Part shown: one piece after another, positions 1 to 64,000 of the stretch
Position numbering within the stretch: position 1 is the first letter of the stretch
Layout of the letters: the number at the start of each line of letters is the position of its first letter
NCBI RefSeq assembly: GCF_058153355.1
Contig: NZ_JBLWLY010000002.1
Length of the DNA: 64,000 bases
DNA from: a plasmid
Reading direction: 5' to 3' (one strand)
Program-made: the position numbers and the translations under genes
The notes under the pieces: model-generated
Databases searched by the model: none
What the model was told of the DNA's origin: nothing
What the model saw: only the letters and a program-made list of their open reading frames with translations

Positions 1-159
1 TAAGGACAATAGTTTATCCAAACTGCCAAGCCCCTTTATTATAAGTACTAAATAAGCGTTCTAAACCGCCCCGAGTAGGCGGCCTGACGGCTGCGGCTTG
101 TCATGGCCTGTGATTACCGTTATAAAAACAGACAATATCATTGTCTTTCAGGCGGTTAT

Positions 160-525
160 ATGGCCCGTTCAGCTAAACCACGCAAACGAAAACCTGCACC
201 TCAAAGAAGCAAACTCCTCCGCTATGTCGTGAAACTTCACGAAGATGATTTTTTTGACGAAGAAGAAGCTGAGGTTCTGCGCTTTGATAATTTTGACGAT
301 GCCGTTGAGTGTTGCGCAGACCTGAATATTCCGTTCTTTGTGGATGCCGGAAACAAAAAACTGGTCTTCTGGTTTGTACGTGTTGATGACGAAGGGTATC
401 CGGAAATTGCCCGCTGCACGGAGCGGGAATTTGCGACAATTCCTGCCGGTATCAGCGCCGACGGCATGTATTGCCCTGAATGCGGTACGGTTCACTGGCC
501 GGATGGCGTTATTCCGCCTTTCTGA
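160..525 (+). CDS. hypothetical protein with acidic central region and C-terminal CPECG motif
   Basis: ORF 103..525 in track; internal ATG at 160 lies just after palindrome gacaatatcattgtc; no family recognised. Confidence 0.45.
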   Translation: MARSAKPRKRKPAPQRSKLLRYVVKLHEDDFFDEEEAEVLRFDNFDDAVECCADLNIPFFVDAGNKKLVFWFVRVDDEGYPEIARCTEREFATIPAGISADGMYCPECGTVHWPDGVIPPF

Positions 526-847
526 TGCTTCCCCGTTTTGCCGATATTTTTCAGCAGGGAAACCGATGGCTTAACTGGCTGGAGAAGCAGCCGGTGCAGA
601 TGAGCCGCCTGGAACATTATGCCGGTCAGGATGAAATTGGCCTGCGTTACAACAGCCACCGGACAAAACGAGAAGAAAACCTTGTGATGAGTGGCGACGA
701 GTTTATGGAAAGGTTCTCCTGGCATGTGGCGGATAAGGGGTTCCGGATGGTGATACGGGGTCCTGAGTCCGGTGAAGCGGCGATTACTGGAAGATGTGGT
801 GTACGCCATAACGGAGACAGTGAGAAAAACGGCGAGGCAAATCACAA

Positions 848-1200
848 GGAGAGGGATGTATCAGCAGTGACTGAAGGTTGACCCGCTGAAGTGCGAGCTG
901 TGCGGAGGTCAGATGCGGTTTACGGGGCTGAAGAGGGGTTACCGTCTGGCAGAGCAGGTTATGATGCATGAGCCGCTGGCACGAATACGGTGGTGCGGCT
1001 GAGAGTCGCAGAGGGGAAGTTGCGTCCATGTTGAGGGGAACGGAGCAAAAAACCATCAGAGATACATTGAATCAATCAATGTAAGCAATATTAAGTGTCT
1101 ATACCGATTACTTGATGATCAGGTTGTGTTGAATAAATGCGCATTCTTCGGTGCTTTTTTAATCTTTTGGGGATTTAAATTCCTATCGATGGACATGAAT
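848..1200. repeat. about 350-bp IS-derived segment, second copy at 31512..31860
   Basis: near-identical sequence read at both loci (gagagggatgtatcagcagtgactgaagg...); different flanks at each copy. Confidence 0.7.
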
Positions 1201-1768
1201 GCAGGCTATATAAGAGCAGCGCGCATCCACTTACCCAATGCGGTTGAGAAAATAGCCTTCGATCGCTTTCATGTGGCGAAACAACCGGGTGAGGTGGTGG
1301 ATAAAACCCGCCAGAATGAACATCCGCATCTTCCTGTTGAAAGTCGTCGTCAGGCAAAGGGAACTCGCTTCCTGTGGCAGCACAGCGATAAATGGATGAC
1401 CGAATCCAGGCAGGAAAAGCTGATATGGCTGCGTGCGCAGATGAAGCTGACGAGCCTGTGCTGGGAAAGAACTGGCAAAGGATATCTGGAGCAGACCATG
1501 GAGCGAGGAAAGACGCAACGACTGGCAGAGATGGCTGTCGCTGGCGGCCAACAGTGACGTCCCCATGATGAAGAATGTGGCTAAAACGATAGGGAAAAGG
1601 TTGTACGGTATCCTGAACGCCATGCGCCATGGCGTATCAAACGGAAATGCGGAAGCACTGAACAGCAAGATCAGGCTGCTGAGAATAAAAGCCAAGGGAT
1701 ACCGCAACCGGGAGCGCTTTAAGCTGGGAGTGATGTTCCACTATGGGAAACTGAATATGGCGTTCTAA
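1126..1768 (+). pseudogene. ISL3-family transposase, fragmented by frameshifts
   Basis: ORFs 1126..1557 and 1565..1768 carry ISL3-like motifs (FDRFHV, C-terminal KGYRNRERF) but are split and lack an intact N-terminus. Confidence 0.55.
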
Positions 1769-1861
1769 GCCTTCCCACCATGATCGGGGAAGACCCAGAT
1801 ATGAACAGGCACATTCAGAGTTACTTTAAAGAGCTTACTGAACGTTTGAGGTGTTAGAGCC

Positions 1862-2199
<338 letters not shown>

Positions 2200-2783
2200 A
2201 AACTGGATTGTGGGCCATAAATATTCCCAAAAAATAGCCCGCTCCGTTTATTACCGGAACGGGCGAGAGCATGACATTGTCTGTAATTATAATGAGACTG
2301 CTGATTCTACTTATTTTTAATTTCAAGAAAAGCGTTTTCTACAAGGAATTATGAGATTTAATGTTTTGTTTAGACAATATTATCATTCTGTTCAATAATG
2401 AAAGTCTTCATCAACAACAAGTAAAAACAACGTCCCTCTCATCGAACCGGACTTACAGATTTCCCGCATCCGGCTCTCTTGCAACACATCAGACCTTCAC
2501 GTTCGGGCGGTTATGGGGAAGGTCCAACAAGCTGTATGAGCCCTAACTGTTTGAATACCAGTAGATTACCAGAAACTTCTATCGATTGAAGACATTACCA
2601 ACTAGCGTTACTAAATGTTGACCAAGTTTTGTTCACTTGTCTGGTTTTGATAGTAGCATTCTGCAGAGTATTTTGATATGATAAATATGCATTAACAATG
2701 ATATTATTGTTAATTTCCTAGCATGAAAATTAAAAGATCAACTTTTTATCTCGAATATTTTTTACATTATCAGTTGGTTTCTT

Positions 2784-3500
2784 ATGAATGACAATTCATT
2801 GCTTAGAAATTCTTCATTATTCATCGCCTATATGGGATGTGTAGGGTGGGTCAGTGCTTATTCTTATGGCTGGGGAACCTCTTTTTACTATGGATTTCCA
2901 TGGTGGGTTGTTGGTGCAGGTTTGGATGATGTTGCCAGAAGTTTACTCTATGCTATCATAGTAATGGGTATACTCTTTACCGGTTGGGGGATTGGTATTT
3001 TATTTTTTCTTCTTATAAAGAAAAGAAGTAAAATACAAGACTTGAGTTTTTTTAGACTATTTTTTGCTATTACCCTACTGTTTTTCCCTGTAATATTCGA
3101 ACTTTTAATTCTCAAACAATATTTCATACTTCCATTATCACTTTCATGCATTATTAGTTCATTGGTTATTTCAATAATAATTCGTATATATGGACGGATC
3201 TTTTCTGTATCATGTTTTTCAGATATCCCTTTTGTTAGAGAACACCGCATTAAGTTAATTATGGCTGGTTTTTTGGTTTATTTTTGGCTTTTTTCCTTTC
3301 TTGTTGGCTGGTATAAACCTCAATTAAAAAAAGAATATCAGATGCTTTGTTATAATAATAGTTGGTATTATGTTCTTGCTCGTTATGATTCACGGCTCGT
3401 TTTGTCTAGTTCATTTAAAGATGACAGTAACAGATTCTTAATATTTAATACAGAACAGTCGGGATTTTATGAAATCAATGATGTTTATGTCAGAAAGTAA
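2784..3500 (+). CDS. hypothetical polytopic membrane protein (Trp/Phe-rich hydrophobic segments)
   Basis: 238-aa ORF in a low-GC block; several hydrophobic stretches; no family recognised. Confidence 0.5.
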   Translation: MNDNSLLRNSSLFIAYMGCVGWVSAYSYGWGTSFYYGFPWWVVGAGLDDVARSLLYAIIVMGILFTGWGIGILFFLLIKKRSKIQDLSFFRLFFAITLLFFPVIFELLILKQYFILPLSLSCIISSLVISIIIRIYGRIFSVSCFSDIPFVREHRIKLIMAGFLVYFWLFSFLVGWYKPQLKKEYQMLCYNNSWYYVLARYDSRLVLSSSFKDDSNRFLIFNTEQSGFYEINDVYVRK

Positions 3501-3848
3501 TAATCCTCTCCCACAAAGTGAATTAAATGAATATATAATGCGTTCGAAGTATATGTATTGAGCTGTCATACTGAGAAACAAACCTTAGGGCAGCACAATT
3601 AAAGCCAGAAACAACTATGCAAGAAATTCACCGTCATACTGATGCTGCATCGTGGTGACACTGTCTGTCACTTTCATGTTGACTGAACAACTCTGCTGCG
3701 AAGAAGGTGTACCGCCGGCGGGATTTGATTGTCCGGCGTCTAGCTTTCACTTCCCTGATGGAACTGAAAGTTGTTATGACCGGTCAGCTTGCCCTGTCCG
3801 CAGGACATGAGGTGCTGTGACGGACAGCACCAGTAACGGAAAGTGACA

Positions 3849-4259
3849 ATGAAAATGAATACTGCGCTGATAGTTGCACTAATGTGTATGTGGTATGCGG
3901 TACCCGCTGCTGCAAAAGAGACTTTACTGGCTATGCCACGTAATTCAACAGAACATTGCTATGCGGAGATTAATGTGCACGGACCATATGGGGTGTATTT
4001 CCGAGTGGTCCCGCATACCCCCGGGGGAAAGAGCTGGGTCGAATGTAACAGTGACTACTATTACTCTGATAAACCACCGGGAGTACAGATACTCGGAACC
4101 CGTGCAGGGTGTCGGGTATACGGAATCTGCGGGACCACCTCGACACTGCATGTGGCTGGAAGAGGGGTTGTGTGTATTAAAAATATATGCAGTCCACGTG
4201 GGATGATAATTCACAGGATACGGAAACGTCCTGTAGTGGCTGTAAGCGATGAGATGTGA
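3849..4259 (+). CDS. secreted cysteine-rich protein of unknown function
   Basis: ORF 3843..4259; ATG at 3849; N-terminal signal-peptide-like segment ending AAAKE; six Cys in the predicted mature part. Confidence 0.5.
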   Translation: MKMNTALIVALMCMWYAVPAAAKETLLAMPRNSTEHCYAEINVHGPYGVYFRVVPHTPGGKSWVECNSDYYYSDKPPGVQILGTRAGCRVYGICGTTSTLHVAGRGVVCIKNICSPRGMIIHRIRKRPVVAVSDEM

Positions 4260-4312
4260 TCTTACCCAGCAATAGTGGACACGCGGCTAAGTGAGTAAAC
4301 TCTCAGTCAGAG

Positions 4313-4475
4313 GTGACTCACATGACAAAAACAGTATCAACCAGCAAAAAAACACGTAAACAGCATTCGCCTGAATTTCGCAGTGAAGCCCTGAAGCTTG
4401 CTGAACGCATCGGTGTTGCTGCCGCAGCCCGTGAACTCAGCCTGTATGAATCTCAGCTCTATGCGTGGCGCAGCA
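4313..4475 (+). pseudogene. IS3-family orfA 5' fragment, truncated by IS66 end
   Basis: N-terminus MTKTVSTSKKTRKQHSPEFRSEALKLAERIGV is IS3 OrfA-like; reading frame runs into the IS66 terminal repeat starting at 4476. Confidence 0.6.
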
Positions 4476-4686
4476 GTAAGCGGCTCGCCAGAACCGTATT
4501 GATATTTACTGAGAGCTCAGATCAACTTTCCAGGGCAACAGATCGCGTACCCGGTTTGCCGGCCAGTCCTGGATATGTTCAATGACGTAACGCAGCCACT
4601 TTTCTGGCTCCACATTGTTCAGACGGCATGTGCCGATCAGCGAGTACAACACCGCAGCATGTTCACCACCGCTGTCAGAACCCGCG

Positions 4687-6511
4687 AGTCGAGTCAGCCG
4701 GAGAGAATTTCACTCCCCGGCTGCTCACGGAACCGTACGTGACACTCTCGCGTCATACGGCTCTTGATCACTCATTTGATGCACGTAGTAAATACCAGTG
4801 AACAAATAGCTTCGGATACTCCTTCCTTACCAGCGTCAGCTTTCGCTGAGCCTTCCGGTTCGAAAGTCTGTATTTAGACTGCATCCACTTGAGCAGACGT
4901 GACTGCATTGCACTCCACAGTCGATAGTTGAAATTTCTGGACCAGAACTTTCCGTAGTACTCGATCCAGCCTCTCACTATCGCATTGTAGCGCCTCGCAA
5001 AATCCAGCAAACTCTCAGCTGTTGAGCGATGTATACGCCACTTCTTGATTGTTTCTGTTATTTTGCGCATTGCTGCATTTGACGCACCCGGCATGCATTT
5101 TCGGTACAGTTCGCCTTTGAAATTCTTCAGCGTACGCACTTTGAAGTCATATCCGAGAAAGGTGAAACTCGTTGCGACGTTTCTCCTTTTAAACGTGTCA
5201 ATGTAGGCGATATTCGTTTTCCCTGCATTCAGGACCAGCCCGACTTCCGAGAAGCGCTCCGATAACCTGTTCTTCAGCCTTGTTGCATCACTCATTCGTG
5301 AACAATGTACTACAATATCGTCAGCGTACCTCTCAAACGGTACCCCCCGATATTCTCTTTCCATCCACAAATCAAATGCATAGTGAAGGAACAAGTTAGC
5401 AAGTAGTGGACTAATGACCCCGCCCTGCGGAGTGCCTCGTGTTCGGGTTATTAATTCTCCATTTTCACAACTCTGCATTGGCGCTTCCATCCAGCGTCGA
5501 CAGTACAGGATGACCCATTTAGGCATCCCGTGGTGTTCCAGAGCTTTGAGCACCAGATCATGTCTCACATGGTCGAAAAACGCACTGATGTCCACTTCCA
5601 GTATCCAGCTATAACGCCAGCACCGGATGGCACATTGTTTCAGAGCGTCATGAGCTGATTTGCCTGGTCGGTAACCATATGAATCAGCATGGAAAATCGG
5701 GTCAAGCTTTTCTTCCATGAAAAGTTTTATCGCTCCCTGAGCAATTCGATCGGATACTGTTGGGATCCCCAGAATGCGTTCCTTGCCATTCGACTTCGGG
5801 ATCCGTTTTTCCAGCACTGGTGGCGGAAACCATGTTCCCGAACATAGCCGGTTCCAGATCTTGTATAGATTGCCATCACGTTGCTGGTCGAACATTTTCA
5901 AAGTCTGCCCGTCGCATCCGGGGGCTCCCTTGTTGCGACGCACATCCAGATATGATGCCCAGACCAGTGCTTTTGGTATTTCAAATGATTTTCGTTGCAT
6001 CAGTTACGTCATCCCCTTTTGGGTTGTGTCTTCTGCAATGAATGTGATCCCCATCCCTTCGCTCCAGACCCATTACAGATCTTTCATCACTACTACGAAT
6101 GGGTCCGCCCCTGTTTCCCGATACGTGCCGGAAACAGGTTCTCACGTTCCCTGAGATGGTCTGGCCCGGGATCCTGCTGCCTTCACACCGGATGCCGCGC
6201 AGTCAGTAAGCAGGTGTCTTCTGCGCTTATCAGGGGACGGCTGTACGGCCCCATTTTGACATCATCTAAGATTTCGATGCTTCATCGGACAGTTTACTTT
6301 CGTTCAGCTTCCCGAACCCCACGTGACAGTAGATCTCTGCCTTTTCCCGAGTCGCTCACCACCTCATTCCTTAGAATGAAGCAGCACCGGGTCGTTTGGT
6401 CAGTGCTCCTGTAAACCCTGACCGGAGGGCCCACCTCCACCCACCTCAGAGCATGGATAACTTATGCTGCAATTTTCACATTGTTGCCATAAGTACTCCT
6501 TCGTGACACAC
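4687..6511 (-). mobile_element. bacterial group II intron, copy 1
   Basis: 5' GTGTG and 3' ...AC termini; domain V-like hairpin gagccgtatgacgcg...cacgtacggttc after the IEP; interrupts tnpC between codons for GRKNWL and FAGSDSG. Confidence 0.8.
4768..6000 (-). CDS. group II intron-encoded reverse transcriptase/maturase (no endonuclease domain)
   Basis: 410 aa with RT motifs including YADD (RYADDIVV) and a maturase-like C-terminus. Confidence 0.85.
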   Translation of the reverse strand: MQRKSFEIPKALVWASYLDVRRNKGAPGCDGQTLKMFDQQRDGNLYKIWNRLCSGTWFPPPVLEKRIPKSNGKERILGIPTVSDRIAQGAIKLFMEEKLDPIFHADSYGYRPGKSAHDALKQCAIRCWRYSWILEVDISAFFDHVRHDLVLKALEHHGMPKWVILYCRRWMEAPMQSCENGELITRTRGTPQGGVISPLLANLFLHYAFDLWMEREYRGVPFERYADDIVVHCSRMSDATRLKNRLSERFSEVGLVLNAGKTNIAYIDTFKRRNVATSFTFLGYDFKVRTLKNFKGELYRKCMPGASNAAMRKITETIKKWRIHRSTAESLLDFARRYNAIVRGWIEYYGKFWSRNFNYRLWSAMQSRLLKWMQSKYRLSNRKAQRKLTLVRKEYPKLFVHWYLLRASNE

Positions 6512-7943
6512 AGAGCCAGTTTTTCCGGCCTACGGCCACTCCCCGTAAGGCGTTCTCTGCGATGTTGTTGTCGATTTCCACCCAGCCATTACTGCAGTAC
6601 ACGTTCAGTGCATCCCACTGTTTCAGCAGGTATGCGAACGCTTTTGCCGTGTCCGAGTGACGCGACAGTGTTTTCATCTGTTGCTGTATCCAGTCATACA
6701 GTGACTGCATCAGTGGCGCGGCTCTGGCTTTTCTTGCCGCCAGACGCTGTTCTGCTGAACAGCCCCGGACCTCTGCCTCGATGGCATACAGTTCACCGAT
6801 ACGCTGCAGGGCTTCCGTGGTGATGTCGGTGGGCACTCTTGCATGCACATCGTGGATTTTTCTCCGGGCATGAGCCATACATGCGGCTTCCGTTATTCTG
6901 CCGGATTCGTACAACGCCCGGTAACCACCGTAAGCATCGGCCTGAAGCACTCCGCTGTAACCGGCCAGATGATTCTGTGGATGGATACCTTTCCGGTCCG
7001 GGCTGTACGCGAACCAGACCGCCGGAGGCATTTCCGAACCGGCATTCCTGTCATCCCGGACATACGTCCAGATATATCCTGTTTTCGCCTTCTTCCTGCT
7101 CGGTGCCAGCACTTTTACTGGTGTGTCATCAGTGTGAACCTTGCGGGTGTTCATCACATAACGGTACAGGGCATCATTCAGCGGAGTCATTAACTGGCAG
7201 CACGCGTCAACCCAGTTGGAGAGTAACGTACGGCTCAGTTCGACCCCCTGACGGGCAAAGATTTCACTCTGACGATACAGTGGCAGGTGTTCGCAGTATT
7301 TTCCCGTTAACACGCGGGCAAGTAACCCCGGGCCCGCGATACCACGCTCTATCGGACGGGACGGTGCCGGAGCTTCAACGATGCAGTCACATTTTGTACA
7401 GGCTTTTTTTACCCGTTCTGTGCGGATCACTTTCAGAGCGCTGCTCACCAGTTCCAGTTGTTCTGCGCTGACTTCCCCCAGATAATCCAGCTCACCGCCA
7501 CACTCCGGGCAACAGCTTTCTTCTGGCTCCAGGCGATTTATTTCGCGGGGCAGATGCTCCGGTAACGGGCGACGATGACGAGACTGTCGTAACTGGCGGG
7601 GAACCCGGAACTCCACCTTGCAGGAGTTTGCACTGACAGTTGTCTGAGTAGATAGAGACGGAGTAAGAGCCGCCACCGGTTCTTTCTGCTCATCCGGCGT
7701 TATCTCCACAGGTAATAATTCAACGCCAGCGTCAGAAGGGGTTGTTACCGGAAGACGCCGTGATATACGCCCTTCGTTTTGCCAGAGTCTGAGCCATTTG
7801 AAAATAACATTATCATTAACGCCATTTTCTCGTGCAATCTGGGCCACACAAGCTCCGGGTTGTGATGCCAGTTCAACCATACGAAGTTTGAATTCATTCG
7901 AATGCTTTTTACGAGGTTCTTTTCGCCAGTCCTGTAATTCCAT
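6512..7943 (-). pseudogene. IS66 orfA-tnpC in-frame fusion, interrupted at 3' end by the intron
   Basis: N-terminus matches orfA of copy at 25452, then jumps at [19 protein letters not shown] into the middle of tnpC; tnpB absent; downstream tnpC exon at 4506..4686. Confidence 0.7.
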
Positions 7944-7993
7944 ACTCAGGTGTCCGTCTGTGTCAGATGGGCGTCTAAGTTACCAATTCTTGT

Positions 7994-8311
7994 CTAATGG
8001 CTACATACGGCAGTTGGTTTACGCTTACCAACTACACCTTTCAGTTCGGTAAAATCCGACAGGCCCCGCAGACCGGGCTGATGCCGCTGGCGGAACATGA
8101 CCTCCTGCTCTGCACCATACTGTAGCTTCCATTCGCGAACCCGCCGTTGCATTGTTCTTCGAAGGCTGTTGGGGTACTGACCGGGATATTTATCCTGTAG
8201 CATCTCCAGCAGAGTTGTTGGTGTTAGAGCAGGCCTCTCTTTCAACAGAGGAACAAGCATGCTGTCCCACACAGCTTCAGTAATAATGCCGGTATCAGTT
8301 TTTATCATCAC
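7994..8311 (-). pseudogene. short fragment, possibly from an IS transposase
   Basis: 105-aa ORF ending at the IS66 terminus; assignment is a guess from its position among IS elements. Confidence 0.3.
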
Positions 8312-8701
8312 TCTGTTTGCTGTTTAACCAGACTGGTGTGATTACTGATGCAGTGAAGACCTTCCCGCATCCTGACTCACACAGCGATCGACCCTTTGTG
8401 TCCTGCCCTGGACCTGTCGGTTGCCGGAAGCGCCTTCATGCGAGGTGTCTCCTCACCGATGCGCGTGACTCAAGAAGGGCCTGACGGCTTGTCTCGTTAC
8501 TGTCCTGTCCGGGTTATCTGTCTGGAGATTCAACTCTGTTTCCTCACAGGAGAATGAGATGAACGCATCCCCCAACATTAAATCCGGAGCACAGTGATGA
8601 ATAAAGGGGGAAATCAGAGAGGTGTGGAGCCTCGCAGATTTCCGGCATCATTGTGCCCAATACGGGATGCATAAAGCTCCCTCAGACTGGAGACTCCACA
8701 A

Positions 8702-9721
8702 ATGAAATATACACCGGTTGGCGTTGATATCGCAAAACATCTGATTCAGGTTCACTTCATTGATGAGAACACAGGTGAAGTGGTGGATAAGCAACTTCGC
8801 GGCAGAGATTTTCTTGAATATTTCAGCAACCGGGAACCCTGCCTGATTGGTATGGAGGCCTGTGGAGGCTCTCAGCACTGGGCACGGGAGCTGACAAAGC
8901 TGGGGCATAAAGTCCGCTTGTTACAGGCCCGCTTCGTTAAGGCATTCGTCATGGGAAACAAGAACGACGTGATGGATGCCCGGGCTATCTGGATGGCGGT
9001 TCAGCAGCCCGGTAAAGAAATTGCCGTCAAAACAGAAGAACAGCAGTCGGTACTGGTTCTGCATCGTACCCGCATGCAACTGGTGAAGTTCCGGACCGCA
9101 CAAATTAACGCCCTACACGGGACGTTACTGGAGTTTGGTGAAACCATCCACAAAGGTCGGGCAGCGATGGAGCGGGAGTTCCCAGAAGCACTGGAACGAA
9201 TGAAAGAGAGACTGCCACCGTATCTCATCACGGTACTGGAAAACCAGTATAAGCGGTTGAATGAGCTGGACTCCCTGATAGAAGACATCGAAAAACAGCT
9301 TGCCAGCGTGGCGAAACAGAATGAGACCTGTAAGCGGTTGCTGGATATTTCTGGCGTTGGGCCACTTATTGCGACGGCAGCGGTGGCCACCATGGGGGAA
9401 GCATCAGCGTTTAAATCAGGGCGAGAGTTCGCGGCTTATGTTGGTCTGGTGCCCAAACAGACTGGCTCAGGAGGGAAAATCCGCCTGCTGGGGATAAGCA
9501 AACGTGGTGATACATATCTGCGAACCCTGTTTATTCATGGCGCAAGGGCGGCAGCATTACTGACCAAAGAACCTGGTCCGTGGATAACCGAACTGAAAAA
9601 ACGTCGTCCAGCCAGTGTGGCTATCGTCGCCATGGCAAACAAGCTGGCACGAACAGTATGGGCGATAGCTGCCCATGACCGTAAGTATGACAGGAACCAT
9701 GTCAGTATCAGACCATATTAA
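8702..9721 (+). CDS. IS110-family transposase
   Basis: 339 aa with N-terminal GVDIAKH and typical IS110 C-terminal region (VAMANKLARTVWAI). Confidence 0.8.
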   Translation: MKYTPVGVDIAKHLIQVHFIDENTGEVVDKQLRGRDFLEYFSNREPCLIGMEACGGSQHWARELTKLGHKVRLLQARFVKAFVMGNKNDVMDARAIWMAVQQPGKEIAVKTEEQQSVLVLHRTRMQLVKFRTAQINALHGTLLEFGETIHKGRAAMEREFPEALERMKERLPPYLITVLENQYKRLNELDSLIEDIEKQLASVAKQNETCKRLLDISGVGPLIATAAVATMGEASAFKSGREFAAYVGLVPKQTGSGGKIRLLGISKRGDTYLRTLFIHGARAAALLTKEPGPWITELKKRRPASVAIVAMANKLARTVWAIAAHDRKYDRNHVSIRPY

Positions 9722-9936
9722 TCGCTGATACCGATAAACAATGAACTCTTAACAAAAGGGTGAATGCTGAAAGGTTGCTCTGGCGGCCCGAGTGATGACA
9801 ACGACAGGTAAGACCGTGACCTGATAAACCTGAATAACAGCCGGGATATAAAGTCCGTAAGGAGAATAAGGCTCAGGTCAGCGAATCTCATAGTGGCCCG
9901 CAGCCCTGGCTGCAATAAGGCCGGAGTTACCGGCAG

Positions 9937-10434
9937 ATGCTGGCATGGATGACTTCGTTTGGGGCATTAAAGCGAATTGGTGTTGAGTGTACAGGCACCT
10001 ATGGATCAGGTCTGCTTCGCTATTTACAGAATGCCGGGTTAGAAGTTCTTGAGGTGACTGCGCCAGATCGGATGGAGCGACGCAAACGGGGTAAAAGTGA
10101 CACGATTGATGCTGAATGTGCCGCTCACGCCGCATTCTCCGGAATAAGAACCGTCACACCCAAAACGCGCAATGGCATGATTGAGTCTCTGCGAGTATTA
10201 AAAACTTGCCGAAAAACAGCAATATACCGCAATGTTACCAACGTTTATCGTATTTCATTAAAGTCCCTTGCCCGACGCTATCTCGAGTTACATGACGAAA
10301 TCGCTGATTTGGATGTCATGATTGCGGCAATTGTCGATGAGCTGGCGCCTGAACTGATTAAACGTAATGCTATTGGATACGAAAGCGCTTCGCAGTTGCT
10401 GATTTCTCAAGTCGCTGATTTCAAAAAACTGTAG
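9937..10434 (+). pseudogene. IS110/IS1111-family transposase N-terminal fragment
   Basis: 165 aa with IS110-like N-terminal motifs (ECTGTYGSGL, KSDTIDAECAAHA); no C-terminal half. Confidence 0.55.
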
Positions 10435-10478
10435 TATCCTCTGCGAAACGATCCCTGTTTGAGTATTGAGGAGGCGGG

Positions 10479-10739
10479 ATGTCGCAGATCGAAAATGCAG
10501 TAACTTCCTCACCGAAACGCATTTACAGAAAAGGTAATCCGTTAACCGGAGCCGAGAAACAACGCATATCTGTTTCCCGGAAAAAGGGGACACATAAAGC
10601 GATTAATGTTTTCATCCAGAGTGAACTCAAAGATGATTTGACACAGCTTTGTAAAGATTCGGGCTTAACTCAAAAAGAAATGATAGAGCACTGGATTTTG
10701 AAAGAAAAAGCTGCGGTGGATGATGCGAATAGAAGGTAA
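10479..10739 (+). CDS. repA2: RepA2/CopB replication copy-number repressor
   Basis: 86 aa starting MSQIENAVTSS, same length and N-terminus as IncFII CopB. Confidence 0.8.
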   Translation: MSQIENAVTSSPKRIYRKGNPLTGAEKQRISVSRKKGTHKAINVFIQSELKDDLTQLCKDSGLTQKEMIEHWILKEKAAVDDANRR

Positions 10740-10863
10740 CTAAGTTACTTTCTTGAACATTTGAATCGCGGATGCTAGATTACTGATCGTTTAAGGAATT
10801 TTGTGGCTGGCCACGCCGTAAGGTGGCAGGGAACTGGTTCTGATGTGGATTTACAGGAGCCAG

Positions 10864-10954
10864 AAAAGCAAAAACCCCGATAATCTTCTTTAACTTTGGC
10901 GAGTGAGAAAGATTACCGGGGCCATCTAAAAACCGTATAGCCAACAATCAAGCT
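10864..10954 (-). ncRNA. copA: CopA-like antisense RNA (approximate bounds)
   Basis: position between repA2 and tap; minus-strand hairpin ccccggtaatc...gattatcgggg followed by a T-run at the 3' end. Confidence 0.45.
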
Positions 10955-10973
10955 ATGCGGGGAGTATAGTTAT

Positions 10974-11048
10974 ATGCCCGGAAAAGTTCAAGACTTCTTT
11001 CTGTGCTCACTCCTTCTGCGCATTGTAAGTGCAGGATGGTGTGACTAA
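10974..11048 (+). CDS. tap: Tap/RepA6 leader peptide
   Basis: 24-aa [27 protein letters not shown]; stop overlaps the GTG start of repA1. Confidence 0.75.
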
Positions 11049-11898
11049 TCTTCAACAAACTTATTACCGCCAGGTAAAGAACCCGAATCCGGTGTTCACA
11101 CCCCGTGAAGGTGCCCGGACGCTTCCGTTCTGCGGGAAACTGATGGAAAAGGCGGTGGGCTTCACCTCCCGTTTTGATTTCGCCATTCATGTGGCACATG
11201 CCCGTTCGCTTGGTCTGCGTCGGCGCATGCCACCGGTACTACGTCGCCGGGCCATTGATGCGCTGCTGCAGGGGCTGTGTTTCCACTATGACCCGCTGGC
11301 CAACCGCGTTCAGTGCTCCATCACCACGCTGGCCATTGAGTGCGGACTGGCGACGGAGTCTGATGCCGGAGTACTCTCCATCACCCGAGCCACCCGTGCC
11401 CTGACCTCCCTGGCTGAGCTGGGGCTGATTACCTACCAGACGGAATATGACCCGCTTATCGGGTGCTACATTCCGACCGATATCACGTTCACACCAGCAC
11501 TGTTTGCCGCTCTCGATGTGTCTGAGGTGGCGGTGGCTTCCGCACGCCGCAGTCGTGTGGAATGGGAAAACAGACAGCGCAAGAAGCAGGGACTGGATAC
11601 CCTGGGTATGGATGAACTGATGGCGAAAGCCTGGCGTTTTGTGCGTGAGCGTTTCCGCAGTTACCAGACAGAGCTTAAGTCCCGTGGAATGAAGCGTGCC
11701 CGTGCGCGTCGTGATGCGGACAGGCAGCGTCAGGATATTGTCACCCTGGTGAAACGGCAACTGACGCGTGAAATCTCGGAAGGGCGCTTCACTGCCAGTC
11801 GTGAGGTGGTAAAACGTGAAGTGGAGCGTCGTGTGAAGGAGCGCATGATTCTGTCACGTAACCGTAATTACAGCCGGCTGGCCACAGCCTCCCCCTGA
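11041..11898 (+). CDS. repA1: RepA1 replication initiator (RepFIIA)
   Basis: 285 codons from GTG at 11041; [19 protein letters not shown] and later sequence match IncFII RepA1. Confidence 0.9.
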
Positions 11899-12200
11899 AA
11901 GTGACCTTCTCTGAATAATCCGGCCCGCGCCGGAGGCATCCGCGCGCCTGAAGCCCGTCAGTACACAAAAAAGCAGCACCACATACAAAAAACAACCTCA
12001 CCATCCACCTTCCGGTGCATCCGGTTTCCCCTGTTTTTGATACAAAACACGTCTCACAGACGGGCAATTTTGCTTATCCACATTAAACTGCAAGGGACTT
12101 CCCCATAAGGTTACAACCGTTCATGTCATAAAGCGCCAGCCGCCAGCCTTACAGGGTGCAATGTATCTTTTAAACACCTGTTTATATCTCCTTTAAACTA
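11899..12200. other. oriR vegetative origin region (approximate)
   Basis: directly downstream of repA1; DnaA-box ttatccaca at 12074..12082. Confidence 0.5.
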
Positions 12201-12872
12201 CGTAATTACATTCATTTAAAAAGAAAGCCTATTCACTGCCTGTCCTGTGGACAGACAGATATGCACCTCCCACCGCAAGCGGCGGGCCCCGACCGAAGCC
12301 ATCTTAGTTACAACACTCAAACACAACCACCAGAAAAACCCAAGTCCAGCGCAGAACTGAAACCACAAAGCCCCTCCCTCATAACTGAAAAGCGCCGCCG
12401 CCCCGGCCCAAAGGGCCGGAACAGAGTCGCTTTTAATTATGAATGTTGTAACTAAGCATCATCATCGCTGTCAGTCTTCTGGCTGAAAGTCCTCAGTACA
12501 CGCTCGTAAGCGGCCCTCACGGCCCGCTAACGCGGAGATACGCCCCGACTTCGGGTAAACCCTCGTCGGGACCACTCCGACCGCGCACAGAAGCTCTCTC
12601 ATGGCTGAAAGCGGGTATGGTCTAGCAGGGCTGGGGATGGGTAAGGTGAAATCTATCAATCCGTACCGGCTTACGCCGGGCTTCGGCGGTTTTACTCCTG
12701 TGCCATATGCAACAACGGAGTGCCGCCTTCCATGCCGCTAACGCGGCATCAAAAAATCCCTCTTCTCCAGTGCCCCCCTCCGAACTCAGAGTGTATTTTC
12801 ATTTATTGATGAAATTTACTGTTTGCGCAATTTTCCTGTTTTAGTGTATTTTGTCATTCTGGAGGCTATAAT

Positions 12873-13184
12873 ATGTTTAATGTGATTACTCACCCGGCCG
12901 CACTGGATGAACTTCTGGAATTACCAGACAATCTGCGTGGTCGTATGACCAGACTGATTGAACGGCTGGAACAGGAAGGTAACAAAATGAAAATGCCTCA
13001 CAGCCGTGTAATTGGCGGAGGGCTTTTTGAACTGAGAGTCGGGGATAAAAATATCGCAAGGACACTGTACGCTTATGCAACGGGTAACGAAATCTATCTG
13101 CTGCATGCATTTGTGAAAAAAACGCAAAAGACACCAACGAAAGCTATTGAAATTGCCAGGATGCGTCTGAAGGAGATGAACTGA
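12873..13184 (+). CDS. RelE/ParE-superfamily toxin, HigB-like
   Basis: 103 aa; toxin-first order with overlapping downstream HTH antitoxin. Confidence 0.65.
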   Translation: MFNVITHPAALDELLELPDNLRGRMTRLIERLEQEGNKMKMPHSRVIGGGLFELRVGDKNIARTLYAYATGNEIYLLHAFVKKTQKTPTKAIEIARMRLKEMN

Positions 13185-13471
13185 TGAAAGTAAAAGGTGT
13201 TCCATTCAGCCAGGTAAAGCAAAAACTACTCAGTACTCCAGAAGCTGTCAAAGGGTATGAGGATGCTGACAAAGAACTGGAGATGGTGGAAATGTTATAC
13301 GAAATGAGAGAAAAAGCGGGATTAACAAAGTCAGCACTGGCCGAACGAATGGGGTTACGCCCGTCAGCCATCAGTCGCCTGGAAAGTAACCCTTTAGGGG
13401 CCAGCATGAAAACTTTGACAAAATATGCTCATGCCTGTGGCGCAACCATCGATATTCACGCTGTCTATTGA
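13184..13471 (+). CDS. HTH (XRE-type) antitoxin, HigA-like
   Basis: 95 aa with helix-turn-helix segment LTKSALAERMGLRPSAISRLE; start overlaps toxin stop. Confidence 0.65.
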   Translation: MKVKGVPFSQVKQKLLSTPEAVKGYEDADKELEMVEMLYEMREKAGLTKSALAERMGLRPSAISRLESNPLGASMKTLTKYAHACGATIDIHAVY

Positions 13472-13756
13472 GGGGGCCGCTTGGAATTCGGAAAATAAAC
13501 CACGTTAAGACTATTTTTTAGACAAATGACTTTCAGGAATCGCCAAGATGGCGGGATAACAGCGGTTTTGGTGTCCGAAATCGTACAATTCTGTACATCC
13601 ACGAAAGGGAATGTACGGAAGTAAGCCAGACGGTTATCGGACGGTAAGAACATTTCGTACAGCCTTTACGTTCAGTGAGTTAGCTGGCCTGGACGTAACC
13701 ACTCGTTAACTCAATTCTCTTAGCGTGGGAAAATTTCCGAATTCCAAGCGGACCCC
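13472..13756. mobile_element. Tn3-derived inverted-repeat miniature element
   Basis: 38-bp terminal IRs gggggccgcttggaattcggaaaataaaccacgttaag (13472..13509) and its near-complement (13719..13756), matching the Tn3-family IR pattern; no transposase inside. Confidence 0.7.
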
Positions 13757-13801
13757 TTTATCCTTGCCCCGCTGAATGAGGAAACGCTGTTCCGGGGGAT
13801 T

Positions 13802-14029
13802 ATGCTGAACGTCTTCCGTTCACGGTACTGCTGGACGATGTGGCTGGGTGCGCTGATAACGTCGTTGTTGTTCGTCGCCGCGCACAGCCAGTATCAGAAC
13901 CTGCTGACCCTGGCAGAACTGTTCCTGGTGGGGGTGATTACATCAGCGGCCAGGATCAGAAGTGGTGGCCTGCTGCTGCCGGTATTGCTGCATATGGAAG
14001 CAACCGCGCTGGGTTTACTGTTTGGTTGA
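13802..14029 (+). pseudogene. CPBP/Abi-family intramembrane protease C-terminal fragment
   Basis: 75-aa ORF; family call from memory of the CPBP C-terminal region; a second copy of the same fragment is at 17049..17196. Confidence 0.4.
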
Positions 14030-14121
14030 CAGTTATATTTTTATTAAACATTGCGCGTTAAAGCCTGGTGTGTTTTTTTAGTGGATGTTATATTTAAATA
14101 TAACTTTTATGGAGGTGAAGA

Positions 14122-14379
14122 ATGCATACCACCCGACTGAAGAAGGTTGGCGGCTCAGTTATGCTGACCGTCCCACCGGCACTGCTGAACGCGCTGTCTC
14201 TGGGTACAGATAATGAAGTTGGCATGGTCATTGATAATGGCCGGCTGATTGTTGAGCCGCACAGACGCCAGCAATATTCACTGGCTGAGCTACTGGCACA
14301 GTGTGATCCGAATGCTGAAATATCAGCTGAAGAACGAGAATGGCTGGATGCACCGGCGACTGGTCAGGAGGAAATCTGA
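14122..14379 (+). CDS. pemI: PemI antitoxin, copy 1
   Basis: 85 aa MHTTRLKKVGGSVMLTVPPALL..., PemI/MazE-like. Confidence 0.85.
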   Translation: MHTTRLKKVGGSVMLTVPPALLNALSLGTDNEVGMVIDNGRLIVEPHRRQQYSLAELLAQCDPNAEISAEEREWLDAPATGQEEI

Positions 14380-14380
14380 C

Positions 14381-14713
14381 GTGGAAAGAGGGGAAATCTG
14401 GCTTGTCTCGCTTGATCCTACCGCAGGTCATGAGCAGCAGGGAACGCGGCCGGTGCTGATTGTCACACCGGCGGCCTTTAATCGCGTGACCCGTCTGCCT
14501 GTTGTTGTGCCCGTAACCAGCGGAGGCAATTTTGCCCGCACTGCCGGCTTTGCGGTGTCGTTGGATGGTGTTGGCATACGTACCACAGGTGTTGTGCGTT
14601 GCGATCAACCCCGGACAATTGATATGAAAGCCCGGGGCGGAAAACGACTCGAACGGGTTCCGGAGGCTATCATGAACGAAGTTCTGGGCCGCCTGTCCAC
14701 TATTCTGACTTGA
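14381..14713 (+). CDS. pemK: PemK toxin, copy 1 (GTG start)
   Basis: ERGEIWLVSLDPTAGHEQQGTRPVLIV..., PemK/MazF family; ORF 14249..14713 in track. Confidence 0.85.
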   Translation: MERGEIWLVSLDPTAGHEQQGTRPVLIVTPAAFNRVTRLPVVVPVTSGGNFARTAGFAVSLDGVGIRTTGVVRCDQPRTIDMKARGGKRLERVPEAIMNEVLGRLSTILT

Positions 14714-14978
14714 ACATGGGGGGGTGCCCCTATTAAGTTGTCAAGCATGTTATGACCCCTGCGGGGTATAAAAAGTCCCGTCGCGCATCATGGCGAACAG
14801 AACGTCGCAGCGTCGTCTCGCCAGGGCGATAAGCGCCTGATTGTGTCGTTTTCCCTGACTCATTTTGCGGGTGTAGTAAGCCCTGGAGAGCGGATCCCTG
14901 AGCGCGGCGAAGGCCGACTGTCAACGCCACGATTTTTAACCGTTATTTGCCATTTTCATGCCCGCTAAGATACTTTCG

Positions 14979-16948
<1,970 letters not shown>

Positions 16949-17048
16949 GTTGATGTCCTTTCTGGTGTGGGAACCTTAAGGAAACAACATGTTGGGTGGA
17001 GCGGACAATCCAAATGGCGAATTACCGTCTTATATCACTGGCGCTGAC

Positions 17049-17196
17049 ACACAGCCAGTATCAGAACCTGCTGACACTGGCAGAACTGTTCCTGGTGGGG
17101 GTGATTACATCAGCGGCCAGGATCAGAAGTGGTGGCCTGCTGCTGCCGGTATTGCTGCATATGGAAGCAACCACGCTGGGTTTACTGTTTGGTTGA
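17049..17196 (+). pseudogene. CPBP-family protease C-terminal fragment, copy 2, cut by IS21 end
   Basis: same sequence as 13877..14029 beginning exactly at the IS21 terminus. Confidence 0.4.
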
Positions 17197-17288
17197 AAGT
17201 TATATTTTTATTAAACATTGAGCGTTAAAGCCTGGTGTGTTTTTTTAGTGGATGTTATATTTAAATATAACTTTTATGGAGGTGAAGA

Positions 17289-17546
17289 ATGCATACCACC
17301 CGACTGAAGAAGGTTGGTGGCTCTGTTATGCTGACCGTCCCACCGGCACTGCTGAATGCGCTGTCTCTGGGTACAGATAATGAAGTTGGCATAGTCATTG
17401 ATAATGGCCGGCTGATTGTTGAGCCGCACAGACGCCCGCAATATTCACTGGCTGAGCTACTGGCACAGTGTGATCCGAATGCTGAAATATCAGCTAAAGA
17501 ACGAGAATGGCTGGATGCACCGGCGACTGGTCAGGAGGAAATCTGA
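17289..17546 (+). CDS. pemI: PemI antitoxin, copy 2
   Basis: 85 aa; three substitutions relative to copy 1. Confidence 0.85.
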   Translation: MHTTRLKKVGGSVMLTVPPALLNALSLGTDNEVGIVIDNGRLIVEPHRRPQYSLAELLAQCDPNAEISAKEREWLDAPATGQEEI

Positions 17547-17547
17547 C

Positions 17548-17880
17548 ATGGAAAGAGGGGAAATCTGGCTTGTCTCGCTTGATCCTACCGCAGGTCATGA
17601 GCAGCAGGGAACGCGGCCGGTGCTGATTGTCACACCGGCGGCCTTTAATCGCGTGACCCGCCTGCCTGTTGTTGTGCCCGTAACCAGCGGAGGCAATTTT
17701 GCCCGCACTGCCGGCTTTGCGGTGTCGTTGGATGGTGTTGGCATACGTACCACAGGTGTTGTGCGTTGCGATCAACCCCGGACAATTGATATGAAAGCCC
17801 GGGGCGGAAAACGACTCGAACGGGTTCCAGAGACTATCATGAACGAAGTTCTTGGCCGTCTGTCCACTATTCTAACTTGA
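17548..17880 (+). CDS. pemK: PemK toxin, copy 2 (ATG start)
   Basis: MERGEIWLVSLDPTAG...; ORF 17416..17880 in track. Confidence 0.85.
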   Translation: MERGEIWLVSLDPTAGHEQQGTRPVLIVTPAAFNRVTRLPVVVPVTSGGNFARTAGFAVSLDGVGIRTTGVVRCDQPRTIDMKARGGKRLERVPETIMNEVLGRLSTILT

Positions 17881-18184
17881 ACATGGGGTTTGAGGGACAA
17901 CCGGACGAAAACGTTCGATTTAGGGCACTAAAACCGCTGCTGTTCCCTCATTCAGTGACTGCCCCAGGTTTTTTTCATGCTCTCCAAGATAGGTGTTTCT
18001 GGGCTCTGTTTGGGAAACGTAATCCTATCACACATTTACACCACTGAATTAGATTTCGATTGTGGAGTAATATCTTTAGTAAATAAATTTAGTCTTTCTT
18101 TTTCAGTTGAGAAAATATATCTCTTGGCTTGGGTTGCATTTTTCTTACTAATTAAGTCTGATATATGTTGTGGAGTATTTATTG

Positions 18185-18541
18185 TCAATTACCAAGTGGG
18201 TAGTATTTATGTGTGAAATAGTTATTTCTTGAAGCATTTTTATGACATAAAACTCCTTTAATATACTCTTTCCTTTTATAAAAAAGATGCATTCCGACTA
18301 CAAAACTTGGATATAAATCCTCTAGTGTCTTAAAAAGATCCTCAATGAAGTTGTTTTTACTATCATCAATATAAATAGTGTGCCTGTACATTTGGCCACA
18401 AATTTTTGTGGCATTAAGAGGAACAATTCTTTCTTTTATTTGCTTCTTGCTAGCGTCTATTTTAACAAAACCATAAACTGTATCTTTCCCGACATGTGGA
18501 TCTTTAGATGTTATTTTAAACTGTCTGATATAGTCAACCAA
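18185..18541 (-). CDS. hypothetical protein in AT-rich segment
   Basis: 118-aa ORF with ordinary composition; no family recognised. Confidence 0.35.
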   Translation of the reverse strand: MVDYIRQFKITSKDPHVGKDTVYGFVKIDASKKQIKERIVPLNATKICGQMYRHTIYIDDSKNNFIEDLFKTLEDLYPSFVVGMHLFYKRKEYIKGVLCHKNASRNNYFTHKYYPLGN

Positions 18542-18924
18542 CAGACGTATCGTGTACTAATCATATGGGGGGGCTGTTGGTTGTTTTCCTGCTTCGACAT
18601 AACAAATCTTTCTGGTTCATGTGGTTAAATAACTGTTCATCATACGCCGGAGGAGACTTAACAAAAAATTCCCCTATGTTGCCTCGTGACAGGACGTAGC
18701 TACCAGTGAATGCTGCGCATGGCGGTTTTGGTGTCCGATATCGTACAAAACTTACCCGTCAGCCTATTCATGTATTGCGCCTGTGGCACACACGAGAAAA
18801 CAGGTAGATTGTGTGTGGAGGAAACATGATTCCTTTCGTGTTATACCGCATGTTTTTTCTACTAACATTTTTTATGATAATCTGAATATTCGTAAAAATC
18901 CGATTTTTTAGTATGTATAAAAGA

Positions 18925-18962
18925 AGAGCAGGTAATTGACTGAACCTGCTCTTTTTTATTAT
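18925..18962. terminator. hairpin terminator downstream of parR
   Basis: gagcaggtaattgactgaacctgctc stem with T/A runs on both sides. Confidence 0.5.
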
Positions 18963-19318
18963 TTTTTTAACATAGAAAGATTGCGTCTGGTTTGTTCTTC
19001 GAAATCATCTTTTGAAGTGATGCTCTCTGATTTGTTTTCTGAAGATGCCGCTATGATGTTTTTTAACACACTTATATCAATTGATGTAGATGTGTATCCT
19101 GTTGTTTGCTCTATAAGTTTCACCAGATTTTCTGCAGTGATTTTCTCACTGAAAAAACCACTGATTAGCGTTAACAGTCGGGGGTCAACAGAATAAAGAG
19201 CTGCTCCGCAAATAAGAGATTGTCTGTAGAAGTCTCCCCGCATTTGTATCGGGAGAGAGTCTATTGTTTGTTGTGTCAGGTTATCCTGCGGATAAAGTGT
19301 CGGGTGCAGGTATGCCAC
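18959..19318 (-). CDS. parR: ParR/StbB-like partition adaptor
   Basis: 119 aa immediately downstream of the parM-like gene; ParR-like size and position. Confidence 0.6.
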   Translation of the reverse strand: MAYLHPTLYPQDNLTQQTIDSLPIQMRGDFYRQSLICGAALYSVDPRLLTLISGFFSEKITAENLVKLIEQTTGYTSTSIDISVLKNIIAASSENKSESITSKDDFEEQTRRNLSMLKK

Positions 19319-19349
19319 AACTTTCTTTTTTTCGGATCACTGCTTTCCA

Positions 19350-20238
19350 TTACGCATGCACCATTGCTTTCACCAATGCAAACTGAGGTTCATCCACCTT
19401 GTTCACTTTCAGATTCGGGAAATATTGCTTTATGTGAGGGTAAATAAGCTCGGCTCCCCCGCCTGTGAGGTAGATTCGGTTCATTCCTGAGAATGTTGAA
19501 ATTTCCTGCCTGATGCTTTCTGCCAGAGATTTCACCTCACTGTCTATTACATGAGTAATATTTTTTATTTCAGCCACATCATTTATTAATGTCTGGAGAT
19601 ATTCATTATCATGCCTGTTTTTTATTAACTCATCAGCAATAAAATAATTGCAGGGTGTGGAGGCTTTTGTTAGTGCATTCATGACGGTATGAGTTATGCG
19701 GGATGTCCCGATTTCTGAATTGCCACGGATTTCAGAAATGCCTTCAAATGCACCGAGAATTAAACCACAATCCAGAGTGGTTCCTCCAAGATCGATAATC
19801 AGGCTGCGTTCAAGTTTGTTTACTTTATCTTTTTTTAGTGATTCAAATGCAGCCGGCAAAGATTCAGGCATTACATTAACTTTTTTAATTTTAAATGTTT
19901 CCCCTTTATTCAGAGATATCTCACGGAGAACATTTGCCTTTTTTCTTTCTATTCTTTCTTCATTTGGTTGATTGTCATTATCAAAGAATTCGGTTACAGG
20001 TAATGTTACTGTCAGTTCTACATCCTGTGGCTGAAGGCCGGATGTCAGCAGTGCTGCCCAAATCATAGGTGTATTTTTTTCCATCCACGACGTAATTGTA
20101 AACTTTGCCGGCATTAAACAGTCCCGGGTTCCAGCCTTCTTTAAAGCTGTTTCCTGACAGACTGGTTCTTACCTCGCCATCTTCAAGCCAGGCCAGTTTT
20201 ACGTTAGTTGAACCATCATCGCATGATACTTTTAGCAT
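19350..20238 (-). pseudogene. parM: ParM/StbA actin-like partition ATPase, frameshifted
   Basis: N-terminal part (ORF 19981..20283, CDDGSTNVKLAW) and C-terminal part (ORF 19350..20114, IIDLGGTTLD) are in different frames. Confidence 0.7.
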
Positions 20239-20284
20239 TCTTTTTGCCTCGTTTTGAGTTTGTGTTTGTCTCAAATTGAGCATC

Positions 20285-20400
20285 CTTTATGTCGATGCAT
20301 CTTTTTGAGTTTTTGTTATTTCTTATTGTGACTCAATTTGAGTTCTTGTTGGTTTCTCATTTTGCGTCACAAACTGAGACGGAAACTACTTAACCAGGCC
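20285..20400. promoter_or_regulatory. parC: parC-like centromere/promoter repeats (approximate)
   Basis: repeated ttgag/tcaa motifs directly upstream of parM. Confidence 0.4.
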
Positions 20401-20589
20401 GTGCCGGCACGTTAACCGGGCTGCATCCGATGCAAGTGTGTCGCTGTCGCCGGCCTCCTCACCCGGTCACGTTTCGTCGTTCCTCCTCCACGCGCTGCGG
20501 CTTCGGGGCCGCACCTGCATTCGTATGCGGTCGCCCGGTTACAGGTGCGGCACGGCCTGATGGAGGCCGCATGTGAGAGGAGAATTCCC

Positions 20590-21516
20590 ATGCCAAACTG
20601 GTGCTCGAATCGTATGTATTTTTCTGGTGAACCAGCACAGATTGCTGCGATTAAACGACTGGCCAGCGGTGCAGTCACACCGCTTTATCGCCGCGCCACA
20701 AATGAAGGTATTCAGCTGTTTCTGGCCGGAAGTGCCGGACTTCTGCAGACCACTGAAGATGTGCAGTTTGAACCGTGCCCCGGACTGACGGCTGCCGGAC
20801 GTGGTGTTGTATCGCCGGAGAATATCGCGTTCACCCGCTGGCTGACACACCTGCAGAACGGTGTGCTACTGGATGAACAAAACTGCCTGATGCTGCATGA
20901 ACTCTGGCTGCAGAGTGGTACTGGCCAGCGTCGCTGGGAAGGATTACCGGATGAGGTCAGGGAAACCATCACCGTGCATTTCACCGCCAAAAGAGGTGAC
21001 TGGTGTGGCTTCTGGAGTAACGAGGATGTATCGGTGTGGTGGAACCGTCTGTGTGACAATGTACTGCCGGAAAAAAACATGCCGTTTGACCTGTTGACGG
21101 TTCTGCCCACCCGCCTGGATGTTGAAGTGAATGGCTTTAACGGTGGTGTTCTGAACGGTGTTCCTTCTGCGTATCACTGGTATACGGAACAGTATGGCGT
21201 GAAGTGGCCTGTGGGGTATGAGGTGAATATCAGCCGTCAGGGAGAAAACTTCATTCAGGTGGATTTCGACACGCCGTGGTGTCAGCCGGAAAGCAACGTT
21301 GTTGCAGAATTAAGCCGCCGTTTCGGCTGCACGCTGGAGCACTGGTACGCCGAACAGGGCTGCAATTTCTGTGGCTGGCAGCGATATGAGCGTGGAGAGC
21401 TTGTTGATGTGCTGTGGGGGGAACTGGAATGGTCTTCCCCGACAGATGATGATGAGCTGCCGGAAGTCACCGCGCCGGAGTGGATAGTCGACAAGGTGGC
21501 GCATTACGGGGGATGA
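20590..21516 (+). CDS. hypothetical protein, likely conserved plasmid backbone gene
   Basis: ORF 20545..21516; probable start MPNWCSNRMYF at 20590; family not identified. Confidence 0.55.
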   Translation: MPNWCSNRMYFSGEPAQIAAIKRLASGAVTPLYRRATNEGIQLFLAGSAGLLQTTEDVQFEPCPGLTAAGRGVVSPENIAFTRWLTHLQNGVLLDEQNCLMLHELWLQSGTGQRRWEGLPDEVRETITVHFTAKRGDWCGFWSNEDVSVWWNRLCDNVLPEKNMPFDLLTVLPTRLDVEVNGFNGGVLNGVPSAYHWYTEQYGVKWPVGYEVNISRQGENFIQVDFDTPWCQPESNVVAELSRRFGCTLEHWYAEQGCNFCGWQRYERGELVDVLWGELEWSSPTDDDELPEVTAPEWIVDKVAHYGG

Positions 21517-21899
21517 AGTATGACGGAGACGGGCGGGCAACCGCCCGTTTCTTTTCCGACAAAGGATGTCGCCGTGCTCCTCTTTTTACTGCGCCGGCTG
21601 ACGCGGCGCGGCATAAACGCTGCCTGTGGTCAGTGTCCCGCGTCCGGCGGGCACGGGACGGGCGCTTTACCGCTCCGGGCTGGCGTCGGTGACAGTGTAC
21701 GCCAGCCCGTCGCCCTGTTCTGATGAACGCCCTTCAAGCCGCTTTCTCGGCATAACCTTGCCGTCAGAAAGACGACGGCTGCGGTATTCCACGGTCGGTC
21801 TGACCCGTTACCGGACGCGGTGAACAGCCCACAGGCAGCGGGGAACGGGCACCACAGGGGTGCCCTCCCGGTGCCCTCTGTAAGAGAAGGAGCGTTGTT

Positions 21900-22583
21900 A
21901 TGTCCCGTTTTGTCCTTGGTAACTGCATCGATGTTATGACGCGTATCCCTGATAACGCCATTGATTTCATATTAACTGACCCGCCATATCTCGTCGGTTT
22001 TCGTGACCGTTCCGGGCGCACCATCGCCGGAGATAAAACCGATGAATGGCTGCAACCGGCCTGTAATGAAATGTACCGCGTGCTGAAAAAAGATGCGCTG
22101 ATGGTGAGCTTCTATGGCTGGAACCGCGTCGATCGCTTTATGGCCGCCTGGAAAAATGCGGGATTCAGCGTGGTTGGCCACCTGGTATTTACCAAAACCT
22201 ACACATCGAAGGTCGCATATGTGGGCTATCGCCACGAATGCGCTTACATCCTGGCAAAAGGGCGTCCGGCGCTGCCTCAGAAGCCATTGCCCGACGTGCT
22301 GGGCTGGAAATATTCAGGCAACCGCCATCACCCGACGGAAAAGCCCGTTACCAGCCTGCAACCGCTCATTGAGAGCTTCACACACCCGAACGCGATTGTG
22401 CTGGACCCGTTTGCAGGCAGCGGCTCAACCTGCGTCGCCGCCCTCCAGTCCGGACGCCGGTATATCGGTATCGAGTTGCTTGAGCAGTATCACCGTGCCG
22501 GGCTGCAACGCCTTGCCGCCGTGCAGCGGGCCATGCAGCAGGGGGCCGCGAATGATAACTGGTTTGAACCGGAGGCGGCGTAA
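21900..22583 (+). CDS. orphan DNA methyltransferase (N6-adenine/N4-cytosine type)
   Basis: 227 aa with DPPY motif (LTDPPYLVGF) and SAM-binding-like FAGSGST; no adjacent restriction gene seen. Confidence 0.8.
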   Translation: MSRFVLGNCIDVMTRIPDNAIDFILTDPPYLVGFRDRSGRTIAGDKTDEWLQPACNEMYRVLKKDALMVSFYGWNRVDRFMAAWKNAGFSVVGHLVFTKTYTSKVAYVGYRHECAYILAKGRPALPQKPLPDVLGWKYSGNRHHPTEKPVTSLQPLIESFTHPNAIVLDPFAGSGSTCVAALQSGRRYIGIELLEQYHRAGLQRLAAVQRAMQQGAANDNWFEPEAA

Positions 22584-22805
22584 ATGAACTATGCCGGACA
22601 CGAAAAACTTCGCGCCGAAGTGGCGGAGGTGGCCAACACCATGTGTGACCTTCGGGCCAGGCTGAACGATATGGAGCATCGCTGTCGCTTTGATTCCGAT
22701 GTGCTTGTTGAACGCCTGACACGCCAGACGCTGTATCGCGCCAATCGCCTGTTCATGGAGGCATATACCGAAATTCTGGAACTGGATTCCTGCTTCAAAG
22801 ATTGA
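22584..22805 (+). CDS. hypothetical protein
   Basis: 73-aa ORF immediately after the methyltransferase gene. Confidence 0.4.
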   Translation: MNYAGHEKLRAEVAEVANTMCDLRARLNDMEHRCRFDSDVLVERLTRQTLYRANRLFMEAYTEILELDSCFKD

Positions 22806-23251
22806 GGGGAGAGAGTATGTACGGAACATGCGAAACGCTCTGCCGGGAGCTGGCAGCAAAGTATCCGGGAGACACGCCGTTGATGCTGGTTGTCTGGTCC
22901 CCGGAAGAGATTCAGGCCCTCGCTGACGGAATGGATATTTCCCTGTCCGATCATGAAATCAGGACCGTCCTGGCGCGCCTGGAGGACATCCCGGAAGACC
23001 AGCGAATTGAGTCCGGTATTTCTTCCTCCGCGGCGATGGAGATTATCAGCAACGTGAGCGAAAACCGCCAGGTGACCGTCCCTGCTGAACTGCTGGCGTC
23101 CCTGATTCAGACCGCTGAACAGGCATTGTGGAAGCGTGAATGGGCCGCCCGTGATTACGGCCTCGCCGTCCCGGAATGCGTTACCCGCCGTCAGGCGGTG
23201 GTTAATCAGGCCCGCATCCTGCTGAAAAACAACACGCACGAAAACGACTGA
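22802..23251 (+). CDS. hypothetical protein
   Basis: 149-aa ORF; start overlaps the upstream stop. Confidence 0.5.
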   Translation: MRGESMYGTCETLCRELAAKYPGDTPLMLVVWSPEEIQALADGMDISLSDHEIRTVLARLEDIPEDQRIESGISSSAAMEIISNVSENRQVTVPAELLASLIQTAEQALWKREWAARDYGLAVPECVTRRQAVVNQARILLKNNTHEND

Positions 23252-23296
23252 TGTTATCGCCGCCTGCGGGCGGCGATACAGGGAGAACGATTAATC

Positions 23297-24073
23297 ATGA
23301 ACGAAAACACAACGCTGAATGCACTGATTTGTCGTCACGCCCGAGACCTGCTGCTGGCGCAGGGCTGGCCGGAAGAGACGGATGTTGACCAGCGGAACCC
23401 GAAGTATCCGGGCTGGATCAGCATTTATGTTCTGCTGGATGCGCCCCGGCTGGCGACGTTACTTATCAACCGTCACGGCGGCGCACTGCCGCCACTCCTG
23501 GCCTCCGCCATTCACAAACTGACCGGAACCGGGGCGGAACTTGTACTGTCCGGCAGTCAGTGGCAGTCGCTGCCGGTACTTCCGGCAGACGGAACGCAGG
23601 TGTCTTTCCCGTATGCCGGTGAGTGGCTGGCAGAGGATGAAATCAGGGCAGTTCTTGATGCGGTACGCGATGCAGTACGCTGTGTCAGTTACCAGGTGGC
23701 AGAAGATACGCGGCGTATCCGGGCGGCGCTGACCACAACCGGTCAGACGTTACTGACCCGCCAGACGCGCCGCTTTCGCCTGGTCGTGAAGGAAAGCGAT
23801 CACCCCTGCTGGCTCGATGAGGACGACGAAAACCTGCCCGTGGTGCTCGATGCCATCCTGAACCGGGGCGCACGTTTTTCGGCGGTGGAAATGTATCTGG
23901 TCAGCGATTGTATTGAGCATATCCTGTCCAGTGGGCTGGCCTGCGATGTGCTGCGTATACCGGATGAACCGCCCCGCCGGTGGTTTGACCGTGGTGTTCT
24001 GCGGGAGGTGGTCCGGGAAGCCCGGGCCGAAATTCGCAGCATGGCGGATGCCCTGGCAAAAATCCGGAAATGA
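23297..24073 (+). CDS. hypothetical protein
   Basis: 258-aa ORF, same strand as the preceding block. Confidence 0.5.
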
Positions 24074-24375
24074 TGACGATGGCGGGGAAAATCTATGGTC
24101 ACCCCCGTTTTTGCAACACTGATTTTTGATTAATGGTGGGCTTGCTTAAATCTATCCGGCGTCTCTGTGGGCAAGGGATGCCCGCGCCTCGATGAGTTCC
24201 GCACCTGATAATCCTAAAAATCCCCTCGGCTTCAGTGAGCCATTTTCCCCTGTTAGGTTTTTAATCAGGTCGATTTGCCGTTCATGTCATCAATAATCAA
24301 TCTTCGCAAAACCAGACGGTAACTTGTATCTTATTGTTTGCAATAAGCTAATTGAGTTTTGTCAGCATCTATATA

Positions 24376-25266
24376 TCAGGCCTGATATTCTTTTTGCTGA
24401 GTAGTGATTGCCCAGGCAATTCGGGCCAGTTTATTTGCCAGAGCGCAGGCAACCACATTCGAATGCTTCTTGTTGAGTTGCTCCCGAACCCACTCAGCAA
24501 GTTTTCCATGCTGGCGTTCAAGCTGCATCATGAATGAGCGGGCACACTGAACCAGTAACCGGCGTAAATTTTTATCACCTCGCTTACTGATACCCAACAG
24601 AGTCGATTTTCCTCCAGTGCTATACTGCCGGGGAACGAGCCCTGTGGAAGCCGCAAAATCTCTGCTGCATGAAAACAGTTTCCCGTCACCAAGTTGCGAC
24701 GATAGTAAGCTGGCAGTAATCGGCCCAACACCAGGAATTGTCATAATGCGCTGAGCGGTATCATCAGCGTTGATTGACTGACTTAATTCTGATTCCAGCT
24801 CTGCTATTTGCTCAACAAGGTAAAGGTAGTGGGTATGCAACCTCACCAAAAGGCGGCTCAGATATTCGGGGATTTCGTGTTCAGCCAATACGAGAGACAA
24901 CCGTTTTATTACGGCATCCCCTGTCGGCAGGCTGATTCCAAATTCCAGCAGGAAACCGTGGATCTGGTTGGTTGTTTTCACCTTATCTCTGATGAGCGAT
25001 TCTCTGACCCGGTGTAATGCCCTCATTGCCTGCTGGGTCTCAGTTCTTGGTTGGACAAAACGCATTGATGGTCGTGAAGCCGCTTCACATATGGCTTCTG
25101 CATCAACAAAATCATTCTTATTACTTTTGACAAACGGGCGAACGAACTGTGGAGAAATCAGCTTAGTTTCATGTCCAAAATCAGAGATACGGCGAGCCAA
25201 AAAGTGTGCACCCGCACAGGCTTCCATTACAACAACTGAGGGCGGACATGTTGCCAGAAACTGCAT
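24376..25266 (-). CDS. IS110-family transposase; 5' end overlapped by IS66 terminal repeat
   Basis: 296-aa ORF; upstream in frame to about 25365 encodes YLIGIDLGKHSFHIH but no start codon is left. Confidence 0.7.
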   Translation of the reverse strand: MQFLATCPPSVVVMEACAGAHFLARRISDFGHETKLISPQFVRPFVKSNKNDFVDAEAICEAASRPSMRFVQPRTETQQAMRALHRVRESLIRDKVKTTNQIHGFLLEFGISLPTGDAVIKRLSLVLAEHEIPEYLSRLLVRLHTHYLYLVEQIAELESELSQSINADDTAQRIMTIPGVGPITASLLSSQLGDGKLFSCSRDFAASTGLVPRQYSTGGKSTLLGISKRGDKNLRRLLVQCARSFMMQLERQHGKLAEWVREQLNKKHSNVVACALANKLARIAWAITTQQKEYQA

Positions 25267-25451
25267 CAGTTTAGTACGGGTAAATTTTTTACGCAGAAGA
25301 GCCTTACCAGACTTGTCTTGACAATGAATGTGGAAGGAATGCTTTCCGAGATCGATACCAATAAGGTAAGCGTAAACTGACCGCCGTATGTAGCCATTAA
25401 GCCTGTATTGGTAACGTAGGTGCCCACCTTTTCAACTAGTGGACACCTGTT

Positions 25452-25871
25452 ATGGAACAGAAAGCATTATCCGCAGAACCCCGCAGATCATTTTCAAATG
25501 AGTTTAAACTTCAAATGGTTAAACTGGCTTCACAACCAGGAGCCTCTGTTGCCCGTATTGCCCGGGAACACGATATCAATGATAACCTGCTGTTCAAATG
25601 GCTCAGGCTCTGGCAGAACGAAGGGCGCATATCGCGGCGTCTTCCGGTAACAACCTCTTCTGACACTGGCGTTGAATTATTACCTGTGGAGATAACGCCG
25701 GATGAGCCGAAAGAACCGGTGGCTGCTCTTACTCCGTCTTTATCTACTCAGACTACAGTTAGTGCCAGCTCCTGCAAGGTGGAGTTCCGTCACGGTAACA
25801 TGACGCTGGAAAATCCTTCACCAGAGCTGCTCACAGTGTTGCTCCGTGAACTGACCGGGAGGGGACGATGA
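25452..25871 (+). CDS. IS66 OrfA
   Basis: 139 aa, IS66 orfA-like (FKLQMVKLASQPGASVARIARE). Confidence 0.8.
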   Translation: MEQKALSAEPRRSFSNEFKLQMVKLASQPGASVARIAREHDINDNLLFKWLRLWQNEGRISRRLPVTTSSDTGVELLPVEITPDEPKEPVAALTPSLSTQTTVSASSCKVEFRHGNMTLENPSPELLTVLLRELTGRGR

Positions 25872-26218
25872 TCTCACTCCCGTCAGGCACCCGCATCTGG
25901 CTCGTTGCTGGGATAACCGATATGCGTAAGTCTTTCAACGGGCTGGGTGAACAGGTACAGCATGTGCTGAATGATAATCCCTTCTCCGGTCACCTGTTCA
26001 TCTTCCGTGGCCGACGGGGTGACATGATTAAAATCCTGTGGGCTGATGCTGATGGTCTGTGCCTGTTCACCAGACGCCTGGAGGAAGGCCAGTTTATCTG
26101 GCCTGCTGTGCGTGACGGCAAGGTATCCATTACCCGCTCGCAACTGGCAATGCTCCTCGATAAGCTGGACTGGCGTCAGCCAAAAACATCCCGCCTTAAC
26201 GCACAGACAATGTTGTAA
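25868..26218 (+). CDS. IS66 TnpB
   Basis: 116 aa, LPSGTRIWLVAGITDMRKSFNGL. Confidence 0.8.
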   Translation: MISLPSGTRIWLVAGITDMRKSFNGLGEQVQHVLNDNPFSGHLFIFRGRRGDMIKILWADADGLCLFTRRLEEGQFIWPAVRDGKVSITRSQLAMLLDKLDWRQPKTSRLNAQTML

Positions 26219-26248
26219 AAATGTCATGGCCGGATTATAAAAACGGCC

Positions 26249-27840
26249 ATGAATCAAAAATACCTCATTCGCATTGCAGAACTGGAATGCCAGCTCCGTC
26301 AGAAAGACCAGCAACTGAGTCTGGTTGAAGAGACGGAGGCCTTCCTGCGCTCTGCACTGGCCCGCGCCGAAGAAAAGATCGAAGAAGATGAACGGGAAAT
26401 AGAACATCTGCGGGCTCAGATAGAAAAACTGCGCCGGATGCTGTTCGGTACCCGTTCTGAAAAACTGCGTCGTGAAGTTGAACAGGCTGAGGCCCTGCTG
26501 AAACAACGCGAACAGGACAGTGATCGTTACAGTGGGCGGGAAGACGATCCGCAGGTTCCCCGCCAGTTGCGACAGTCTCGTCATCGTCGCCCGTTACCGG
26601 AGCATCTGCCCCGCGAAATAAATCGCCTGGAGCCAGAAGAAAGCTGTTGCCCGGAGTGTGGCGGTGAGCTGGATTATCTGGGGGAAGTCAGCGCAGAACA
26701 ACTGGAACTGGTGAGCAGCGCTCTGAAAGTGATCCGCACAGAACGGGTAAAAAAAGCCTGTACAAAATGTGACTGCATCGTTGAAGCACCGGCACCATCC
26801 CGTCCGATAGAGCGTGGTATCGCGGGCCCGGGGTTACTTGCCCGCGTGTTAACGGGAAAATACTGCGAACACCTGCCACTGTATCGTCAGAGTGAAATTT
26901 TTGCCCGTCAGGGTGTCGAACTGAGCCGTGCATTACTCTCCAACTGGGTTGACGCGAGCTGCCAGTTAATGACGTCGCTGAATGATGCCCTGTACCGTTA
27001 TGTGATGAACAGCCGCAAAGTTCACACTGATGACACACCAGTAAAAGTGCTGGCACCGGGCAGGAAGAAGGCGAAAACAGGATATATCTGGACGTATGTC
27101 CGGGATGACAGGAATGCCGGTTCGCCAGAGCCTCCGGCGGTCTGGTTCGCCTACTCACCGGACCATCAGGGTAAACATCCGGAGCAGCACCTTAGTCCCT
27201 TCCGGGGTATCCTGCAGGCAGATGCGTTTAATGGTTACGATCGGCTGTTCAGTGCCGAACGAGAAGGCGGCGCGTTGACGGAAGCAGGATGCTGGGCTCA
27301 TGCGCGGCGCAAAGTCCACGATGTATATATCAGTACCAAAAGCGCGACAGCGGAAGAAGCACTGAAACTAATCGGTGAGCTGTACGCCATCGAGCACGAA
27401 ATACGCGGGTTGCCGGTGTCTGAACGCCTGGCGGTCAGGCAAATGCAGAGTAAACCGCTACTGACTTCCCTGTATAAGCTGATGCAGAGAAAGAACACAC
27501 GTTATCGAAAAAATGCCGTCTGAGAGATGCGTTCCGGTATATCAGGAAGCACTGGGTTGTGTTGTGCAATTTCAGTGATGATGGTCTGGCTGAGGCGGAT
27601 AATAATGCCGCGGAAAGAGCGCTTCGTGCAGTCTGTCTCGGAAAGAAAAACTTTATGTTCTTCGGCAGCGATCACGGTGGAGAGCGTGGTGCGCTACTGT
27701 ACGGGCTGACCGGCACCTGCCGACTGAACGGTATCGATCCGGAAGCGTATCTGCGCCATATCCTGAGCGTACTGCCGGAATGGCCTTCCAACCGTGTTGA
27801 CGAACTCCTGCCATGGAACGTAGCACTCACCAATAAATAA
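26249..27840 (+). pseudogene. IS66 TnpC transposase, frameshifted near 27520
   Basis: ORF 26249..27523 continues in another frame as ORF 27559..27840. Confidence 0.7.
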
Positions 27841-28086
27841 GCGTCAATACGGTGCTCCGTTGACGCTTACGGTGACGGGCTGTGCCTCCTGACCAAACGG
27901 CTGGAGCGTGGGCGTCAGCCCGTGATGGCAAAGTGTTCCTTCGGACACGGCAAAAGCGTTCGCATACCTGCTGAAACAGTGGGTATGCACTGAACGTGTA
28001 CTGCAGTAATGGCTGGGTGGAAATCGACAACAACATCGCAGAGAACGCCTTACGGGGAGTGGCCGTAGGCCGGAAAAACTGGCTCT

Positions 28087-29910
28087 GTGTGTCACGAAGG
28101 AGTACTTATGGCAACAATGTGAAAATTGCAGCATAAGTTATCCATGCTCTGAGGTGGGTGGAGGTGGGCCCTCCGGTCAGGGTTTACAGGAGCACTGACC
28201 AAACGACCCGGTGCTGCTTCATTCTAAGGAATGAGGTGGTGAGCGACTCGGGAAAAGGCAGAGATCTACTGTCACGTGGGGTTCGGGAAGCTGAACGAAA
28301 GTAAACTGTCCGATGAAGCATCGAAATCTTAGATGATGTCAAAATGGGGCCGTACAGCCGTCCCCTGATAAGCGCAGAAGACACCTGCTTACTGACTGCG
28401 CGGCATCCGGTGTGAAGGCAGCAGGATCCCGGGCCAGACCATCTCAGGGAACGTGAGAACCTGTTTCCGGCACGTATCGGGAAACAGGGGCGGACCCATT
28501 CGTAGTAGTGATGAAAGATCTGTAATGGGTCTGGAGCGAAGGGATGGGGATCACATTCATTGCAGAAGACACAACCCAAAAGGGGATGACGTAACTGATG
28601 CAACGAAAATCATTTGAAATACCAAAAGCACTGGTCTGGGCATCATATCTGGATGTGCGTCGCAACAAGGGAGCCCCCGGATGCGACGGGCAGACTTTGA
28701 AAATGTTCGACCAGCAACGTGATGGCAATCTATACAAGATCTGGAACCGGCTATGTTCGGGAACATGGTTTCCGCCACCAGTGCTGGAAAAACGGATCCC
28801 GAAGTCGAATGGCAAGGAACGCATTCTGGGGATCCCAACAGTATCCGATCGAATTGCTCAGGGAGCGATAAAACTTTTCATGGAAGAAAAGCTTGACCCG
28901 ATTTTCCATGCTGATTCATATGGTTACCGACCAGGCAAATCAGCTCATGACGCTCTGAAACAATGTGCCATCCGGTGCTGGCGTTATAGCTGGATACTGG
29001 AAGTGGACATCAGTGCGTTTTTCGACCATGTGAGACATGATCTGGTGCTCAAAGCTCTGGAACACCACGGGATGCCTAAATGGGTCATCCTGTACTGTCG
29101 ACGCTGGATGGAAGCGCCAATGCAGAGTTGTGAAAATGGAGAATTAATAACCCGAACACGAGGCACTCCGCAGGGCGGGGTCATTAGTCCACTACTTGCT
29201 AACTTGTTCCTTCACTATGCATTTGATTTGTGGATGGAAAGAGAATATCGGGGGGTACCGTTTGAGAGGTACGCTGACGATATTGTAGTACATTGTTCAC
29301 GAATGAGTGATGCAACAAGGCTGAAGAACAGGTTATCGGAGCGCTTCTCGGAAGTCGGGCTGGTCCTGAATGCAGGGAAAACGAATATCGCCTACATTGA
29401 CACGTTTAAAAGGAGAAACGTCGCAACGAGTTTCACCTTTCTCGGATATGACTTCAAAGTGCGTACGCTGAAGAATTTCAAAGGCGAACTGTACCGAAAA
29501 TGCATGCCGGGTGCGTCAAATGCAGCAATGCGCAAAATAACAGAAACAATCAAGAAGTGGCGTATACATCGCTCAACAGCTGAGAGTTTGCTGGATTTTG
29601 CGAGGCGCTACAATGCGATAGTGAGAGGCTGGATCGAGTACTACGGAAAGTTCTGGTCCAGAAATTTCAACTATCGACTGTGGAGTGCAATGCAGTCACG
29701 TCTGCTCAAGTGGATGCAGTCTAAATACAGACTTTCGAACCGGAAGGCTCAGCGAAAGCTGACGCTGGTAAGGAAGGAGTATCCGAAGCTATTTGTTCAC
29801 TGGTATTTACTACGTGCATCAAATGAGTGATCAAGAGCCGTATGACGCGAGAGTGTCACGTACGGTTCCGTGAGCAGCCGGGGAGTGAAATTCTCTCCGG
29901 CTGACTCGAC
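28087..29910 (+). mobile_element. bacterial group II intron, copy 2
   Basis: same sequence as copy 1 in opposite orientation; begins gtgtg after ...aaaaactggctct and ends ...gactcgac before tcgcgggttctgac. Confidence 0.8.
28598..29830 (+). CDS. group II intron-encoded reverse transcriptase/maturase
   Basis: 410 aa, identical to ORF 4768..6000. Confidence 0.85.
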   Translation: MQRKSFEIPKALVWASYLDVRRNKGAPGCDGQTLKMFDQQRDGNLYKIWNRLCSGTWFPPPVLEKRIPKSNGKERILGIPTVSDRIAQGAIKLFMEEKLDPIFHADSYGYRPGKSAHDALKQCAIRCWRYSWILEVDISAFFDHVRHDLVLKALEHHGMPKWVILYCRRWMEAPMQSCENGELITRTRGTPQGGVISPLLANLFLHYAFDLWMEREYRGVPFERYADDIVVHCSRMSDATRLKNRLSERFSEVGLVLNAGKTNIAYIDTFKRRNVATSFTFLGYDFKVRTLKNFKGELYRKCMPGASNAAMRKITETIKKWRIHRSTAESLLDFARRYNAIVRGWIEYYGKFWSRNFNYRLWSAMQSRLLKWMQSKYRLSNRKAQRKLTLVRKEYPKLFVHWYLLRASNE

Positions 29911-30156
29911 TCGCGGGTTCTGACAGCGGTGGTGAACATGCTGCGGTGTTGTACTCGCTGATCGGCACATGCCGTCTGAACAATGTGGAACCAGAAAAAT
30001 GGCTGCGTTACGTCATTGAGCATATCCAGGACTGGCCGGCAAACCGGGTACGTGATCTGTTGCCCTGGAAAGTTGATCTGAGCTCTCAGTAAATATCAAT
30101 ACGGTTCTGACGAGCCGTTTACTCAGAAAGAGAGCGATACGCTACAGCTGGAGCTG

Positions 30157-31503
<1,347 letters not shown>

Positions 31504-31511
31504 AGAGGGAT

Positions 31512-31860
31512 GTATCAGCAGTGACTGAAGGTTGACCTGCTGAAGTGCGAGCTGTGCGGAGGTCAGATGCGGTTTACGGGGCTGAAGAGGGGTTACCGTC
31601 TGGCAGAGCAGGTTATGATGCATGAGCCGCTGGCACGAATGCGGTGGTGCGGCTGAGCGCCGCAGAGGGGAAGTTGCGTCCATGTTGAGGGGAACGGAGC
31701 AAAAAACCATCAGAGATATATTGAATCAATCAATGTAAGCAATATCAACTGTCTATACCAATTACGTGATGATCAGGTCGTGTTGAATAAACGCGCATTC
31801 TTCGGTGCTTTTCTAATCTTTTGGGGATTTAAGTTCCTGTCGATGAACTGCTGGCGCTGC
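31512..31860. repeat. second copy of the 350-bp IS-derived segment at 848..1200
   Basis: near-identical sequence; here flanked by an IS66 fragment and an IS1 fragment. Confidence 0.7.
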
Positions 31861-31880
31861 TTACCCCTTTTACCATCGGT

Positions 31881-32096
31881 ATGTTGACCACTGACGAATG
31901 GGGTAGTTACACCAGAGAGTTACCGAAGGAGAAGTATCTGACTGGTAAGATTTTTACTCAGCGCATTGAGCGCAACAATCTGCCCCTGAGAACCCGAATC
32001 AAACGCCTGGCTCGCAGAACCATCTGTTTCTCTCGCTCTGTAAAATTTCATGAAAAAGTTATCGGTGCTTTTATCGAAAAACATATGTTCTACTAA
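31881..32096 (+). pseudogene. IS1 InsB C-terminal fragment
   Basis: 71-aa ORF with InsB-like KIFTQRIERNNLPLRTRIKRLARR...HEKVIGAF; IS1-like end ggtgatgact (complement) at 32101..32110. Confidence 0.65.
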
Positions 32097-32490
32097 TTGG
32101 AGTCATCACCCTTTTCCTCTTGGTGTTATCCCATCAATATTTCGGCCACGTGGTTTACGTTTATTATTGATAATAATCAATGAACTGCCGAGTAAAAATA
32201 ACTGCTGATATACGGGATCCCATGTCAACTCCCGTATTATATATTATACCCCAATAGGGTTACATTATTAATGTATGTAAATGTTAATTAATCAAAACAT
32301 TAATCAATTGTTATATAATGCATCACAGGTAAACACCAAATCAACGCAAGTATAATATAGTAAAAATGGTTCATATTTTGGTACTGTTTGGTTTTTTCGT
32401 TTTTAACGGGTGGATATTTGTCTATTTTTTTTTTAAATTATTTGTGTGCTTTCCATAAATAATGGGGTGTAAGTTATTAACTCTAAATTA

Positions 32491-33033
32491 GTGAGTATTA
32501 AATATATTGTGTTTATCTCTGCTTTATTAATTTCCAATACGGGAAAGGGGGGCGAACAGCGAGTTGTTTTCAATGTGGATATTGTAGGTTCTGCCTGTCA
32601 TGTGGTGGTGGATGCGGACGGTTTCGGCAACAGTGGCCGACTGATATTCGGGACTTACCGTAAATCCACTGGCGCACCTGTATTGCCACGTGACTTCGTT
32701 GTGCGCTTGTATGAGTCCGGCGCTACGGTTCAAGGGTGTTCAGCCTTTCGAGCGGGGCAGGTCGCAACTCTGGATTTTGGTAACCCGGGCCAGCTGGACG
32801 CAAAGGGAGTGGTCACTCGCGGTGCTGGTGATGGTATTCGCGTGGATGTACGGGCGGTGGATACACAGGCGGATTATCGCGGACGTCTGACTCAGGACAG
32901 TCATTCGGTGAATTACCCGGTGGAGTTTGCTGTTAAGGGACAGTTCCGTTTTCGTGCACAGCCGGTGTTTCCGGTGAACGTGAAGGCAGGGGAATACACA
33001 GGGGCGCTGACCTTTGTGGTCACGTATCAGTAA
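32491..33033 (+). CDS. K88/F4-type minor fimbrial subunit (FaeC-like position)
   Basis: 180-aa ORF immediately upstream of the usher gene; AT-rich promoter region upstream. Confidence 0.55.
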
Positions 33034-33044
33034 CAGAGGAAAGT

Positions 33045-35480
33045 GTGTGTGCAGGAAAGAAGGGGGCAGAGCTGGTTTTGTTCTTGTTTTTTCGTCGGGC
33101 CGCGCTTGCTGTATCAGTCGCTTTCGCCAGTGCCACAGGTGTTGCAGGTGAAAAACTGGATATGTCCTTTATTCGGGGTGGTGCCGGGATTAATCCGGAA
33201 GTCTGGGCAGCGCTGAACGGCAGCTATGCACCGGGACGTTATTTGGTTGACCTGTCCCTGAACGGGAAGGAAGCCGGGAAACAGATACTGGATGTGACAC
33301 CACAGGACAGTGATGAACTGTGCCTGACAGAGGCATGGCTGACGAAGGCCGGGATTTACGTCAGTGCAGATTACTTTCGTGAGGGATATGACGCCACACG
33401 GCAGTGTTATGTGCTGACAAAAGCGCCGTCAGTGAAGGTGGATTTTGATGTTTCCACTCAGAGTCTGGCGCTGTCCCTTCCCCAGAAGGGGCTGGTGAAG
33501 ATGCCGGAGAACGTGGACTGGGATTACGGGACTGGTGCATTTCGCGTGAACTATAACGCGAACGCCAACACCGGCCGGAATAACACCTCGACCTTTGGCT
33601 CGGCAGATCTGAAGGTTAATATTGGGCACTGGGTGGTGAGTTCTTCTGCCTCAGCCAGCGGTGGTGACAGCGGGGATAACTCCGCCACGATAAACGCGTT
33701 CACGGCCACCCGGGCCATCCGCGCACTGAGTGCGGACCTGACGGTCGGGAAAACATCCACCGGGAGCAGTCTGCTGGGCAGTACGGGAACGTACGGAGTG
33801 TCGCTGAGCCGGAACAACAGCATGAAGCCGGGCAATCTGGGGTATACCCCGGTGTTCAGCGGCATTGCGAACGGGGCGTCGAGGGTGACACTGACACAGA
33901 ACGGGCGGTTGCTGCATTCGGAGATGGTGCCGGCAGGTCCGTTCTCCATCACGGATGTGCCGCTGTACACCAGTGGGGATGTGACCATGAAAATCACCGG
34001 CGAGGACGGTCGTGAGCAGACTCAGGTCTTCCCGTTGTCGGTGATGGCCGGGCAGTTAAGCCCGGGACAACACGAGTTCAGCGTGGCAGTCGGTTTGCCT
34101 GACGATGACAGTGACCTGAAAGGCGGCGTGTTTGCGGCGTCATACGGTTACGGTCTGGATGGACTGACGCTGCGCACCGGGGGCGTGTTTAACCGGGACT
34201 GGCAGGGTATTAGCGCCGGGGCTGTCCTGGGGCTGAGTTATCTGGGGGCAGTGTCTGCTGACGGGGCTTATGCCATGGCGAAATACCGTGACGGCAGCCG
34301 CAGCGGAAATAAGGTGCAGTTATCCTGGAGTAAACAACTGGAGATGACGAACACCGGACTGCGGGTGAGCTGGTCACGGCAGAGTGAGGAATATGAGGAC
34401 ATGTCCTCCTTTGACCCGACAGAGCTGTGGTCGCAGTCAAATCATGGTCGCCGGCCGAAGGATGAATGGAATGCCGGTATCAGTCAGTCGGTGGGGGGGC
34501 TGTTCAGTCTGTCGGTGTCCGGCTGGCAGCGGAGTTATTACCCGGCACAGATGACGGGCCGTTATCGGTACAGCGATGACAATGGTCTGGACACAGGGAT
34601 TACCGGTACCCTGAGCACACAGATTAAGGGCGTCAGTCTGAATCTGGGCTGGTCCGGCTCACGGAATTCGCAGGGAGAGAATAACAGGTCGGCGTCAGCC
34701 TCTATCTCGGTGCCATTCACGCTGTTTGAGCGTCGCTACAGCAGCAGTACGTCGGTGAGTACCAGCAAAGGCGGTGGCACGGGCTTCAGCACTGGCGTGT
34801 CCGGCTCGCTGAATGACCGTTTCAGCTATGGCTTGGGCGGCGGTCGTGATAGCGGTGGTGGTGTGAGTAGTTATCTAAACGCGTCGTACAGTGGTGACCG
34901 GGCTTATCTGAATGGTGCCCTGAACCACTCACAGTCCGGCGGAACCAGTGGTTCTGTATCAGTCAGCGGTTCGGTACTGGTCGTCCCGACGGCGAAAGAC
35001 ATTATGTTCAGCCGCACGACCGGGGACACCGTGGCCGTGGTGAACGTGAAGGATACACCGGGTGTGAAGGTGACGTTCGGTGACGGACAGACTGACAGCG
35101 ACGGCAACCTGGTGGTACCGCTGAACAGCTATGACTGGAACACGGTGACGATTGATGCGGGCACACTGCCGCTGAGCACCGAACTGACGAACACCAGTCA
35201 GAAGGTGGTGCCGACGGACAAGGCGGTGGTCTGGATGCCGTTTGATGCCCTGAAAGTCAAGCGTTACCTGCTGCAGGTGAAGCAGCGTGACGGTGAGTTT
35301 GTGCCAGGGGGAACCTGGGCACGTGACAGTAAGAACACACCGCTGGGCTTTGTAGCTAACAATGGTGTGCTGATGATTAACACGGTGGATGCGCCGGGTG
35401 ATATCACCCTAGGCCAGTGCCGGATACCTGCGGCCAGACTGCAGGATACTGAGAAACTACAGGAGATTACGTGTGAGTAA
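33045..35480 (+). CDS. fimbrial outer-membrane usher (FaeD-like)
   Basis: 811-aa ORF, usher-sized, between subunit and chaperone genes. Confidence 0.85.
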   Translation: MCAGKKGAELVLFLFFRRAALAVSVAFASATGVAGEKLDMSFIRGGAGINPEVWAALNGSYAPGRYLVDLSLNGKEAGKQILDVTPQDSDELCLTEAWLTKAGIYVSADYFREGYDATRQCYVLTKAPSVKVDFDVSTQSLALSLPQKGLVKMPENVDWDYGTGAFRVNYNANANTGRNNTSTFGSADLKVNIGHWVVSSSASASGGDSGDNSATINAFTATRAIRALSADLTVGKTSTGSSLLGSTGTYGVSLSRNNSMKPGNLGYTPVFSGIANGASRVTLTQNGRLLHSEMVPAGPFSITDVPLYTSGDVTMKITGEDGREQTQVFPLSVMAGQLSPGQHEFSVAVGLPDDDSDLKGGVFAASYGYGLDGLTLRTGGVFNRDWQGISAGAVLGLSYLGAVSADGAYAMAKYRDGSRSGNKVQLSWSKQLEMTNTGLRVSWSRQSEEYEDMSSFDPTELWSQSNHGRRPKDEWNAGISQSVGGLFSLSVSGWQRSYYPAQMTGRYRYSDDNGLDTGITGTLSTQIKGVSLNLGWSGSRNSQGENNRSASASISVPFTLFERRYSSSTSVSTSKGGGTGFSTGVSGSLNDRFSYGLGGGRDSGGGVSSYLNASYSGDRAYLNGALNHSQSGGTSGSVSVSGSVLVVPTAKDIMFSRTTGDTVAVVNVKDTPGVKVTFGDGQTDSDGNLVVPLNSYDWNTVTIDAGTLPLSTELTNTSQKVVPTDKAVVWMPFDALKVKRYLLQVKQRDGEFVPGGTWARDSKNTPLGFVANNGVLMINTVDAPGDITLGQCRIPAARLQDTEKLQEITCE

Positions 35481-36255
35481 GCGTAACGCAGTAACGACGT
35501 TTTTCACTAACCAGGTGACAAAAGCACTGGGAATGACGCTGGCGCTGATGATGAGCTGTCAGAGTGCGGTGGCTTCCCTGGCGGCAGACCAGACCCGCTA
35601 TATCTTTCGCGGGGACAAGGATGCGCTGACCATCACGGTCACCAACAATGACAAGGGACGTACCTTTGGTGGTCAGGCATGGGTGGACAATATCGTGGAG
35701 AAAGACACCCGTCCGACTTTTGTGGTGACGCCGTCCTTCTTCAAGGTGAAGCCGAATGGTCAGCAGACACTGCGTATCATCATGGCCTCGGACCATCTGC
35801 CGAAGGATAAAGAGTCGGTGTACTGGCTGAACCTGCAGGATATTCCGCCGGCTCTGGAGGGCAGCGGTATTGCAGTGGCGCTGCGTACGAAACTGAAACT
35901 GTTCTATCGCCCGAAGGCACTGCTTGAAGGTCGCAAGGGGGCAGAAGAAGGCATCAGTCTGCAGAGCCGCCCGGATGGCAGGACCATGCTGGTGAACACC
36001 ACGCCATACATTTTTGCGATTGGCAGCCTGCTGGACGGAAACGGAAAGAAAATTGCCGCGGATAACGAGACGGCGCAGAAACTGCTGATGTTCATGCCGG
36101 GTGATGAAGTACAGGTGAAGGGAAATGTGGTGAAAGTGGACTCCCTGAATGATTACGGTGAACTGCAGACATGGACGATTAACCAGAAGAAATCAGCAAT
36201 ATCGTCTGCACAGAAGTCATCTGATACAGAGGGTAATTCATCTGATAAAAAATAA
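35473..36255 (+). CDS. periplasmic fimbrial chaperone (FaeE-like)
   Basis: 260 aa with signal peptide; start overlaps usher stop. Confidence 0.8.
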   Translation: MSKRNAVTTFFTNQVTKALGMTLALMMSCQSAVASLAADQTRYIFRGDKDALTITVTNNDKGRTFGGQAWVDNIVEKDTRPTFVVTPSFFKVKPNGQQTLRIIMASDHLPKDKESVYWLNLQDIPPALEGSGIAVALRTKLKLFYRPKALLEGRKGAEEGISLQSRPDGRTMLVNTTPYIFAIGSLLDGNGKKIAADNETAQKLLMFMPGDEVQVKGNVVKVDSLNDYGELQTWTINQKKSAISSAQKSSDTEGNSSDKK

Positions 36256-36289
36256 TCGCCCTCCGGCATACGGAACAGAGGGGTAATAA

Positions 36290-36781
36290 ATGAAGAAAAC
36301 AATGATGGTAGTCGCCTTGGCCCTGAGTGCACTCAGTATTCAGTCAACACTTGCCGCTGAATACAGCGAGAAAGCGCAGTATCTGGGGGTGGTGAATGGC
36401 CAGGTGGTGGGTAACAGCGTGGTGAAGGTAACCCGCACACCGACAGATCCGGTGCTGTACCGGAGTGGAGACACGACGCCTCTTCCCGACCGCCTGACCA
36501 TCCGTAATGCAGAATCCAGAGCAGCATCTGGTGGCTTGGCGTATATCACGGTGAAACAGGTGCTGCCTGATAACGGGGAAGCCCGCATCACCCTGAAGAC
36601 GGCCCTGATGGTTGATGGAAAGAAAGTGGCAATCAGCGCCAGACAGCAGGGTGAGGATATGGTGATAACTTTGCCGGAAGCACAGAAGCAGATTGAATTA
36701 AGAACGGATGCACCGGCAGAGCTGGAAGTACCGGTCAGTTACCGGGGAAATCTGCAGATAGCGCTGCAGGTGGAGGACTGA
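36290..36781 (+). CDS. minor fimbrial subunit (FaeF-like)
   Basis: 163 aa with signal peptide MKKTMMVVALALSALSIQSTLA. Confidence 0.6.
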   Translation: MKKTMMVVALALSALSIQSTLAAEYSEKAQYLGVVNGQVVGNSVVKVTRTPTDPVLYRSGDTTPLPDRLTIRNAESRAASGGLAYITVKQVLPDNGEARITLKTALMVDGKKVAISARQQGEDMVITLPEAQKQIELRTDAPAELEVPVSYRGNLQIALQVED

Positions 36782-36994
36782 GGATTCATTTCCTTTATAA
36801 ATGCAGTACATCCCGTGATTCCGGAGCGGGTCATATTGGTAAAGGGATTTACCGTCTTTTAAAACGGGAATAACGTAAAACAATTCTGAGTTAAACACTG
36901 TGTTTAATGAAATGCGGTTATTTAAATGAATCCGCAGGGGATGGTTTTGCGGTAATTCCGGGGAAATAAGGATTACTGATTCAGTTTATTATTT

Positions 36995-37819
36995 ATGAAA
37001 CGTCAAGGTGATTATTTTATGAAAAAGACTCTGATTGCACTGACTGTGGCTGCTTCTGCCGCAGTATCCGGCTCTGCTATGGCGTGGAATCCCGCTGGCC
37101 TTGGTGGCAACGGTGGCACCTTTAGCATGAGTGGTACTCTGAGCAAAGCTGCGAAAGTAGTACCGTGGGCAGTGGAAATAGGTGCTCCGGTAACAGCGCT
37201 TGATGTGACCGTTAAACCTGACCAGAAGAATGTTTTCATTCTTTTAGAAAAAGACATACCGATACTTGGCATTCGTAGCGCCCCGCAGGGTTTCATAGGG
37301 GAAAAGGGTATTGCCCCACAAATCGATTATAATAAAGCCGCTAATTTTGATTATATGGATAAGGGGAATTTACCTGCGGAAATTGATGTCACATCATCTG
37401 ATGGTAAGAAAATTGGTACTCTGGCGTTCGTAATGCGAGTTGCCTGTCAGGCCAGCGAAAAGAAGGGTGAAAGCGACGACAAGTTAAATAGTAGCATGCT
37501 ATTCGCTGGTTCAAAAGGTAAAGCTTTCTTTGGTGGAGTTGCCAAAGATGAAAAGGGTATCTGGAGTGACGCCGCTGCCTATACTTGGGCTACCCACCTT
37601 TTTAGCAGTATTGCTGACTCGTGGGATACTAAAATTCCTTACACGGCGGGCGATGCAGATGAAACCGACTTCAGTGATGGAAACAGTATTTACCGAGGTT
37701 ACTATGCATCCGGCCTTGTCAAGGGTATGCCCATGGAACTAACTCTTGATCAGACTATAACGTCTGCTACCCCAATTCCGTGGAAAGCTTCTCTGCCAAT
37801 TGTTATCTCCTACATGTAA
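36995..37819 (+). CDS. major fimbrial subunit (FaeG-like)
   Basis: N-terminus MKKTLIALTVAASAA...AWNP resembles K88 FaeG MKKTLIAL...AW; 274-aa ORF, probable start about 37020. Confidence 0.75.
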   Translation: MKRQGDYFMKKTLIALTVAASAAVSGSAMAWNPAGLGGNGGTFSMSGTLSKAAKVVPWAVEIGAPVTALDVTVKPDQKNVFILLEKDIPILGIRSAPQGFIGEKGIAPQIDYNKAANFDYMDKGNLPAEIDVTSSDGKKIGTLAFVMRVACQASEKKGESDDKLNSSMLFAGSKGKAFFGGVAKDEKGIWSDAAAYTWATHLFSSIADSWDTKIPYTAGDADETDFSDGNSIYRGYYASGLVKGMPMELTLDQTITSATPIPWKASLPIVISYM

Positions 37820-38032
37820 TTCAGCAGTGTTCAGCAGTAAGCACTTACCCGTTTACTGCTGATTAAAACTTCAGAACACAGTTTCCGGTGACCCGACCTG
37901 AATATACAGAACCGGTATGTCAGAACAGGTGTTTTTCTGTTGGAGTGTCTTGTGACGCATATTGGTTCTGTGCTTTTTTTAACAAAATTATTTTATTGAG
38001 CTGTTTTGTTTTATCCGGATAAACAGGAATGA

Positions 38033-38836
38033 ATGCCGATGAAAATAACGCATCATTATAAATTCTTCCTTTCTGCTGTTATTTTGGTAACCATATTTTA
38101 TTCGGCAGTGCCATATGCAAATATTCTTGATGGCGGCGAAATTCAGTTTAATGGCTATGTTACTGATGAAGCACCCAAATGGGCCTGGCAGATAAGTTCT
38201 CCCGACCAGACTTGGTCTGTGGATACTGCCGATGCCCGTACAGAGAACGGGCAACTGGTTTTTAATTTGCATGATAAAGGGGCTCTGCCATTTCTGGAGG
38301 GACATCTGCATGATGTGGCTGAGCGCGGTGGTCCCGGATTCACGCCATTTATTACTTTCAGCAGTAACGGACAGCCTTTTACTGTGACGGAAGGAAATGG
38401 TGCCTCAGCACAGCACTTTCGCGCCTCTGTCCCGGTGCGTGACCCGGAGACGGGGAACGTGTCGGGACAGCTTTTTTTTACCCTGAATCAGGGAATGGCG
38501 GTCAGTACCGGCAGACAGGACGACGGGGCATCCGTACCGGCTGGCATGTCGCTGGTCAGTGGACAGAGTGTGACGGATGTACAGCCGGGAAGTCTGCCAC
38601 AGGGGCTGAAAGCCCGACTCTCTTCCCTGTTACTGATGAATCAAAATTTTGGCAATGGCATGAATGCGGTGGATAACGGACAGGTTATCAACCAGGGGAT
38701 ACTGACTGACGGTCGGGTGATGGATCTGGCTGCGGCATATGCCTCTGCGGTGTCGGATTTTGAACTGCGGTTGCCGGCAGAGGGTACACCTGCAGCATGG
38801 CAGGCGGGGCTGAATGTGACGGTTACAGTACAGTGA
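38033..38836 (+). CDS. minor fimbrial subunit (FaeH-like)
   Basis: 267 aa with signal peptide; position after major subunit. Confidence 0.6.
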
Positions 38837-38865
38837 TGGTTGCAGGGATATAAGGAGAGAAGAGA

Positions 38866-39630
38866 ATGAAAAAGGTGGCGTTGTTTCTGTTTGCTGCTAG
38901 CCACCTGCCTTCCTGTGTACTGGCTTGGAACACGCCAGGAGAAAATTTCAGCGGAGAGCTTAAGCTGGAAGGCCCGGTGACCAGTACCCGTAACCCGTGG
39001 GTATGGAAAGTCGGGCAGGGAAATGAAGGTCTGGAGGTTAAACAGAGCCGCGGTGTTCGTGGCGGTGGGGAGGGGATTCAGGTCGAACTGCCGGCGATGA
39101 CCGTTTTACTGGGAAAAACCACCCTGACCACACCGGCAGGACGTGAGGGGCTTTCACCCCGGGTCAGTTATGGAAAAGGCACTGAGGGGTTTTCACTTGT
39201 ATGGACAGCGCCTGGCATGGCTGAAGTGACGCTACCTGTCACCGGAGATAATAATGCCCGGGCAGGCACATTTGTTTTCAGAATTCAGGCTGTGGGGGTG
39301 TTGCGCCATGTGCAGGGCGGACAACCGGTGTATGTTGGTATGTATGACGACCTGAATACGAATGGTTTGCCAGGTGAAAGCACTGCCATGAAGGTTTCTG
39401 ATATTCCGGGCGTTCTGCAGAAGATGTTCAGTGGGGAAGGCCCCGGCTGGCTTCAGACAATGACACTCAGTGGTTATTCAGGGGTGAGTCATTTCAGTGA
39501 TGACTTCCTGCGCCAGGTTGAAGGTGTGTATGGTGCACAGACTGTGGCTGGCAGTGGTGAATTACGGCTGAACGGCGAGATGCCGGAACACTGGAGGGTG
39601 TCACTGTCAGTAAACATTGAATATCAGTAA
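38866..39630 (+). CDS. minor fimbrial subunit (FaeI-like)
   Basis: 254 aa with signal peptide ending AWNTPGE, similar N-terminus to the major subunit. Confidence 0.6.
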   Translation: MKKVALFLFAASHLPSCVLAWNTPGENFSGELKLEGPVTSTRNPWVWKVGQGNEGLEVKQSRGVRGGGEGIQVELPAMTVLLGKTTLTTPAGREGLSPRVSYGKGTEGFSLVWTAPGMAEVTLPVTGDNNARAGTFVFRIQAVGVLRHVQGGQPVYVGMYDDLNTNGLPGESTAMKVSDIPGVLQKMFSGEGPGWLQTMTLSGYSGVSHFSDDFLRQVEGVYGAQTVAGSGELRLNGEMPEHWRVSLSVNIEYQ

Positions 39631-39953
39631 GGAGCAGGAGTGCGTTTTATAATCCGGAGATAAGGAACGTCGGTTACTGTAAGATTGGGGAGTTGTGTTG
39701 ATAGCGGGAGTGGCTGGAATAAGTGGTATACATAGATAAAAATTAAAACTATCACTATTTGAGGAGTTTTTTCCTGCTCTCCATGGGCTTTATAGCTCAC
39801 AAAAAATAGAATAATATTATTAATTATTCTGCTTTTTTATGGGCATTCCCCCTTGAAAAATGAGTTTGTGCCAGAATATTATTAATGTGTTTTTTGTGAT
39901 TTACTAATCAAGGATTGCTGAATAGCATCCAGTACTGAATATTTTGTTCAATT

Positions 39954-41180
39954 ATGTCAGGAACCATACCGAAAATCAAAACAGGTGAAAATGTTCTGTC
40001 TGCAGCCATTCAGCGCATTGAATGGCTATTTGGAACGTTTCCTTCTGTCTGCTTGTCCTTTTCTGGTGGTAAGGATTCTACCGTGCTTTTCCATCTTGTG
40101 TCCGAAGTGGCCCGCAAAAAGAGGCGTCGTTTTTCGGTATTGTTCATTGACTGGGAAGCACAATATCAATGCACCATTACGCATATTCAGAAGATGCAGA
40201 AGATGTACCTGGATGTGACGGACAGGTTTTACTGGGTGGCCCTTCCCCTGACTACGGTAAACGGTGTCTCTCAGTTTCAGCCGGAGTGGATATGCTGGGA
40301 GCCTGGTGTGACCTGGGTTCGCCATCCACCGGAATATGCTATTACGGATATGGCGTATTTTCCCTTTTACCGATATGCCATGACCTTTGAGGAATTTATC
40401 CCGGCGTTTTCCTCCTGGTTTGCCAGGGATAAATACCTGGTGGCTGTTCTGACCGGAGTCCGGGCAGATGAGTCCCTCAACCGCTTTATGGGACTGGTAT
40501 CCCGTCGCAAACAGAGATATGCCGATGATAAACCCTGGACTACGGCATCACCTGAAGGGTTTTATTACACCATGTATCCGTTGTATGACTGGAAAGCCCG
40601 TGATATCTGGATATATAACGCCAGAACCCGAGCTATCTACAATCCCCTGTATGACCTGATGCACCGTGCCTGTGTGCCGTTACGCAACATGCGTGTCTGT
40701 GAGCCTTTTGGTCCTGAACAGCGTAAGGGGCTGTGGCTTTATCATGTTCTGGAGCCGGAAACCTGGGCCAAGATGTGTGAGCGGGTGTCGGGTGCTGCCA
40801 GCGGGGCGCTTTATGCCAATGAGAGCGGTGCCTATTTTGCCCTGCGTAAGCGTATCACGAAGCCGCCTCATCATACCTGGCGTAGCTATGCGATGTTCCT
40901 GCTGGATGTGATGCCGGAAAGAACGGCAGAACATTACCGTAACAAAATTGCTGTCTACCTGCGCTGGTATCAGACGCGAGGCTTCCCGGATGACATTCCG
41001 GATGAACAGGAGAATGACCTGGGGGGCCGGGATATCCCGTCCTGGCGACGCATCTGTAAAACACTCATAAAAAATGATTTCTGGTGCCGGACCCTCTCCT
41101 TCAGTCCGAACAAAGCCCGGCACTATGAACGTTACCTGCAGCGTATGAAGGAAAGGAGGAAGGAATGGGGGATTCTGTGA
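39954..41180 (+). CDS. PAPS-reductase-family (PP-loop) protein, IbrA-like
   Basis: 408 aa with PP-loop motif SFSGGKDS near the N-terminus. Confidence 0.7.
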   Translation: MSGTIPKIKTGENVLSAAIQRIEWLFGTFPSVCLSFSGGKDSTVLFHLVSEVARKKRRRFSVLFIDWEAQYQCTITHIQKMQKMYLDVTDRFYWVALPLTTVNGVSQFQPEWICWEPGVTWVRHPPEYAITDMAYFPFYRYAMTFEEFIPAFSSWFARDKYLVAVLTGVRADESLNRFMGLVSRRKQRYADDKPWTTASPEGFYYTMYPLYDWKARDIWIYNARTRAIYNPLYDLMHRACVPLRNMRVCEPFGPEQRKGLWLYHVLEPETWAKMCERVSGAASGALYANESGAYFALRKRITKPPHHTWRSYAMFLLDVMPERTAEHYRNKIAVYLRWYQTRGFPDDIPDEQENDLGGRDIPSWRRICKTLIKNDFWCRTLSFSPNKARHYERYLQRMKERRKEWGIL

Positions 41181-41803
41181 CACCGGAGATACTTGGCAAC
41201 ATGATTCGTCAGTATTTCAGTCAGGTACGAACTGAAAAAGAGAGCATACAGGCTCTGAATCATCTGCGCAGAGTGCTTCATGAGGTCAGTCCTTTTGCAC
41301 AGGAGCCTGTGGACTGTGTGTTGTGGGTGAAAGCGGATGAGGTGGTGGCCAACGATTACAACCCTAATGTCATGGCACTAGGTGAGAAAAAACTACTGAA
41401 ACAGTCTCTGGAGAAAGATGGTTTCACACAACCGGTGGTGGTGTCAGAGGAGAAGAATCATTATCTGGTGGTGGATGGTTTTCATCGTCAGTTACTGGGG
41501 CGGGAAGCAGATACAGGAAAACGCCTGAGGGGCTGGTTGCCTGTAGTCTGTATTAATCCGGAGAGAAAGGGACAGGCCGCACGTATTGCCGCGACCATTC
41601 GACATAACCGGGCCAGGGGGAAACACCAGATCACTTTAATGTCTGATATTGTCAGGGATCTTTCACGTCTGGGCTGGACGAATGAACGTATTGGTACAGA
41701 GCTGGGAATGGACCAGGATGAAGTGCTGAGGCTGAAACAGATTAGCGGGCTGACAGAGTTGTTTCAGGAAGAGGATTTCAGCCCGGCTTGGACGGTTCGT
41801 TGA
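41165..41803 (+). CDS. ParB-like nuclease-domain protein, IbrB-like
   Basis: 212 aa with VVDGFHR (ParB/DGQHR-type motif); start overlaps upstream stop. Confidence 0.7.
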   Translation: MGDSVTPEILGNMIRQYFSQVRTEKESIQALNHLRRVLHEVSPFAQEPVDCVLWVKADEVVANDYNPNVMALGEKKLLKQSLEKDGFTQPVVVSEEKNHYLVVDGFHRQLLGREADTGKRLRGWLPVVCINPERKGQAARIAATIRHNRARGKHQITLMSDIVRDLSRLGWTNERIGTELGMDQDEVLRLKQISGLTELFQEEDFSPAWTVR

Positions 41804-42030
41804 TGCTGTTAAATATGGGCGGTATTTCTGAAAGTTGATACTTTGGGTAGAAAAAATGATACCGGAAACTATGAAGGATGTGCTTGTCAGGTGACTAGAC
41901 ACCATAGGTCTTAGGCTTTGATAACGGGATAAGATGAGCTGCTTTTCTCATACCATCAGGTGTGATGATGTCGCAGATTTACAAAATCTGATTGATTCTA
42001 AAGATGTATAAGTAAGGAAAAAGTTTTGAT

Positions 42031-42915
42031 ATGAAAAAACAGATATTTATTAATAATAAACCTCCTGTAGTCCCTTATTCAGGGGCGCACGCGAAAATAT
42101 TTAAATACATTGAAATCCCTCTGCCGTTTTTCTACTTTATCTATACATCAGGCGAACCATTCCACATGTCTGTCCAAAATACTGTTATTTATGTATCAAA
42201 ATACAATGGTATATTTATTAATAAATCAGTTCCTTTTTCTTTTTTATTTGACAGAGATATATCTGTTCTTCAAAGAAGAGATATTTGTGTTGTGCGATTT
42301 ACGTCAGAGGAGATAAGTGAACATAATGTTTTATTTGATCATGACTTTGAACGATTAAAAAAAATTTCCAAAGCTCAGCTTATATCTCCCGATTATGTTT
42401 TGATTGATTTTTCTAGTGGGGGGGAGGATGAATCCTACGCAATGTCCTGGTTAATATCTCAGTGTACTCATCAGTATACAGATAATAAAAAGACGGAGAC
42501 AGATGCTATTTACGATAAAGTGCGGAGTTCTTATTTGCTTTCATGTATTCTGCAAAAAAACGAAAATGTTGGGCTTATTCTTCATGCACCATCATTTGTT
42601 TCTGTGTCTGAAAAAATCGCCAGAATTGTGATGGCAAATTACTCCCGTAACTGGAGTACTTCCGAGTTGGCCAGTGCGGTTTTAATGAGTGAATCTTCTT
42701 TAAAAAGAAGAATGTACAAAGAGGTCGGTTCTATAAGTACATTTGTACATAAAATAAAGCTTACAGAAGCTATCAGGAAATTACGAAGGACAAATACTCC
42801 CATTTCTGTCATATCATCTGAGTTAGGTTACAGTTCACCATCGTATTTTTCTAAAGTTTTCTTTAAATATTTAAAGACATACCCTCAAAACATAAGGAAG
42901 AAAAATGGTCGGTAA
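42031..42915 (+). CDS. AraC-family transcriptional regulator (Rns/AggR-type position)
   Basis: 294 aa, low-GC gene; C-terminal region AraC-type HTH. Confidence 0.75.
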   Translation: MKKQIFINNKPPVVPYSGAHAKIFKYIEIPLPFFYFIYTSGEPFHMSVQNTVIYVSKYNGIFINKSVPFSFLFDRDISVLQRRDICVVRFTSEEISEHNVLFDHDFERLKKISKAQLISPDYVLIDFSSGGEDESYAMSWLISQCTHQYTDNKKTETDAIYDKVRSSYLLSCILQKNENVGLILHAPSFVSVSEKIARIVMANYSRNWSTSELASAVLMSESSLKRRMYKEVGSISTFVHKIKLTEAIRKLRRTNTPISVISSELGYSSPSYFSKVFFKYLKTYPQNIRKKNGR

Positions 42916-43102
42916 TGTCACCAATTAGGAGGACTTGCCGGGCCGCGTTGCAAGGATGAGCCCGCATTACGATTATTTCGTGCTCGATGGCGTACAGCTC
43001 ACCGATTAGTTTCAGTGCTTCTTCCGCTGTCGCGCTTTTGGTACTGATATATACATCGTGGACTTTGCGCCGCGCATGAGCCCAGCATCCTGCTTCCGTC
43101 AA
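42863..43102 (-). pseudogene. IS66 TnpC internal fragment
   Basis: 79-aa ORF matching [42 protein letters not shown] of copy B. Confidence 0.6.
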
Positions 43103-43144
43103 CGCGCCGCCTTCGTAAGCGGCTCGCCAGAACCGTATTGATAT

Positions 43145-44716
43145 TTACTGAGAGCTCAGATCAACTTTCCAGGGCAACAGATCGCGTACCCGGTTTGCCG
43201 GCCAGTCCTGGATATGTTCAATGACGTAACGCAGCCACTTTTCTGGCTCCACATTGTTCAGACGGCATGTGCCGATCAGCGAGTACAACACCGCAGCATG
43301 TTCACCACCGCTGTCAGAACCCGCGAAGAGCCAGTTTTTCCGGCCTACGGCCACTCCCCGTAAGGCGTTCTCTGCGATGTTGTTGTCGATTTCCACCCAG
43401 CCATTACTGCAGTACACGTTCAGTGCATCCCACTGTTTCAGCAGGTATGCGAACGCTTTTGCCGTGTCCGAGTGACGCGACAGTGTTTTCATCTGTTGCT
43501 GTATCCAGTCATACAGTGACTGCATCAGTGGCGCGGCTCTGGCTTTTCTTGCCGCCAGACGCTGTTCTGCTGAACAGCCCCGGACCTCTGCCTCGATGGC
43601 ATACAGTTCACCGATACGCTGCAGGGCTTCCGTGGTGATGTCGGTGGGCACTCTTGCATGCACATCGTGGATTTTTCTCCGGGCATGAGCCATACATGCG
43701 GCTTCCGTTATTCTGCCGGATTCGTACAACGCCCGGTAACCACCGTAAGCATCGGCCTGAAGCACTCCGCTGTAACCGGCCAGATGATTCTGTGGATGGA
43801 TACCTTTCCGGTCCGGGCTGTACGCGAACCAGACCGCCGGAGGCATTTCCGAACCGGCGTTACGGTCATCACGAACGTAGACCCACAGCCGGGCAGTCCT
43901 TGTTTTACCGCTGCCCGGCTCCTGGACCGGAACGGGGATATCATCGGCATGGACTTTACCGGGCATCAGCACATACTGGCGCAGGATGTCATACAGCGGT
44001 TCCAGCAGTTCAGCAACAGCACCTGTCCAGCGCCCCAGTGTGGCACGGCTCAGCTCCACGCCCTGACGACGGTATATTTCTGACTGGCGGTATAACGGCA
44101 GATGGTCTGCATATTTTCCAGCGACAACATGGGCCAGAAGCCCCGCTCCGGCATAACTGCGTGCAATGGGTTTTGAAGGCACCGGAGCCTGCACGATATG
44201 GTCGCACCGGCAACAGGCCAGTTTCGGACGTTGTGTTTCGATAACCTTAAAGGCGCTGCTGATAAGCTCCAGTTGCTCTGACACATCACATCCCAGAGAA
44301 CTGAGTTCGCCACCACAGGCCGGGCAGCATTCCTCTTCCGGACGGATGACCCGGGTTTCACGGGGAAGTGAGGCAGGTAACGGTTTACGGGCTGAAGACT
44401 GGCGCAGGGGAGATGGCAGTACCGGGTCATATTGCTCACCCAGCGTTTCCGCCATTTCTTCCTGAAGAGCGCTGATTCGCTCCTGTGCTTCCTGTATCTG
44501 CCGTTCGGTTTTTGCACGAAGTTTTTCTGAGCTTTTACCGAACTGCATGCGCTGCAGTTTTGCAACCAGCGCCTTCAGCCGGTTGATTTCGGAAGCATAA
44601 GCCGCCACCCGCTGTGAGAGCAGGCGGTTGTATTTCGCCATCTGGCGGATGGTGTCCTGTTGCGTCTGCAACAGTGCCCGCAGGCGGGCATTCTCATGAG
44701 CAAGTGAGGTGTCCAT
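43145..44716 (-). CDS. IS66 TnpC transposase
   Basis: 523 aa, intact. Confidence 0.85.
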
Positions 44717-44735
44717 ATCCTCACTTTACAACGGG

Positions 44736-45083
44736 TTATATGCGGATGCCAGCGCGTTCCGTTCGTTTCGGGTGTTTCCAGTCGATGCCCTCAAGAAGCA
44801 TGGATAACTGGGCCGGAGTAAGGTGCACCTTGCCGTCACGGGTGACCGGCCAGACGAAGCGGCCCCGCTCCAGGCGTCTGGTGAAGAGGCACAGTCCGTC
44901 ACTGTCAGCCCACAACACTTTTATCTGGTCACCCCGGCGTCCGCGGAAGATGAACAGATGCCCGGAGAACGGGTCATCCTTCAGGACGTTCTGAACTTTT
45001 GAGGCCAGGCCGTTAAAGCCATTTCGCATATCGGTGATACCTGCAACCAGCCAGATACGCGAACCTGCAGGGAAAGATATCAT
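44736..45083 (-). CDS. IS66 TnpB
   Basis: 115 aa. Confidence 0.8.
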   Translation of the reverse strand: MISFPAGSRIWLVAGITDMRNGFNGLASKVQNVLKDDPFSGHLFIFRGRRGDQIKVLWADSDGLCLFTRRLERGRFVWPVTRDGKVHLTPAQLSMLLEGIDWKHPKRTERAGIRI

Positions 45084-45694
45084 CAGTGGCTACTCCCTTT
45101 TATTTCGCGGATAAGTATCTGTAATAACGCCAGCGTCAGTTTACCTTTAAGCCTGAGAGTTCCGGCCGGCAGAACCAGCTCATAGCACAGACTGTCGGAC
45201 GGTGTATTTATCTGCTCTGGTTCCTGTGCCGGAGCCGGGATTTTATTATCCGGCTCCGGCGTTAACGTCACGGGAAGTAGCGATGTTTCATGTTCGCCGG
45301 GCGGCTGCAGGCCGCCGTTACGCCAGAGATGCCGCCAGTTAAAGAGCAGGTTATCGTTGATTCCATTCTCACGAGCTATTTGTGCGACACAGGCACCGGG
45401 TAAAAGAGTTTGCTGAACAAGTCTCCATTTAAACTCCGGTGAAAATCGGTTCCGGCGGGGTTTCTCTGCTTTCACAGGCTGAGTCACGGTCGGGGTTGAA
45501 GGATATCGCCCCGGGAAAAGAGCCCGGGCCAGTTGCCCGCAGGAATATTCGCCGGAAAGAGGCCAGTCAGTGAATACCTGGTGAAATCGCCTCACCAGAG
45601 AAAAAATGGCGGTTTTGCTGACACCAGTCTGCGCAGAAATGCGCGGGTACGACAGTGACTCGTCAAATCTCAGCTGTAGCACACGCAGGATCAA
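45083..45694 (-). CDS. IS66 OrfA with unusual 90-aa N-terminal extension
   Basis: C-terminal 110 aa orfA-like ([28 protein letters not shown]); N-terminal part unlike other copies. Confidence 0.5.
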   Translation of the reverse strand: MILRVLQLRFDESLSYPRISAQTGVSKTAIFSLVRRFHQVFTDWPLSGEYSCGQLARALFPGRYPSTPTVTQPVKAEKPRRNRFSPEFKWRLVQQTLLPGACVAQIARENGINDNLLFNWRHLWRNGGLQPPGEHETSLLPVTLTPEPDNKIPAPAQEPEQINTPSDSLCYELVLPAGTLRLKGKLTLALLQILIREIKGSSH

Positions 45695-45732
45695 TTCCGG
45701 ATTATCTGCCAGTACCGCCTTTCGTGCATTCG

Positions 45733-45987
45733 GACGGTGGCGGTTACATGATGCCGGATGGCGACCGTTTTTATCTGGTCAACAGTGAAAACTGGTTTGA
45801 CCGCACGGTCAGCGCCGATGCCGCAGGCATCATTCTTACCTCCCTTGTGATTAACCGCCTGTTGTGGCTGTACCACGACAGCGGGGATGCGGGACTGACA
45901 CACCTGTACCGGATGCGCGATGCGCAGTTGTGGAGCCACATCGAATTTCACCCCGAATGTAACGCGATTTACGCGGCACTGGACTGA
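45733..45987 (+). pseudogene. KlcA/ArdB-family antirestriction gene, 3' fragment
   Basis: C-terminal SDGGGYMMPDG...SADAAGI...AIYAALD resembles KlcA; no matching N-terminus upstream. Confidence 0.55.
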
Positions 45988-46061
45988 TTAACGGACGGGG
46001 CGGCAATGCCGCCCCTGTAAAGGAGACGAGAACATGTACTGTTAAAGAAATTATCCGCGAA

Positions 46062-46451
46062 GTGCTGGATACAGACGTGCCGGACAGTGAATGCGTTTTT
46101 GCCGTGGTGCTGACCCGTGGGGATGTGCGTCACATAGCCCAGGACTGGAGTCTGACAGACGATGAGCTGGAAACCGTCATGCAGCGGCTGGACGATGCCT
46201 TTGAGCATGGTGCGGATGTCAGCGTTGTTCACGACGTTGTTCGTGAACTGATGGAAGAAAAGCGCGCCAGTCGTCATGTGACAGTCCCGGCGGTGATGCT
46301 GGAAAAAGTGATGGCGCTGGCAGGCAGTGAAATGAAGCGCCTGTATGCCGTCGGGAGTGAGAACGGGGGCGACAGTGACGCATTCGTCAGGGAGGAACGC
46401 GAAGCAATGGACGTTGTGTTACAGGCGCTGGACGGGGAGACGATGTCATGA
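46062..46451 (+). CDS. hypothetical leading-region protein
   Basis: 129-aa ORF. Confidence 0.5.
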   Translation: MLDTDVPDSECVFAVVLTRGDVRHIAQDWSLTDDELETVMQRLDDAFEHGADVSVVHDVVRELMEEKRASRHVTVPAVMLEKVMALAGSEMKRLYAVGSENGGDSDAFVREEREAMDVVLQALDGETMS

Positions 46452-46639
46452 ATATCAGCACAGAAACCTGCGAAATTCTGCGTAATTACAGGGCCGTGAT
46501 TAATGCGCGGCGTCGTGAAATGGGGCAGAAACCGCTCACCACCGCGCAGATTGTTGATGAAATCTGCGATTTTGTGGCGAATCAGCAGGCGGTTTTCCTC
46601 GGTGGTCACTACATCCTTCAGGGCAGCAGAAACAGGTGA
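46448..46639 (+). CDS. hypothetical small protein
   Basis: 63-aa ORF overlapping the upstream stop. Confidence 0.4.
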   Translation: MNISTETCEILRNYRAVINARRREMGQKPLTTAQIVDEICDFVANQQAVFLGGHYILQGSRNR

Positions 46640-46827
46640 TACAGGGGCAGGCGGTTGAGGCCGCCTGTCAGCCCGCGCGAAAACCCCTGGCAGGCTGGCG
46701 CCTGCCGGAAGGGAAGCGGGCCACGCTGGCGCGTCGCCCGTTACCCTTCCCGTCTGTGATGTGTCTGACTCAGGAGTGTTTCTTTCTTATGTTATGGAAC
46801 TGTTCCTGATGTTGTTGTTCCTTTATC

Positions 46828-47295
46828 TGCTGCTCTGATTCTGACTACTGCAGTGTTGTTCTGTCTGCCGGGCGCACCTTCGGCTCCCGGCTGCCTGGCG
46901 GCATCTGGTCGTCAGGCCCGACTCCGACAGGCAGCTGCTGGCGCACCTGCCAGTCTCCGCCGAACCCGCTGGCGCGGTTTCGGGCTGTCGCTACGGTCCG
47001 ATGCGTGAAAACCCCGGGCTTGCAGCGACCGTTCCGGTCGCGCCGCCTCTGTCGCGCCGTGGCCTGCGCTCCTGGCATCCCGGCAAAAGGCCGCCGGGAT
47101 GTAAGGCGCAACGCCGTTTCGCAAACCGCGCTTCACGTCGTTGCGGCGGGTCCCTGCCCGTTGTTGTGTCCGGTGCCATTCACCTGTTTAAGCCCCTTGC
47201 GGCGAAGGTTCTCAAACAGGTGATGGTGAATACCGGAGGGAACAAAAGGCCGGTCCCCGCAAAACGTCAAAACCGCGGCTCCCGAAACTCAACAG
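46828..47295 (+). repeat. leading-region repeat upstream of ssb (Frpo/ssi-like single-strand promoter candidate), copy 1
   Basis: GC-rich structured sequence repeated at 51998..52640; the ORFs predicted inside are identical between copies and look spurious. Confidence 0.55.
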
Positions 47296-47334
47296 ATGAT
47301 GGGGGCTGAAAACATCAACAGAAGGAGACACATC

Positions 47335-47874
47335 ATGGCAGTTCGTGGCATTAACAAGGTCATTCTCGTAGGACGCCTGGGTAAAGATCCGGAAGTCCGT
47401 TACATCCCCAACGGGGGCGCAGTGGCAAACCTGCAGGTGGCCACGTCAGAAAGCTGGCGTGACAAACAGACGGGGGAGATGCGGGAGCAGACAGAATGGC
47501 ATCGCGTGGTGCTGTTCGGCAAGCTCGCGGAAGTGGCAGGTGAATATCTGCGCAAGGGCGTGCAGGTCTACATCGAAGGCCAGCTTCGTACCCGTAGCTG
47601 GGAGGATAACGGTATCACCCGTTACGTCACCGAAATCCTTGTTAAAACCACGGGCACCATGCAGATGCTGGGACGTACCGCAGGTGCTCAGACTCAGCCG
47701 GAAGAGGGGCAACAGTTCAGCGGTCAGCCTCAGCCGGAACCACAGGCGGAGGCCGGTACGAAAAAAGGTGGCGCGAAAACGAAAGGCCGTGGACGTAAGG
47801 CCGCGCAGCCCGAGCCTCAGCCGCAACCGCCGGAGGGGGAGGATTACGGGTTTTCAGACGATATCCCGTTCTGA
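47335..47874 (+). CDS. ssb: plasmid single-stranded DNA-binding protein
   Basis: [23 protein letters not shown]..., Gly/Pro/Gln-rich tail and acidic C-terminus DDIPF. Confidence 0.9.
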
Positions 47875-47888
47875 ACGACTGACTGTGA

Positions 47889-48164
<276 letters not shown>

Positions 48165-48224
48165 GAGAGGTGCCGGACGGGAACGCGTCCGGCAGACATT
48201 AACTAAACCATAAAGGGAATAATC

Positions 48225-50183
48225 ATGTCAGTTACAGAGTTTAAGGTAAAAGCGGGGCGTAAATCCAGCCGTAAACCGTCAAAAGTGCAGGAGACTGCAC
48301 TGTCTGCCCTGCTGGCGCAGACGGAAGAAGTGAGCGTGTCGCTGGCCTCGCTGATTAAATCACCGCTGAATGTGCGCACGGTGCCGTATTCCGCAGAGTC
48401 CGTCAGCGAACTGGCGGAGTCCATTAAGGGCGTCGGCCTGTTGCAGAATCTGGTTGTTCATGCCCTGTCGGGTGAGCGTTACGGTGTCGCCGCAGGTGGT
48501 CGCCGACTGGCAGCACTCAACATGCTGGCAGAGCGCAACATCCTTCCGGCTGACTGGCCTGTACGTGTAAAGGTTATTCCGCAGGAACTGGCGACTGCCG
48601 CATCAATGACTGAAAACGGTCATCGTCGGGATATGCACCCTGCCGAACAGATTGCCGGATTCCGCGCAATGGCGCAGGAAGGCAAAACACCTGCACAAAT
48701 CGGTGATTTGCAGGGCTATTCACCCCGCCACGTTCAGCGAATGCTGAAACTGGCTGACCTTGCCCCGGTTATCCTCGATGCGCTGGCAGAAGACCGCATC
48801 ACCACCGAACACTGTCAGGCGCTGGCGCTGGAGAACGACACCGCGCGTCAGGTGCAGGTGTTTGAAGCCGCCTGTCAGTCGGGATGGGGAGGTAAACCGG
48901 AAGTACAGACCATTCGTCGTCTGGTGACCGAAAGTGAAGTGGCGGTGGTGGGGAACACTAAATTCCGCTTCGTGGGGGCTGATGCCTTCTCGCCAGATGA
49001 ACTGCGCACCGATTTGTTCAGCGACGACGAGGGTGGCTATGTGGACTGTGTTGCGCTCGATGCTGCCCTGCTGGAAAAACTCCAGGCTGTTGCTGAACAC
49101 CTTCGGGAAGCCGAAGGCTGGGAATGGTGCGCCGGACGCATGGAGCCTGTCGGTTTCTGCCGTGAGGATGCCGGAACATACCGCTGTCTGCCGGAGCCGG
49201 AAGCGGTGCTGACGGAGGCAGAAGAAGAACGCCTGAACGAACTGATGGCACGTTACGACGCGCTGGAAAACCAGTGTGAGGAATCTGACCTGCTGGCAGC
49301 AGAAATGAAGCTGATTGACTGCATGGCGAAGGTCAGGGCGTGGACGCCGGAGATGCGTGCCGGAAGTGGCGTGGTGGTGTCCTGGCGTTACGGTAATGTG
49401 TGTATCCAGCGTGGTGTGCAGTTACGCAGTGAGGATGATGCGGCTGACGACGCTGACCGCACAGAACAGGTGCAGGAAAAAGCGTCAGTGGAGGAAATCA
49501 GTCTGCCACTGCTGACGAAAATGTCTTCCGAACGCACGCTGGCAGTCCAGGCGGCACTGATGCAGCAACCGGACAAATCCCTGACACTGCTGGCATGGAC
49601 GCTCTGCCTGAATGTGTTTGGCAGCGGGGCGTACAGTAAACCAGCACAAATCAGCCTGGAATGTGAACATTATTCGCTGACCAGCGATGCGCCATCGGGG
49701 AAGGAAGGTGCCGCATTCATGGCGCTGATGGCAGAAAAAGCCCGTCTTGCTGCCCTGTTACCGGAGGGATGGGCACGGGACATGACGACATTCCTGTCAC
49801 TCAGTCAGGAGGTGCTGTTATCCCTGCTCAGTTTCTGCACCGCATGCAGCCTTAACGGTGTCCAGACCCGCGAGTGTGGTCACACGTCACGCAGTCCGCT
49901 TGACTCGCTGGAAACCGCTATCGGATTCCACATGCGCGACTGGTGGCAGCCGACAAAAGCAAACTTCTTCGGACACCTGAAAAAGCCGCAGATTATCGCA
50001 GCCCTGAATGAGGCAGGGCTGTCCGGTGCCGCACGGGACGCGGAGAAGATGAAGAAAGGTGATGCGGCTGAACATGCAGAGCACCATATGAAAGACAACC
50101 GCTGGGTTCCAGGCTGGATGTGTGCACCACATCCACAGACAGATGCCACTGAACGCACCGATAACCTGGCTGATGCCGCCTGA
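48225..50183 (+). CDS. ParB-like nuclease-domain protein of the leading region (652 aa)
   Basis: N-terminal ParB-like region (LLQNLVVHA...GGRRLAALN); size and position typical for F-like plasmids. Confidence 0.75.
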   Translation: MSVTEFKVKAGRKSSRKPSKVQETALSALLAQTEEVSVSLASLIKSPLNVRTVPYSAESVSELAESIKGVGLLQNLVVHALSGERYGVAAGGRRLAALNMLAERNILPADWPVRVKVIPQELATAASMTENGHRRDMHPAEQIAGFRAMAQEGKTPAQIGDLQGYSPRHVQRMLKLADLAPVILDALAEDRITTEHCQALALENDTARQVQVFEAACQSGWGGKPEVQTIRRLVTESEVAVVGNTKFRFVGADAFSPDELRTDLFSDDEGGYVDCVALDAALLEKLQAVAEHLREAEGWEWCAGRMEPVGFCREDAGTYRCLPEPEAVLTEAEEERLNELMARYDALENQCEESDLLAAEMKLIDCMAKVRAWTPEMRAGSGVVVSWRYGNVCIQRGVQLRSEDDAADDADRTEQVQEKASVEEISLPLLTKMSSERTLAVQAALMQQPDKSLTLLAWTLCLNVFGSGAYSKPAQISLECEHYSLTSDAPSGKEGAAFMALMAEKARLAALLPEGWARDMTTFLSLSQEVLLSLLSFCTACSLNGVQTRECGHTSRSPLDSLETAIGFHMRDWWQPTKANFFGHLKKPQIIAALNEAGLSGAARDAEKMKKGDAAEHAEHHMKDNRWVPGWMCAPHPQTDATERTDNLADAA

Positions 50184-50237
50184 TGAACAACCACACCGCC
50201 CCGCCGGAGACGGGGCGGCAGCAAGGGAGATACTGTG

Positions 50238-51290
50238 ATGAAAACTGAACTGACCCTGAATGTATTACAGACCATGAGTGCACAGGAATATGAAGATATC
50301 CGGGCTGCCGGAAGTGATGAACGCCGTGAGCTGACACACGCCGTGATGCGGGAACTGGATGCGCCGGACAACTGGACGATGAATGGCGAGTACGGCAGCG
50401 AGTTCGGCGGCTTTTTCCCCGTCCAGGTCCGTTTCACGCCTGCCCACGAACGTTTTCACCTGGCGTTATGTTCACCGGGCGATGTCTCTCAGGTCTGGGT
50501 GCTGGTTCTGGTGAATGCCGGTGGTGAGCCGTTTGCGGTGGTTCAGGTGCAGCGGCGGTTTGCACCGGAAGCTGTCAGCCATTCACTGGCACTGGTTCCC
50601 CTCAGCGCAGAGCAACAGGCCGCATGGCGGGCGCTGGCAGAGACGGAAAAACGCCGCCATCAGGGAAACTTGCTGGCGGAATATCCGTATGCGGGGGCGT
50701 TTTTCCGCTGTCTGAACGGAAGCCGCAGGATATCGCTGTCTGACCTGCGATTTTTCATGCCGTCCCTGACCGCAGAAGAACTGCACGGCAACCGTCTTCA
50801 GTGGCTGTATGCCATCGATGTGCTGATTGAAACACAGGGCGAGGTCTGCCTCCTTCCCCTTCCCGGTGATGCAGCAGAGCGGTTGTTTCCGTCGGTGCGG
50901 TTCCGTGTCAGGGAGCGCAGTCGCCACAAATCCGCACTGGTCATGCAGAAGTACAGCCGTCAGCAGGCACGGGAGGCAGAGCAGAAAGCCCGTGCGTACC
51001 AGGCACTGGTTGCTCAGGCTGAAATCGAACTGGCGTTCCATTCACCGGAAACAGTCGGAAGCTGGCATGCCCGCTGGAGTGACCGGGTGGCAGAGCATGA
51101 CCTGGAAACCCTGTTCTGGCAGTGGGGTGAGCGTTTTCCGTCACTGGCCGGGATGGAACGCTGGCAGTGGCAGGATATGCCATTCTGGCAGGTTATCGCG
51201 GAAGCCAGTCTGGCAGCAAGAGAGGTCGGTCACGCTGTCCGTGAGATGGAGCGGTGGATGGTGCCGAACAAACTCCGGGAGGCAGCGTAA
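50238..51290 (+). CDS. psiB: PsiB-PsiA in-frame fusion protein
   Basis: N-terminal about 119 aa PsiB-like ([13 protein letters not shown]...), remainder PsiA-like to the end. Confidence 0.7.
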
Positions 51291-51479
51291 TGCGGCAACA
51301 ATCACACAGATTACCCGTAAACAGCCTGAATGAGCGGGTTATTTTCAGGAAAAGTGAATGTGGTCAGCGTGCTGGTATATGGGCTATGATGTGCCCGGCG
51401 CTTGAGGCTTTCTGCCTCATGACGTGAAGGTGGTTTGTTACCGTGTTGTGTGGCAGAAGGACAAAAGCCCCGTAGTTAA

Positions 51480-51545
51480 TTTTCATTAACCCACGAGGCC
51501 CTGCATGCTTAGACAACATCAGGATAGCCTCTTACCGCGCTTTGC
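51480..51545 (-). ncRNA. sok: Sok antisense RNA (approximate)
   Basis: expected antisense partner upstream of hok and overlapping the mok start; bounds not determined. Confidence 0.35.
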
Positions 51546-51717
51546 GCAAGGAGAAGAAGGCCATGAAACTACCACGCAGCTCCCTTGTCTGGTGTGTGTT
51601 GATCGTGTGTCTCACACTGTTGATATTCACTTATCTGACACGAAAATCGCTGTGCGAGATTCGTTACAGAGACGGATACAGGGAGGTGGCGGCTTTCATG
51701 GCTTACGAATCCGGTAA
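51505..51717 (+). CDS. mok: Mok (modulator of hok translation)
   Basis: 70-aa ORF overlapping hok in another frame. Confidence 0.6.
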
Positions 51718-51721
51718 GTAG
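51563..51721 (+). CDS. hok: Hok host-killing toxin
   Basis: 52 aa [52 protein letters not shown]. Confidence 0.9.
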
Positions 51722-51997
51722 CAACCTGGAGGCGGGCGTAGGCCCGCCTTTTCAGGGCTGATGCTGGTCTGACTGCACTGAAGCGCCTTTATAAAGGGGC
51801 TGCTGGTTCGCCGGTGGCCCCTTTCTCCTTGCTGGCATTGTGCGGGCATGAACAACCAGGCTGCCAGGAAGGCCGTTTCCCTTCGGGAACGGGGAAGAAC
51901 GCGCGCCTGCGGCGCCCGTTCTTCTCCTCCGTCTTCTCTGTTTATGGCCAGTTGTCAGAAATGACATTACCTTTCCCGTGATTATTCTCTTTTTCTT

Positions 51998-52640
51998 CCT
52001 GCTCTGATTCTGACTACTGCAGTGTTGTCCTGTCTGCCGGGCGCACCTTCGGCTCCCGGCTGCCTGGCGGCATCCGGTCGTCAGGCCCGACTCCGACAGG
52101 CAGCTGCTGGCGCACCTGCCAGTCTCCGCCGAACCCGCTGGCGCGGTTTCGGGCTGTCGCTACGGTCCGATGCGTGAAAACCCCGGGCTTGCAGCGACCG
52201 TTCCGGTCGCGCCGCCTCTGTCGCGCCGTGGCCTGCGCTCCTGGCATCCCGGCAAAAGGCCGCCGGGATGTAAGGCGCAACGCCGTTTCGCAAACCGCGC
52301 TTCACGTCGTTGCGGCGGGTCCCTGCCCGTTGTTGTGTCCGGTGCCATTCACCTGTTTAAGCCCCTGTCGCCGGGGGCAAAGACAGCCACAACCTGCCGC
52401 ACTGACTGTCTAGGGTAAATGAACAGCCCACAAAATTTTTTACCCAAAACCCGGTAAAAAATTTTGCGTTCTGCCCCGGACAGGTGCGTCAGGCCGTGGC
52501 AGTGATGCCCCTTGCGGCGAAGGTTCTCAAACAGGTGATGGTGAATACCGGAGGGAACAAAAGGCCGGTCCCCGCAAAACGTCAAAACCGCGGCTCCCGA
52601 AACTCAACCGATGATGGGGGCTGAAAACCAGAGAGAGGAG
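51998..52640 (+). repeat. leading-region repeat, copy 2, with about 130-bp internal insertion
   Basis: same sequence as 46828..47295 plus an extra block (tgtcgccgggggcaaagacagcc...gtgatgcccc). Confidence 0.55.
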
Positions 52641-52648
52641 AAAGCAGG

Positions 52649-52936
52649 ATGAGTACCCGAAATATCCACGTTAACACCGCGTCGTACACGCTTCTTGTTG
52701 CCGGGAAGAAAAAAAACACCGGGGAAGAGTGGGACGTCCTGGAATTCAGCAGCCTGACTGAGCTGAAAAAATATCGCAAAAGCCACCCGGAAAAGATGGC
52801 CTTCAGCTATAGCTACGCGCTCAGCCGGGGTGTGGATACGCAGTTCCGCCATATCAACATTGCGGAAGCCGATCACTTCAAACAGTTCCTGCGTCAGATT
52901 AAGCGTGCCGGCCTCGATATCCGGGCGATCTGCTGA
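52649..52936 (+). CDS. hypothetical leading-region protein
   Basis: 95-aa ORF directly after the repeat. Confidence 0.5.
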   Translation: MSTRNIHVNTASYTLLVAGKKKNTGEEWDVLEFSSLTELKKYRKSHPEKMAFSYSYALSRGVDTQFRHINIAEADHFKQFLRQIKRAGLDIRAIC

Positions 52937-53055
52937 CCGGATGTGATGAATATCCCTCCTGATTATTGCAATCTTGTTAATGGAGATCAGGAGGGGATGA
53001 TATTAAGCGGAAAAATTTTTTATTAAATTTATTCTTTCATAAAGGAGTAGCTGTT

Positions 53056-53877
53056 ATGCGATTAGCTTCCCGTTTTGGTCGGTATAATTCCATCCGCCGT
53101 GAACGTCCTTTAACGGATGATGAATTAATGCAGTTCGTGCCTTCGGTATTTTCCGGTGATAAACATGAGTCCCGGAGTGAACGTTATACGTATATTCCAA
53201 CAATCAATATCATCAATAAGTTACGTGATGAAGGTTTCCAGCCATTCTTTGCCTGTCAGAGTCGGGTTCGTGATTTGGAACGTCGCGAATACAGTAAACA
53301 TATGTTACGTCTTCGCAGGGAAGGGCATATTAACGGGCAGGAAGATCCTGAAATTATCCTGCTTAATTCACATGATGGTTCATCCAGTTATCAGATGATC
53401 CCCGGAATTTTTCGTTTTGTCTGCACAAATGGCTTGGTGTGCGGAAATAATTTTGGCGAAATCCGCGTTCCACATAAAGGTGATATTGTCGGGCAGGTTA
53501 TCGAGGGAGCGTATGAAGTGCTCGGTGTCTTTGATAAGGTCACTGATAATATGGAGGCGATGAAAGAAATTCATCTTAACAGTGACGAGCAACATTTATT
53601 TGGCAGAGCTGCACTGATGGTCAGGTATGAAGATGAAAATAAAACGCCAGTGACACCTGAACAGATAATTACTCCCCGTCGTCGGGAAGATAAACAGAAC
53701 GATCTCTGGACAACCTGGCAGCGGGTTCAGGAGAATATGATAAAAGGTGGATTATCGGGGCGAAGTGCCTCCGGGAAAAATACCAGGACAAGAGCCATTA
53801 CAGGTATTGATGGTGATATAAGAATCAACAAGGCGTTATGGGTGATTGCCGAACAGTTCAGAAAGTGGAAGTCATGA
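53056..53877 (+). CDS. DUF932-family protein (leading region)
   Basis: 273-aa ORF; family assignment from memory. Confidence 0.55.
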   Translation: MRLASRFGRYNSIRRERPLTDDELMQFVPSVFSGDKHESRSERYTYIPTINIINKLRDEGFQPFFACQSRVRDLERREYSKHMLRLRREGHINGQEDPEIILLNSHDGSSSYQMIPGIFRFVCTNGLVCGNNFGEIRVPHKGDIVGQVIEGAYEVLGVFDKVTDNMEAMKEIHLNSDEQHLFGRAALMVRYEDENKTPVTPEQIITPRRREDKQNDLWTTWQRVQENMIKGGLSGRSASGKNTRTRAITGIDGDIRINKALWVIAEQFRKWKS

Positions 53878-54172
53878 TAATATAAGTAAAGCCCCGAAAA
53901 ATTTTCGGGGCTTTACTTATATTATCATTTTTCGGCATCTCTGTGTCGTCTGATATACCTCAATTTCATCAACCGGATTTCCGGTTGTCTGTAAATATTG
54001 TGCCCGCGAAAAATGGTCTGGCAGGAGGCTGCGCAGTTACCGGGTATATATAAGATGGGTTCCCGCTTCGCGGGGCTTCGGCCAGTCAGTATTGTCACTC
54101 ATATGATATTTTTGTGTGTGGCCTTCCATGCCGCTTTTGCGGCATAACCGGTATCTGACAATGTCTGTAAGA

Positions 54173-54682
54173 TTAATTGTTCTGCACGCTGTTAATTTCC
54201 GGAAGTGATTTCTTCGTGGCCGGAAGCCGGATACCTTTACTGCTTTTTATCCCGGTATAAATCCGGTAAACATCTGATGCGTAGGCAAGACGTCTCTGGT
54301 TCTGGCGTTCGGTTTTCCTGAATCCTGCATTGTATGCACCAACGGCCTCCCAGGTGACGCCCCATTTTTTAAATGCTATTGCCAGATAATAAGCACCGGT
54401 ATAAATGTTCATGCAGGGATCTGTTGTCAGATGTTCCGGCTTAATTCCGTAGCGGGCCAGTTCGTTAAAATGCTGGGAATCTACCTGCATCAGTCCGCTG
54501 CCATATCCCGTTACCGGATTAATACCGATGGCATTAACCCGGTAACGGGATTCTTTCCATGATATTGCTCTCAGTAAATCAGGATCTATTTTGTAATCCC
54601 GGCCTGCAAGATCAAAGCAATCAGTGGCTTGGCAGATCTCATTTATAAACATCAGGCAGATGGCTAACATCCATTTTTTCAT
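54173..54682 (-). CDS. lytic transglycosylase Orf169/gene X
   Basis: 169 aa from [15 protein letters not shown]-like motifs ([19 protein letters not shown]); the longer track ORF 54173..54820 would run across oriT. Confidence 0.8.
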
Positions 54683-54724
54683 TTTTCCACCTCTGGTGAC
54701 TTTATCCGTAAATAATTTAACCCA

Positions 54725-54815
54725 CTCCACAAAAAGGCTCAACAGGTTGGTGGTTCTCACCACCAAAAGCACCACACCCCACGCAAAAACAAGTTTTTTC
54801 TGATTTATCTTTAAT
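54725..54815. other. oriT with F-type nic sequence
   Basis: minus-strand sequence tttgcgtggggtgtggtgcttttggtggtgagaaccacc; predicted nick between 54773 and 54774. Confidence 0.75.
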
Positions 54816-55095
54816 ATCATTGAGTTGTATTTGTGGATTTATATTGTTTAAATCTGCTTTATTTAAAGCAGCGTCGTTAACGCAGCTACAGCAACGCGCC
54901 GACACCGCTTTGTAGGGGTGGTACTGACTATTTTTATAAAAAACATTATTTTATATTAGGGGGGCTGCTAGCGGCGCGGTGTGTTTTTTTATAGGATACC
55001 GTCAGGGGCGCTGCTAGCGGTGCGTCCCTGTTTGCACTATGAATTCTAGTGTTTCGAAATTAACTTTGTTTTATGTTTAAAAAAGGTAATATCTA

Positions 55096-55479
55096 ATGGC
55101 TAAGGTGAATCTGTATATCAGCAATGATGCTTATGAAAAAATAAACGCGATTATTGAAAAACGTCGACAGGAGGGGGCGAGAGAAAAAGATGTCAGTTTT
55201 TCAGCAACGGCTTCAATGCTTCTTGAACTGGGTCTTCGTGTATATGAGGCTCAGATGGAGCGCAAAGAGTCTGCATTTAATCAGGCCGAGTTTAATAAAC
55301 TACTTCTTGAATGCGTTGTAAAAACACAGTCATCAGTAGCGAAAATTTTGGGTATTGAGTCTCTCAGTCCTCATGTCTCAGGAAATCCAAAGTTTGAATA
55401 TGCCAATATGGTTGAAGATATCAGAGAGAAGGTGTCGGTTGAGATGGAAAGGTTCTTTCCAAAAAATGATGATGAATAA
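55096..55479 (+). CDS. traM: TraM
   Basis: 127 aa MAKVNLYISNDAYEKINAIIEKRRQEG... Confidence 0.9.
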   Translation: MAKVNLYISNDAYEKINAIIEKRRQEGAREKDVSFSATASMLLELGLRVYEAQMERKESAFNQAEFNKLLLECVVKTQSSVAKILGIESLSPHVSGNPKFEYANMVEDIREKVSVEMERFFPKNDDE

Positions 55480-55670
55480 AGGGAAATAAATTTTGACTTT
55501 GTTCAAATATCAGAGTTTTTAATGGTTCAAACTGATGACAATAATCAGAATAATTAGTATATTAATTACGTGGTTAATGCCACGTTAAAATTTGAACTTG
55601 AAAATCGCCGATGCAGGGAGCTTGTCCCTCCCTGCATCGACTGTCCATAGAATCCTTTGAGGAGGTTCCT

Positions 55671-56348
55671 ATGTGTGCGATGGATACTAGAGAAAGAGCA
55701 CTCATACGTCAATCAGGCCTGCCGGAAATTATTTTATCCGCAAAATATCCAGTCTGTGTCCGCACAGAGTCTACCGTTCCCGGTGACCGGATTATCGCCG
55801 TGAACAGTCTGGATGGTGCCCTGACCAATAATGAGCAGACCGCCTCCGGCGGTGTGGTGGTTGCCACCGTCAACAAAAAGCCCTTTACGTTCATTCTGGA
55901 AACAGAACGTGGTCTGAACCTTTCCATTCAGGCCGTTCCCCGTGAAGGCGCGGGGCGTACCATTCAGCTGGTCAGTGACCTGCGCGGAACCGGAGAAGAA
56001 GCCGGTGCGTGGGAAACGTCCACGCCTTACGAATCCCTGCTTGTGACCATCAGCCAGGCCGTCCGTGGCGGAAAATTACCCGCAGGCTGGTATCAGGTCC
56101 CGGTGACAAAGGAAACCCTGCAGGCCCCGGCGGGGCTGTCTTCAGTGGCAGATGCCGTATGGACGGGGAATCATCTGAAGATGGTCCGCTTTGCCGTGGA
56201 AAATAAAACGCTGTCTGCCCTGAATATCCGGGAAAGTGACTTCTGGCAGCCGGGAACCCGTGCCGTGATGTTCAGCCAGCCTGCCAGCCAGTTACTGGCA
56301 GGTGCGCGCATGGATGTGTATGTCACCCGTGACGGGGAGGGCAACTGA
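55671..56348 (+). pseudogene. traJ'-'traK fusion left by deletion of traJ through traE
   Basis: ATG at 55671 with RBS gaggagg; first about 36 codons TraJ-like, then TraK-like sequence from [13 protein letters not shown] to the end. Confidence 0.65.

Positions 56349-64000: not shown

Follow-up and report, generated by a model that had tools for sequence, protein, structure and literature searches.

Organization of the locus

The window analyzed here is a 64,000-nucleotide stretch of plasmid DNA (contig NZ_JBLWLY010000002.1 of RefSeq assembly GCF_058153355.1), and near its left edge it carries a damaged copy of the insertion sequence IS91. When compared by blastn with an intact 1827-bp IS91 cut from a Klebsiella plasmid (L020), this copy matches in two blocks, IS91 1-521 to window 74-594 (89%) and IS91 1211-1827 to window 579-1190 (83%), and about 690 bp of tnpA are therefore missing. 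Both ends are present and align to the intact element, on the left from position 74 and on the right up to ...CCTATCGAT at position 1190. The features of the locus, with the basis for each, are as follows.

70-73, + strand: tetranucleotide CCCG at the terIS cleavage position, where CTCG is canonical (aligned copies)
74-1190, + strand: IS91-like remnant with both ends and an internal tnpA deletion of ~690 bp (blastn against intact IS91)
79-94, + strand: terIS subterminal hairpin GCGGCC-tgac-GGCTGC (alignment; palindrome in PMC13181058)
98-126, + strand: promoter Porf121, with a putative -35 hexamer TTGTCA (98-103), a 17-bp spacer and the -10 box TATAAA (121-126) (sequence; -10 box according to PMC13181058)
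131-145, no strand assigned: interrupted inverted repeat GACAAT-atc-ATTGTC in the orf121 leader (arms of 7 bp when taken as 130-146)
160-525, + strand: orf121 coding sequence, 121 aa, with a basic tail (residues 1-22), an acidic body and conserved C51, C52, C86, C105, C108 and H112; "IS91 ORF2" in pCP301
523-527, + strand: TGATG, the overlap of the orf121 stop and tnpA start codons (sequence; PMC13181058)
525-881, + strand: tnpA remnant ORF, 118 aa, with the deletion junction at about 579-594 and then a frameshift
877-1002, + strand: out-of-frame C-terminal fragment of tnpA, VDPLKCELCGGQMRFTGL...WCG* (translation against the intact copy in L002)
1003-1190, + strand: oriIS end region, ending ...AATTCCTATCGAT and followed by GGAC at 1191-1194 (complement GTCC) (alignment)

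At the left end, CCCG is followed by AGTAGG and then by the terIS hairpin; among the aligned copies, CTCG, CCCG or ACCG stands directly 5' of AGTAGGC, and CTCG has been reported as the predominant terIS cleavage site (PMC13181058). Intact IS91 copies have an identical right end, followed by GAAC or CAAG. The damage is thus internal, and it falls on the transposase. In the intact TnpA (395 aa), Pfam recognizes Zn_Tnp_IS91 at residues 17-104 and Y2_Tnp at residues 142-321, whereas the 118-aa remnant matches only positions 113-170 of the 183-position Y2_Tnp profile, and no Zn_Tnp_IS91 domain was found in it by Pfam. In the window copy the zinc domain and the larger part of the catalytic domain are gone, and with them the intact HUH/Y2 transposase of about 395 aa that marks an autonomous IS91, whereas terIS and oriIS, the promoter, the TGATG overlap and an intact orf121 remain. 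Given this tnpA defect, the remnant can do no more than provide Orf121 or be mobilized by a transposase acting in trans.

The surrounding DNA is a patchwork of insertion sequence fragments, as it is in pCP301 (IS629, IS3). The sequence that follows the IS91 right end (window 1191-1560) resembles a fragment of another transposase gene (ORF 1126-1557, ...DRFHVAKQ...), which suggests that IS91 inserted into or beside an older IS remnant. A second IS91 fragment at 31501-31844 consists of the oriIS end only and is 79% identical to IS91 1484-1827. Over its first 1.1 kb, the window shares 98.7% identity with Shigella sonnei, S. boydii and related pINV-type plasmids, near virA and icsA.

Identity and reading frame of the gene

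The + strand open reading frame at 103-525 encodes 140 aa when read from ATG103 and 121 aa when read from ATG160, and its stop codon occupies 523-525. Because ATG103 falls within the -35 hexamer, position 103 is not the start, and the 140-aa form is an artefact of choosing the longest frame. The NCBI annotation of the S. sonnei copy likewise uses the 366-nt, 121-aa form. The product length given in the initial annotation is thus confirmed, as are the two sequence marks it had noted, an acidic stretch (HEDDFFDEEEAE, residues 27-38) and a C-terminal CPECG motif (residues 105-109).

At the same time, the gene need no longer be called unassigned, as it was in that annotation. Protein searches return 121-aa proteins that are 93% identical over 100% of their length, several of them named "IS91, orf2" in their sources, and the annotation of S. 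flexneri pCP301 calls this 423-nt ORF "IS91 ORF2" (CP0176) and the next fragment "IS91 orf". In many plasmids the ORF directly downstream adjoins as an "IS91 family transposase", and the 470 bp around the ORF are present in 1,476 plasmid records. Against IS91 isoforms, the Orf121 of the window shows 88-93% protein identity, its allele differing from the others at about 7-11 of 121 residues. When orf121 is compared with five full-length IS91 isoforms, dN/dS is 0.07-0.09 at a dS of 0.43-0.56; a ratio of about 0.07 at a dS of about 0.5 identifies orf121 as a real coding gene, and one that is under clear purifying selection.

The gene is in fact already known as a described component of IS91, and its role was published in 2026. 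Literature searches for CP0176, "IS91 ORF2" and WP_000124084 returned only unrelated accession-prefix matches. The study of Fauconnier et al. (2026, Commun Biol, PMC13181058), which cites earlier work by Mendiola and de la Cruz, is devoted to orf121. It describes a 121-aa product with C105-x2-C108, encoded by a gene whose stop codon overlaps the tnpA start (TGATG), and it reports that orf121 and tnpA are co-transcribed, mainly from Porf121 in the terIS end, with tnpA translation coupled to orf121 through the overlap. The Orf121 of canonical IS91 strongly inhibits TnpA-mediated transposition in a stoichiometry-dependent manner, and it makes terIS cleavage more accurate, reducing one-ended transposition (PMC13181058). 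All of these landmarks are found in the window: TATAAA at 121-126, the ATG at 160, C105-x2-C108, and TGATG at 523-527. The gene thus combines full-length homology to IS91 Orf121, a position 3' of terIS with Porf121, and the TGATG overlap with tnpA, and its annotation as "hypothetical protein" or "unassigned" should be corrected to IS91 orf121 in a tnpA-deleted IS91 remnant.

The Orf121 protein and its homologues

Orf121 resists classification beyond its own family. Scans of the 121-aa product against Pfam and NCBIfam gave nothing above threshold, and a profile search of the PDB gave only sub-threshold matches to zinc ribbons (bL32m, TFIIB; E >= 0.15). When 1.84 billion representative proteins were searched exhaustively with a profile, 77 hits were obtained, nearly all of them fragments of one narrow enterobacterial family, and no wider superfamily emerged. 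No recognizable sequence-specific DNA-binding domain or fold was detected in these searches. What the alignment does reveal is a conserved Cys/His cluster (C51, C52, C86, C105, C108 and H112). The charge distribution is bipolar, with +9 on residues 1-22 and -16 on residues 23-121 (pI 4.06). Within the pINV lineage, Orf121 has L20 and D101 where at least 90% of the family has P and G (P20L, G101D); once tnpA was lost, these positions may have drifted, though the overall dN/dS is low.

Homologues of orf121 with 63-72% identity lie 5' of Zn_Tnp_IS91/Y2_Tnp genes in Salmonella, Kosakonia and metagenome contigs (L003-L005, L011-L014), where the terIS hairpin and the promoter hexamers are conserved. 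The gene is therefore not confined to the isoforms of at least 95% identity that were surveyed in PMC13181058. A far more divergent allele, P0180 (115 aa; L022 89-436), sits in an IS91 isoform at L022 1-1815 that also occurs in L023 and L024. Shared sequence is limited to the basic MARSxKPRKxK tail and to the CPxCGTxH end, and the allele keeps the bipolar charge split; the TGATG overlap is lost in this isoform, and the arrangement looks like a cassette-type replacement of the regulator gene. Finally, an orphan homologue, P0051 (115 aa, 69% identical, with the N-terminus MIRSSFPPQKR), was found in E. coli assembly sequence between an IS66 element and the wza-wzb-wzc capsule export genes (L006 2501-2848 and L007 2501-2848), with neither terIS nor Porf121 upstream.

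The promoter and the leader repeat

Mutation of the TATAAA -10 box of Porf121 lowers its activity 18-fold (PMC13181058); the near-consensus -35 hexamer TTGTCA is our own reading of the sequence. In the alignment of 15 elements the -35 hexamer is invariant, while the -10 box is TATAAA in 13 and TATAAC in the other two (L011 and L012), so that its first five bases, TATAA, never vary. A generic promoter scan does not list Porf121. That scan demands a T at the sixth position of the -10 box; the promoter assignment rests on the published mutagenesis (PMC13181058).

The site to which the initial annotation had drawn attention, as a perfect palindrome just upstream of the start codon, lies between this promoter and the gene. 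Its placement was accurate, as the repeat ends 14 nt before ATG160, but the site is no perfect palindrome: the reverse complement of GACAATATCATTGTC (131-145) is GACAATGATATTGTC, and the site is instead an interrupted inverted repeat with 6-bp arms and a 3-nt spacer. It begins 5 nt past the -10 box. The usual spacing from a -10 box puts the predicted transcription start at about 132-135, within the left arm, and the repeat would span the expected start at roughly -2 to +13 of Porf121.

A repeat of this kind is not in itself unusual. The window contains 362 inverted repeats with spacers of 0-10 nt and 31 of the same 6/3/6 kind, against 16 +/- 3.3 in dinucleotide shuffles, and when a 33-nt leader of like composition is shuffled, a repeat with arms of at least 6 bp arises in 6.6% of trials. 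The leader repeat is not beyond chance by itself; only its position is notable.

Conservation of the leader repeat

We compared the left ends of ten copies of IS91 sensu stricto and of five distant elements from Salmonella, Kosakonia and metagenomes, in which Orf121 is 63-70% identical and Zn_Tnp_IS91 and Y2_Tnp genes lie downstream. Within IS91 sensu stricto, the right arm ATTGTC is fixed, and together with the TTTC that follows (140-149) it is invariant in all copies examined, whereas the left arm varies. It is GACAAT in the window, L016, L018 and L024, GGCAAT in L017, GGAAAT in L008, GGTAAT in L009 and L010, and GATAAT with the spacer GTC in L002 and L019-L021, which are the copies that NCBI labels "IS91-like element IS91". 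Among exact matches in plasmid records, the perfect form accounts for about 479 records, GGCAAT for 155 and GATAATgtc for at least 461; the two imperfect versions thus occupy at least 616 records, and the repeat is imperfect in over half of the copies counted. A pattern scan added no variants, returning one chance match in metagenome contigs (L025, which is not IS91) and none in genome contigs.

Beyond IS91 sensu stricto the repeat disappears. The five distant elements differ in sequence from the -10 box to the ATG and have no consistent repeat there. The terIS hairpin offers a useful measure here, since each of the 15 distinct sequences preserves all six of its pairs, with changes only to G-U/G-T pairs. 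In the same helix test the terIS hairpin is 100% paired and the leader repeat 77.7%, and across the 15 elements the leader repeat shows no covariation above shuffles. Conservation in related plasmids, the check proposed for the palindrome in the initial annotation, thus does not support an operator: the left arm of the site is variable, it is imperfect in more than half of the copies, and it is absent at 63-70% identity.

Two further cases concern the repeat and the gene together. In the isoform that carries the divergent allele (L022-L024, from public read assemblies), the left end and tnpA are 90-98% identical to IS91 and the same perfect repeat is present, while the body of orf121 has a nucleotide identity of only about 45%. 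The repeat is thus linked to the promoter module rather than to the protein body. In the pINV of S. dysenteriae ATCC 12037 (L015, about 1600-1970), a frameshift in the T-run of GATGATTTTTTTGAC disrupts orf121 after codon 32, and the promoter and repeat are unchanged. A close relative with the ORF disrupted and the palindrome kept was the very finding that had been named in the initial annotation as refuting its reading, and this plasmid is one such relative. Indels in homopolymer runs of orf121 have been reported (PMC13181058), and in a decaying IS remnant such a frameshift beside an intact repeat is weak evidence either way.

Interpretation of the leader repeat

Overall, we hold it very probable that the gene is IS91 orf121, carried by a non-autonomous remnant on a Shigella pINV-type plasmid, and that the repeat in its leader is not a dedicated operator. 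Most likely, the repeat at 131-145 is a fortuitous and weakly constrained part of the orf121 leader, between the -10 box and the ribosome-binding site. Orf121 would then not be a sequence-specific repressor; it may act mainly through protein contacts, its very acidic body binding TnpA, while the basic tail would make non-specific contacts with nucleic acid. Contact between this body and the transposase more likely accounts for the stoichiometry-dependent inhibition described in PMC13181058 than does a classical repressor.

A different view, and an improbable one in our judgement, is that the repeat serves as a double-stranded operator at the transcription start, bound by Orf121 or by a host repressor that shuts down Porf121, giving autoregulation of the orf121-tnpA operon. 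The region around a transcription start is a frequent place for repressors to bind, and the repeat, directly 3' of the -10 box and spanning the expected +1, occupies such a place. The invariant right arm with its TTTC (140-149) in the IS91 sensu stricto copies examined also tells against a fortuitous repeat, and the strongly basic tail and conserved Cys/His cluster of Orf121 would be consistent with a binding protein. There is, in addition, a precedent in the sister elements ISCR1, ISCR2 and ISCR8, whose terIS transposase promoter has a -10 box overlapped by a LexA operator (PMC13393415), and the output of Porf121 is far lower in native constructs, whose downstream sequence makes Orf121, than in promoter-only fusions (PMC13181058).

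Against this stand the comparisons presented above. The operator of a symmetric dimer should show symmetric conservation and travel with its gene. The half-sites here are not conserved symmetrically wherever the gene is kept, the repeat is imperfect in canonical-type IS91, and it is absent from the elements whose Orf121 is 63-70% identical, even though these keep the terIS hairpin and both promoter hexamers; it is therefore unlike the operator of a symmetric dimer. It is also unchanged beside the divergent orf121 allele, the body of which has a DNA identity of only about 45%, its chance expectation is about 7%, and the proposed binding protein has no detected DNA-binding fold and a body with a net charge of -16. 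A host repressor fares no better among the candidates searched: with up to two mismatches allowed, neither window 60-175 nor the initial 100 bp of IS91 contains a LexA box (CTGT-N8-ACAG), and no match to the Fur or IHF consensus was obtained at the thresholds used. Of the suggested autoregulation or repressor control, then, the operator-like placement of the site stands, past the -10 box and across the expected start, and the comparative tests and the lack of a detected DNA-binding fold argue against the remainder. Position is what recommends an operator, the available comparisons go the other way, and as far as the sequences can tell the reading appears unsupported.

Somewhat less probable again is a role for the repeat in single-stranded form, either as a second terIS hairpin in the rolling-circle intermediate that would aid Orf121 or TnpA, or as a 5' hairpin in the orf121 mRNA that would affect its stability or translation. 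When the single-stranded DNA from the cleavage site to the ATG is folded, the centroid structure is predicted to contain both the terIS hairpin and the leader hairpin, on both strands and in both the window and canonical IS91 (z about -2). The repeat lies inside the functional terIS fragment, which comprises 89 bp from the cleavage site (PMC13181058) and so takes in nearly all of the stretch up to the orf121 ATG, and of the four variant left arms, three (A>G, C>T) can still form G-U pairs on the sense strand. Nonetheless, the hairpin is not conserved in distant relatives and shows no covariation above shuffles. On the bottom strand, which is the strand reported as functional, the hairpin of canonical IS91 contains an A-C mismatch, and only a single terIS palindrome has been described (PMC13181058).

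The RNA form of this idea does no better. The RNA is no more stable than shuffled sequence: for the 45 nt from position 131, z ranges from -0.8 to +1.9 overall, with -0.8 in the window copy and +0.5 to +1.7 in the other copies of IS91 sensu stricto, and the hairpin is missing from the centroid structure in canonical-type IS91. A transcript that starts at 132-135, as expected from the -10 spacing, would begin within the left arm and lack part of the stem. An RNA hairpin was considered as the leading explanation and rejected, given the z-scores, which are not significant, and the expected start. Rfam gave no hits on window 1-1300 at E <= 1.

The least likely arrangement that we consider joins repression to cleavage: positions 128-148 would form an additional functional part of the IS91 left end, a hairpin or binding site within the 89-bp terIS fragment and confined to IS91 sensu stricto, by which Orf121 would repress its promoter and also aid the accurate stop at terIS. 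Orf121 improved cleavage accuracy on the 89-bp fragment (PMC13181058), and the question whether it works through a site in this left end bears both on the biology of IS91 and on the one-ended co-mobilization of adjacent resistance and virulence genes. The sequence comparisons, however, do not appear to single out the leader repeat as that site. What the present analysis adds to the published account is thus a negative comparative outcome for the operator idea. Regardless of where Orf121 acts, remnants without tnpA that keep an intact promoter and orf121 on Shigella virulence plasmids could possibly serve as trans-acting dampers of incoming IS91.

Comparison with known systems

The closest known counterpart of the locus is canonical IS91, in which orf121 likewise follows terIS and has the TATAAA box, the TGATG overlap and the C105-x2-C108 pair. 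The window copy differs in that its tnpA is internally deleted and frameshifted and in that it has CCCG in place of CTCG at terIS; its leader repeat is perfect, whereas the canonical-type copies examined have an imperfect one. Among IS91-related elements, ISCR1, ISCR2 and ISCR8 likewise have a palindromic site at the transposase promoter within terIS (PMC13393415). In those elements, however, the site is a LexA box, CTGT-N8-ACAG, that overlaps the -10 box itself, a motif absent from window 60-175 and from the IS91 left end.

A broader parallel is provided by InsA of IS1 and OrfA of the IS3 family, which are also the products of small upstream ORFs that lower the transposition of their own element and whose expression is coupled to that of the transposase gene (PMC13181058). 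The resemblance does not extend to the means. Both InsA and OrfA bind to terminal inverted repeats in their respective elements (PMC13181058), whereas Orf121 is without a detected DNA-binding domain, and IS91, unlike IS1 and the IS3 family, has no terminal inverted repeats but two distinct ends, terIS and oriIS. The coupling differs as well: orf121 is joined to tnpA by a stop-start overlap, and not by programmed frameshifting as in IS1 and the IS3 family.

What the first reader, a model, noticed from the sequence alone, without database searches (positions are those of the whole stretch)
6512..7943. IS66 derivative with orfA fused in frame to tnpC and tnpB deleted
The reading frame starts as OrfA and, after CKVEFR, continues with [17 protein letters not shown], which is internal TnpC sequence. 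About 760 bp (orfA 3' end, all of tnpB, tnpC 5' end) are missing. The element also combines one IS66 type at its left end with another at its right end, so it is a recombinant as well as a deletion derivative.
Basis: seen in the sequence. Interest (0 to 1): 0.3.

Follow-up and report, generated by a model that had tools for sequence, protein, structure and literature searches.

The report
Broken hybrid IS66 insertion sequence remnant
This is a decayed jumping-gene copy of the IS66 family, pieced together from two related elements, missing its middle gene and split by a self-splicing intron; it is ordinary debris on an insertion-sequence-rich virulence-type plasmid.

Summary
ORF 6462..7943 (minus strand, 493 aa) starts as IS66-family TnpA (aa 1-113 of 139). 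At window 7605|7606 it continues in frame as TnpC from about residue 109 of 537. Missing are 764 bp relative to copy B (25366..27870) and 785 bp relative to the closest full-length relative: the tnpA 3' end, all of tnpB and the tnpC 5' end.

The recombinant claim also holds. Positions 8028..7044 are copyB/L002-type (95-100% identity) and 7034..4476 are ISCro1-type (100% to the copies at 43115 and 61171). The crossover lies in a shared 9-bp stretch, 7035..7043.

The whole element is 4476..8028. A complete group II intron (4688..6511, same strand) interrupts its tnpC, so the DNA ORF ends inside the intron. Splicing would give a 537-aa HTH / zinc-finger / DDE chimera.

The two ends come from different IS types (16 of 30 bases match) and there is no 8-bp target duplication. 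Neither junction occurs in 5,426 complete E. coli genomes or 72,556 plasmids. The only other copy is a draft E. coli contig that is 100% identical, flanks included.

It is most likely an immobile pseudo-element. Interest is low.

The parts
4476..8028 (-). Whole hybrid, internally deleted IS66-family element, including the nested group II intron
   Evidence: GTAAGCG termini at both ends. Self-BLAST and alignments. Flanks GCGCAGCA and CAACTACA differ, so there is no 8-bp target duplication.
7944..8028 (-). Left inverted repeat (IRL, L002/copyB type) and the leader upstream of tnpA'
   Evidence: IRL is GTAAGCGTAAACCAACTGCCGTATGTAGCC. It matches the copy B IRL at 37 of 45 positions, and the segment 7606..8028 that contains it is 95.5% identical to L002. 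The simple sigma-70 scan found no promoter-like site.
7606..7943 (-). tnpA' : codons 1-113 of 139, containing HTH_Tnp_1
   Evidence: 108 of 113 aa identical to the TnpA of the full-length IS in NZ_CP022166. Pfam PF01527 at aa 11-62.
7600..7611 (-). Deletion junction (between 7606 and 7605): GAGTTCCG|GGTTCCCC, hybrid codon CG|G
   Evidence: Alignment gap of 785 bp relative to L002_IS and 764 bp relative to copy B, with no overlapping base at the junction. The junction is absent from the E. coli complete genomes and the plasmid collection.
7044..7605 (-). copyB/L002-type tnpC segment (TnpC from about residue 109 up to the crossover; zf-IS66 and the start of the DDE domain)
   Evidence: 93-100% identity to copy B and 95-99% to L002_IS in 100-bp windows; 51-67% to the ISCro1 type.
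7035..7043 (-). Crossover interval between the two IS66 types (shared GCCGGTTCG)
   Evidence: Four-way alignment. The element follows copyB/L002 up to T7044 and follows the ISCro1 type from 7034 onward. This hybrid join was not found at 95% identity or more across the junction in either collection.
6512..7034 (-). ISCro1-type tnpC segment (rest of the DDE domain), forming exon 1 up to the intron
   Evidence: 100% identity in every 100-bp window from 7029 downward to the copy starting at 43115. BLAST gives 98.9% over 6512..7064, which runs past the crossover.
4688..6511 (-). Group II intron inserted in the NWLF|AGS motif of tnpC, in the same orientation as the gene
   Evidence: Rfam RF01999 at 6322..6438 (91.9 bits) and RF00029 at 4688..4765 (57.1 bits). 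The intron starts GTGTG. A 100% identical copy lies at 28087..29910. The flanks are contiguous in the intron-less copies at 43326/43327 and 61382/61383.
4768..6000 (-). Intron-encoded reverse transcriptase/maturase, 410 aa
   Evidence: Pfam RVT_1 (5e-41) and GIIM (2e-14).
4476..4687 (-). Exon 2: tnpC 3' end (DDE_Tnp_IS66_C) and the ISCro1-type right inverted repeat (IRR)
   Evidence: 100% identical to 43115..43326 and 61171..61382. PF13817 at 9.7e-18. The spliced frame runs to the natural TnpC stop, giving 537 aa.
6462..7943 (-). The fused ORF as it stands in the DNA (493 aa); its last 16 codons are intron read-through

Best explanation
This is a defective, almost certainly immobile remnant of IS66-family insertion sequences. 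Three ordinary events built it; their order is unknown.

1. Two different IS66-family elements recombined inside tnpC, at a short conserved stretch (7035..7043). This joined the IRL / tnpA / tnpC-5' part of a copyB/L002-type element to the tnpC-3' / IRR part of an ISCro1-type element.
2. An illegitimate internal deletion of about 764-785 bp removed the last 26 codons of tnpA, all of tnpB and the first 108 codons of tnpC. By chance it left tnpA and tnpC in frame.
3. A mobile group II intron retrohomed into the conserved NWLF|AGS site of tnpC.

Shown here: the anatomy, both junctions, the reading frame and the intron. Inferred: that the element cannot transpose. The grounds for that inference are as follows.
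- It lacks TnpB, the TnpC N-terminal coiled-coil/leucine-zipper region and the TnpA C-terminus.
- Its two ends come from different IS types.
- It has no target-site duplication.
- It is seen only at this one locus.

If it is transcribed, unspliced RNA would give a 493-aa protein lacking the C-terminal element. Spliced RNA would give a 537-aa HTH / zinc-finger / DDE chimera.
For: - ORF and domains.
- Deletion junction, size and frame.
- Mosaic identity profile and crossover.
- Intron RNA domains, RT ORF, identical second copy and contiguous intron-less sites.
- The spliced frame restores the natural TnpC C-terminus.
- IRL and IRR match at 16 of 30 positions, against 22 of 30 for copy B and 30 of 30 for the ISCro1-type copy.
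- No target-site duplication.
- Neither junction occurs in 5,426 complete E. coli genomes or 72,556 plasmids.
- The only identical fusion protein among 5.8 billion clusters is a single-member cluster. It comes from a draft E. coli contig that is 100% identical to window 9262..7045, flanking IS fragments included. That indicates the same locus inherited by descent, not a transposed copy.
- The neighbourhood is IS debris: a truncated IS3-family orfA fragment on one side, and an IS911 fragment and an IS110-family gene on the other.
- Other IS66 copies in the window are also rearranged, or (copy B) frameshifted.
Against: The fused frame is open, and after splicing it would contain a complete zinc finger, DDE domain and C-terminal element. 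Catalytic activity therefore cannot be excluded from sequence alone. The requirement for TnpB and full-length TnpA/TnpC rests on my recollection of Han et al. 2001 (IS679, J Bacteriol 183:4296); that paper could not be opened here. No expression or transposition data exist.
Confidence: 0.9

Rival explanations
1. The in-frame TnpA-TnpC fusion is a working single-chain transposase. It would resemble the IS3-family OrfAB fusion or the single-ORF ISBst12 group of the IS66 family, and would make TnpB dispensable.
For: The reading frame is open, with HTH, zinc finger, a full DDE domain and the C-terminal element after splicing. Other in-frame tnpA-tnpC fusions exist elsewhere: P0002 and P0086. Single-ORF IS66 members do transpose (PMC12898284).
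Against: There is one locus only, no target duplication, mismatched ends, and loss of the N-terminal 108 aa of TnpC. The other fusions are single or rare clusters. P0002 is itself truncated inside the DDE domain. A protein search can only recover in-frame fusions, so finding them is ascertainment bias. One deletion in three is expected to be in frame by chance.
Confidence: 0.03
2. The chimeric protein is retained as a trans-acting regulator or inhibitor of resident IS66 copies: a DNA-binding, non-productive transposase derivative.
For: It keeps the TnpA HTH and the TnpC zinc finger. From general knowledge, truncated transposase derivatives act as inhibitors in other IS families (IS50 Inh, IS1 InsA, IS911 OrfA).
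Against: There is no conservation beyond one lineage. No promoter-like site was found in the leader. The gene is interrupted by an intron. The surrounding IS copies are themselves decayed.
Confidence: 0.05
3. The deletion and/or the hybrid join are assembly artefacts caused by the many IS66 repeats in this replicon.
For: The window holds at least five IS66-related copies or fragments and two identical introns. That is a difficult assembly problem.
Against: A separate short-read draft contig (GCA_015332025.1, AAXEGZ010000144.1) is 100% identical across the deletion junction. It stops at 7045, exactly where the multi-copy ISCro1-type sequence begins. The crossover lies in only 9 bp of shared sequence between types that are 51-67% identical nearby, which is not where assemblers collapse repeats.
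Confidence: 0.02

Closest known systems
Canonical three-gene IS66-family elements (tnpA-tnpB-tnpC; for example IS679, ISEc8/ISEc43-like, and the full copy in NZ_CP022166 between trbG and traV)
   Same: GTAAGCG termini. TnpA HTH (108 of 113 aa identical). TnpC zinc finger and DDE domain. The tnpA-side part is 95-99% identical at the nucleotide level.
   Different: It lacks 785 bp: the tnpA 3' end, all of tnpB and the tnpC 5' end. Its 3' part belongs to another IS66 type. It has no target duplication.
ISCro1-family IS66 elements (PGAP name; the window copy starting at 43115, the tnpB-tnpC-IRR part of the copy at 61171..63710, and NC_021815.1)
   Same: Positions 7034..6512 plus 4687..4476 (the tnpC 3' part and IRR) are 100% identical to the window's ISCro1-type copies and 95-100% identical, per 100-bp window, to NC_021815.1.
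   Different: Only the distal tnpC segment and one end are of this type. The tnpA, tnpB and IRL of that type are absent.
Bacterial group II introns that home into insertion-sequence genes (for example RmInt1 in ISRm2011-2, PMC1802570)
   Same: A complete intron with an RT/maturase ORF, domains D1-D4 and D5/6, a GUGYG 5' end, the same orientation as the host gene, a fixed site in a conserved transposase motif, and a second 100% identical copy at the same site.
   Different: It is a passenger of the remnant and not part of the fusion event. Splicing and mobility were not tested here.
ISBst12 group (single-ORF IS66-family members)
   Same: One long open frame carrying the IS66 DDE domain, with no tnpB.
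   Different: The single frame here arises from a recent deletion within a three-gene element: flanking DNA is 95-100% identical to three-gene copies on both sides of a clean gap. The ORF also begins with a TnpA HTH, which, as I recall, ISBst12-type transposases lack (PMC12898284).

Membership tests
IS66 family (canonical) | DDE transposase TnpC with the IS66 catalytic domain (PF03050) and zinc finger (PF13005) | tested here: met
   PF03050 at 7e-101 and PF13005 at 8e-12 in the ORF. The full domain plus PF13817 is present in the spliced frame.
IS66 family (canonical) | tnpB accessory gene (PF05717) between tnpA and tnpC | tested here: not met
   The 764-785-bp gap covers all of tnpB. No PF05717 hit in the fused protein, although the model detects the TnpB of the full-length relative at 8.6e-37.
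IS66 family (canonical) | Complete tnpA (HTH accessory protein) | tested here: not met
   Only residues 1-113 of 139 remain, fused to TnpC. The HTH itself is retained.
IS66 family (canonical) | TnpC N-terminal coiled-coil/leucine-zipper region (PF13007) | tested here: not met
   TnpC residues 1-108 are deleted. PF13007 scores below its cut-off (21 bits against 22.9, no stretch passing on its own), whereas the intact TnpC proteins score 46.7 and 49.8 bits.
IS66 family (canonical) | Matching terminal inverted repeats starting GTAAGCG | tested here: inconclusive
   Both ends start with GTAAGCG and share CCGTAT. They come from different subtypes and match at only 16 of 30 positions, against 22 of 30 (copy B) and 30 of 30 (ISCro1-type copy).
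IS66 family (canonical) | 8-bp target-site duplication | tested here: not met
   Flanks are GCGCAGCA and CAACTACA.
IS66 family (canonical) | Transposition activity | not testable with these tools
   Only indirect evidence is available: a single locus, and the same flanks in the only other assembly that has it.
Group II intron (the nested element at 4688..6511) | Ribozyme domains (D1-D4, D5/D6), intron-encoded RT/maturase, GUGYG 5' end | tested here: met
   RF01999 at 91.9 bits and RF00029 at 57.1 bits. RVT_1 and GIIM. GTGTG at 6511..6507 on the minus strand.
ISBst12 group of the IS66 family | Naturally single-ORF element with its own matched ends, no tnpA or tnpB | tested here: not met
   The ORF starts with TnpA sequence 96% identical to a three-gene element. 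The gap is a clean recent deletion, and the ends are mismatched.

The most novel reading that the evidence does not exclude
The spliced 537-aa TnpA'-'TnpC chimera could be an active, TnpB-independent single-chain IS66 transposase or a transposition regulator. That would mean an HTH fused directly to the zinc-finger/DDE core is enough for IS66-type DNA recognition, and that in-frame tnpB deletions (also seen in P0002 and P0086) form a recurrent route to simplified IS66 elements.
Probability: 0.03. Interest if true: 0.45.

Novelty: already known. Interest (0 to 1): 0.08.

Why it matters
It matters little beyond annotation. The locus should be annotated as a pseudo/hybrid IS66 element with a nested group II intron, not as an intact transposase. 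It adds one more example of recombination, deletion and intron invasion among IS66-family copies on an IS-rich pINV-like/F-like plasmid. The exact junctions (GGAGTTCCG|GGTTCCCC, and the hybrid join at 7035..7043) could serve as lineage markers for this plasmid. If the chimera were active against expectation, it would bear on the still unclear role of IS66 TnpB.

Tried and rejected
1. I looked for the same deleted element elsewhere. 100-131-bp queries across the deletion junction and across the crossover, against complete E. coli genomes and PLSDB plasmids, gave only half-length or non-hybrid matches. Whole-region queries gave only full-length elements in several joined pieces.

2. I considered microhomology-mediated deletion. 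A GTTCC pentamer lies next to each breakpoint, but both copies are retained and no base overlaps at the junction. The deletion is not a simple slippage between these repeats.

3. I tried to find the reciprocal products of the recombination. The flanks 3800..4475 and 8029..8700 have no second copy in the window.

4. The literature searches were unproductive. Han et al. 2001 on IS679 could not be opened. Searches for IS66 tnpB function and for group II introns in IS66 returned nothing directly relevant.

5. The sigma-70 promoter scan of the IRL leader found nothing, which is weak negative evidence.

6. I did not run the large genome or metagenome pattern scans, structure prediction or fold searches. 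The answer would not change the verdict.

Full report
**What is at the coordinates**

The ORF listing shows a single 493-aa ORF on the minus strand, 6462..7943. Pfam finds HTH_Tnp_1 at residues 11-62, the fold of IS66-family TnpA. This is followed by zf-IS66 (142-186) and DDE_Tnp_IS66 (200-480), the hallmarks of TnpC. No TnpB_IS66 domain is present. The leucine-zipper domain of TnpC scores below its cut-off.

**The deletion**

Self-BLAST of the window and comparison with full-length relatives show two matching blocks. Window 7606..8028 aligns with the IRL-tnpA part of copy B (25365..25789). Window 6777..7605 aligns with copy B 26554..27394. The element therefore lacks 764 bp of copy B. Relative to the closest full-length relative of the tnpA side, it lacks 785 bp; that relative is an IS66-family element inserted between trbG and traV in plasmid NZ_CP022166 (L002).

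On the minus strand the junction reads GAGTTCCG|GGTTCCCC, with no shared base at the breakpoint. In gene terms, 338 nt of tnpA are retained (112 codons plus 2 nt), and tnpC resumes at the third base of codon 109. The hybrid codon is therefore CGG (Arg) and the frame continues into TnpC.

The losses are as follows:
- TnpA residues 114-139.
- All 116 codons of TnpB, whose Pfam domain is readily detected in the relative.
- TnpC residues 1-108, which carry most of the coiled-coil/leucine-zipper region.

**The recombinant structure**

A 100-bp sliding comparison gives a clear two-part picture:
- From 8028 down to about 7050 the element is 91-99% identical to the L002 element. From 7780 down to about 7050 it is 92-100% identical to copy B. 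Copy B is only 59-83% identical over the outermost about 250 bp (7780..8029).
- From 7029 down to 6512, and again over 4687..4476, it is 100% identical to the ISCro1-type copy that starts at 43115, and 95-100% identical to an element annotated as ISCro1 family in NC_021815.1. The same segments match the copy at 61171 at 98.9-100%. In this part it is only 44-67% identical to the copyB/L002 type.

A four-way alignment puts the switch inside a 9-bp stretch common to all types, GCCGGTTCG (window 7035..7043). This lies in the codons for the conserved [10 protein letters not shown] motif.

Position 6512 is not an element end. Rfam finds group II intron domains on the minus strand at 6322..6438 (RF01999, 91.9 bits) and 4688..4765 (RF00029, 57.1 bits). 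Between them lies a 410-aa ORF with RVT_1 and GIIM domains.

The sequences flanking 4688..6511 are contiguous in the two intron-less ISCro1-type copies (43326/43327 and 61382/61383). The intron starts GTGTG at 6511. It sits in the same orientation as tnpC, within the codons for NWLF|AGS. The DNA ORF therefore runs 16 codons into the intron and stops.

Joining 6512 to 4687 restores the frame to the natural TnpC stop. That gives a 537-aa protein with a complete DDE domain and the DDE_Tnp_IS66_C element. The true element is 4476..8028.

**Is it a working IS?**

Several defining features fail:
- tnpB is absent, tnpA is truncated and the TnpC N-terminus is gone.
- Both termini start GTAAGCG, but they belong to different subtypes. 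They match at 16 of the first 30 positions, against 22 of 30 for copy B's own ends and 30 of 30 for the ISCro1-type copy.
- The 8 bp flanking each end differ (GCGCAGCA and CAACTACA). There is no target duplication, as expected if the two ends came from separate insertions.
- The simple scan found no sigma-70-like promoter in the leader; this is weak evidence.

From memory, Han et al. 2001 (J Bacteriol 183:4296) reported that mutations in each of the three IS679 ORFs abolish transposition. I could not open that paper here.

**Distribution**

Queries of 100 and 131 bp centred on the deletion junction and on the crossover found no record containing either junction. The collections searched were 5,426 complete E. 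coli genomes and 72,556 plasmids.

I also searched 5.8 billion protein clusters with the first 252 residues of the fusion. This returned one identical protein, P0001, a single-member cluster named "IS66 family transposase, partial". It lies on a 2,218-bp contig of E. coli draft assembly GCA_015332025.1. That contig is 100% identical to window 9262..7045, including the flanking IS fragments and part of an IS110-family gene. It ends exactly where the multi-copy ISCro1-type sequence begins.

This independently supports the reality of the deletion. It also shows the same locus inherited by descent, not a second transposed copy.

**Other fusions**

The same protein search turned up a few unrelated in-frame tnpA-tnpC fusions:
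- P0002 is 66% identical. Its element is about 75% identical at the DNA level. It has a 747-bp deletion with different breakpoints, is truncated inside the DDE domain, and lies near phage lysis-type genes in metagenome contigs.
- P0086 has an ISCro1-type TnpA joined near the start of TnpC.

These fusions are rare. P0002 at least is also decayed. A protein search can only recover in-frame cases. I read them as independent debris, not as a functional class, but they keep a small probability alive for the novel reading.

**Context**

The window is a plasmid segment with an F-type tra region and a K88/fae-like fimbrial operon. It is about 98% identical to Shigella/EIEC pINV-type plasmids, with no near-identical record in PLSDB.

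The element is embedded in IS fragments. A truncated IS3-family orfA (HTH_Tnp_1) lies at 4313..4475. On the other side are an unassigned stretch, an IS911 fragment and an IS110-family gene.

Other IS66 copies in the window are also rearranged:
- Copy B has a frameshift in tnpC.
- None of the copies checked has a target duplication.
- The copy at 61171..63710 combines ISCro1-type tnpB-tnpC with a different tnpA and has perfect 61-bp ends.
- A 141-bp copyB-type tnpC fragment abuts the end of the copy that starts at 43115.

**Verdict**

The object is an ordinary pseudo-element: a hybrid, internally deleted, intron-interrupted IS66-family remnant. The in-frame fusion is most simply a one-in-three accident. 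Interest is low. Its main use is correct annotation, and possibly as a lineage marker.

Noticed in passing
window 4688..6511 (-) and 28087..29910 (+): Two 100% identical copies of a group II intron with a 410-aa RT/maturase. Both sit at the same site (NWLF|AGS codons) of ISCro1-type tnpC sequences. The exon 2 sequences differ: 100% and 97.2% identity to the copy at 61171. Two identical intron-less target sites remain unoccupied at 43326/43327 and 61382/61383.
   Followed up: partly
window 27941..30122: A second intron-bearing ISCro1-type fragment containing only the last about 357 bp of the IS plus the intron. It lies 70 bp from the right end of copy B, in the opposite orientation to the element studied.
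   Followed up: partly
window 25366..27870 (copy B): This full-length copyB-type IS66 element has a frameshift in tnpC near codon 424: the frame-0 product ends ...LMQRKNTRYRKNAV* and the rest continues in another frame. It also has no 8-bp target duplication, so it too is probably defective.
   Followed up: partly
window 61171..63710 and 43115..about 45700: The two ISCro1-type copies are 99.8% identical through tnpC and tnpB but carry unrelated tnpA genes: 142 aa at 63136..63564 and a large ISCro1-like TnpA at 45083..45694. The switch is exactly at the tnpA/tnpB boundary. The 61171 copy has perfect 61-bp terminal inverted repeats and no target duplication.
   Followed up: partly
window 42974..43114 and 63730..63806: Short fragments of other IS66-type tnpC genes directly abut the ends of the ISCro1-type copies: 141 bp that is 100% identical to copy B, and 78 bp that is 87% identical. 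This suggests IS66-into-IS66 insertion or recombination.
   Followed up: no
L004 5916..7002 (JGI 3300027606 contig Ga0209370_1000846); also L005, L006: An independent in-frame tnpA-tnpC fusion (P0002, 336 aa) in an IS66 element about 75% identical at the DNA level. It has a 747-bp deletion with different breakpoints, is truncated in the DDE domain, and lies next to phage lysis-type genes (Glyco_hydro_19, DUF2514).
   Followed up: partly
window 8029..8700: A patchwork flank. Positions 8270..8552 are a 98.6%-identical IS911 (IS3 family) fragment. Positions 8029..8269 carry a 105-aa ORF (7994..8311, minus strand) with no Pfam hit. The IS110-family transposase gene at 8702..9721 appears intact.
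   Followed up: partly
window 32400..42900: A K88/F4-like fimbrial operon (faeD/E/H/I-like genes) plus a PAPS reductase-like gene. It is about 98% identical to Shigella sonnei/boydii and EIEC pINV plasmids. No near-identical plasmid is present in PLSDB.
   Followed up: no

Follow-up and report, generated by a model that had tools for sequence, protein, structure and literature searches.

We analyzed a 64,000-nucleotide stretch of a plasmid (NCBI RefSeq assembly GCF_058153355.1, contig NZ_JBLWLY010000002.1), called the window here, around a short segment that lies between a higBA-type toxin-antitoxin gene pair and the remains of a protease gene followed by pemI and pemK (Table 1). The TGA stop codon of the higA-like gene occupies positions 13469 to 13471, and the segment starts at the next base. 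The higBA genes lie downstream of an IncFII repA gene (11029 to 11898), and mobile elements crowd the region upstream of repA: a group II intron reverse transcriptase/maturase gene (4768 to 6000, minus strand), an IS66-family transposase gene (6462 to 7943, minus strand), and an IS110-family transposase gene (8702 to 9721, plus strand).

Table 1. Features at and around the element, with positions counted along the window
Feature	Position	Strand	Remarks
higB-like toxin gene, Gp49/RelE type	12873-13184	+	Left flank, outside the element
higA-like HTH antitoxin gene	13184-13471	+	Left flank, outside the element
Probable complete non-autonomous Tn3-family element (TIME), 285 bp	13472..13756	.	Based on the repeats and on colinear 285- to 287-bp relatives; parts in order: IRL, 62-bp arm, res-like array, IRR
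Left terminal inverted repeat, IRL	13472..13509	+	GGGGGCCGCTTGGAATTCGGAAAATAAACCACGTTAAG
Site X, 26-bp inverted half-site pair	13572..13597	.	TGTCCGAAATCGTACAATTCTGTACA; matches the res subsite nearest tnpA in autonomous relatives; candidate crossover site
Site Y, 32-bp inverted half-site pair	13612..13643	.	TGTACGGAAG...TTATCGGACG; matches the middle res subsite
Half-site of the tnpR-proximal subsite Z	13653..13661	-	TGTACGAAA; no clear partner half-site
Right terminal inverted repeat, IRR	13719..13756	-	GGGGTCCGCTTGGAATTCGGAAATTTTCCCACGCTAAG, read inward
CPBP/Rce1-like protease gene, 3' part	13757..14029	+	Right flank; first ~380 bp gone
pemI and pemK	14122-14713		Downstream of the 3' CPBP part
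Gamma-delta/IS101-type inverted repeat fused to a reverse-complement left-arm remnant	17885..17946	+	30/38 to the IS101 right repeat
Lone 27-bp copy of the last 10 bp of the left arm and the left 17 bp of site X	18722..18748	+	Not a terminal repeat

A repeat finder and direct reading of the sequence placed a pair of inverted-repeat arms at 13471 to 13515 and 13713 to 13757, which we trimmed to the 38 bp of the Tn3 family to obtain the left (IRL) and right (IRR) terminal repeats. Aligned over 38 bp each, the two are identical at 32 positions, in agreement with the original prediction that 38-bp inverted repeats bound a 285-bp segment here. The outer 23 nucleotides of the repeat occur exactly twice in the 64 kb and in none of 100 shuffled sequences. 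The only open reading frame in the 285 bp, which have a G+C content of 46%, is a 62-amino-acid frame running through IRL without a Pfam match; as had been predicted, the segment carries no transposase gene, and thus there is no TnpA between its repeats as there is in an autonomous Tn3-family transposon. The search for a cognate Tn3-family transposase that had been proposed as a check came back empty for the window, since tblastn with the cognate TnpA, the cognate TnpR, and a Tn1721-like TnpA found neither tnpA nor tnpR in the 64 kb. The longest open reading frame of the window, at 811 amino acids, is a fimbrial usher (33045 to 35480) within a chaperone-usher fimbrial cluster at 32491 to 36800, and we rejected the presence of a cognate transposase in the window on these grounds.

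The position directly after a stop codon is what one might expect of a hairpin or terminator following higA, or the inverted repeat might have arisen by chance, in either case unrelated to transposons. We give this reading practically no weight: zero matches to the repeat are expected by chance, the termini agree with those of TnpA-encoding transposons, and the higBA module exists elsewhere without the segment, so that it is refuted. Moreover, no terminator, outward promoter, Rfam match, or other known RNA family was found within the 285 bp. The higA gene retains its native stop codon beside the segment, and the window copy appears to be inert, with no detected effect on neighboring genes.

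The terminal repeats have the form described for TIMEs, being about 38 bp long with GGGG at the outer end and ACGNTAAG at the inner end, and the segment, at 285 bp and without a transposase gene, falls in the TIME size range of about 50 to 500 bp. Its terminus is identical at 29 of 38 positions to the Tn21 repeat. Alignment of the termini with known Tn3-family repeats, the other check that had been put forward, also gave a positive answer: IRL is identical to the left repeat of TIME244 at 29/38 positions, the left repeat of IMU matches at 30/38, the right repeat of MITESen1 matches IRR at 30/38, and the repeats of a transposon from Rahnella match those of the window at 33/38. The 5- or 6-bp direct repeat that typically surrounds a TIME is absent from the window copy, as the original prediction had noted; its 5-bp flanks are ATTGA and TTTAT. 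Since published TIMEs and composite TIMEs without direct repeats exist, the missing duplication weakens the case for a simple insertion but not the classification. Positions 13472 to 13756 are thus, in all likelihood, a transposase-less miniature relative of Tn3-type transposons, a TIME, that has kept its repeats and a res-like array, and the description of a Tn3-derived miniature element directly after the higA stop is upheld by its Tn3-family ends, the lack of tnpA and tnpR, and relatives in unrelated contexts.

The class itself is known (PMC4133298, PMC13367494). For comparison with its named members, we took the sequences of four TIMEs from Table S2 of PMC13367494. Whole-element global identity to IS101, IMU, MITESen1, and TIME244 is only 49 to 57% in either orientation; judged by these alignments, the element belongs to none of the four named enterobacterial TIMEs compared, and its family is apparently unnamed. 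It is without annotation in all records examined, a literature search with the repeat sequence yielded no paper, and keyword searches returned only general TIME papers. The published survey of enterobacterial TIMEs does not report this element, and its de novo step covered only resistance-gene plasmids of ≤20 kb (PMC13367494).

The closest functional analogue is IS101, the 209-bp TIME of pSC101, which likewise consists of two terminal repeats and an internal resolution site and which is mobilized by the transposase of a relative and resolved by its resolvase (PMC4133298; PMC13367494). IS101 differs from the element in length and in having repeats of the gamma-delta/Tn3 subgroup, identical to those of the element at just 18 to 20 of 38 positions, with a global identity of about 50%; furthermore, the activity of IS101 is experimentally established, while that of the window element is inferred. 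An enterobacterial plasmid TIME of 244 bp, TIME244 (Gomi and Yano 2026), is likewise one with Tn21-subgroup-type repeats, and its res site was predicted by comparison with autonomous transposons (PMC13367494). Its global identity to the element is about 55%, its res resembles that of Tn21/Tn1721, in contrast to the TGT[A/C]CG[A/G]AA half-sites of the element, and it is found as composites with resistance genes, whereas the window element is single and lies beside toxin-antitoxin genes. At 288 and 256 bp, respectively, IMU and MITESen1 are of similar size; they have Tn3-family repeats, and reside on Enterobacterales plasmids, but their interiors are unrelated to that of the element (55 to 57% global identity), and no res-like similarity has been reported for them (PMC13367494). 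The founding TIMEs, TIME1 to TIME4 of Pseudomonas, share the 38-bp repeats and have 5- to 6-bp duplications; contrasted by description only, they are 262 bp long with 53 to 54% G+C.

The autonomous transposons that come closest to the element (for example L015, L014, and L078, and the Rahnella locus L011) have near-identical terminal repeats, and their half-sites agree with those of the element in motif and spacing. The DNA upstream of their tnpA genes corresponds colinearly to the element's right two-thirds. Unlike the element, they encode TnpA and mostly also TnpR, and their identity to the interior of the window copy is about 70 to 75%. In L014 and L015 (the latter on CP063712.1), tnpR and tnpA lie on either side of the res region; TnpA matches PF01526 (E, 6e-150) and NF033527 (1211 bits), and TnpR is a homologue of gamma-delta/Tn3-type serine resolvases (E, 1e-24). 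The only database name for the transposase is "Tn3 family transposase." In these relatives tnpA ends in the inner part (AATTATCCCACGCTAAG) of the matching repeat, and this inner part differs by one base from that of the window IRR. The Rahnella transposon is plasmid borne and has tnpA only, with the tnpA stop codon inside the left repeat, and that repeat is split by an IS1111-type IS. When we used its TnpA as a tblastn query, about 280 PLSDB records matched at ≥90% identity, and the ones we looked at are plasmids of enterobacteria on which tnpR and tnpA diverge; TnpA of the L015 type is found on at least 1000 contigs. A scan for the outer repeat in one genome per species gave 103 loci, nearly all in Enterobacterales and many with this tnpR/tnpA pair. 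Among these relatives, the 62-bp left arm of the element adjoins tnpA only in a hybrid from Rahnella woolbedingensis (L106), and we found no autonomous transposon with the exact interior of the E. coli-type copies.

Several other features of these relatives were seen. IS4321/IS1111-family insertion sequences sit at an identical position inside the terminal repeat (L011, about 1531 to 2886; L014, 7001 to 8326; L015, from 7001), and insertion of this family into terminal repeats is known for repeats of the Tn21 subgroup. Pectobacterium versatile carries a 2935-bp element with the same terminal repeats and an ATTTA duplication (L042, 335 to 3269), whose cargo is two open reading frames of 504 and 301 amino acids with none of transposase size, making it a non-autonomous transposon. 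In Photorhabdus cinerea (L016 to L027), the repeat lies about 105 to 127 bp from many contig ends, which suggests that a related transposon multiplied in a burst and that its copies interrupted the assembly. In Erwinia persicina, the outer end of the terminal repeat abuts the start codon of the cognate tnpR (L030, 9224 to 9248), as if an element had inserted into the res region or recombined there.

The interior of the element contains five half-sites of the motif TGT[A/C]CG[A/G]AA with spacings of 18, 23, 23, and 17 bp. The same spacings occur in the tnpR-tnpA intergenic regions of eight autonomous relatives (L015, L078, L102, L014, L028, L024, L050, and L074), where the half-sites stand at -151/-148, -135, -117, -94, -71, and -54 relative to the tnpA start, and five half-sites with identical spacings are also present in the divergent relatives of the element and upstream of the Rahnella tnpA. 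When we measured column conservation across six divergent 285- to 287-bp copies, the half-sites scored 0.92, about the same as the terminal repeats (0.93), compared to 0.77 for the rest of the interior; the half-site value was reached in 0 of 10,000 permutations. The array of inverted half-sites is thus colinear with the tnpR-tnpA intergenic region, and half of subsite Z is recognizable as well. On this basis we infer that the array is a res site for a serine resolvase and that it could be active, with the reservation that the site may be inactive, since only a half of Z is recognizable. At the center of site X, the E. coli-type copies have TTGTACGA where the autonomous relatives have CCGACCGG, a difference that likewise counts against this reading.

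One part of the original prediction did not survive. Segments at about 13563, inside the element, and at about 18722 had been taken for partial copies of the terminal repeat, but they are copies of each other, with 26 of 27 positions identical between 13562 to 13588 and 18722 to 18748. The local alignment score of the internal segment against the terminal repeats was 10 and not significant, compared with 7.0 ± 1.3 in shuffled sequences, 5.7% of which reached it, and the inner 20 nucleotides of IRL have no second match in the window at ≤3 mismatches, which also argues against partial repeats. The 18722 copy ends inside site X, and homology to the element also breaks inside X in two other, unrelated structures: the R. 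woolbedingensis hybrid, in which the repeat, left arm, and half of X are joined to the other half of X and tnpA, and a remnant of about 150 bp after pemK in standard IncFII plasmids (L002). Breaks at this place match what a crossover at X would be expected to leave behind, though they are not proof of it.

Elements of 285 to 287 bp that are colinear with the window copy occur across Enterobacterales; those 70 to 76% identical to it were seen in Enterobacter, in Xenorhabdus, in contigs labelled Citrobacter and Chryseobacterium, and in a metagenome bin. The Enterobacter copy (L006) lies in a Tn1721-like tnpA gene and is flanked by a GACTT duplication; removing the element and one duplicate restores a 988-amino-acid TnpA reading frame, and another plasmid of the same strain carries the cognate TnpA. 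A Xenorhabdus copy (L062) is flanked by a TAAAT duplication, so these two copies document insertion at independent sites with 5-bp repeats. Larger elements with the same repeats, containing cargo or a degraded tnpA (L042 and L113), also have duplications, and at least six further contexts lack direct repeats.

These copies also bear on the idea that the window element is the remnant of a full-length transposon that decayed in place and was never mobile as a miniature. The lack of a target duplication at the window copy fits such an origin, as does the match of its left 48 bp and right ~105 bp to both ends of the autonomous relatives. Against it, the same colinear 285- to 287-bp architecture recurs in unrelated contexts and genera, in two cases with clean 5-bp duplications, and independent decay would not keep yielding identical deletion end points. 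The colinear copies at different sites largely refute decay in place, which we regard as highly improbable.

Copies of the E. coli type are 90 to 99% identical to the window copy and differ among themselves by about 6 to 10%. None of the approximately 10 that we examined has a target duplication, so that recent mobility of this subtype is at most conjectural. They adjoin higBA, pemK, ccdAB, and the genes for colicins E2/E3, M/B, and V, and an isolated repeat of the IRR type lies beside phd-doc. On an 8.1-kb colicin plasmid (L122, 1255 to 2004), a full copy sits between the colicin E2 and E3 operons, where the colicin E3 gene loses its N-terminal part, and in L123 a copy directly adjoins base 31 of a CPBP gene in inverted orientation; in both, a breakpoint again falls at an element end.

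The flanks of the window copy have separate histories. A plasmid in the comparison (L120) carries higBA at the same place downstream of repA without the element, and its homology to the window extends as far as the base preceding IRL and is lost from there on. On the other side, the intact CPBP gene of pCROD1 begins to align with the window at the outer base of IRR, a point some 380 bp inside the gene, and this protease gene is uninterrupted in pCROD1 and in thousands of IncFII plasmids. Because both homologies stop exactly at the outer ends of the element, the two junctions are transposase-precise while differing in origin, and they join DNA of two alternative IncFII backbones. The repA-pemIK region has its best long matches in enterotoxigenic E. 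coli (ETEC) plasmids, and the higBA-element junction matches Shigella and enteroinvasive E. coli (EIEC) invasion plasmids. Neither the 5' fragment of the CPBP gene nor the sequence that elsewhere follows higA was found in the window, and no single plasmid or E. coli record covers ≥80% of the 8.5- to 20-kb region around the element.

In plasmids that lack the element, higA is followed by the last ~180 bp of an IS91-family element (L120, 2433 to 2640; L121, 3116 to 3297; L003, 5352 to 5538). IncK plasmids have the same IS91-family end at a distance of 25 bp from the element, and in an EIEC plasmid IS91 lies 66 bp beyond it. We also searched PLSDB with synthetic junctions for an ancestral simple insertion. 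No record covered the CPBP-5'|IRL junction at ≥80%, and the only hit to an IRR|after-higA junction, at 82% in pEC_Bactec, is due to the shared IS91-type end 25 bp from the element and is not the reciprocal junction.

The suggestion that the element had been rearranged after insertion fits these findings, in that each flank belongs to a different plasmid backbone with homology ending at the element, and the missing duplication is best explained if the two junctions come from different molecules or events. The element keeps only parts that would act in cis, two 38-bp ends for TnpA binding and between them an array of serine-resolvase half-sites, and it could therefore be moved only by TnpA from a related autonomous transposon sharing its cell; the L015-type enzyme is a candidate. 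TnpA provided in trans would drive replicative transposition through a cointegrate, which the TnpR of the relative would then resolve at the internal res. Three routes to the present structure can be envisaged. In the first, the element would have passed by replicative transposition from a higBA-bearing IncFII plasmid into the protease gene of one bearing CPBP-pemIK, and higA|IRL...IRR|'CPBP would be one junction of the resulting, unresolved cointegrate; lacking resolvase, such a cointegrate could persist and decay later. Alternatively, the structure could be the product of an adjacent deletion, or of an exchange between two copies of the element. Whichever of these routes was taken, the window encodes neither TnpA nor TnpR, so the copy is an immobile, dormant relic.

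The right flank also raises the possibility that the element is one half of a former composite (TIME-COMP) that carried 'CPBP-pemIK and whose second copy, after pemK, was destroyed by IS activity. pCROD1 has a full, 93%-identical copy right after pemK, in the orientation that the window copy has before 'CPBP-pemIK, and in the window the first pemK is followed by a 9-bp stub of the usual downstream sequence and then by unrelated IS DNA. There is also a precedent in the formation of composites by circle integration at a resident copy proposed for MITESen1 (PMC13367494). However, the window contains one copy where a composite has two, no record was seen with the element on both sides of 'CPBP-pemIK, and no duplications mark the movement of a composite element, so we consider this origin unlikely. 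An 839-bp segment containing the 3' end of the CPBP gene, pemI, and pemK is present twice in the window (13883 to 14721 and 17050 to 17888, 98% identity), and the two copies flank an IS21-like element with istA/istB open reading frames (14979 to 16948). A target duplication of the IS21-like element is excluded as the source of this repeat by its length, which is far too great.

A single TIME with junctions of different origin remains our preferred reading of the locus. Another proposal is that plasmids have co-opted the element as a site for resolving multimers or cointegrates, or as a hotspot for module swapping, so that it is retained by selection and is not selfish DNA. Conservation is as strong in the half-sites as in the terminal repeats, copies recur at the boundaries of higBA, pemIK, ccdAB, phd-doc, and colicin modules, two loci (L005 and L123) share a common right flank but differ in their left flanks, and homology breaks inside site X in three structures, all of which would fit such a role. 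Against it, a selfish element in need of resolution predicts the same conservation of its half-sites, the association with accessory modules may reflect where plasmids tolerate insertions, and no resolvase is encoded in the window. We find co-option rather improbable.

In PLSDB, 4864 records have some match to the element and 740 contain ≥80% of it. A match of some kind is present in 1491 of 5426 complete E. coli genomes and a near-full copy in 528, and 1620 of the 1844 matched places are on plasmids. Being of a family that E. coli plasmids commonly carry, the element is of an ordinary kind, though poorly catalogued; TIMEs escape gene-based annotation. The four named TIMEs were found in 3.5% of Enterobacteriaceae genomes (PMC13367494), and the family described here is apparently more frequent than these four together, a comparison that is no more than indicative because the datasets differ. 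A broader and tentative view, which we hold as a conjecture with less than even odds, is that the 285-bp TIMEs form an unnamed family that spans the order and carries a working res, that the window copy belongs to its E. coli branch, and that members of the family could be mobilized and could serve as portable recombination sites for plasmid stability modules (higBA, pemIK, ccdAB, and phd-doc) and bacteriocin modules. Portable recombination sites would explain why copies without duplications stand at module boundaries in roughly one in ten complete E. coli genomes. Should the internal res be functional, the element would be the second well-supported miniature element, after IS101, to combine transposition ends with a resolution site. 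The family marks breakpoints in plasmid backbones, and recognizing it should help in reconstructing how mosaic virulence and IncF plasmids were assembled. For the window itself little changes, and the copy there is a dormant relic.

Parts of the element are also found joined to repeats of other types. In the window, an IS101-type 38-bp repeat (17885 to 17922) sits 5 bp past the second pemK, fused to a remnant of the left arm. In standard IncFII plasmids (L002, about 4001 to 4140), an IS101-type repeat is joined to the element's first ~115 bp in reverse complement, giving a mini-element of about 150 bp that is bounded by two different types of repeat. In an evenly spaced sample of the 4864 plasmid hits, about one in four is this hybrid, and in one plasmid (L119, 6180 to 6280) a third Tn3-family end is inserted into it.

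Follow-up and report, generated by a model that had tools for sequence, protein, structure and literature searches.

The AT-rich segment at 17988-18825 of the analysed plasmid DNA (a stretch of 64,000 nucleotides, here called the window) appears from its sequence, with a probability of about 85%, to be what is left, without function, of an AT-rich gene that was acquired horizontally and encoded a 369-aa protein of the DUF4238 family. The 118-aa open reading frame located there was described in the initial annotation as the one plausible ORF of the segment; the open frame is real, yet it is not a free-standing gene and corresponds to an internal fragment of the DUF4238 gene. The segment is a case of ordinary gene decay on a mosaic plasmid; the gene family has already been annotated and the kind of event is known. 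The gain is that an unknown ORF can be labelled correctly, as a pseudogene, and that annotation is spared a spurious hypothetical protein of 118 aa.

Composition and open reading frames

The sharp drop in composition that had been reported for this segment was borne out (28–30% GC against 52–57% in the flanks). In 300-bp windows, the GC fraction of 0.52–0.57 over the IS21-like element and pemIK falls to 0.28–0.30 at 18050-18500, returns in part, to 0.43, at 18500-18800 and is low again through parR and parM. Considered block by block, the two remnants of the DUF4238 gene have 28.5% and 30.1% GC, and the intact gene in a relative from Escherichia marmotae (L001) has 29.5%. The flanking genes are those named earlier, with PemK at 17548-17877 (its first copy at 14381-14710) and ParR at 18962-19333. 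The 118-aa ORF is also present; it starts with TTG and occupies 18185..18541 of the minus strand. The longest stop-free run comprises 123 codons, and composition-preserving shuffles give 76 ± 17 codons and reach 123 in 37 of 2000 cases; thus, the length of the ORF by itself is modestly unusual.

The statement that the ORF belongs to no recognisable family turned out to be wrong. Comparison by BLASTP with the intact, annotated DUF4238 protein showed identity at 114 of 117 positions to residues 22–138, with true homology starting from Y24. Even the 118-aa fragment has a match to the Pfam DUF4238 model (PF14022), although it stays below the gathering threshold of 27 bits (12.8 bits, E 0.081), which the intact ancestor in L001 passes with 35.1 bits. 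Homologues, whose lack had been considered in the initial annotation, are plentiful, yet they point to a pseudogene and not to a gene.

Intact locus in related plasmids

The segment with its borders (17850-18960, 1,111 bases) was compared by megablast with PLSDB and with all complete RefSeq E. coli genomes. The whole query is covered in 18 PLSDB and 8 RefSeq E. coli records (the sets overlap), and the hosts of the intact locus are E. coli, E. albertii and E. marmotae. In every full-cover record the alignment breaks into four pieces, the 1,111 query bases being distributed across about 2,213 bases of the record, and the matched region carries the annotation “DUF4238 domain-containing protein”. 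The loci chosen for comparison come from E. marmotae (L001), E. coli C5 plasmid A (L002) and ETEC B7A pB7A_77 (L003). They share the gene order repA, CPBP protease gene, pemI, pemK, 369-aa DUF4238 gene (minus strand) and a small ORF; parR and parM come next in L001 and L003, and L002 diverges before parR. Aligned to L001, window positions 17180-18186 correspond to 1831-2836, 18188-18533 to 3382-3727, 18529-18825 to 3844-4140, and the sequence from 18826 onward to that from 4581 onward. The retained blocks are collinear with the intact loci at 97–99% identity and are separated by three clean gaps. The closest relative is L002, with 99.1–99.4% identity to the window.

On the left, the segment is bordered by the second copy of pemK (17548..17880, plus strand), which is intact, encodes 110 aa, matches Pfam PemK_toxin with 102.6 bits and is 99% identical to PemK of L001. 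A solitary 38-bp sequence resembling a Tn3-family terminal inverted repeat (17885..17922, plus strand), with GGGG at its outer end, starts 4 bp past the pemK stop. It is followed by a spacer (17923..18035), in which homology with most F plasmids stops near 17987, and then by the 3′ end of the DUF4238 gene. The C-terminal remnant of this gene (18036..18186, minus strand) holds codons 321–369 and the stop, out of frame with the 118-aa ORF; a 50-aa ORF with a TTG start at 18036..18188 is identical to residues 320–369 of the L002 protein at 49 of 50 positions (BLASTP). At junction J1 (18187..18188), 544 bp are missing (L002 2839-3382). The central remnant (18188..18533, minus strand), with codons 24–138, forms the body of the 118-aa ORF; its 346 bp are 99.4% identical to L002 3383-3728, and the two nucleotide changes relative to L002 within the ORF are both non-synonymous (K71M, P136L). 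Junction J2 (18533..18534) lacks 120 bp (L002 3729-3848). Of the former intergenic region upstream of the gene, 292 bp are left (18534..18825; 45.9% GC), 97.3–97.6% identical to L001 3844-4140 and L002 3845-4139, and no gene, promoter or RNA family was detected in them. At junction J3 (18825..18826), 440 bp are missing (L001 4141-4580; L002 4140-4579). The 3′ flank of parR (18826..18958) contains a hairpin (18920-18933 / 18944-18957; inverted repeat I3, 93% complementary) followed by a T-run, which together form a probable terminator between convergent units. The right border is parR itself (18959..19333, minus strand), of the ParR/StbB type (Pfam Plasmid_stab_B, 90.4 bits) and frameshifted.

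The deletions removed more than half of the gene. Codons 139–320 are gone at J1 and the frame is shifted. Codons 1–22 and part of codon 23 are gone at J2, including the ATG, the ribosome-binding region and a QHYLP motif. Also lost with J2 are all of the −10 and part of the −35 hexamer of the best promoter-like site on the minus strand, seen in L001 as TTGATA-17-AATAAT (10/12, at 3851-3823). What is left comprises 164 of 369 codons, in two frames, with 56% of codons lost. A neighbour disappeared at J3, namely a 90-aa plus-strand ORF preceded by a GGAGG Shine–Dalgarno sequence, which adjoins parR in several plasmid lineages, including plasmids with other cargo. In L001 this ORF occupies 4230-4502 with a strong ribosome-binding site, and the PGAP annotation has only a partial pseudogene there, named “hypothetical protein”. 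No Pfam family matches the ORF significantly; it may be a genuine small gene belonging to the parMR neighbourhood. No microhomology, which would be a sign of replication slippage, was found at J1, J2 or J3.

The sequence comparison shows the following course of events. On an IncFII-type plasmid, the gene was once located, with leftward transcription, in a variable cargo slot that has the pemIK addiction module on one side and the parMR partition operon on the other. With J2 it lost the −10 box of its promoter, its ribosome-binding site, the ATG, the first 22 codons and part of codon 23; J1 took codons 139–320 and shifted the frame, and J3 the neighbouring 90-aa ORF. The 118-aa ORF is codons 24–138, read from a fortuitous TTG made at junction J2. 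The loss of this cargo gene fits the general decay of an IS-rich, pINV-like plasmid, on which the adjacent partition genes parR and parM, and the DNA upstream of parM, are broken too.

Deletion cluster and plasmid background

The damage continues beyond the right border. Compared to L001, parR has a 4-bp deletion at ~19321 with a frameshift after about codon 10, and parM has a 71-bp deletion at ~20046, which leaves ORFs of 100 and 254 aa (19981..20283 and 19350..20114). Two further losses, of 2 bp at ~20244 and of 62 bp at ~20344, lie upstream of parM in what is presumed to be the parC region. Among the matching plasmid records, 84 of which are from Shigella, the 12 top-ranked ones were checked one by one; none of these 12 carries the parM/parC lesions, and each aligns in three pieces. 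A second ParMR system was not found within the window. Altogether, seven deletions (544, 120, 440, 4, 71, 2 and 62 bp) fall in about 2.2 kb of AT-rich DNA (18186-20344). By contrast, pemIK shows no sizeable insertion or deletion, and for an 11.4-kb fimbrial block elsewhere in the window the alignment with relatives is unbroken. The cluster could stem from relaxed selection, from a deletion hotspot in AT-rich DNA, from a single complex repair event or from an artefact.

The last of these deserves separate consideration. If the gaps came from assembling AT-rich DNA, the real plasmid would carry an intact DUF4238 gene, orf90 and parMR. Clean losses of 62–544 bp are atypical of assembler or base-calling error, and the retained blocks carry substitutions of their own, 1–3% from the nearest relatives, as expected in a real diverged lineage. 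The configuration is indeed unique among all collections searched (the 28-mers spanning J1 and J3 are absent from 100,044 species-representative genomes), microhomology is lacking at all of J1–J3, and all seven gaps fall within 2.2 kb of low-GC DNA, against gap-free alignment elsewhere in the window; pseudogenes are, however, common in such a plasmid background. We consider an assembly or sequence artefact improbable.

Through the clustered deletions the lineage has lost the ParMR genes, the region upstream of parM and the cargo gene, which fits the reductive evolution of pINV-type plasmids. The window represents an IS-dense IncFII backbone, with RepA at 11029-11898, IS66, IS110 and IS21 elements and a group II intron, whose reverse transcriptase lies at 4768-6000. 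Parts of it (1-14000 and 30000-54000) are 98–99% identical to large plasmids of the virulence type from Shigella sonnei, S. boydii and EIEC. The pINV-like plasmid background of Shigella and EIEC is known for the accumulation of pseudogenes. A K88(F4)-like fimbrial operon block is present at ~31.5-43 kb. For each window segment queried, coverage by any single PLSDB record stayed below 80%; thus, the exact mosaic is absent from PLSDB.

It is also worth mentioning that pemIK occurs twice, at 14122-14710 and 17289-17877, each time preceded by the same C-terminal fragment of a CPBP protease gene (Pfam scores of PemI and PemK are 31 and 103 bits). The copies flank an IS21-like element (istB 14979..15779, istA 15776..16948) and are non-identical, with 97.6% and 98.1% DNA identity to L001 and with pemK starting with GTG in copy 1 and ATG in copy 2. 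Copy 1 breaks off just inside the Tn3-type repeat, in its first bases, where it abuts the end of the IS21-like element. The arrangement resembles a scar left by a cointegrate or by recombination more than it does a recent duplication.

Tn3-type repeat and the variable slot downstream of pemIK

The partial Tn3-type repeat that had been placed near 18722 is unsupported. When four Tn3-family terminal repeats were aligned to 17100-19000, the alignments there stayed at shuffle level; the only resemblance is one of ~9 nt (ACGGGTAAG, minus strand), with no GGGG end and a chance-level score. The initial annotation, which suggested a remnant of acquired cargo, was right in substance, the segment being a deletion-riddled cargo gene of 29.5% GC in a variable slot, and wrong as to the position of the repeat. 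The three marks of a Tn3-family terminal repeat, a length of about 38 bp, a GGGG outer end and likeness to a documented repeat, were found together at 17885-17922 and not near 18722. This sequence is of the Tn6454 type, which is close to Tn1000/gamma-delta. Of the 33 window positions 17885-17917, 28 agree with the Tn6454 repeat GGGGTTTGAGGGCCAATGGAACGAAAACGTACG as given in PMC8560879. The repeat at 17885-17922 is the sole such match in the 64-kb window, none was obtained in 100 shuffles, and its alignment score, 23, exceeds the highest value among shuffles (18).

The same repeat is present in L001, L002 and two further F-plasmid loci (L011 and L012), all with different cargo. Together with ~65 bp beyond it, downstream of pemK, it is kept across thousands of F plasmids (window 17885-17987; L011/L012 2536-2640), and about 2,700 plasmid records match only query positions 1–138, that is, window 17850-17987. 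Since it is common to ~2,700 F-plasmid records with other cargo, the repeat predates the DUF4238 cargo; it is a backbone fossil and not a boundary specific to that cargo. This weighs against the proposal that the segment is what remains of a Tn3-family transposon that brought the cargo, with the repeat marking one end. The sequence at 17885-17922 is a good repeat, and its orientation would suit the proposal, with the outer GGGG towards pemK and the interior running rightwards into the AT-rich segment; however, no inverted partner was found in the 64-kb window or between the gene and parR in L001, there is no transposase or resolvase remnant, and the repeat once proposed near 18722 is at chance level. 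Delivery by such a transposon seems quite improbable and, if true, would concern only how the gene arrived and not the identity of the segment as a DUF4238 gene remnant.

A separate observation concerns L001, in which the region of the CPBP protease gene is interrupted by a 209-bp miniature element (1622-1830). The element is bounded by two 38-bp inverted repeats that are Tn3-family-like and agree with each other at 29 of 38 positions; it is absent from the window. No 5-bp target duplication was found at this element (CCAGA vs GTTTA) and, for that reason, it gives no direct evidence of transposition; its site is probably rearranged.

The interval that follows the repeat has different contents in other plasmids. 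It holds a gene for a DUF262-domain protein in L011, a frameshifted CopG gene in L012, and CopG with RelE/ParE in a further locus (L004); homology with RelE/ParE-bearing plasmids resumes at ~18760. The intact DUF4238 gene has 29.5% GC vs about 55% for the backbone and is acquired cargo in this variable slot. The interval downstream of pemIK on F plasmids may, more generally, be an exchangeable slot for cargo such as DUF4238, DUF262 and CopG/RelE, some of which looks defence-like.

Coding state of the remnant

The central fragment most likely does nothing; the 118-aa ORF is predicted to be neither transcribed from a promoter of its own nor translated. In the promoter scan nothing was found upstream of 18541, the position to which the initial annotation had directed attention, and the whole segment has fewer consensus matches than its shuffles. 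The 20 nt before the TTG (ttagtacacgatacgtctgt) contain no AGGAG-like Shine–Dalgarno motif, and the TTG itself with the next two codons is former upstream DNA fused across J2. A search with Rfam on 17000-21000 at E ≤ 1 gave no RNA family, and there is no second copy of DUF4238 in the window.

The conservation of the family points in the same direction. An alignment of 18 full-length homologue clusters (38–97% identity, 357–390 aa) has 54 invariant columns, most of which fall in the deleted parts, Q17-H18-Y19-L20-P21 in J2 and E155-P309 in J1. Of the N-terminal motif (Q-H-Y-L-P ... Y-x-R-x-F, profile positions 1–20), only Y24-I-R-Q-F survives in the window. A collection of about 15 billion proteins does not contain the exact truncated product, whichever of its two possible starts is taken; in the same collection, 89 members (E. 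coli, E. albertii and Salmonella Heidelberg) make up the cluster of the intact protein. That the ORF is a functional truncated protein (for example, an N-terminal sub-domain of DUF4238 retained as a regulator, a decoy or a dominant-negative anti-defence factor) translated from the TTG at 18541 is extremely improbable, as its 118 open codons in DNA of 30% GC, a length rarely matched by shuffles, were inherited from the parent reading frame, and the confident strand-plus-long-helix unit that the structure model shows at residues 40–126 has to be set against a start codon made by the junction and lacking promoter-like and Shine–Dalgarno sequences, the loss of the invariant QHYLP motif, a product found nowhere else and two substitutions vs L002 that both change the amino acid.

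DUF4238 family and the probable role of the ancestor

Scans with NCBIfam, PHROGs and PADLOC gave nothing informative, and Pfam DUF4238 alone was of use. PADLOC found no match for the intact ancestor or the fragment; the positive control, the tested protein of E. coli TA007, scores 718 bits on the PADLOC model DUF4238-Pers. The direct Pfam match of the intact ancestor covers mainly the N-terminal 76 profile positions, and the remnant in the window is without a full-length PF14022 domain (profile 1–281). A subfamily profile was run in a full HMMER scan of 1.84 billion representative proteins (E ≤ 1e-3), by which only 24 clusters were found; the subfamily is thus rare. Its distant members P0024, P0034 and P0039 match the full Pfam profile (1–280), which ties the plasmid subfamily to the canonical DUF4238 family. 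In two proteins, P0027 (3048 aa) and P0037 (739 aa), subfamily profile positions ~153–296 are matched in 8 and 11 repeated stretches, respectively, which suggests that large proteins otherwise unrelated to the family can contain this part of the profile as a tandemly repeated module.

Intact homologues are found as single genes in mobile-element or defence hotspots. A homologue with 62% identity (P0005, locus L009) lies in a P2-like prophage, adjoining a reverse transcriptase and an SMC-like ATPase, another with 43% identity (P0016, locus L007) in an integrase/MobA island, adjoining an Eco57I-type methyltransferase, and the F-plasmid slot is a further setting of this kind. The sole significant viral structural neighbour detected with Foldseek is a protein of Stenotrophomonas phage Smp131 with function unassigned; Smp131 is a P2-like phage.

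A DUF4238 protein was shown to act as a single-gene anti-phage system with strong resistance to T7 (Rousset et al., 2022; PMC9122126). The tested gene, on plasmid pFR101, was cloned from the P2-prophage hotspot of E. coli TA007 (PMC9122126), and later surveys count DUF4238 among defence systems. The sequence of the tested protein was taken from the supplement of PMC9122126, and in a profile comparison with the subfamily, 68 N-terminal columns align (E 0.013). Given the family membership, one T7-blocking member and homologues in a P2-like prophage and an integrative island, the intact ancestor was probably a single-gene anti-phage defence determinant; we infer this role by analogy, since the kinship of the subfamily to the tested protein is real but remote.

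A more far-reaching reading would be that the intact ancestor belongs to a rare, divergent DUF4238 subfamily with anti-phage function that is missed by defence models and resides on IncF plasmids in an undescribed defence-cargo slot downstream of pemIK (with the fossil Tn3-type repeat), and that the window documents its loss together with parMR through deletions that are unusually clustered, free of microhomology and restricted to AT-rich DNA. Taken as a whole, this reading is doubtful. If it were true, it would concern the relatives, and the remnant in the window would still be inert.

Comparison with known systems

Among Tn3-family ends, the repeat next to pemK is similar to those of the Tn6454 type in its GGGG outer end and ACGAAAACGT core. 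Unlike Tn3-family ends, the window copy stands alone, with neither a partner nor a transposase, and belongs to the F-plasmid backbone.

The nearest known counterparts of the gene are the plasmid-borne IncF DUF4238 proteins WP_040100279.1 (E. coli C5 plasmid A), WP_001297754.1 (ETEC B7A pB7A_77) and WP_181479313.1 (E. marmotae pRHBSTW-00605_2). The window has the same locus, pemI-pemK, repeat, gene, [orf90] and parR-parM. In contrast to the intact IncF genes, it is without codons 1–23 and 139–320, promoter, ribosome-binding site and orf90, and the remainder is in two frames. On this comparison of sequences, the window copy is to be read as a pseudogene of the IncF plasmid DUF4238 gene.

As regards the DUF4238 system of Rousset et al. 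(2022), the intact ancestor belongs to the same Pfam family, shares the motif region H-[YF]-L-x(3)-Y-[LI]-[RK]-x-F and is likewise a single gene on a mobile element. However, the two are very distant, the plasmid subfamily is rare and about 60 aa longer, and the copy in the window is broken.

Follow-up and report, generated by a model that had tools for sequence, protein, structure and literature searches.

The locus considered here raises the question of whether a plasmid partition cassette whose actin-like motor gene, parM, is divided between two reading frames could still drive partition, and whether the division is a property of the plasmid or of its assembly. It lies in a stretch of plasmid DNA of 64,000 nucleotides, analysed as a whole and called the window below. 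The answer that we reach, and that we hold with high confidence, is that the locus is a pseudogenised ParMRC/StbAB cassette, carried by an IS-rich IncFII F-like plasmid related to the pINV plasmids of Shigella and EIEC, in which three deletions at repeat junctions have disabled every component. It is an object of a known kind, a real and ordinary pseudogene of a well-characterised family produced by ordinary reductive decay.

The cassette is of type II and occupies positions 18959-20385 of the minus strand in the order parC-like region, parM and parR (Table 1). Window positions 18900-20450 were aligned to the best intact relative, the E. coli plasmid CP056818.1, in which a parM of 960 nt and a parR of 396 nt are annotated. 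The two are ~98% identical across the cassette, and the alignment opens three gaps in the window, of exactly 71, 4 and 63 bp. Five relatives were compared at these sites, namely an E. coli IncK2/Z plasmid, an S. flexneri pINV, S. dysenteriae pSD1_197, a Salmonella IncFII plasmid and an E. marmotae plasmid; all five have the long form at each of the three sites, together with an intact annotated ParM of 319 aa and ParR of 131 aa.

Table 1. Parts of the decayed partition cassette and public assemblies that carry the same allele, in window coordinates.
Feature or assembly	Position	Strand	Length	Description or match	Basis
Shortened parC-like centromere/promoter region	20239..20385	-		Upstream of parM	Box scan and alignments
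parM 5' fragment	19981..20238	-		Codons 1-64 authentic, then 21 out-of-frame codons and stop	Translation; Pfam StbA_N
Single kept copy of 9-bp direct repeat CAGCAGTGC	20046..20054	.		Marks the 71-bp deletion junction	Alignments
parM 3' portion	19350..20054	-		Codons about 86-319 and stop; frame differs from that of the 5' fragment	
parR 5' end	19282..19350	-		Own ATG, 22-codon product	Translation; 4-bp gap
CTTT/AAAG repeat beside A7 run	19321..19332	.		One AAAG unit missing (3 units to 2)	
Rest of parR, 119-aa GTG-initiated ORF	18959..19318	-		Plasmid_stab_B domain; without the N-terminal MESSDPKKRKKV	
SRR31441161 (Logan)	18770-25462		6693 bp	100%, 0 gaps	
SRR8656992 (Logan)	18789-20423		1635 bp	100%	
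GCA_015332025.1 (NCBI E. coli draft)	17334-25318		7985 bp	3 mismatches, 0 gaps	

The initial annotation of this DNA placed the two halves of ParM in different frames, and this is borne out by Pfam domain matches that are split over two minus-strand ORFs. Specifically, the ORF at 19981..20283 (-) corresponds to positions 1-66 of the StbA_N profile (E 5.9e-25), and the ORF at 19350..20114 (-) corresponds to StbA_N positions 79-157 (E 1.9e-34) followed by the complete ParM C-terminal domain (E 3.9e-65), values that are far outside chance. Both ParM domains are present, not in one frame and with 24 codons missing. The frame switch, previously located around 20035..20060, coincides with the single 71-bp gap relative to CP056818.1, whose junction lies at 20045/20046, and the suspected out-of-frame deletion of about 20 residues turns out to be a loss of 71 nt that takes in codons 65-88, the VIGTTHVSYQYSTTNLLAIHHALL region. 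Each of the five intact relatives has two copies of CAGCAGTGC, which reads GCACTGCTG on the gene strand, flanking the 71-bp segment. Alignment to R1 ParM, which had been proposed as a check, was made with the CP056818.1 protein; it matches R1 ParM (PDB 1MWK/5AEY) over residues 4-315 (E 1e-80) and spans the missing segment, and the window parM is therefore the derived, deleted state.

The true start of parM is the minus-strand ATG at 20238 (MLKVSCDDGSTN...) and its stop is at 19350. An in-frame ATG further upstream, at 20283, was considered as the start and set aside as an ORF-finder extension only; ORF-finders also extend the 3' ORF, to an ATG at 20114, and so report an ORF of 254 aa. Translation from the true start gives 64 authentic residues, 21 out-of-frame residues and a stop, a product of 85 aa. 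This fragment carries the first phosphate-binding motif, but almost the whole actin fold is missing from it, and the ORF downstream is without the N-terminal DDGSTN phosphate-binding motif; a filament-forming ParM therefore appears to have been lost.

The ATG of parR, at 19350-19348, overlaps the parM stop (TAATG). On translation the gene shifts frame after codon 10, through a 4-bp loss in the AAAG repeat at codons 10-11, and terminates after 22 codons. All five relatives have three AAAG units here, reading CCG/CCA-A7-8-G-AAAG-AAAG, and the window is short of one. The remainder of the gene, located immediately downstream of parM, is recognisable as an ORF of 119 aa with a match to Plasmid_stab_B (PF10784, E 6.6e-26); it begins at a GTG with a weak Shine-Dalgarno-like sequence, and the basic N-terminus is missing from it, as is part of the first beta-strand. 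What these would have contributed can be read from the ParR of the intact relative, which aligns to PDB 2JD3 ('StbB protein') over residues 4-120 (E 4e-19). The match takes in both the basic N-terminus and the 'YLHP' strand, MESSDPKKRKKV aligning with that N-terminus and the beginning of the first strand. We take 2JD3 to be the ParR of pB171 (par1). Because of the 4-bp deletion, the window parR cannot yield a 2JD3-like N-terminus from its own ATG, and it is the N-terminal beta-strand of ParR that makes up the DNA-binding ribbon of the ribbon-helix-helix fold (PMC5016525). Normal ParR has, by this reasoning, probably gone; some ParR could be made from the 119-aa GTG ORF, or through an occasional -1 slip in the A7 run.

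The tract A7-8/(AAAG)3 at parR codons 7-11 resembles a mutational hot spot. A second decayed allele of the locus is found in the E. coli draft L009 (GCA_012830635.1, contig AATJBQ010000025.1, 1016-1973). There parM is truncated, a colicin/microcin region having taken the place of its 5' part, and the same A-run has lost 1 bp, which puts parR out of frame. Its 119-aa ParR entry made L009 a candidate for an intermediate allele, which we rejected: with a truncated parM and a 1-bp parR frameshift it is a separately decayed locus.

The third deletion removes 63 bp from parC, and at its junction, at 20325-20328, there are GAGTCACAA-like repeats. The parC of the relative has two imperfect units spaced by 63 bp, of which the window keeps one hybrid unit. 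Boxes of the form CTC-N5-GAG, a motif with a background frequency of 0.75 per kb in the window, lie at 20248, 20270, 20299, 20332 and 20356, and a sixth, weaker, is at 20368; the window thus has five or six, against eight in the intact relative (five exact and three with one mismatch, in ~180 bp), and two putative ParR boxes, of about seven or eight, went with the deleted segment. In the relative, this segment also contains a sigma-70-like TTGACA-16-CATAAT, with 11/12 consensus positions, directed towards parM. The -35 hexamer TTGACA upstream of parM is conserved in five out of five intact relatives and removed in the window, where a promoter scan of the parC region found no comparable promoter-like site, only a CACAAT -10-like hexamer at the junction. 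Both the parC promoter and the ParR boxes are predictions from consensus and repetition, and on these predictions transcription of the operon would be lost or severely weakened. The statement of the initial annotation that parR and parC remain is therefore not supported: both are recognisable, but both are damaged, parR by the 4-bp frameshift and parC by the loss of 63 bp together with boxes and the -35 hexamer. Its further suggestion, that active partition by the locus has been lost, is supported, and given the known roles of ParM, ParR and parC we consider such a loss almost certain.

The account best supported for how this state arose is one of three independent deletions. A 71-bp deletion between the two copies of GCACTGCTG takes out ParM codons 65-88 and shifts the frame; the loss of one AAAG unit shifts the frame of parR after codon 10; and a 63-bp deletion between the GAGTCACAA-like repeats takes out the middle of parC, with it the -35 hexamer and two of the putative ParR boxes. 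The short direct repeats at each deletion would fit either replication slippage or microhomology-mediated deletion. The whole amounts to a stepwise pseudogenisation of a redundant partition system, within a general reductive decay of the plasmid. Private substitutions number five, three in parC, Y197N in parM and G102A in parR, which suggests that the inactivation is recent, and so small a number allows no dating beyond 'recent'.

It is very unlikely, in our estimation, that the cassette retains a function without its motor. On this view, any ParR that starts at the GTG, or arises from a -1 slip on CCG-AAA-AAA-A, would bind the remaining boxes and could act in repression, plasmid pairing or incompatibility, and the lesions in parR and the promoter may even have been selected, if ParR-parC without ParM is harmful. 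The 119-aa ORF is indeed otherwise intact, with one private substitution, five boxes are left in parC, and a -1 shift, as we read the sequence, would give MESSDPKKKKVVAY..., one residue below wild-type length. However, the -35 box is gone, the Shine-Dalgarno-like sequence at the GTG is weak, and part of the ribbon-helix-helix beta-strand with its DNA contacts has been removed (PMC5016525). As to selection, a locus with the inactive StbA(D173E) made a test plasmid less stable at 21 C (PMC6519299), and the second, independent allele is frameshifted in the same tract. We likewise find it very unlikely that the parR and promoter lesions, instead of being neutral, were selected because a motor-less ParR-parC was harmful once ParM had gone (for example by plasmid pairing or clustering, or by incompatibility with the many co-circulating plasmids that share this parC), with A7-(AAAG)3 at codons 7-11 acting as a recurrent slippage hot spot and both alleles rescuable by a -1 shift. 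Neutral decay after a first hit is the simpler account of everything.

If instead the frame break were a sequencing or assembly error, the gene on the real plasmid would be intact. What speaks for this is that the deletions were unseen in ~370 PLSDB plasmids or, for the parM junction only, in 300 complete E. coli genomes. Three junction-spanning queries against PLSDB, where 368-385 records bear the locus, found no record sharing a deletion, the best matches listed spanning the junctions with +71, +63 or +4 bases, and a parM-junction query against complete E. coli genomes, with 301 locus-bearing records, found the 71-bp deletion absent among the matches listed; an exact match in one piece would have headed each ranking. 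However, the exact products of both the 254-aa C-terminal ParM ORF and the 119-aa ParR ORF are recorded in public assemblies, and all three deletions are reproduced, gapless, in three independent public assemblies that were deposited separately (Table 1). One of them carries 3 SNPs and hence represents another genome, and deletions of 71 and 63 bp between direct repeats are atypical of read errors. Resequencing had been proposed as the check for an assembly error, and a single frame is not restored in these records, each of which carries the same split. The three may come from epidemiologically related isolates, though one differs by 3 SNPs. We therefore regard the allele as a real allele of a lineage, with assembly error effectively excluded, and its absence among the matches listed from PLSDB and, at the parM junction, from the complete E. 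coli genomes makes it a rare one. The signature of three deletions could mark the lineage of the carrier isolates.

There is next to no probability that the extra bases of the relatives are insertions or duplications and the short form the ancestral one. The relatives' two 63-bp parC units do look, at 73% identity, like a tandem duplication of old date. However, the residues encoded in the 71-bp segment align to R1 ParM and the frame is broken without it, five diverse relatives are all long at the three sites, and the 4-bp difference breaks the parR frame in the window only.

The window is an IS-rich F-like segment with an IncFII RepA at 11029-11898, many copies of IS66, IS110-family and IS21 elements and two reverse transcriptases of group II introns, and it includes leading-region genes and the beginning of tra. 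Its backbone reaches no more than about 94-96% identity with any PLSDB record, and a PLSDB search with a 24-kb slice returned no record covering more than 44%. The two copies of the group II intron reverse transcriptase/maturase (410 aa), at 4768-6000 (-) and 28598-29830 (+), both lie inside a 2.2-kb inverted repeat of 99.7% identity and are apparently inserted in IS66-family elements. At 32491-42915 there is a fae (F4/K88)-like chaperone-usher fimbrial operon with a PAPS-reductase-like gene and an AraC-family regulator, a region ~98% identical to pINV plasmids of Shigella sonnei/boydii and EIEC. The 64-kb window showed neither T3SS nor vir genes.

With its own cassette disabled, the plasmid would now depend on other maintenance functions. 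A ParA-type Walker box, KGGxGK[ST], is absent from every frame of the window, where the only P-loop found in its place is that of the IS21 IstB. A 652-aa ParB-like ORF was considered as a partition protein and rejected, being a leading-region protein without a ParA partner. No second partition ATPase is visible in the window, and one may lie elsewhere on the plasmid. Beside the dead partition locus there is an 839-bp direct repeat (13883-14721 and 17050-17888, 98% identity) that carries a PemK/ChpB-type toxin gene region, and the pemIK-like copies flank an IS21 (istA/istB, 14979-16948). It is plausible that the two pemIK copies provide a post-segregational-killing back-up. Inheritance of the plasmid may accordingly be attributed to other functions, for example these two adjacent copies or systems outside the window.

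Deletions have also joined genes elsewhere in the window. A 351-aa ORF at 50235-51290 (+) matches the PsiB profile (1-127/144) and then PsiA (4-238/239); related plasmids span 98 bp more at this place, the fusion of psiB and psiA being in frame and made by deletion. Two further fusion ORFs, at 55611-56348 (+) and 57786-58406 (+), read TraJ(1-35)-TraK(51-242) and TraP(1-145)-TrbG(14-83), and imply tra deletions from the 3' end of traJ to the 5' end of traK and from the 3' end of traP to the 5' end of trbG. Given these internal tra deletions the plasmid is probably non-conjugative, and with the psiB-psiA, traJ-traK and traP-trbG fusions alongside it, the decay of the cassette is one part of a wider decay of the plasmid. 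For annotation, the consequence is that all three parts of the cassette are to be labelled as pseudogene or remnant.

Among known systems, the closest family is the pINV StbAB/pB171 par1 type and not R1 itself. The R1 ParMRC system (the parA locus) is alike in having an actin-like ATPase, a ribbon-helix-helix adaptor and an upstream centromere, and its split parC has a counterpart in the intact relatives, with repeats on both sides of a central predicted promoter (PMC5016525). It differs in that R1 has 11-bp iterons in place of CTC-N5-GAG near-palindromes, and in that the window copy is, judging by its sequence, non-functional. StbAB itself has been placed among the ParMR-related type II systems, with identities to R1 of 42.5% for ParM and 23.1% for ParR (McVicker et al., 2019; PMC6519299). 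The Shigella pINV StbAB (pWR100) has the same order of parC-like region, stbA/parM and stbB/parR and the same TAATG overlap, the loci of the S. flexneri and S. dysenteriae pINVs are ~96.4-96.9% identical in DNA to that of the window, and the plasmid background is also similar, being IncFII and IS-rich, with a fae-like fimbrial operon that is ~98% identical. However, the pINV copy is intact, whereas the window copy has frameshifts in both ParM and ParR and the promoter/parC core deleted.

Work on pINV has shown that StbAB stabilises a test plasmid with the pINV replicon about tenfold at 37 C, which the D173E ATPase mutant does not, and that deletion of stbAB from pINV has no measurable effect, StbAB being functional but redundant (PMC6519299). 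The locus was absent from 132 S. sonnei isolates (PMC6519299) and missing in 9/38 S. flexneri pINVs, where it is described as frequently affected by rearrangements (PMC9455713). The same locus is thus dispensable and repeatedly lost in S. sonnei and some S. flexneri pINVs (PMC6519299; PMC9455713), and since L009 has decayed independently as well, loss of the cassette is recurrent and tolerated. The allele described here fits this published dispensability and frequent loss of StbAB, and offers a small, clean example of how a redundant partition system on a pINV-like plasmid may decay stepwise through repeats. Where the losses in S. sonnei and S. flexneri are reported as absence or rearrangement, the cassette of the window is still in place, with three small deletions of the slippage type.

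Follow-up and report, generated by a model that had tools for sequence, protein, structure and literature searches.

A conserved M.EcoGIX methyltransferase module with two covarying transferred-strand stem-loops in the interrupted leading region of an F-like plasmid

Introduction

What is encoded by a run of five genes around an orphan DNA methyltransferase on an F-like plasmid, and how might these genes be expressed? The question is raised by positions 20590–24073 of a 64,000-nucleotide stretch of plasmid DNA (contig NZ_JBLWLY010000002.1 of RefSeq assembly GCF_058153355.1; hereafter the window), which an initial annotation, made from the letters alone, had described as uncharacterised genes of a conjugative plasmid with candidate anti-defence roles. 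The block is already known: it is a common “arrival” module of F-like and I-type plasmids, built round a published entry-protection methylase. As a discovery it matters little: few modules are more frequent on the resistance and virulence plasmids of enterobacteria, and both the enzyme and its mode of expression are in the literature. Its value is that of a pointer to four very widespread leading-region genes that still lack a function, three of whose families are ranked 6th, 7th, and 27th by Samuel et al.

Results

The block corresponds gene by gene to the M.EcoGIX region of pESBL

The open reading frame list with translations places five intact genes on the plus strand of 20590–24073, in the order DUF1281/Api92-like (308 aa), DPPY methyltransferase (227 aa), 73-aa ORF, DUF1380 (144 aa), and 258-aa ORF. 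The same-strand block described before is thus confirmed, with the first product, given as 309 aa, corrected to 308 residues (309 codons including the stop). It is syntenic, gene by gene, with Hp8, M.EcoGIX, Hp9, Hp10, and Hp11/YchA of pESBL (78–95% protein identity) and also matches the gene order of F (yfdA, yfeA … yffB), to which the block is 94.5% identical at the DNA level. Over 5000 PLSDB plasmids have it at 90–97% identity. Across Enterobacterales, the genes keep the order methylase, 73-aa ORF, DUF1380, 258-aa ORF; in the related-locus comparison, beta-proteobacterial methylase homologues were found without these neighbour genes. Compared with orthologues in pESBL, F, and more distant plasmids, the block genes have dN/dS values of 0.03–0.35. 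As judged from these ratios, which are read family-wide and cannot be dated to the present lineage, the four methylase neighbours are under purifying selection and the block genes are real rather than pseudogenes.

The central gene (21900–22583, plus strand) encodes an orphan beta-class N6-adenine DNA methyltransferase of 227 aa, the orthologue of M.EcoGIX (YfeA in F, YfbB in R64); a further homologue is M.BceJIII of Burkholderia pBCA072. It matches NCBIfam NF010253 (E = 1e-149, 496 bits, cut-off 244) and, over residues 21–200, Pfam N6_N4_Mtase (E = 9e-40). Its catalytic DPPY (motif IV; residues 27–30, nt 21978–21989) lies N-terminal to the SAM-binding FxGxG (motif I; DPFAGSGST, residues 169–177), which is the beta-class motif order, and its dN/dS is 0.03–0.17. 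Among the neighbouring genes, we found no nuclease match and no PADLOC match, hence no restriction-enzyme partner, and this orphan arrangement, with no adjacent endonuclease gene, recurs in 31 related Enterobacterales loci; the absence of a partner noted earlier thereby stands. The pESBL gene at record positions 54782–55465, which bears the name M.EcoGIX (PMC4288162), shares 212 of 227 residues with the window protein, that is, 93% over the full length, together with motif order, orphan status, position, orientation, and flanking genes. The methylase can therefore no longer be called uncharacterised.

M.EcoGIX is single-strand-specific and places m6A at SAY on one strand only; in vitro it methylates ssDNA and leaves dsDNA unmethylated, it increases transfer up to ~1000-fold when the recipient carries EcoRI or EcoGIII, and its protection is lost when oriT is inverted (PMC4288162, PMC7736820). 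The enzyme is silent during vegetative growth, and the donor plasmid and chromosome stay unmodified. Moreover, it is active when cloned alone, without its neighbour genes. From this 93%-identical orthologue, we infer that the window enzyme would be active, protect against restriction, and depend on orientation in the same way. The anti-defence role suggested by the initial annotation is thus carried beyond candidate status for the methylase, while for the other four ORFs it is a guess from context that our searches neither support nor refute.

A sequence relative of the methylase among solved structures is the PDB chain named DpnA (5HEK; E = 2e-11). In the DpnII system of Streptococcus pneumoniae, DpnA is a single-strand methylase that shields incoming plasmid DNA during transformation. 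Both proteins are beta-class adenine methylases, and a common logic is apparent in which the entering single strand is modified before it meets restriction. In contrast, DpnA is site-specific (GATC), forms part of an RM cassette, and is a product of the host genome, not of the element that enters.

The four neighbour genes diverge faster than the methylase

The first gene of the block (20590–21516, plus strand; Hp8 of pESBL, yfdA of F, alias YubB or YccB) matches Pfam PF06924 (DUF1281; E = 1e-48, 165.3 bits, cut-off 27.3) and PF18406 (DUF1281_C; E = 4e-15, 56.1 bits, cut-off 22.8). Its residues 3–274 align with PDB 2IJR, “hypothetical protein Api92” (E = 2e-50), a structural-genomics protein, so that the match gives a fold name only and no function. 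The product is identical to pESBL Hp8 at 288 of 308 residues, and dN/dS is 0.15–0.26. Thirteen nucleotides past the stop codon, a terminator-like hairpin begins (21529–21555, plus strand; 8-bp GC-rich stem, GCAA loop, then TTCTTTT), which was read from the sequence and is also seen in the fold of the intergenic region; it is not among the terminators listed by a simple scan.

The 73-aa ORF (22584–22805, plus strand; pESBL Hp9) follows the methylase directly, its ATG abutting the methylase stop codon (TAAATG). It occupies this place in 28 of the 31 Enterobacterales loci at 34–99% identity, has a dN/dS of 0.12–0.28, and finds its sole family match in PHROG 4830, of unknown function. The next gene (22817–23251, plus strand; pESBL Hp10) encodes an all-helical protein of 144 aa with a full-length match to Pfam DUF1380 (PF07128; 176.9 bits, cut-off 26); its start is assigned to an ATG preceded by a good SD, in preference to the less likely TTG listed at 22802. 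The last gene (23297–24073, plus strand; pESBL Hp11/YchA, F yffB) encodes a two-lobed alpha/beta protein of 258 aa. A Pfam search returned nothing for either the 73-aa or the 258-aa ORF. DUF1380 and the 258-aa protein (YffB/YchA) are also found as natural fusions. Across the same loci, the neighbours retain 28–61% identity as against 82–89% for the methylase, and hence diverge much faster.

Sequence and fold searches gave no informative fold or family match for the four neighbour proteins, nor any similarity to a characterised member of the ArdA, ArdB/KlcA, ArdC, or Acr families. In their ranking of leading-region-enriched families, Samuel et al. (2024, Nature) list the methylase as family 8, DUF1380 as family 7, and DUF1281 as family 27; their family 6, named AreA/YffA/YchA, is probably the 258-aa protein. 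All four families (6, 7, 8, and 27) are coded on the T-strand. Families 6, 7, and 27 carry no assigned function in the supplementary table of that study and are among its most prevalent uncharacterised leading-region families; DIAMOND and Foldseek linked none of them to known anti-defence proteins, in agreement with our searches. In TnSeq of pESBL, the four neighbour genes were dispensable for maintenance and for transfer to K-12.

From this context, the 73-aa, DUF1380, 258-aa, and DUF1281 products are most likely further establishment or anti-defence factors, and the anti-defence guess itself is already published for families 6, 7, and 27 (Samuel et al, 2024). The narrower reading that they serve establishment tasks other than anti-defence, such as reprogramming the host like HerB/YfjB, managing the incoming strand, or regulating the methylase, deserves consideration, though we would not favour it. 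A precedent exists in the ParB-like leading-region protein YfjB, which proved to reprogramme host transcription and not to act in anti-defence (PMC13370423), and the lack of similarity to known anti-restriction and anti-CRISPR proteins, here and in Samuel et al., points the same way. Further, the abutting start of the 73-aa ORF suggests expression coupled to the methylase, and the fusions indicate that DUF1380 and the 258-aa protein probably act together. However, fast divergence of the kind seen in the neighbours is often found in proteins that are pitted against host defences, anti-defence genes are statistically over-represented in leading regions (PMC11541004), and the methylase works without these neighbours when cloned alone.

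The module is intact within a decayed leading region

An F-type oriT nic-site sequence, GGGGTGTGGTGC, was located by pattern match at 54769–54780 on the minus strand; the nic consensus used is the established one of F oriT. It lies in the order SLT gene, oriT, traM, as in the IncF plasmid L001 and in F. Since the nic sequence is on the minus strand, this is the transferred strand (T-strand) and consequently the template of the block genes. Synteny with the leading regions of F, pESBL, and H1 identifies the block as the oriT-distal portion of a leading region of IncF/IncI1 type, which bears out the early-transferred setting that had been proposed.

Homology to L001 ends at 24093 and resumes at 45731, with L001 positions 23688–24251 missing. 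In between lies a 21.6-kb insertion (24094–45730) with IS110-like, IS66, group II intron, and K88/F4-like fimbrial operon sequences, which now separates the methylase gene from oriT and the block from the rest of the leading region. The distance between block and oriT is ~31 kb, as against ~13 kb otherwise. The resulting break of the leading region at 24093/24094, immediately downstream of the block, had been overlooked by the initial annotation. The insertion stands in place of ssp2, the class 2 ssDNA promoter, and of codons 1–57 of klcA/ardB; a klcA remnant is left at 45733–45984. Unlike the IncI1 plasmid pESBL with its M.EcoGIX, the present carrier is F-like, with a RepFIIA CopA RNA, an interrupted leading region, and a partly deleted tra operon.

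The genes traY, traA, traL, and traE are missing from the plasmid, traJ is truncated, and traK lacks its 5′ end. The plasmid is unable to make a pilus of its own, and the term conjugative, used for it before, does not fit the present copy. The oriT nic sequence, traM, and FinP are kept, and mobilisation in trans would therefore still be possible; the module is intact but stranded, and could act only by this route. Because of the missing tra genes, the loss of ssp2 and the klcA 5′ end, and the fusion of psiB to psiA by a deletion of ~98 nt that is not seen in the best plasmid matches, the module may no longer be used at all. Its reading as an unused remnant, undecayed ancestral baggage in a virulence-type plasmid that no longer conjugates, gains further from the frameshifted parM next door to the block and from the DUF1281 gene, which is already a frameshifted pseudogene in F itself. 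We nevertheless regard it as doubtful, as all five ORFs, both stem-loops described below, and the terminator-like hairpin have survived whole across 3.7 kb, next to the retained route for mobilisation and the family-wide purifying selection, undatable as the latter is for this lineage. In either case, the window illustrates how a leading region decays after conjugation stops, with klcA, psiB-psiA, and tra damaged and the methylase module whole.

Two covarying stem-loops precede the DUF1281 and methylase genes

No sigma-70 duplex promoter was found in 20250–24400, where 2.0 were expected. In this region, two structured non-coding elements, which had escaped the initial annotation together with the terminator-like hairpin after the first gene, were found on the transferred strand.

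The first, hp1, is a 165-nt stem-loop directly 5′ of the DUF1281 gene (20395–20559, minus strand), closed by an inverted repeat (20395–20421/20533–20559), with a DNA fold of −50.3 kcal/mol (z = −3.9). It is 99.5% identical to its copies in pESBL, F, and H1, compared with a dS of ~0.13 in the adjacent gene. By BLAST, homologues immediately precede the methylase in at least 8 further Enterobacterales loci, and 11 entered the alignment. Of 46 base pairs, 97.8% are paired across the alignment and 15 show compensatory changes, values reached by none of 500 shuffles. Its 3′ arm carries TTGCAT-N15-TA(A/C)(C/A)GT in 13/13 sequences, the −10-like hexamer being placed in an internal loop. We consider hp1 a candidate ssDNA promoter or other T-strand cis element.

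The second, hp2, is a 271-nt branched stem-loop 5′ of the methylase (21576–21846, minus strand), accompanied by a small extra hairpin at 21847–21865. The 380-nt region between the DUF1281 and methylase genes folds with −117.7 kcal/mol (z = −8.1). Among 14 loci, the 85 pairs of hp2 are 98.2% paired, and 12 of them show compensatory changes (0/500 shuffles reach such values). In all 14, the T-strand folds better than the sense strand, by a difference of 1–7 kcal/mol only. Additional elements of the hp2 type stand in front of DUF1281 or of different genes in loci L008, L009, L021, and L024. A scan of low sensitivity, which likewise missed the known Frpo in front of ssb, detected no convincing −35/−10 pair on either arm of hp2. 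Promoter hexamers are plausible in hp1 and not clear in hp2.

Three classes of ssDNA promoter have been distinguished, namely class 1 (Frpo/ssi), class 2 (ssp2, 5′ of klcA and ardA, and deleted from the window), and class 3 (ssp3, 5′ of M.EcoGIX). The M.EcoGIX operon of pESBL and its F homologue are reported to be zygotically induced, the class 3 start site to have been mapped by 5′ RACE, and the hairpin described 5′ of pESBL M.EcoGIX to direct transcription from a single-stranded and not from a duplex template (PMC12672017). hp1 and hp2 have the same defining trait, being extended T-strand stem-loops immediately upstream of leading-region genes in a block without a duplex promoter. However, they show no sequence homology to Frpo/ssi or ssp2: BLAST against F-like plasmids, pESBL, and other loci with Frpo and ssp2 gave only hp1-type and hp2-type matches, and no Rfam family covers either element. 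By its position, hp2 is probably the published ssp3, an identity taken from the described location that leaves it uncertain which of the two elements is “class 3”.

In the window as in pESBL and F, a pair of unrelated T-strand stem-loops with strong covariation lies in the 1.5 kb preceding the methylase, whereas published work places a single class 3 hairpin there. One of the two, most likely hp1, may hence be undescribed, the other probably being class 3. More speculatively, and at odds with our own expectation, hp1 might represent a fourth portable class of single-strand promoter or cis element, with DUF1380 and the 258-aa protein as the two components of one effector, for establishment or anti-defence, that is expressed together with the methylase. 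If so, the hp1 class would direct expression of DUF1281 in the window and, in plasmids of Yersinia, Salmonella arizonae, Klebsiella, Lelliottia, and Pantoea, that of the methylase itself. For groups working on plasmid establishment, this second covarying hairpin class is a cheap lead, as are the fast-diverging neighbours, the DUF1380-YffB fusions, and a spurious RefSeq ORF over hp2.

It is unlikely that hp1 and hp2 are non-promoter elements, that is, priming (ssi/primosome) sites, obstacles to the synthesis of the complementary strand as ssp2 is, or mRNA leaders that control translation or stability. Such roles would agree with the absence of convincing sigma-70 hexamers in the arms of hp2 and with the good folding of the sense strand, and they have parallels in ssp2 of F, which acts both as a promoter and as a roadblock to replication (bioRxiv 10.64898/2026.01.09.698686), and in Frpo, whose transcripts prime DNA synthesis. 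In addition, RNA-seq of pESBL is reported to have revealed no more than six induced operons, which argues that hp1 is weak or inactive in that plasmid. On the other hand, both element types sit at a fixed ~50 nt upstream of the start codons of unrelated genes, as portable promoters would, G·T wobbles and folding energies favour the transferred strand, no other promoter was found for the block genes, and the mapped class 3 start lies 5′ of M.EcoGIX itself.

Expression on entry into the recipient

Given orthology, synteny, strand orientation, purifying selection on intact genes, two covarying T-strand structures, and the lack of an ordinary sigma-70 promoter, we think it likely that the five genes form an M.EcoGIX module in the oriT-distal part of an F-like leading region, expressed from T-strand stem-loops on entry, with the methylase guarding the entering DNA. 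During conjugation, the minus strand of the window would enter the recipient single-stranded, and hp2, probably also hp1, would fold on it and attract host RNA polymerase while the complementary strand is still to be made. Production of the methyltransferase would hence be confined to the new host, where it would modify adenines at the loose SAY motif on ssDNA, in step with PolI-driven synthesis of the complementary strand. The first duplex would then be hemimethylated and could resist many restriction enzymes, and the block genes would fall silent as soon as the hairpins have become duplex by copying. The 73-aa, DUF1380, and 258-aa genes would be co-transcribed with the methylase and DUF1281 separately, the neighbours being dispensable for methylase activity.

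That the methylase instead belongs to an RM system or is a housekeeping epigenetic regulator is highly improbable, for although its best PADLOC model is labelled “Type II methyltransferase” and its closest solved relatives include CcrM and RM methylases, it is an orphan here and in every one of the related loci, M.EcoGIX leaves donor DNA unmodified and is silent in vegetative growth, and the block has no detected duplex promoter.

Equally hard to sustain is the view that the 380-bp gap, instead of holding a structured non-coding element, encodes the “hypothetical protein” of 101–103 aa that PGAP annotates in H1, pESBL, and F, as the window copy of this frame is broken by a 1-nt deletion (the remaining ORF ends at 21692), indels in the 14 homologous gap regions are mostly of 1, 2, or 4 nt, the longest open frame switches between frames, and the variation compensates for base pairing. 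With its frame breaks and compensatory base-pair changes, the 103-aa ORF annotated over hp2 (101–103 aa in RefSeq) is spurious.

The block is a known leading-region module with a characterized key enzyme

The five same-strand ORFs that the initial annotation had placed at 20590-24073 are borne out by ORF calls and Pfam. On the plus strand, they comprise a 308-aa gene with DUF1281 and DUF1281_C (20590-21516), a 227-aa methylase of the N6_N4_Mtase family (21900-22583), a 73-aa ORF (22584-22805), a DUF1380 gene of 144 aa, counted from the ATG behind a good Shine-Dalgarno (22817-23251), and a 258-aa ORF (23297-24073). The Pfam search assigns no family to the 73-aa and 258-aa ORFs. The start codon of the 73-aa ORF begins at the base right behind the methylase stop codon. 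At 23256-23279, between the DUF1380 and 258-aa genes, the GC-rich sequence TATCGCCGCC-TGCG-GGCGGCGATA forms a perfect 10-bp hairpin that lacks a T-run.

The methylase carries its motifs in beta-class order, with DPPY at residues 27-30 and DPFAGSGST at residues 169-177, and its solved relatives, as found by sequence search of the PDB, are beta-class methylases including CcrM, RsrI, and a chain named DpnA. Since Pfam and PADLOC detect no nuclease-like neighbor in the block, its description as a DPPY methyltransferase lacking a restriction partner holds. pESBL-EA11 (IncI1) harbors all five genes in identical order, named Hp8, M.EcoGIX, Hp9, Hp10, and Hp11/YchA, with M.EcoGIX at 54782-55465 of the record (Yamaichi et al, PMC4288162). 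Identical residues amount to 288/308 for DUF1281 versus Hp8, 212/227 for the methylase versus M.EcoGIX, 57/73 for the 73-aa ORF versus Hp9, 133/144 for DUF1380 versus Hp10, and 245/257 for the 258-aa ORF versus Hp11/YchA.

M.EcoGIX places m6A on just one of the two strands, at the degenerate motif SAY. In vitro, it acts on single-stranded DNA and leaves duplex DNA unmodified, and during vegetative growth it is silent (PMC7736820). Its deletion reduces pESBL transfer to EcoRI or EcoGIII recipients up to ~1000-fold, an effect that is gone if the donor pre-methylates the plasmid (PMC4288162), while inversion of oriT abolishes the protection (PMC4288162, PMC7736820). According to Wen et al (NAR 2025, PMC12672017), the M.EcoGIX operon is strongly induced in fresh transconjugants, the F homologue is induced as well, and a new class 3 single-stranded DNA promoter lies 5' of M.EcoGIX, with its start site mapped by 5' RACE. 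Based on the M.EcoGIX match and this published work, the “orphan methyltransferase” is, as judged by sequence, a close orthologue of a characterized entry-protection enzyme. The initial annotation read the leading-region context correctly, but its term “uncharacterized” does not apply to the methylase. Overall, the block is a known module whose key enzyme is characterized.

The gene order is widespread and conserved among Enterobacterales

By megablast, at least 5000 PLSDB records match the query 20400-24200, and in at least 4291 of these one place alone accounts for ≥80% of the query, with 90-97% identity. Plasmids from Escherichia, Salmonella, Klebsiella, and Shigella that are typed as conjugative make up most of the matches listed. 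The best match is an IncF plasmid with the block at the oriT-distal end of the leading region, followed by klcA, ssb, a ParB-like gene, psiB, hok, a DUF932 gene, an SLT gene, oriT, and traM. The block of the F plasmid shares 94.5% DNA identity with the window; here, yfdA corresponds to DUF1281, yfeA to the methylase, and yffB to the 258-aa gene, the latter assigned because primers in a 2026 preprint encode its DEDDEN and DCIEHILS. The DUF1281 gene (yfdA) of F is frameshifted, with two tblastn segments in differing frames (locus L044, 5856-6778), and therefore work on F cannot test DUF1281 function.

We sampled 40 loci, taking a single genome from each species. Of the 31 Enterobacterales loci, 28-29 keep the methylase, the 73-aa ORF, and DUF1380 in this order, and the 258-aa gene and klcA usually come next. 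Enterobacterial leading-region blocks are also present in two contigs titled Streptomyces morookaense (L014, L028) and in MAGs titled Collinsella, Oscillibacter, and Oscillospiraceae (L004, L007, L031, L042). Methylase identity across the blocks in these Gram-positive-labeled assemblies is 88-97%, and they most likely reflect contaminated or mis-binned assemblies, not the true host range.

The four neighbors are selected but dispensable for methylation

The pseudogene status that the initial annotation had named as a counter-reading does not apply to DUF1281, the 73-aa ORF, DUF1380, and the 258-aa ORF, all of which are under purifying selection (dN/dS 0.12-0.35). The methylase is 82-96% identical in Enterobacterales loci, whereas its neighbors drop to 28-61% in the more distant ones. 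Beta-proteobacterial methylase homologues occur without any of the block neighbors and the cloned M.EcoGIX methylase works alone (PMC7736820), and thus the neighbors are needless for catalysis. Moreover, TnSeq in pESBL found no neighbor gene to be required for maintenance or K-12 transfer (PMC4288162).

DUF1380 and the 258-aa protein (YffB/YchA) are naturally fused in several clusters and loci as single ORFs of 375-442 aa (L012 5838-7163; L020 5838-7160; proteins P0003, P0007, P0038, and P0048), which suggests that the two work together. Structure prediction, as advised in the initial annotation, yields models for both, with structural neighbors that are uninformative or generic. The 258-aa model (pLDDT 89.7) displays two alpha/beta lobes with long helices and retrieves no informative neighbor in the structure search; its family is small, with 178 representatives among 1.84 billion. 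The DUF1380 model is all-helical with a moderate pTM of 0.49, and its search returns generic helical-hairpin matches only. Against the PDB, both sequences give chance matches only, while the DUF1281 protein matches the structural-genomics protein Api92 (PDB 2IJR). None of the four neighbor proteins is recognized in PADLOC or NCBIfam.

Among the leading-region-enriched families encoded by the T-strand (the transferred strand), family 7 is DUF1380, family 27 is DUF1281, and family 8 is the methylase, while family 6, with the source names AreA, YffA, and YchA, is probably the 258-aa protein (Samuel et al, 2024). For families 6, 7, and 27, no match to known anti-defense proteins is reported (Samuel et al, 2024). 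The anti-defense role proposed for the four neighbors in the initial annotation would be a guess from context that is already in print.

Covarying hairpins precede the two putative transcription units

Two long inverted repeats sit exactly within the two intergenic gaps of the block. The 380-nt gap 5' of the methylase folds as minus strand at -117.7 kcal/mol (z -8.1), and its core, hp2 (21576-21846), forms a branched 85-pair structure that is 98.2% paired over 14 homologous regions from Escherichia, Citrobacter, Raoultella, Enterobacter, Erwinia, Edwardsiella, and Entomohabitans. Compensatory changes occur at 12 pairs, a count matched by 0/500 shuffles and by none of the slid controls (≤4). 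The second hairpin, hp1 (20395-20559), is located 5' of DUF1281 and has a fold z of -3.9; its 46 pairs are 97.8% paired in 13 sequences, with 15 compensatory changes. Relative to pESBL, F, and H1, hp1 keeps 99.5% identity, compared to a synonymous divergence of ~0.13 in the adjoining gene.

Loci without DUF1281, assigned to Yersinia pestis, Salmonella arizonae, Klebsiella, Lelliottia, Pantoea, Buttiauxella, and others, carry an element homologous to hp1 directly 5' of the methylase. Conversely, extra hp2-type copies are found ~50 nt 5' of DUF1281 in two Citrobacter loci and 5' of an unrelated 155-aa gene in one further locus. As copies precede different genes, both types behave as portable 5' cassettes. 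Further, a terminator-like hairpin (21529-21548) plus a T-run stands behind the DUF1281 stop codon, which suggests two transcription units, one from hp1 into DUF1281 and one from hp2 through the methylase, the 73-aa ORF, DUF1380, and the 258-aa ORF.

By pattern match, the minus strand carries GGGGTGTGGTGC, the F-type nic sequence of oriT, at 54769-54780; hence, the minus strand is the transferred one. Folded independently, it is favored over the sense strand in 14/14 hp2-type regions, and the hp2-type consensus fold reaches -118.9 versus -103.6 kcal/mol. This strand preference rests on the independent folds, as the derivation of the structure already skews the wobble count. An RNA leader, in which the hairpins would act in the transcript and not as DNA structure, is downgraded because the T-strand is consistently favored.

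On either strand of the block, a standard duplex scan finds 0 ordinary sigma-70 promoters compared to 2.0 expected. From its position and the terminator, the DNA element hp2 probably represents the published class 3 (ssp3) promoter, in which case hp1 would be so far undescribed. Relaxed scans reveal no credible -35/-10 hexamers in hp2; these scans are not reliable because they also missed the known Frpo (class 1) 5' of ssb. The 3' arm of hp1 keeps TTGCAT-N15-TA(A/C)(C/A)GT in 13/13 sequences, and the -10-like hexamer of this conserved candidate sits in an internal loop. Wen et al (NAR 2025, PMC12672017) report only six induced operons in pESBL, which argues that hp1 is weak there.

RefSeq annotates a “hypothetical protein” of 101-103 aa over hp2 in H1, pESBL, and F (WP_011254640, WP_001310011, WP_010892536; window 21513-21823, L001 21114-21425, L003 4395-4706, L044 6785-7090). 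We reject this protein: its frame is interrupted by a 1-nt deletion in the window, indels across the 14 hp2 regions are mostly 1, 2, or 4 nt, the longest open frame shifts between frames, and the variation keeps base pairs, not codons. As the frame is not conserved, the ORF is probably an annotation artifact repeated in many plasmid records. This spurious ORF, the second covarying hairpin class, the DUF1380-YffB fusions, and the divergence-rate contrast between methylase and neighbors are possibly new and constitute modest leads, not a discovery.

This plasmid copy has lost autonomous transfer

Homology to ordinary IncF leading regions extends up to 24093 and starts again at 45731. The intervening 21.6-kb insertion (24094-45730) splits the leading region and contains IS110-like (24376-25266, minus strand) and IS66 elements, a group II intron (28160-29910, plus strand, Rfam), and a K88/F4-like fimbrial operon (~32.5-42.9 kb). 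A second intron copy at 4688-6438 (minus strand) has identical Rfam D1-D4 and domain V-VI scores. At the insertion, 564 bp are missing that held the class 2 promoter ssp2 along with codons 1-57 of klcA/ardB; a klcA remnant is left at 45733-45984. None of the best PLSDB and RefSeq E. coli matches, with block identity up to 97%, spans the insertion junction.

A deletion in the tra operon (55671-56345) cuts traJ after ~37 residues, removes the first 51 codons of traK, and leaves the operon of the window without traY, traA, traL, and traE, while the oriT nic sequence, traM, and the traJ 5'UTR with FinP are kept. The plasmid is incapable of conjugating by itself, and the block could act only on mobilization in trans. 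Moreover, a ~98-nt deletion fuses psiB and psiA into one 351-aa ORF (50235-51290), in which PsiB residues 1-119 continue in frame into PsiA, without counterpart in the best plasmid matches. At this junction, every one of the best PLSDB matches aligns in two pieces (399 nt spanned for 301 nt of query), so that the deletion seems to be particular to this plasmid.

Adjoining the block, a ParM/StbA-like segregation gene (19350-20283, minus strand) is split into overlapping ORFs of 254 and 100 aa and looks frameshifted. Between this gene and hp1, AT-rich iteron-like repeats (caaattgag / caatttgag / aaactgaga) occupy 20270-20380. The window further contains CopA (10866-10956), pemI/pemK (17289-17880), and sok (51396-51565).

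Follow-up and report, generated by a model that had tools for sequence, protein, structure and literature searches.

A plasmid-borne ISSfl8-like insertion sequence, truncated at its 5′ end, abuts a complete IS66-family element

Within the 64,000 nt of plasmid DNA analysed here (the window), an ORF for an IS110-family transposase, called at positions 24376..25266 of the minus strand, lies close to the terminal repeat of an IS66-family element. An earlier inspection of the letters alone (the sequence-only reading) held that this gene had lost its start codon to the IS66 repeat, one element having inserted into, or recombined at, the 5′ end of the other. The arrangement raises the questions of which element was broken, in what manner, and what the damaged gene can still do. 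The comparisons described below make it very probable that an ancestral, seekRNA-guided insertion of an ISSfl8-like element was later truncated by an IS66-associated rearrangement. An insertion sequence of known name, shortened at its 5′ end and lying next to a complete IS66 element, is a feature of an already known kind, and by itself it has little significance beyond ordinary decay in an insertion-sequence-rich, virulence-type plasmid.

A megablast search of 5,426 complete E. coli genomes detected intact ISSfl8-family copies with 96.5% nucleotide identity to the element over 1,277 bp (96.4% by local blastn). The homology spanned positions 25365 to 24089 (BLAST, E = 0), ending at the IS66 boundary. 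The matching elements are annotated as 'IS110-like element ISSfl8 family transposase' (WP_001179707.1), and the assignment to ISSfl8 is based on comparison with these RefSeq 'ISSfl8 family' copies, at 96.4–96.5% nucleotide and 97% amino-acid identity. The transposase frame matched Pfam profiles DEDD_Tnp_IS110 (PF01548, E = 1.8e-20) and Transposase_20 (PF02371, E = 5.4e-22), having a DEDD/RuvC-like N-terminal and a PF02371 C-terminal domain. It also matched NCBIfam NF033542, 'IS110 family RNA-guided transposase', with 353 bits (cut-off 140; profile positions 2–342 of 343). Like these domains, the right subterminal inverted repeat (11–13 bp in this group) followed by a 3-bp extension, and the long non-coding region downstream of tnp in which ordered guide segments can be read, place the element in the IS1111 group of the IS110 family. 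Intact ISSfl8 copies have a perfect 12-bp subterminal inverted repeat (ATGGTCACCCCC / GGGGGTGACCAT), with a 7-bp extension on the left (TAATGAT) and a 3-bp extension on the right (AGA); 7-bp left and 3-bp right extensions beyond the subterminal repeats are the rule in the IS1111 family (Siddiquee et al. 2024, PMC11187229). The window copy shares with the E. coli copies the right repeat and AGA, the layout of the 3′ non-coding region and the left-half target GGGGA, but it is devoid of the first 85 bp, with the left extension, the left repeat and the start codon. In addition, one guide differs (AGATGAAAT in the E. coli copies, GGGGAAAAT in the window), the insertion site differing accordingly. 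The left subterminal repeat expected after a 7-bp extension is missing because the copy is truncated, which is no argument against its membership of the IS1111 group. The features of the locus are collected in Table 1.

Table 1. Features of the ISSfl8/IS66 locus in the window, and the two chromosomal ISSfl8 target sites
Feature	Position in window, or target sequence	Strand	Remarks
ycfA-like plasmid leading-region gene	23297..24073	+	downstream hairpin is the ISSfl8 target
Right half of target, TTTTCCCCGCC	24081..24091	-	half of a terminator-like palindrome
ISSfl8-like remnant	24092..25365	-	right end intact, left 85 bp missing; 96.4–96.5% identity to intact E. coli copies
3′ non-coding region and right end	24092..24375	-	about 284 bp, downstream of tnp; intact
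Right subterminal inverted repeat GGGGGTGACCAT	24095..24106	-	followed by AGA extension (24092–24094), then target TTTTCCCC
TTGCAA, candidate -35 of circle-junction promoter	24111..24116	-	putative, from sequence reading
Predicted seekRNA stem-loop	24204..24269	-	outer stem CCUGAU/AUCAGG, inner stem CCUAA/UUAGG, GGCUC...GCC hairpin
Guide segment GGGGATTTT	24217..24225	-	identical to top strand of target left half and crossover; complementary to bottom strand
Guide segment GGGGAAAAT	24242..24250	-	complementary to top strand of target right half, ATTTTCCCC; also in pCP301
Transposase frame without start	24376..25365	-	329 codons, L6 to A334; stop at 24376–24378
IGIDLGK codons	25339..25359	-	start of DEDD/RuvC-like domain; position 1 of Pfam DEDD_Tnp_IS110 profile
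Complete IS66-family element	25366..27870	+	2505 bp; IRL GTAAGCG..., IRR ...CGCTTAC
IS66 genes	tnpA 25452–25871, tnpB 25868–26218, tnpC split 26249–27523 and 27559–27840	+	ORFs
Chromosomal site 1	GGTGGGGA^TTTCATCTTATC		in DUF4942 gene; empty site L003
Chromosomal site 2	GCGGGGGA^TTTCATCAATC		between treA and dhaM

Alignment with intact elements, suggested earlier as a check, located the missing 5′ end. The reference protein, that of the intact copy L001 (NZ_CP053662; WP_001179707.1, 334 aa), has the N-terminus MQNITLIGIDLGK, and the tnp start of this copy lies 15 nt upstream of the point where homology to the window begins. Its left end reads GGGGA followed by TAATGAT-ATGGTCACCCCC-accttaacagcagtacgctgttaaggtaaatccctttaacggagagaccatc-ATGCAGAACATCACA-CTTATTGGTATCGAT; the left end with TAATGATATGGTCACCCCC...ATGCAGAACATCACA belongs to intact ISSfl8 and is gone from the window copy. 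The loss amounts to 85 bp, of which 70 are non-coding and 15 coding (five codons), and comprises the 7-bp extension, the left subterminal inverted repeat, the ribosome-binding region, and the ATG with four further codons. The cut falls between codons 5 and 6 of the ISSfl8 transposase gene, directly where the IS66 inverted repeat begins. The loss of the start codon at this repeat was therefore correctly recognized in the sequence-only reading, although what disappeared was, besides codons 1–5, the whole left end. Neither ATGGTCACCCCC nor the TAATGAT extension occurs anywhere in the window, and a search of its 64 kb allowing up to three mismatches located neither the lost left end of ISSfl8 nor its left flank.

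The remainder of the reading frame is well preserved. It shows no frameshift or internal stop, 319 of its 329 residues (97%) are identical to WP_001179707.1, and the 85-bp loss is the only lesion in this copy. The in-frame IS110 N-terminus reported upstream of the annotated ORF was indeed seen, in the form of the IGIDLGK codons; the Asp residue of GID in this motif is what we take to be the first catalytic D of the DEDD domain. The called ORF starts at the first in-frame ATG (position 25266, corresponding to M39), upstream of which the translation (...YIRRSVYAY-LIGIDLGKHSFHIHCQDKSGKALLRKKFTRTKL-MQFLAT...) remains open back to a stop at about 25440. A search for an alternative start with a ribosome-binding site upstream of 25266, named in advance as evidence against a lost start codon, detected no in-frame ATG, GTG or TTG between that stop and 25266. 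Non-canonical in-frame ATT, ATC and CTG codons, conceivable as weak starts, are present between 25365 and 25266. No Shine-Dalgarno-like sequence was found in the 20 nt preceding the ATG at 25266 or before the ATT/ATC codons, and a promoter scan detected no sigma-70-like site on the minus strand able to drive the remnant. Since the only usable start, M39, lies past the IGID motif, a full-length transposase presumably cannot be made from the remnant, and its expression is likely to have been lost. The copy is not a functional element with a complete transposase gene, and its annotation should read pseudogene rather than transposase.

The remnant is probably immobile as well as untranslatable, even with transposase supplied in trans, because the formation of a circle needs both ends of the element plus target-derived flanks on both sides. 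The requirement for both flanks has been described for IS1111-type elements, in which a promoter at the circle junction is thought to drive tnp and the non-coding region (PMC11187229). Abutting the two ISSfl8 ends would give TTGCAA and GATAAT separated by 17 nt; the -10 half of this candidate promoter would lie in the lost left end.

The neighbouring IS66-family element is complete from end to end, and ISSfl8 is therefore the truncated partner. Its inverted repeat, GTAAGCGTAAACTGACCGCCGTAT, begins at position 25366, as previously indicated, and the plus strand across the junction reads ...gatcgataccaataag followed directly by GTAAGCGTAAACTGACCGCCGTATGTAGCC... The element shows the tnpA-tnpB-tnpC organization and GTAAGCG terminal inverted repeats of the IS66 family, its ends being related inverted repeats (GTAAGCGTAAAC...CCGTAT and GTAAGCGTCAAC...CCGTAT). 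It contains a match to NCBIfam NF033517 (transpos_IS66), and matches end to end (query 1–2505), at 99.5%, a copy in E. coli FDAARGOS_943 annotated as tnpA/tnpB/tnpC. Gene layout, termini and a length of 2.5 kb are common to ISEc43-like elements of this family; the window element differs from them in having tnpC split into two ORFs and in the absence of an 8-bp duplication. IS66-family insertions usually leave 8-bp target duplications, and the sequences flanking this one are CCAATAAG on the left and GGTGACGG on the right, with no direct repeat. A fragment of another IS66-family tnpC follows to the right of the IRR. Several further IS66-family copies are present in the window, including an inverted 2.2-kb repeat (4475–6656 versus 30123–27941) and another IS66-type IRL at about position 8028. 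An Rfam search of positions 23900–25600 at a permissive threshold gave a sub-threshold AfaR match over the IS66 repeat (44.9 versus 100 bits), and no bridge-RNA or seekRNA family. The exact ISSfl8/IS66 junction was found in none of the 5,426 E. coli genomes (best coverage 89%, ISSfl8 only), nor was it among the matches listed from 72,556 PLSDB plasmids (best coverage 69%, of pINV type); it is known from this one assembly.

The original insertion site was identified on the other side of the remnant. The ancestral target is GGCGGGGA^TTTTCCCCGCC, a terminator-like palindrome downstream of a ycfA-like gene that is widely conserved in F-like plasmids. It was deduced by comparing the window with the empty site of an uninterrupted plasmid, L005 (NZ_CP026754), which is 100% identical to a 239-bp query from the ycfA side (window 23850–24088). 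The empty site reads GGCGGGGATTTTCCCCGCC, in the longer context ...caggaaaaaGGCGGGGATTTTCCCCGCCatcgtc..., while the window reads ...GACCATAGA and then, beyond the boundary, TTTTCCCCGCCatcgtc; this right boundary of the remnant is ambiguous by 1–3 nt, GAT/T being common to element and target. A second empty plasmid site was found in L004, and empty sites were recovered for all three ISSfl8 targets. On the left side of the target, the plasmid backbone, with antirestriction and DUF1380 genes, resumes in the window only at 45731–46795 (local BLAST). The approximately 21 kb separating the two parts are occupied by IS66-family mosaics, together with a group II intron and a csh-like fimbrial operon; some 570 bp of the adjoining backbone (L005 2275–2840) are missing. 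Because there is no 8-bp duplication, the left end is absent from the window and about 570 bp of backbone have gone, the 25365/25366 junction marks a recombination or deletion associated with IS66 and not a simple insertion. Of the two possibilities left side by side in the sequence-only reading, recombination is thus the better fit, and simple insertion is not sustained.

The manner in which ISSfl8 reached this palindrome may be read in its own 3′ region. In IS1111-family elements the seekRNA comes from the longer non-coding region, downstream of tnp, and its guides are ordered, the complement of the top strand preceding that of the bottom strand (PMC11187229). The 3′ non-coding region of the remnant contains exactly two exact matches of at least 8 nt to the plasmid target, and they lie in this order, GGGGAAAAT (24250–24242) being 5′ of GGGGATTTT (24225–24217). 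In the chromosomal variant of the element, present at two independent sites that both read GGGGA^TTTCATC, the first guide is AGATGAAAT, which matches its own target ATTTCATCT, and GGGGATTT occupies the second position. Changes in the first guide thus go together with changes in the right half of the target, while the second guide, GGGGATTTT, is identical in every variant and the target's left half is constant as well. In the predicted stem-loop both guides fall in an internal loop, an architecture that is equal in the window and in the chromosomal variant, although the fold is no more stable than that of shuffled sequence (z = 0.33 and -0.20). The two segments are likely to be part of a real seekRNA, and their match to the target is consistent with the published seekRNA/bridge-RNA mechanism.

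ISSfl8 resembles in several respects the seekRNA systems of ISEc11, ISKpn4 and ISPa11 (Siddiquee et al. 2024, PMC11187229) and the bridge RNA of IS110/IS621. Common to them are a DEDD transposase, an extended non-coding stretch that follows tnp, a pair of short ordered guides, 7-bp and 3-bp extensions, the absence of target duplication and natural retargeting through a change of guide. It differs from them in that its seekRNA is predicted from sequence, and in that the window copy is a non-functional remnant. Natural retargeting had been described for ISEc11 versus ISXne4 (PMC11187229); in ISSfl8, one of the two guides has changed between copies whose proteins are 97% identical. The covariation of guide and target is mildly new, of modest value as natural support for the seekRNA/bridge-RNA model, and adds an element to those treated in the main text of PMC11187229, in which 'ISSfl' does not occur.

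Related copies were found in the virulence plasmids of Shigella. Over window positions 25107 to 23800 the match is 99.2% for plasmid pCP301 and 99.2–99.4% for pINV plasmids as a group, with the same insertion site, right flank and guide; in pCP301, ycfA is annotated in the corresponding place beside the ISSfl8 remnant. The pCP301 copy (SF_p0203, 'putative transposase') is cut about 260 bp further in than that of the window and adjoins ISSfl4, also of the IS66 family, in the opposite orientation. Plasmids of S. dysenteriae and S. boydii have preserved the flank on the left, GGCGGGGA, and the ISSfl8 left end, reading ...caggaaaaaGGCGGGGA followed at the boundary by TAATGAGATGGTCACCCCC...; their copy extends to the equivalent of window position 25088, with the ATG mutated to ATA and small indels. 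These ancestral sequences, left flank and left end alike, were recovered from Shigella plasmids with a query designed for the reciprocal junction of the window. Compared with these pINV remnants, the window retains more of the 5′ coding region than pCP301, but no left end. The window and pINV copies evidently derive from one ancestral ISSfl8 insertion, which IS66-family elements have disrupted in both lineages, at a different point in each. The insertion beside ycfA can serve as a lineage marker, linking the leading region of this plasmid to the Shigella pINV plasmids.

From these observations the following order of events is inferred. An ISSfl8-like element would have entered the palindrome GGCGGGGA^TTTTCCCCGCC that follows the ycfA-like gene in an F-like plasmid, guided there by the seekRNA encoded at its own 3′ end, and this would have occurred in an ancestor common to the window lineage and the Shigella pINV plasmids, before the two split. 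Later, in the window lineage, an IS66-associated rearrangement probably removed the left 85 bp of ISSfl8 together with the approximately 570 bp of adjacent backbone, either because IS66 copies recombined after an insertion, or through an adjacent deletion mediated by IS66. The outcome would be the present arrangement, in which codon 6 of the transposase gene directly adjoins a complete IS66 inverted repeat and the ISSfl8 copy is left as a fossil.

The type of rearrangement leaves room for a sub-variant of this scenario, which contrasts with an adjacent deletion that destroyed the left end. IS66 could have transposed cleanly between ISSfl8 codons 5 and 6, duplicating CCAATAAG, and a recombination or inversion could then have moved the other half elsewhere. 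The boundary coincides with the opening base of an intact IRL, and the other IS66-family copies (the inverted 2.2-kb repeat and the IRL at about 8028) provide possible recombination partners. However, the ISSfl8 left end was not found in the 64-kb window, and a chimeric query joining the left flank, the left end, CTTATTGG and the IS66 IRR was spanned by no plasmid record. The best matches to the reciprocal-junction query stopped at position 252, where L006 continues into ISSfl8, not IS66. Moreover, about 570 bp of backbone were lost together with the left end, a better fit to deletion. Clean transposition is accordingly a possibility, though a rather doubtful one. An artificial origin of the junction, as an assembly chimera of collapsed or mis-joined IS66 repeats, appears very unlikely. 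The window is dense in near-identical IS66-family repeats, and the exact junction was missing from the genome and plasmid matches mentioned above; yet the break is at the exact first base of the IS66 repeat, as the end of a biological transposition or deletion would be, whereas mis-joined repeat copies normally meet within the repeated sequence and not at its tip. Further, the related pINV copies show repeated disruption of the ISSfl8 copy by IS66-family elements.

Two other readings would keep the transposase gene alive. It might be functional through an alternative start, at the ATG at 25266 (M39) or at an upstream ATT, ATC or CTG, given that the 296-aa ORF from M39 is intact and that the full frame has no other lesion. 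M39, however, lies past the IGID motif with which the DEDD/RuvC-like domain begins, the scans described above found neither a Shine-Dalgarno-like sequence nor a promoter-like site, and, even if the protein were supplied, circles could not form without the absent left end (PMC11187229); a functional gene is thus highly improbable. Alternatively, a complete ISSfl8-like element could have inserted at or in the IS66 terminal repeat, acquiring its start codon on circularization. Some IS1111-family elements target transposon terminal repeats, and IS4321 and IS5075 insert site-specifically in those of the Tn21 family. The targets of IS4321 are mentioned in PMC11187229. The site specificity of IS1111-family elements and a reading frame that remains open into the IS66 repeat would agree with this proposal, but the intact or left-half copies L001, L007 and L006 carry 85 extra bases (84 in L006) with the left subterminal repeat, and in L001 and L007 these include an ATG (ATA in L006) that is absent from the window. 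The ATG of intact copies sits inside the left end and spans no junction. In addition, the IS66 IRL is complete and unsplit, in disagreement with an insertion of the IS4321/IS5075 type, which splits an inverted repeat recognized by matching guides, and the guides match the palindrome downstream of ycfA rather than the IS66 repeat. Targeting of IS66 repeats with a start gained on circularization is contradicted by the intact copies and the guide matches; it was rejected as scarcely credible.

The preferred history, an ancestral guided insertion later truncated, leaves the 3′ end of ISSfl8 in place. A change of 4–5 nt in the guide (AGATGAAAT to GGGGAAAAT) coincides with a change of target from GGGGA^TTTCATC to GGGGA^TTTTCCCC. 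It is conceivable, if improbable, that the remnant keeps an intact, naturally re-programmed seekRNA gene that acts in trans on target choice by chromosomal ISSfl8. Were this seekRNA still made, read-through from IS66 or from the inactive tnp frame being possible sources, the transposase of a chromosomal ISSfl8 could be loaded with it, and the variant pair would illustrate, in minimal natural form, how targets are switched guide by guide in IS1111-type elements.

One of the two putative seekRNA guides of ISSfl8, short target-matching segments in its 3′ non-coding region, differed among variants of the element: it was GGGGAAAAT in the plasmid copy and AGATGAAAT in the chromosomal copies (coordinates of this and other features are collected in the table). 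The insertion sites varied in step with the guide, being GGGGA^TTTTCCCC for the plasmid copy versus GGGGA^TTTCATC in the chromosome (^, insertion point), the latter occupied at two independent chromosomal sites. The proteins of the elements that differ in this guide were 97% identical. The pattern looks like natural retargeting between these elements.

In Shigella pINV-like plasmids, the same ancestral ISSfl8 copy persists as a left half, seen in S. dysenteriae plasmid CP026822. This left half carries small indels, and a mutation has turned its ATG start codon into ATA, showing that the same insertion decayed independently.

Features in the window and in the loci compared
Feature	Location	Strand	Model match
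Putative guide region, ISSfl8 variants	window 24217-24250	-	
	L001 (E. coli NZ_CP053662) 2608-2660		
	L007 1508-1560		
	L002 6851-6903		
ISSfl8 left half, S. dysenteriae CP026822	L006 3650-4022		
tnpC, IS66-family element beginning at 25366	26249-27840	+	
Region matching AfaR	25355-25444	-	Rfam AfaR, 44.9 bits
tnpC fragment with group II intron	28100-30123	+	
Group II intron reverse transcriptase/maturase	ORF 28598-29830		TIGR04416, 394 bits
Inverted second copy of 2.2-kb intron/tnpC unit	4475-6656		
Fimbrial operon	32491-42915	+	
Another IS66-family element, copy 1	43114-45730	-	
Another IS66-family element, copy 2	61170-63138		
Further IS66-type left inverted repeat	7960-8030	-	

The IS66-family element that abuts the ISSfl8 remnant is otherwise complete, with its tnpC broken into ORFs of 424 and 93 aa. 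The top match in E. coli covers 2506 nt and the element here 2505 nt, a difference that would fit a frameshift caused by a 1-nt indel. Its left inverted repeat was overlapped by a match to the small RNA AfaR that lay below threshold (gathering score 100; E = 4e-6), which suggests that the AfaR model contains IS66-derived sequence, rather than that the sRNA is present there. A further left inverted repeat of this type, GTAAGCGTAAACCAACTGCCGTATGTAGCC, lies in the opposite orientation; about 420 bp beside it show about 81% identity to the 25366 element, and the repeat might serve as a partner in inversion or recombination.

Another IS66-family element was present in two copies (99.8% identical), the first of which appears to be without its left inverted repeat at the junction with the plasmid backbone (45731), where the adjoining sequence is an antirestriction gene fragment. 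A group II intron reverse transcriptase/maturase was found within a tnpC fragment from an IS66-family element other than the one at 25366; intron and fragment form a unit whose two copies in the window are 99.7% identical and mutually inverted. IS66-family elements also flank, on both sides, a chaperone-usher fimbrial operon. Its usher matched the PefC/AfrB family (NF011760, 1203 bits), and a 274-aa ORF showed 96% DNA identity to genes annotated as 'cshE pilin' on plasmids of E. coli and Shigella boydii.
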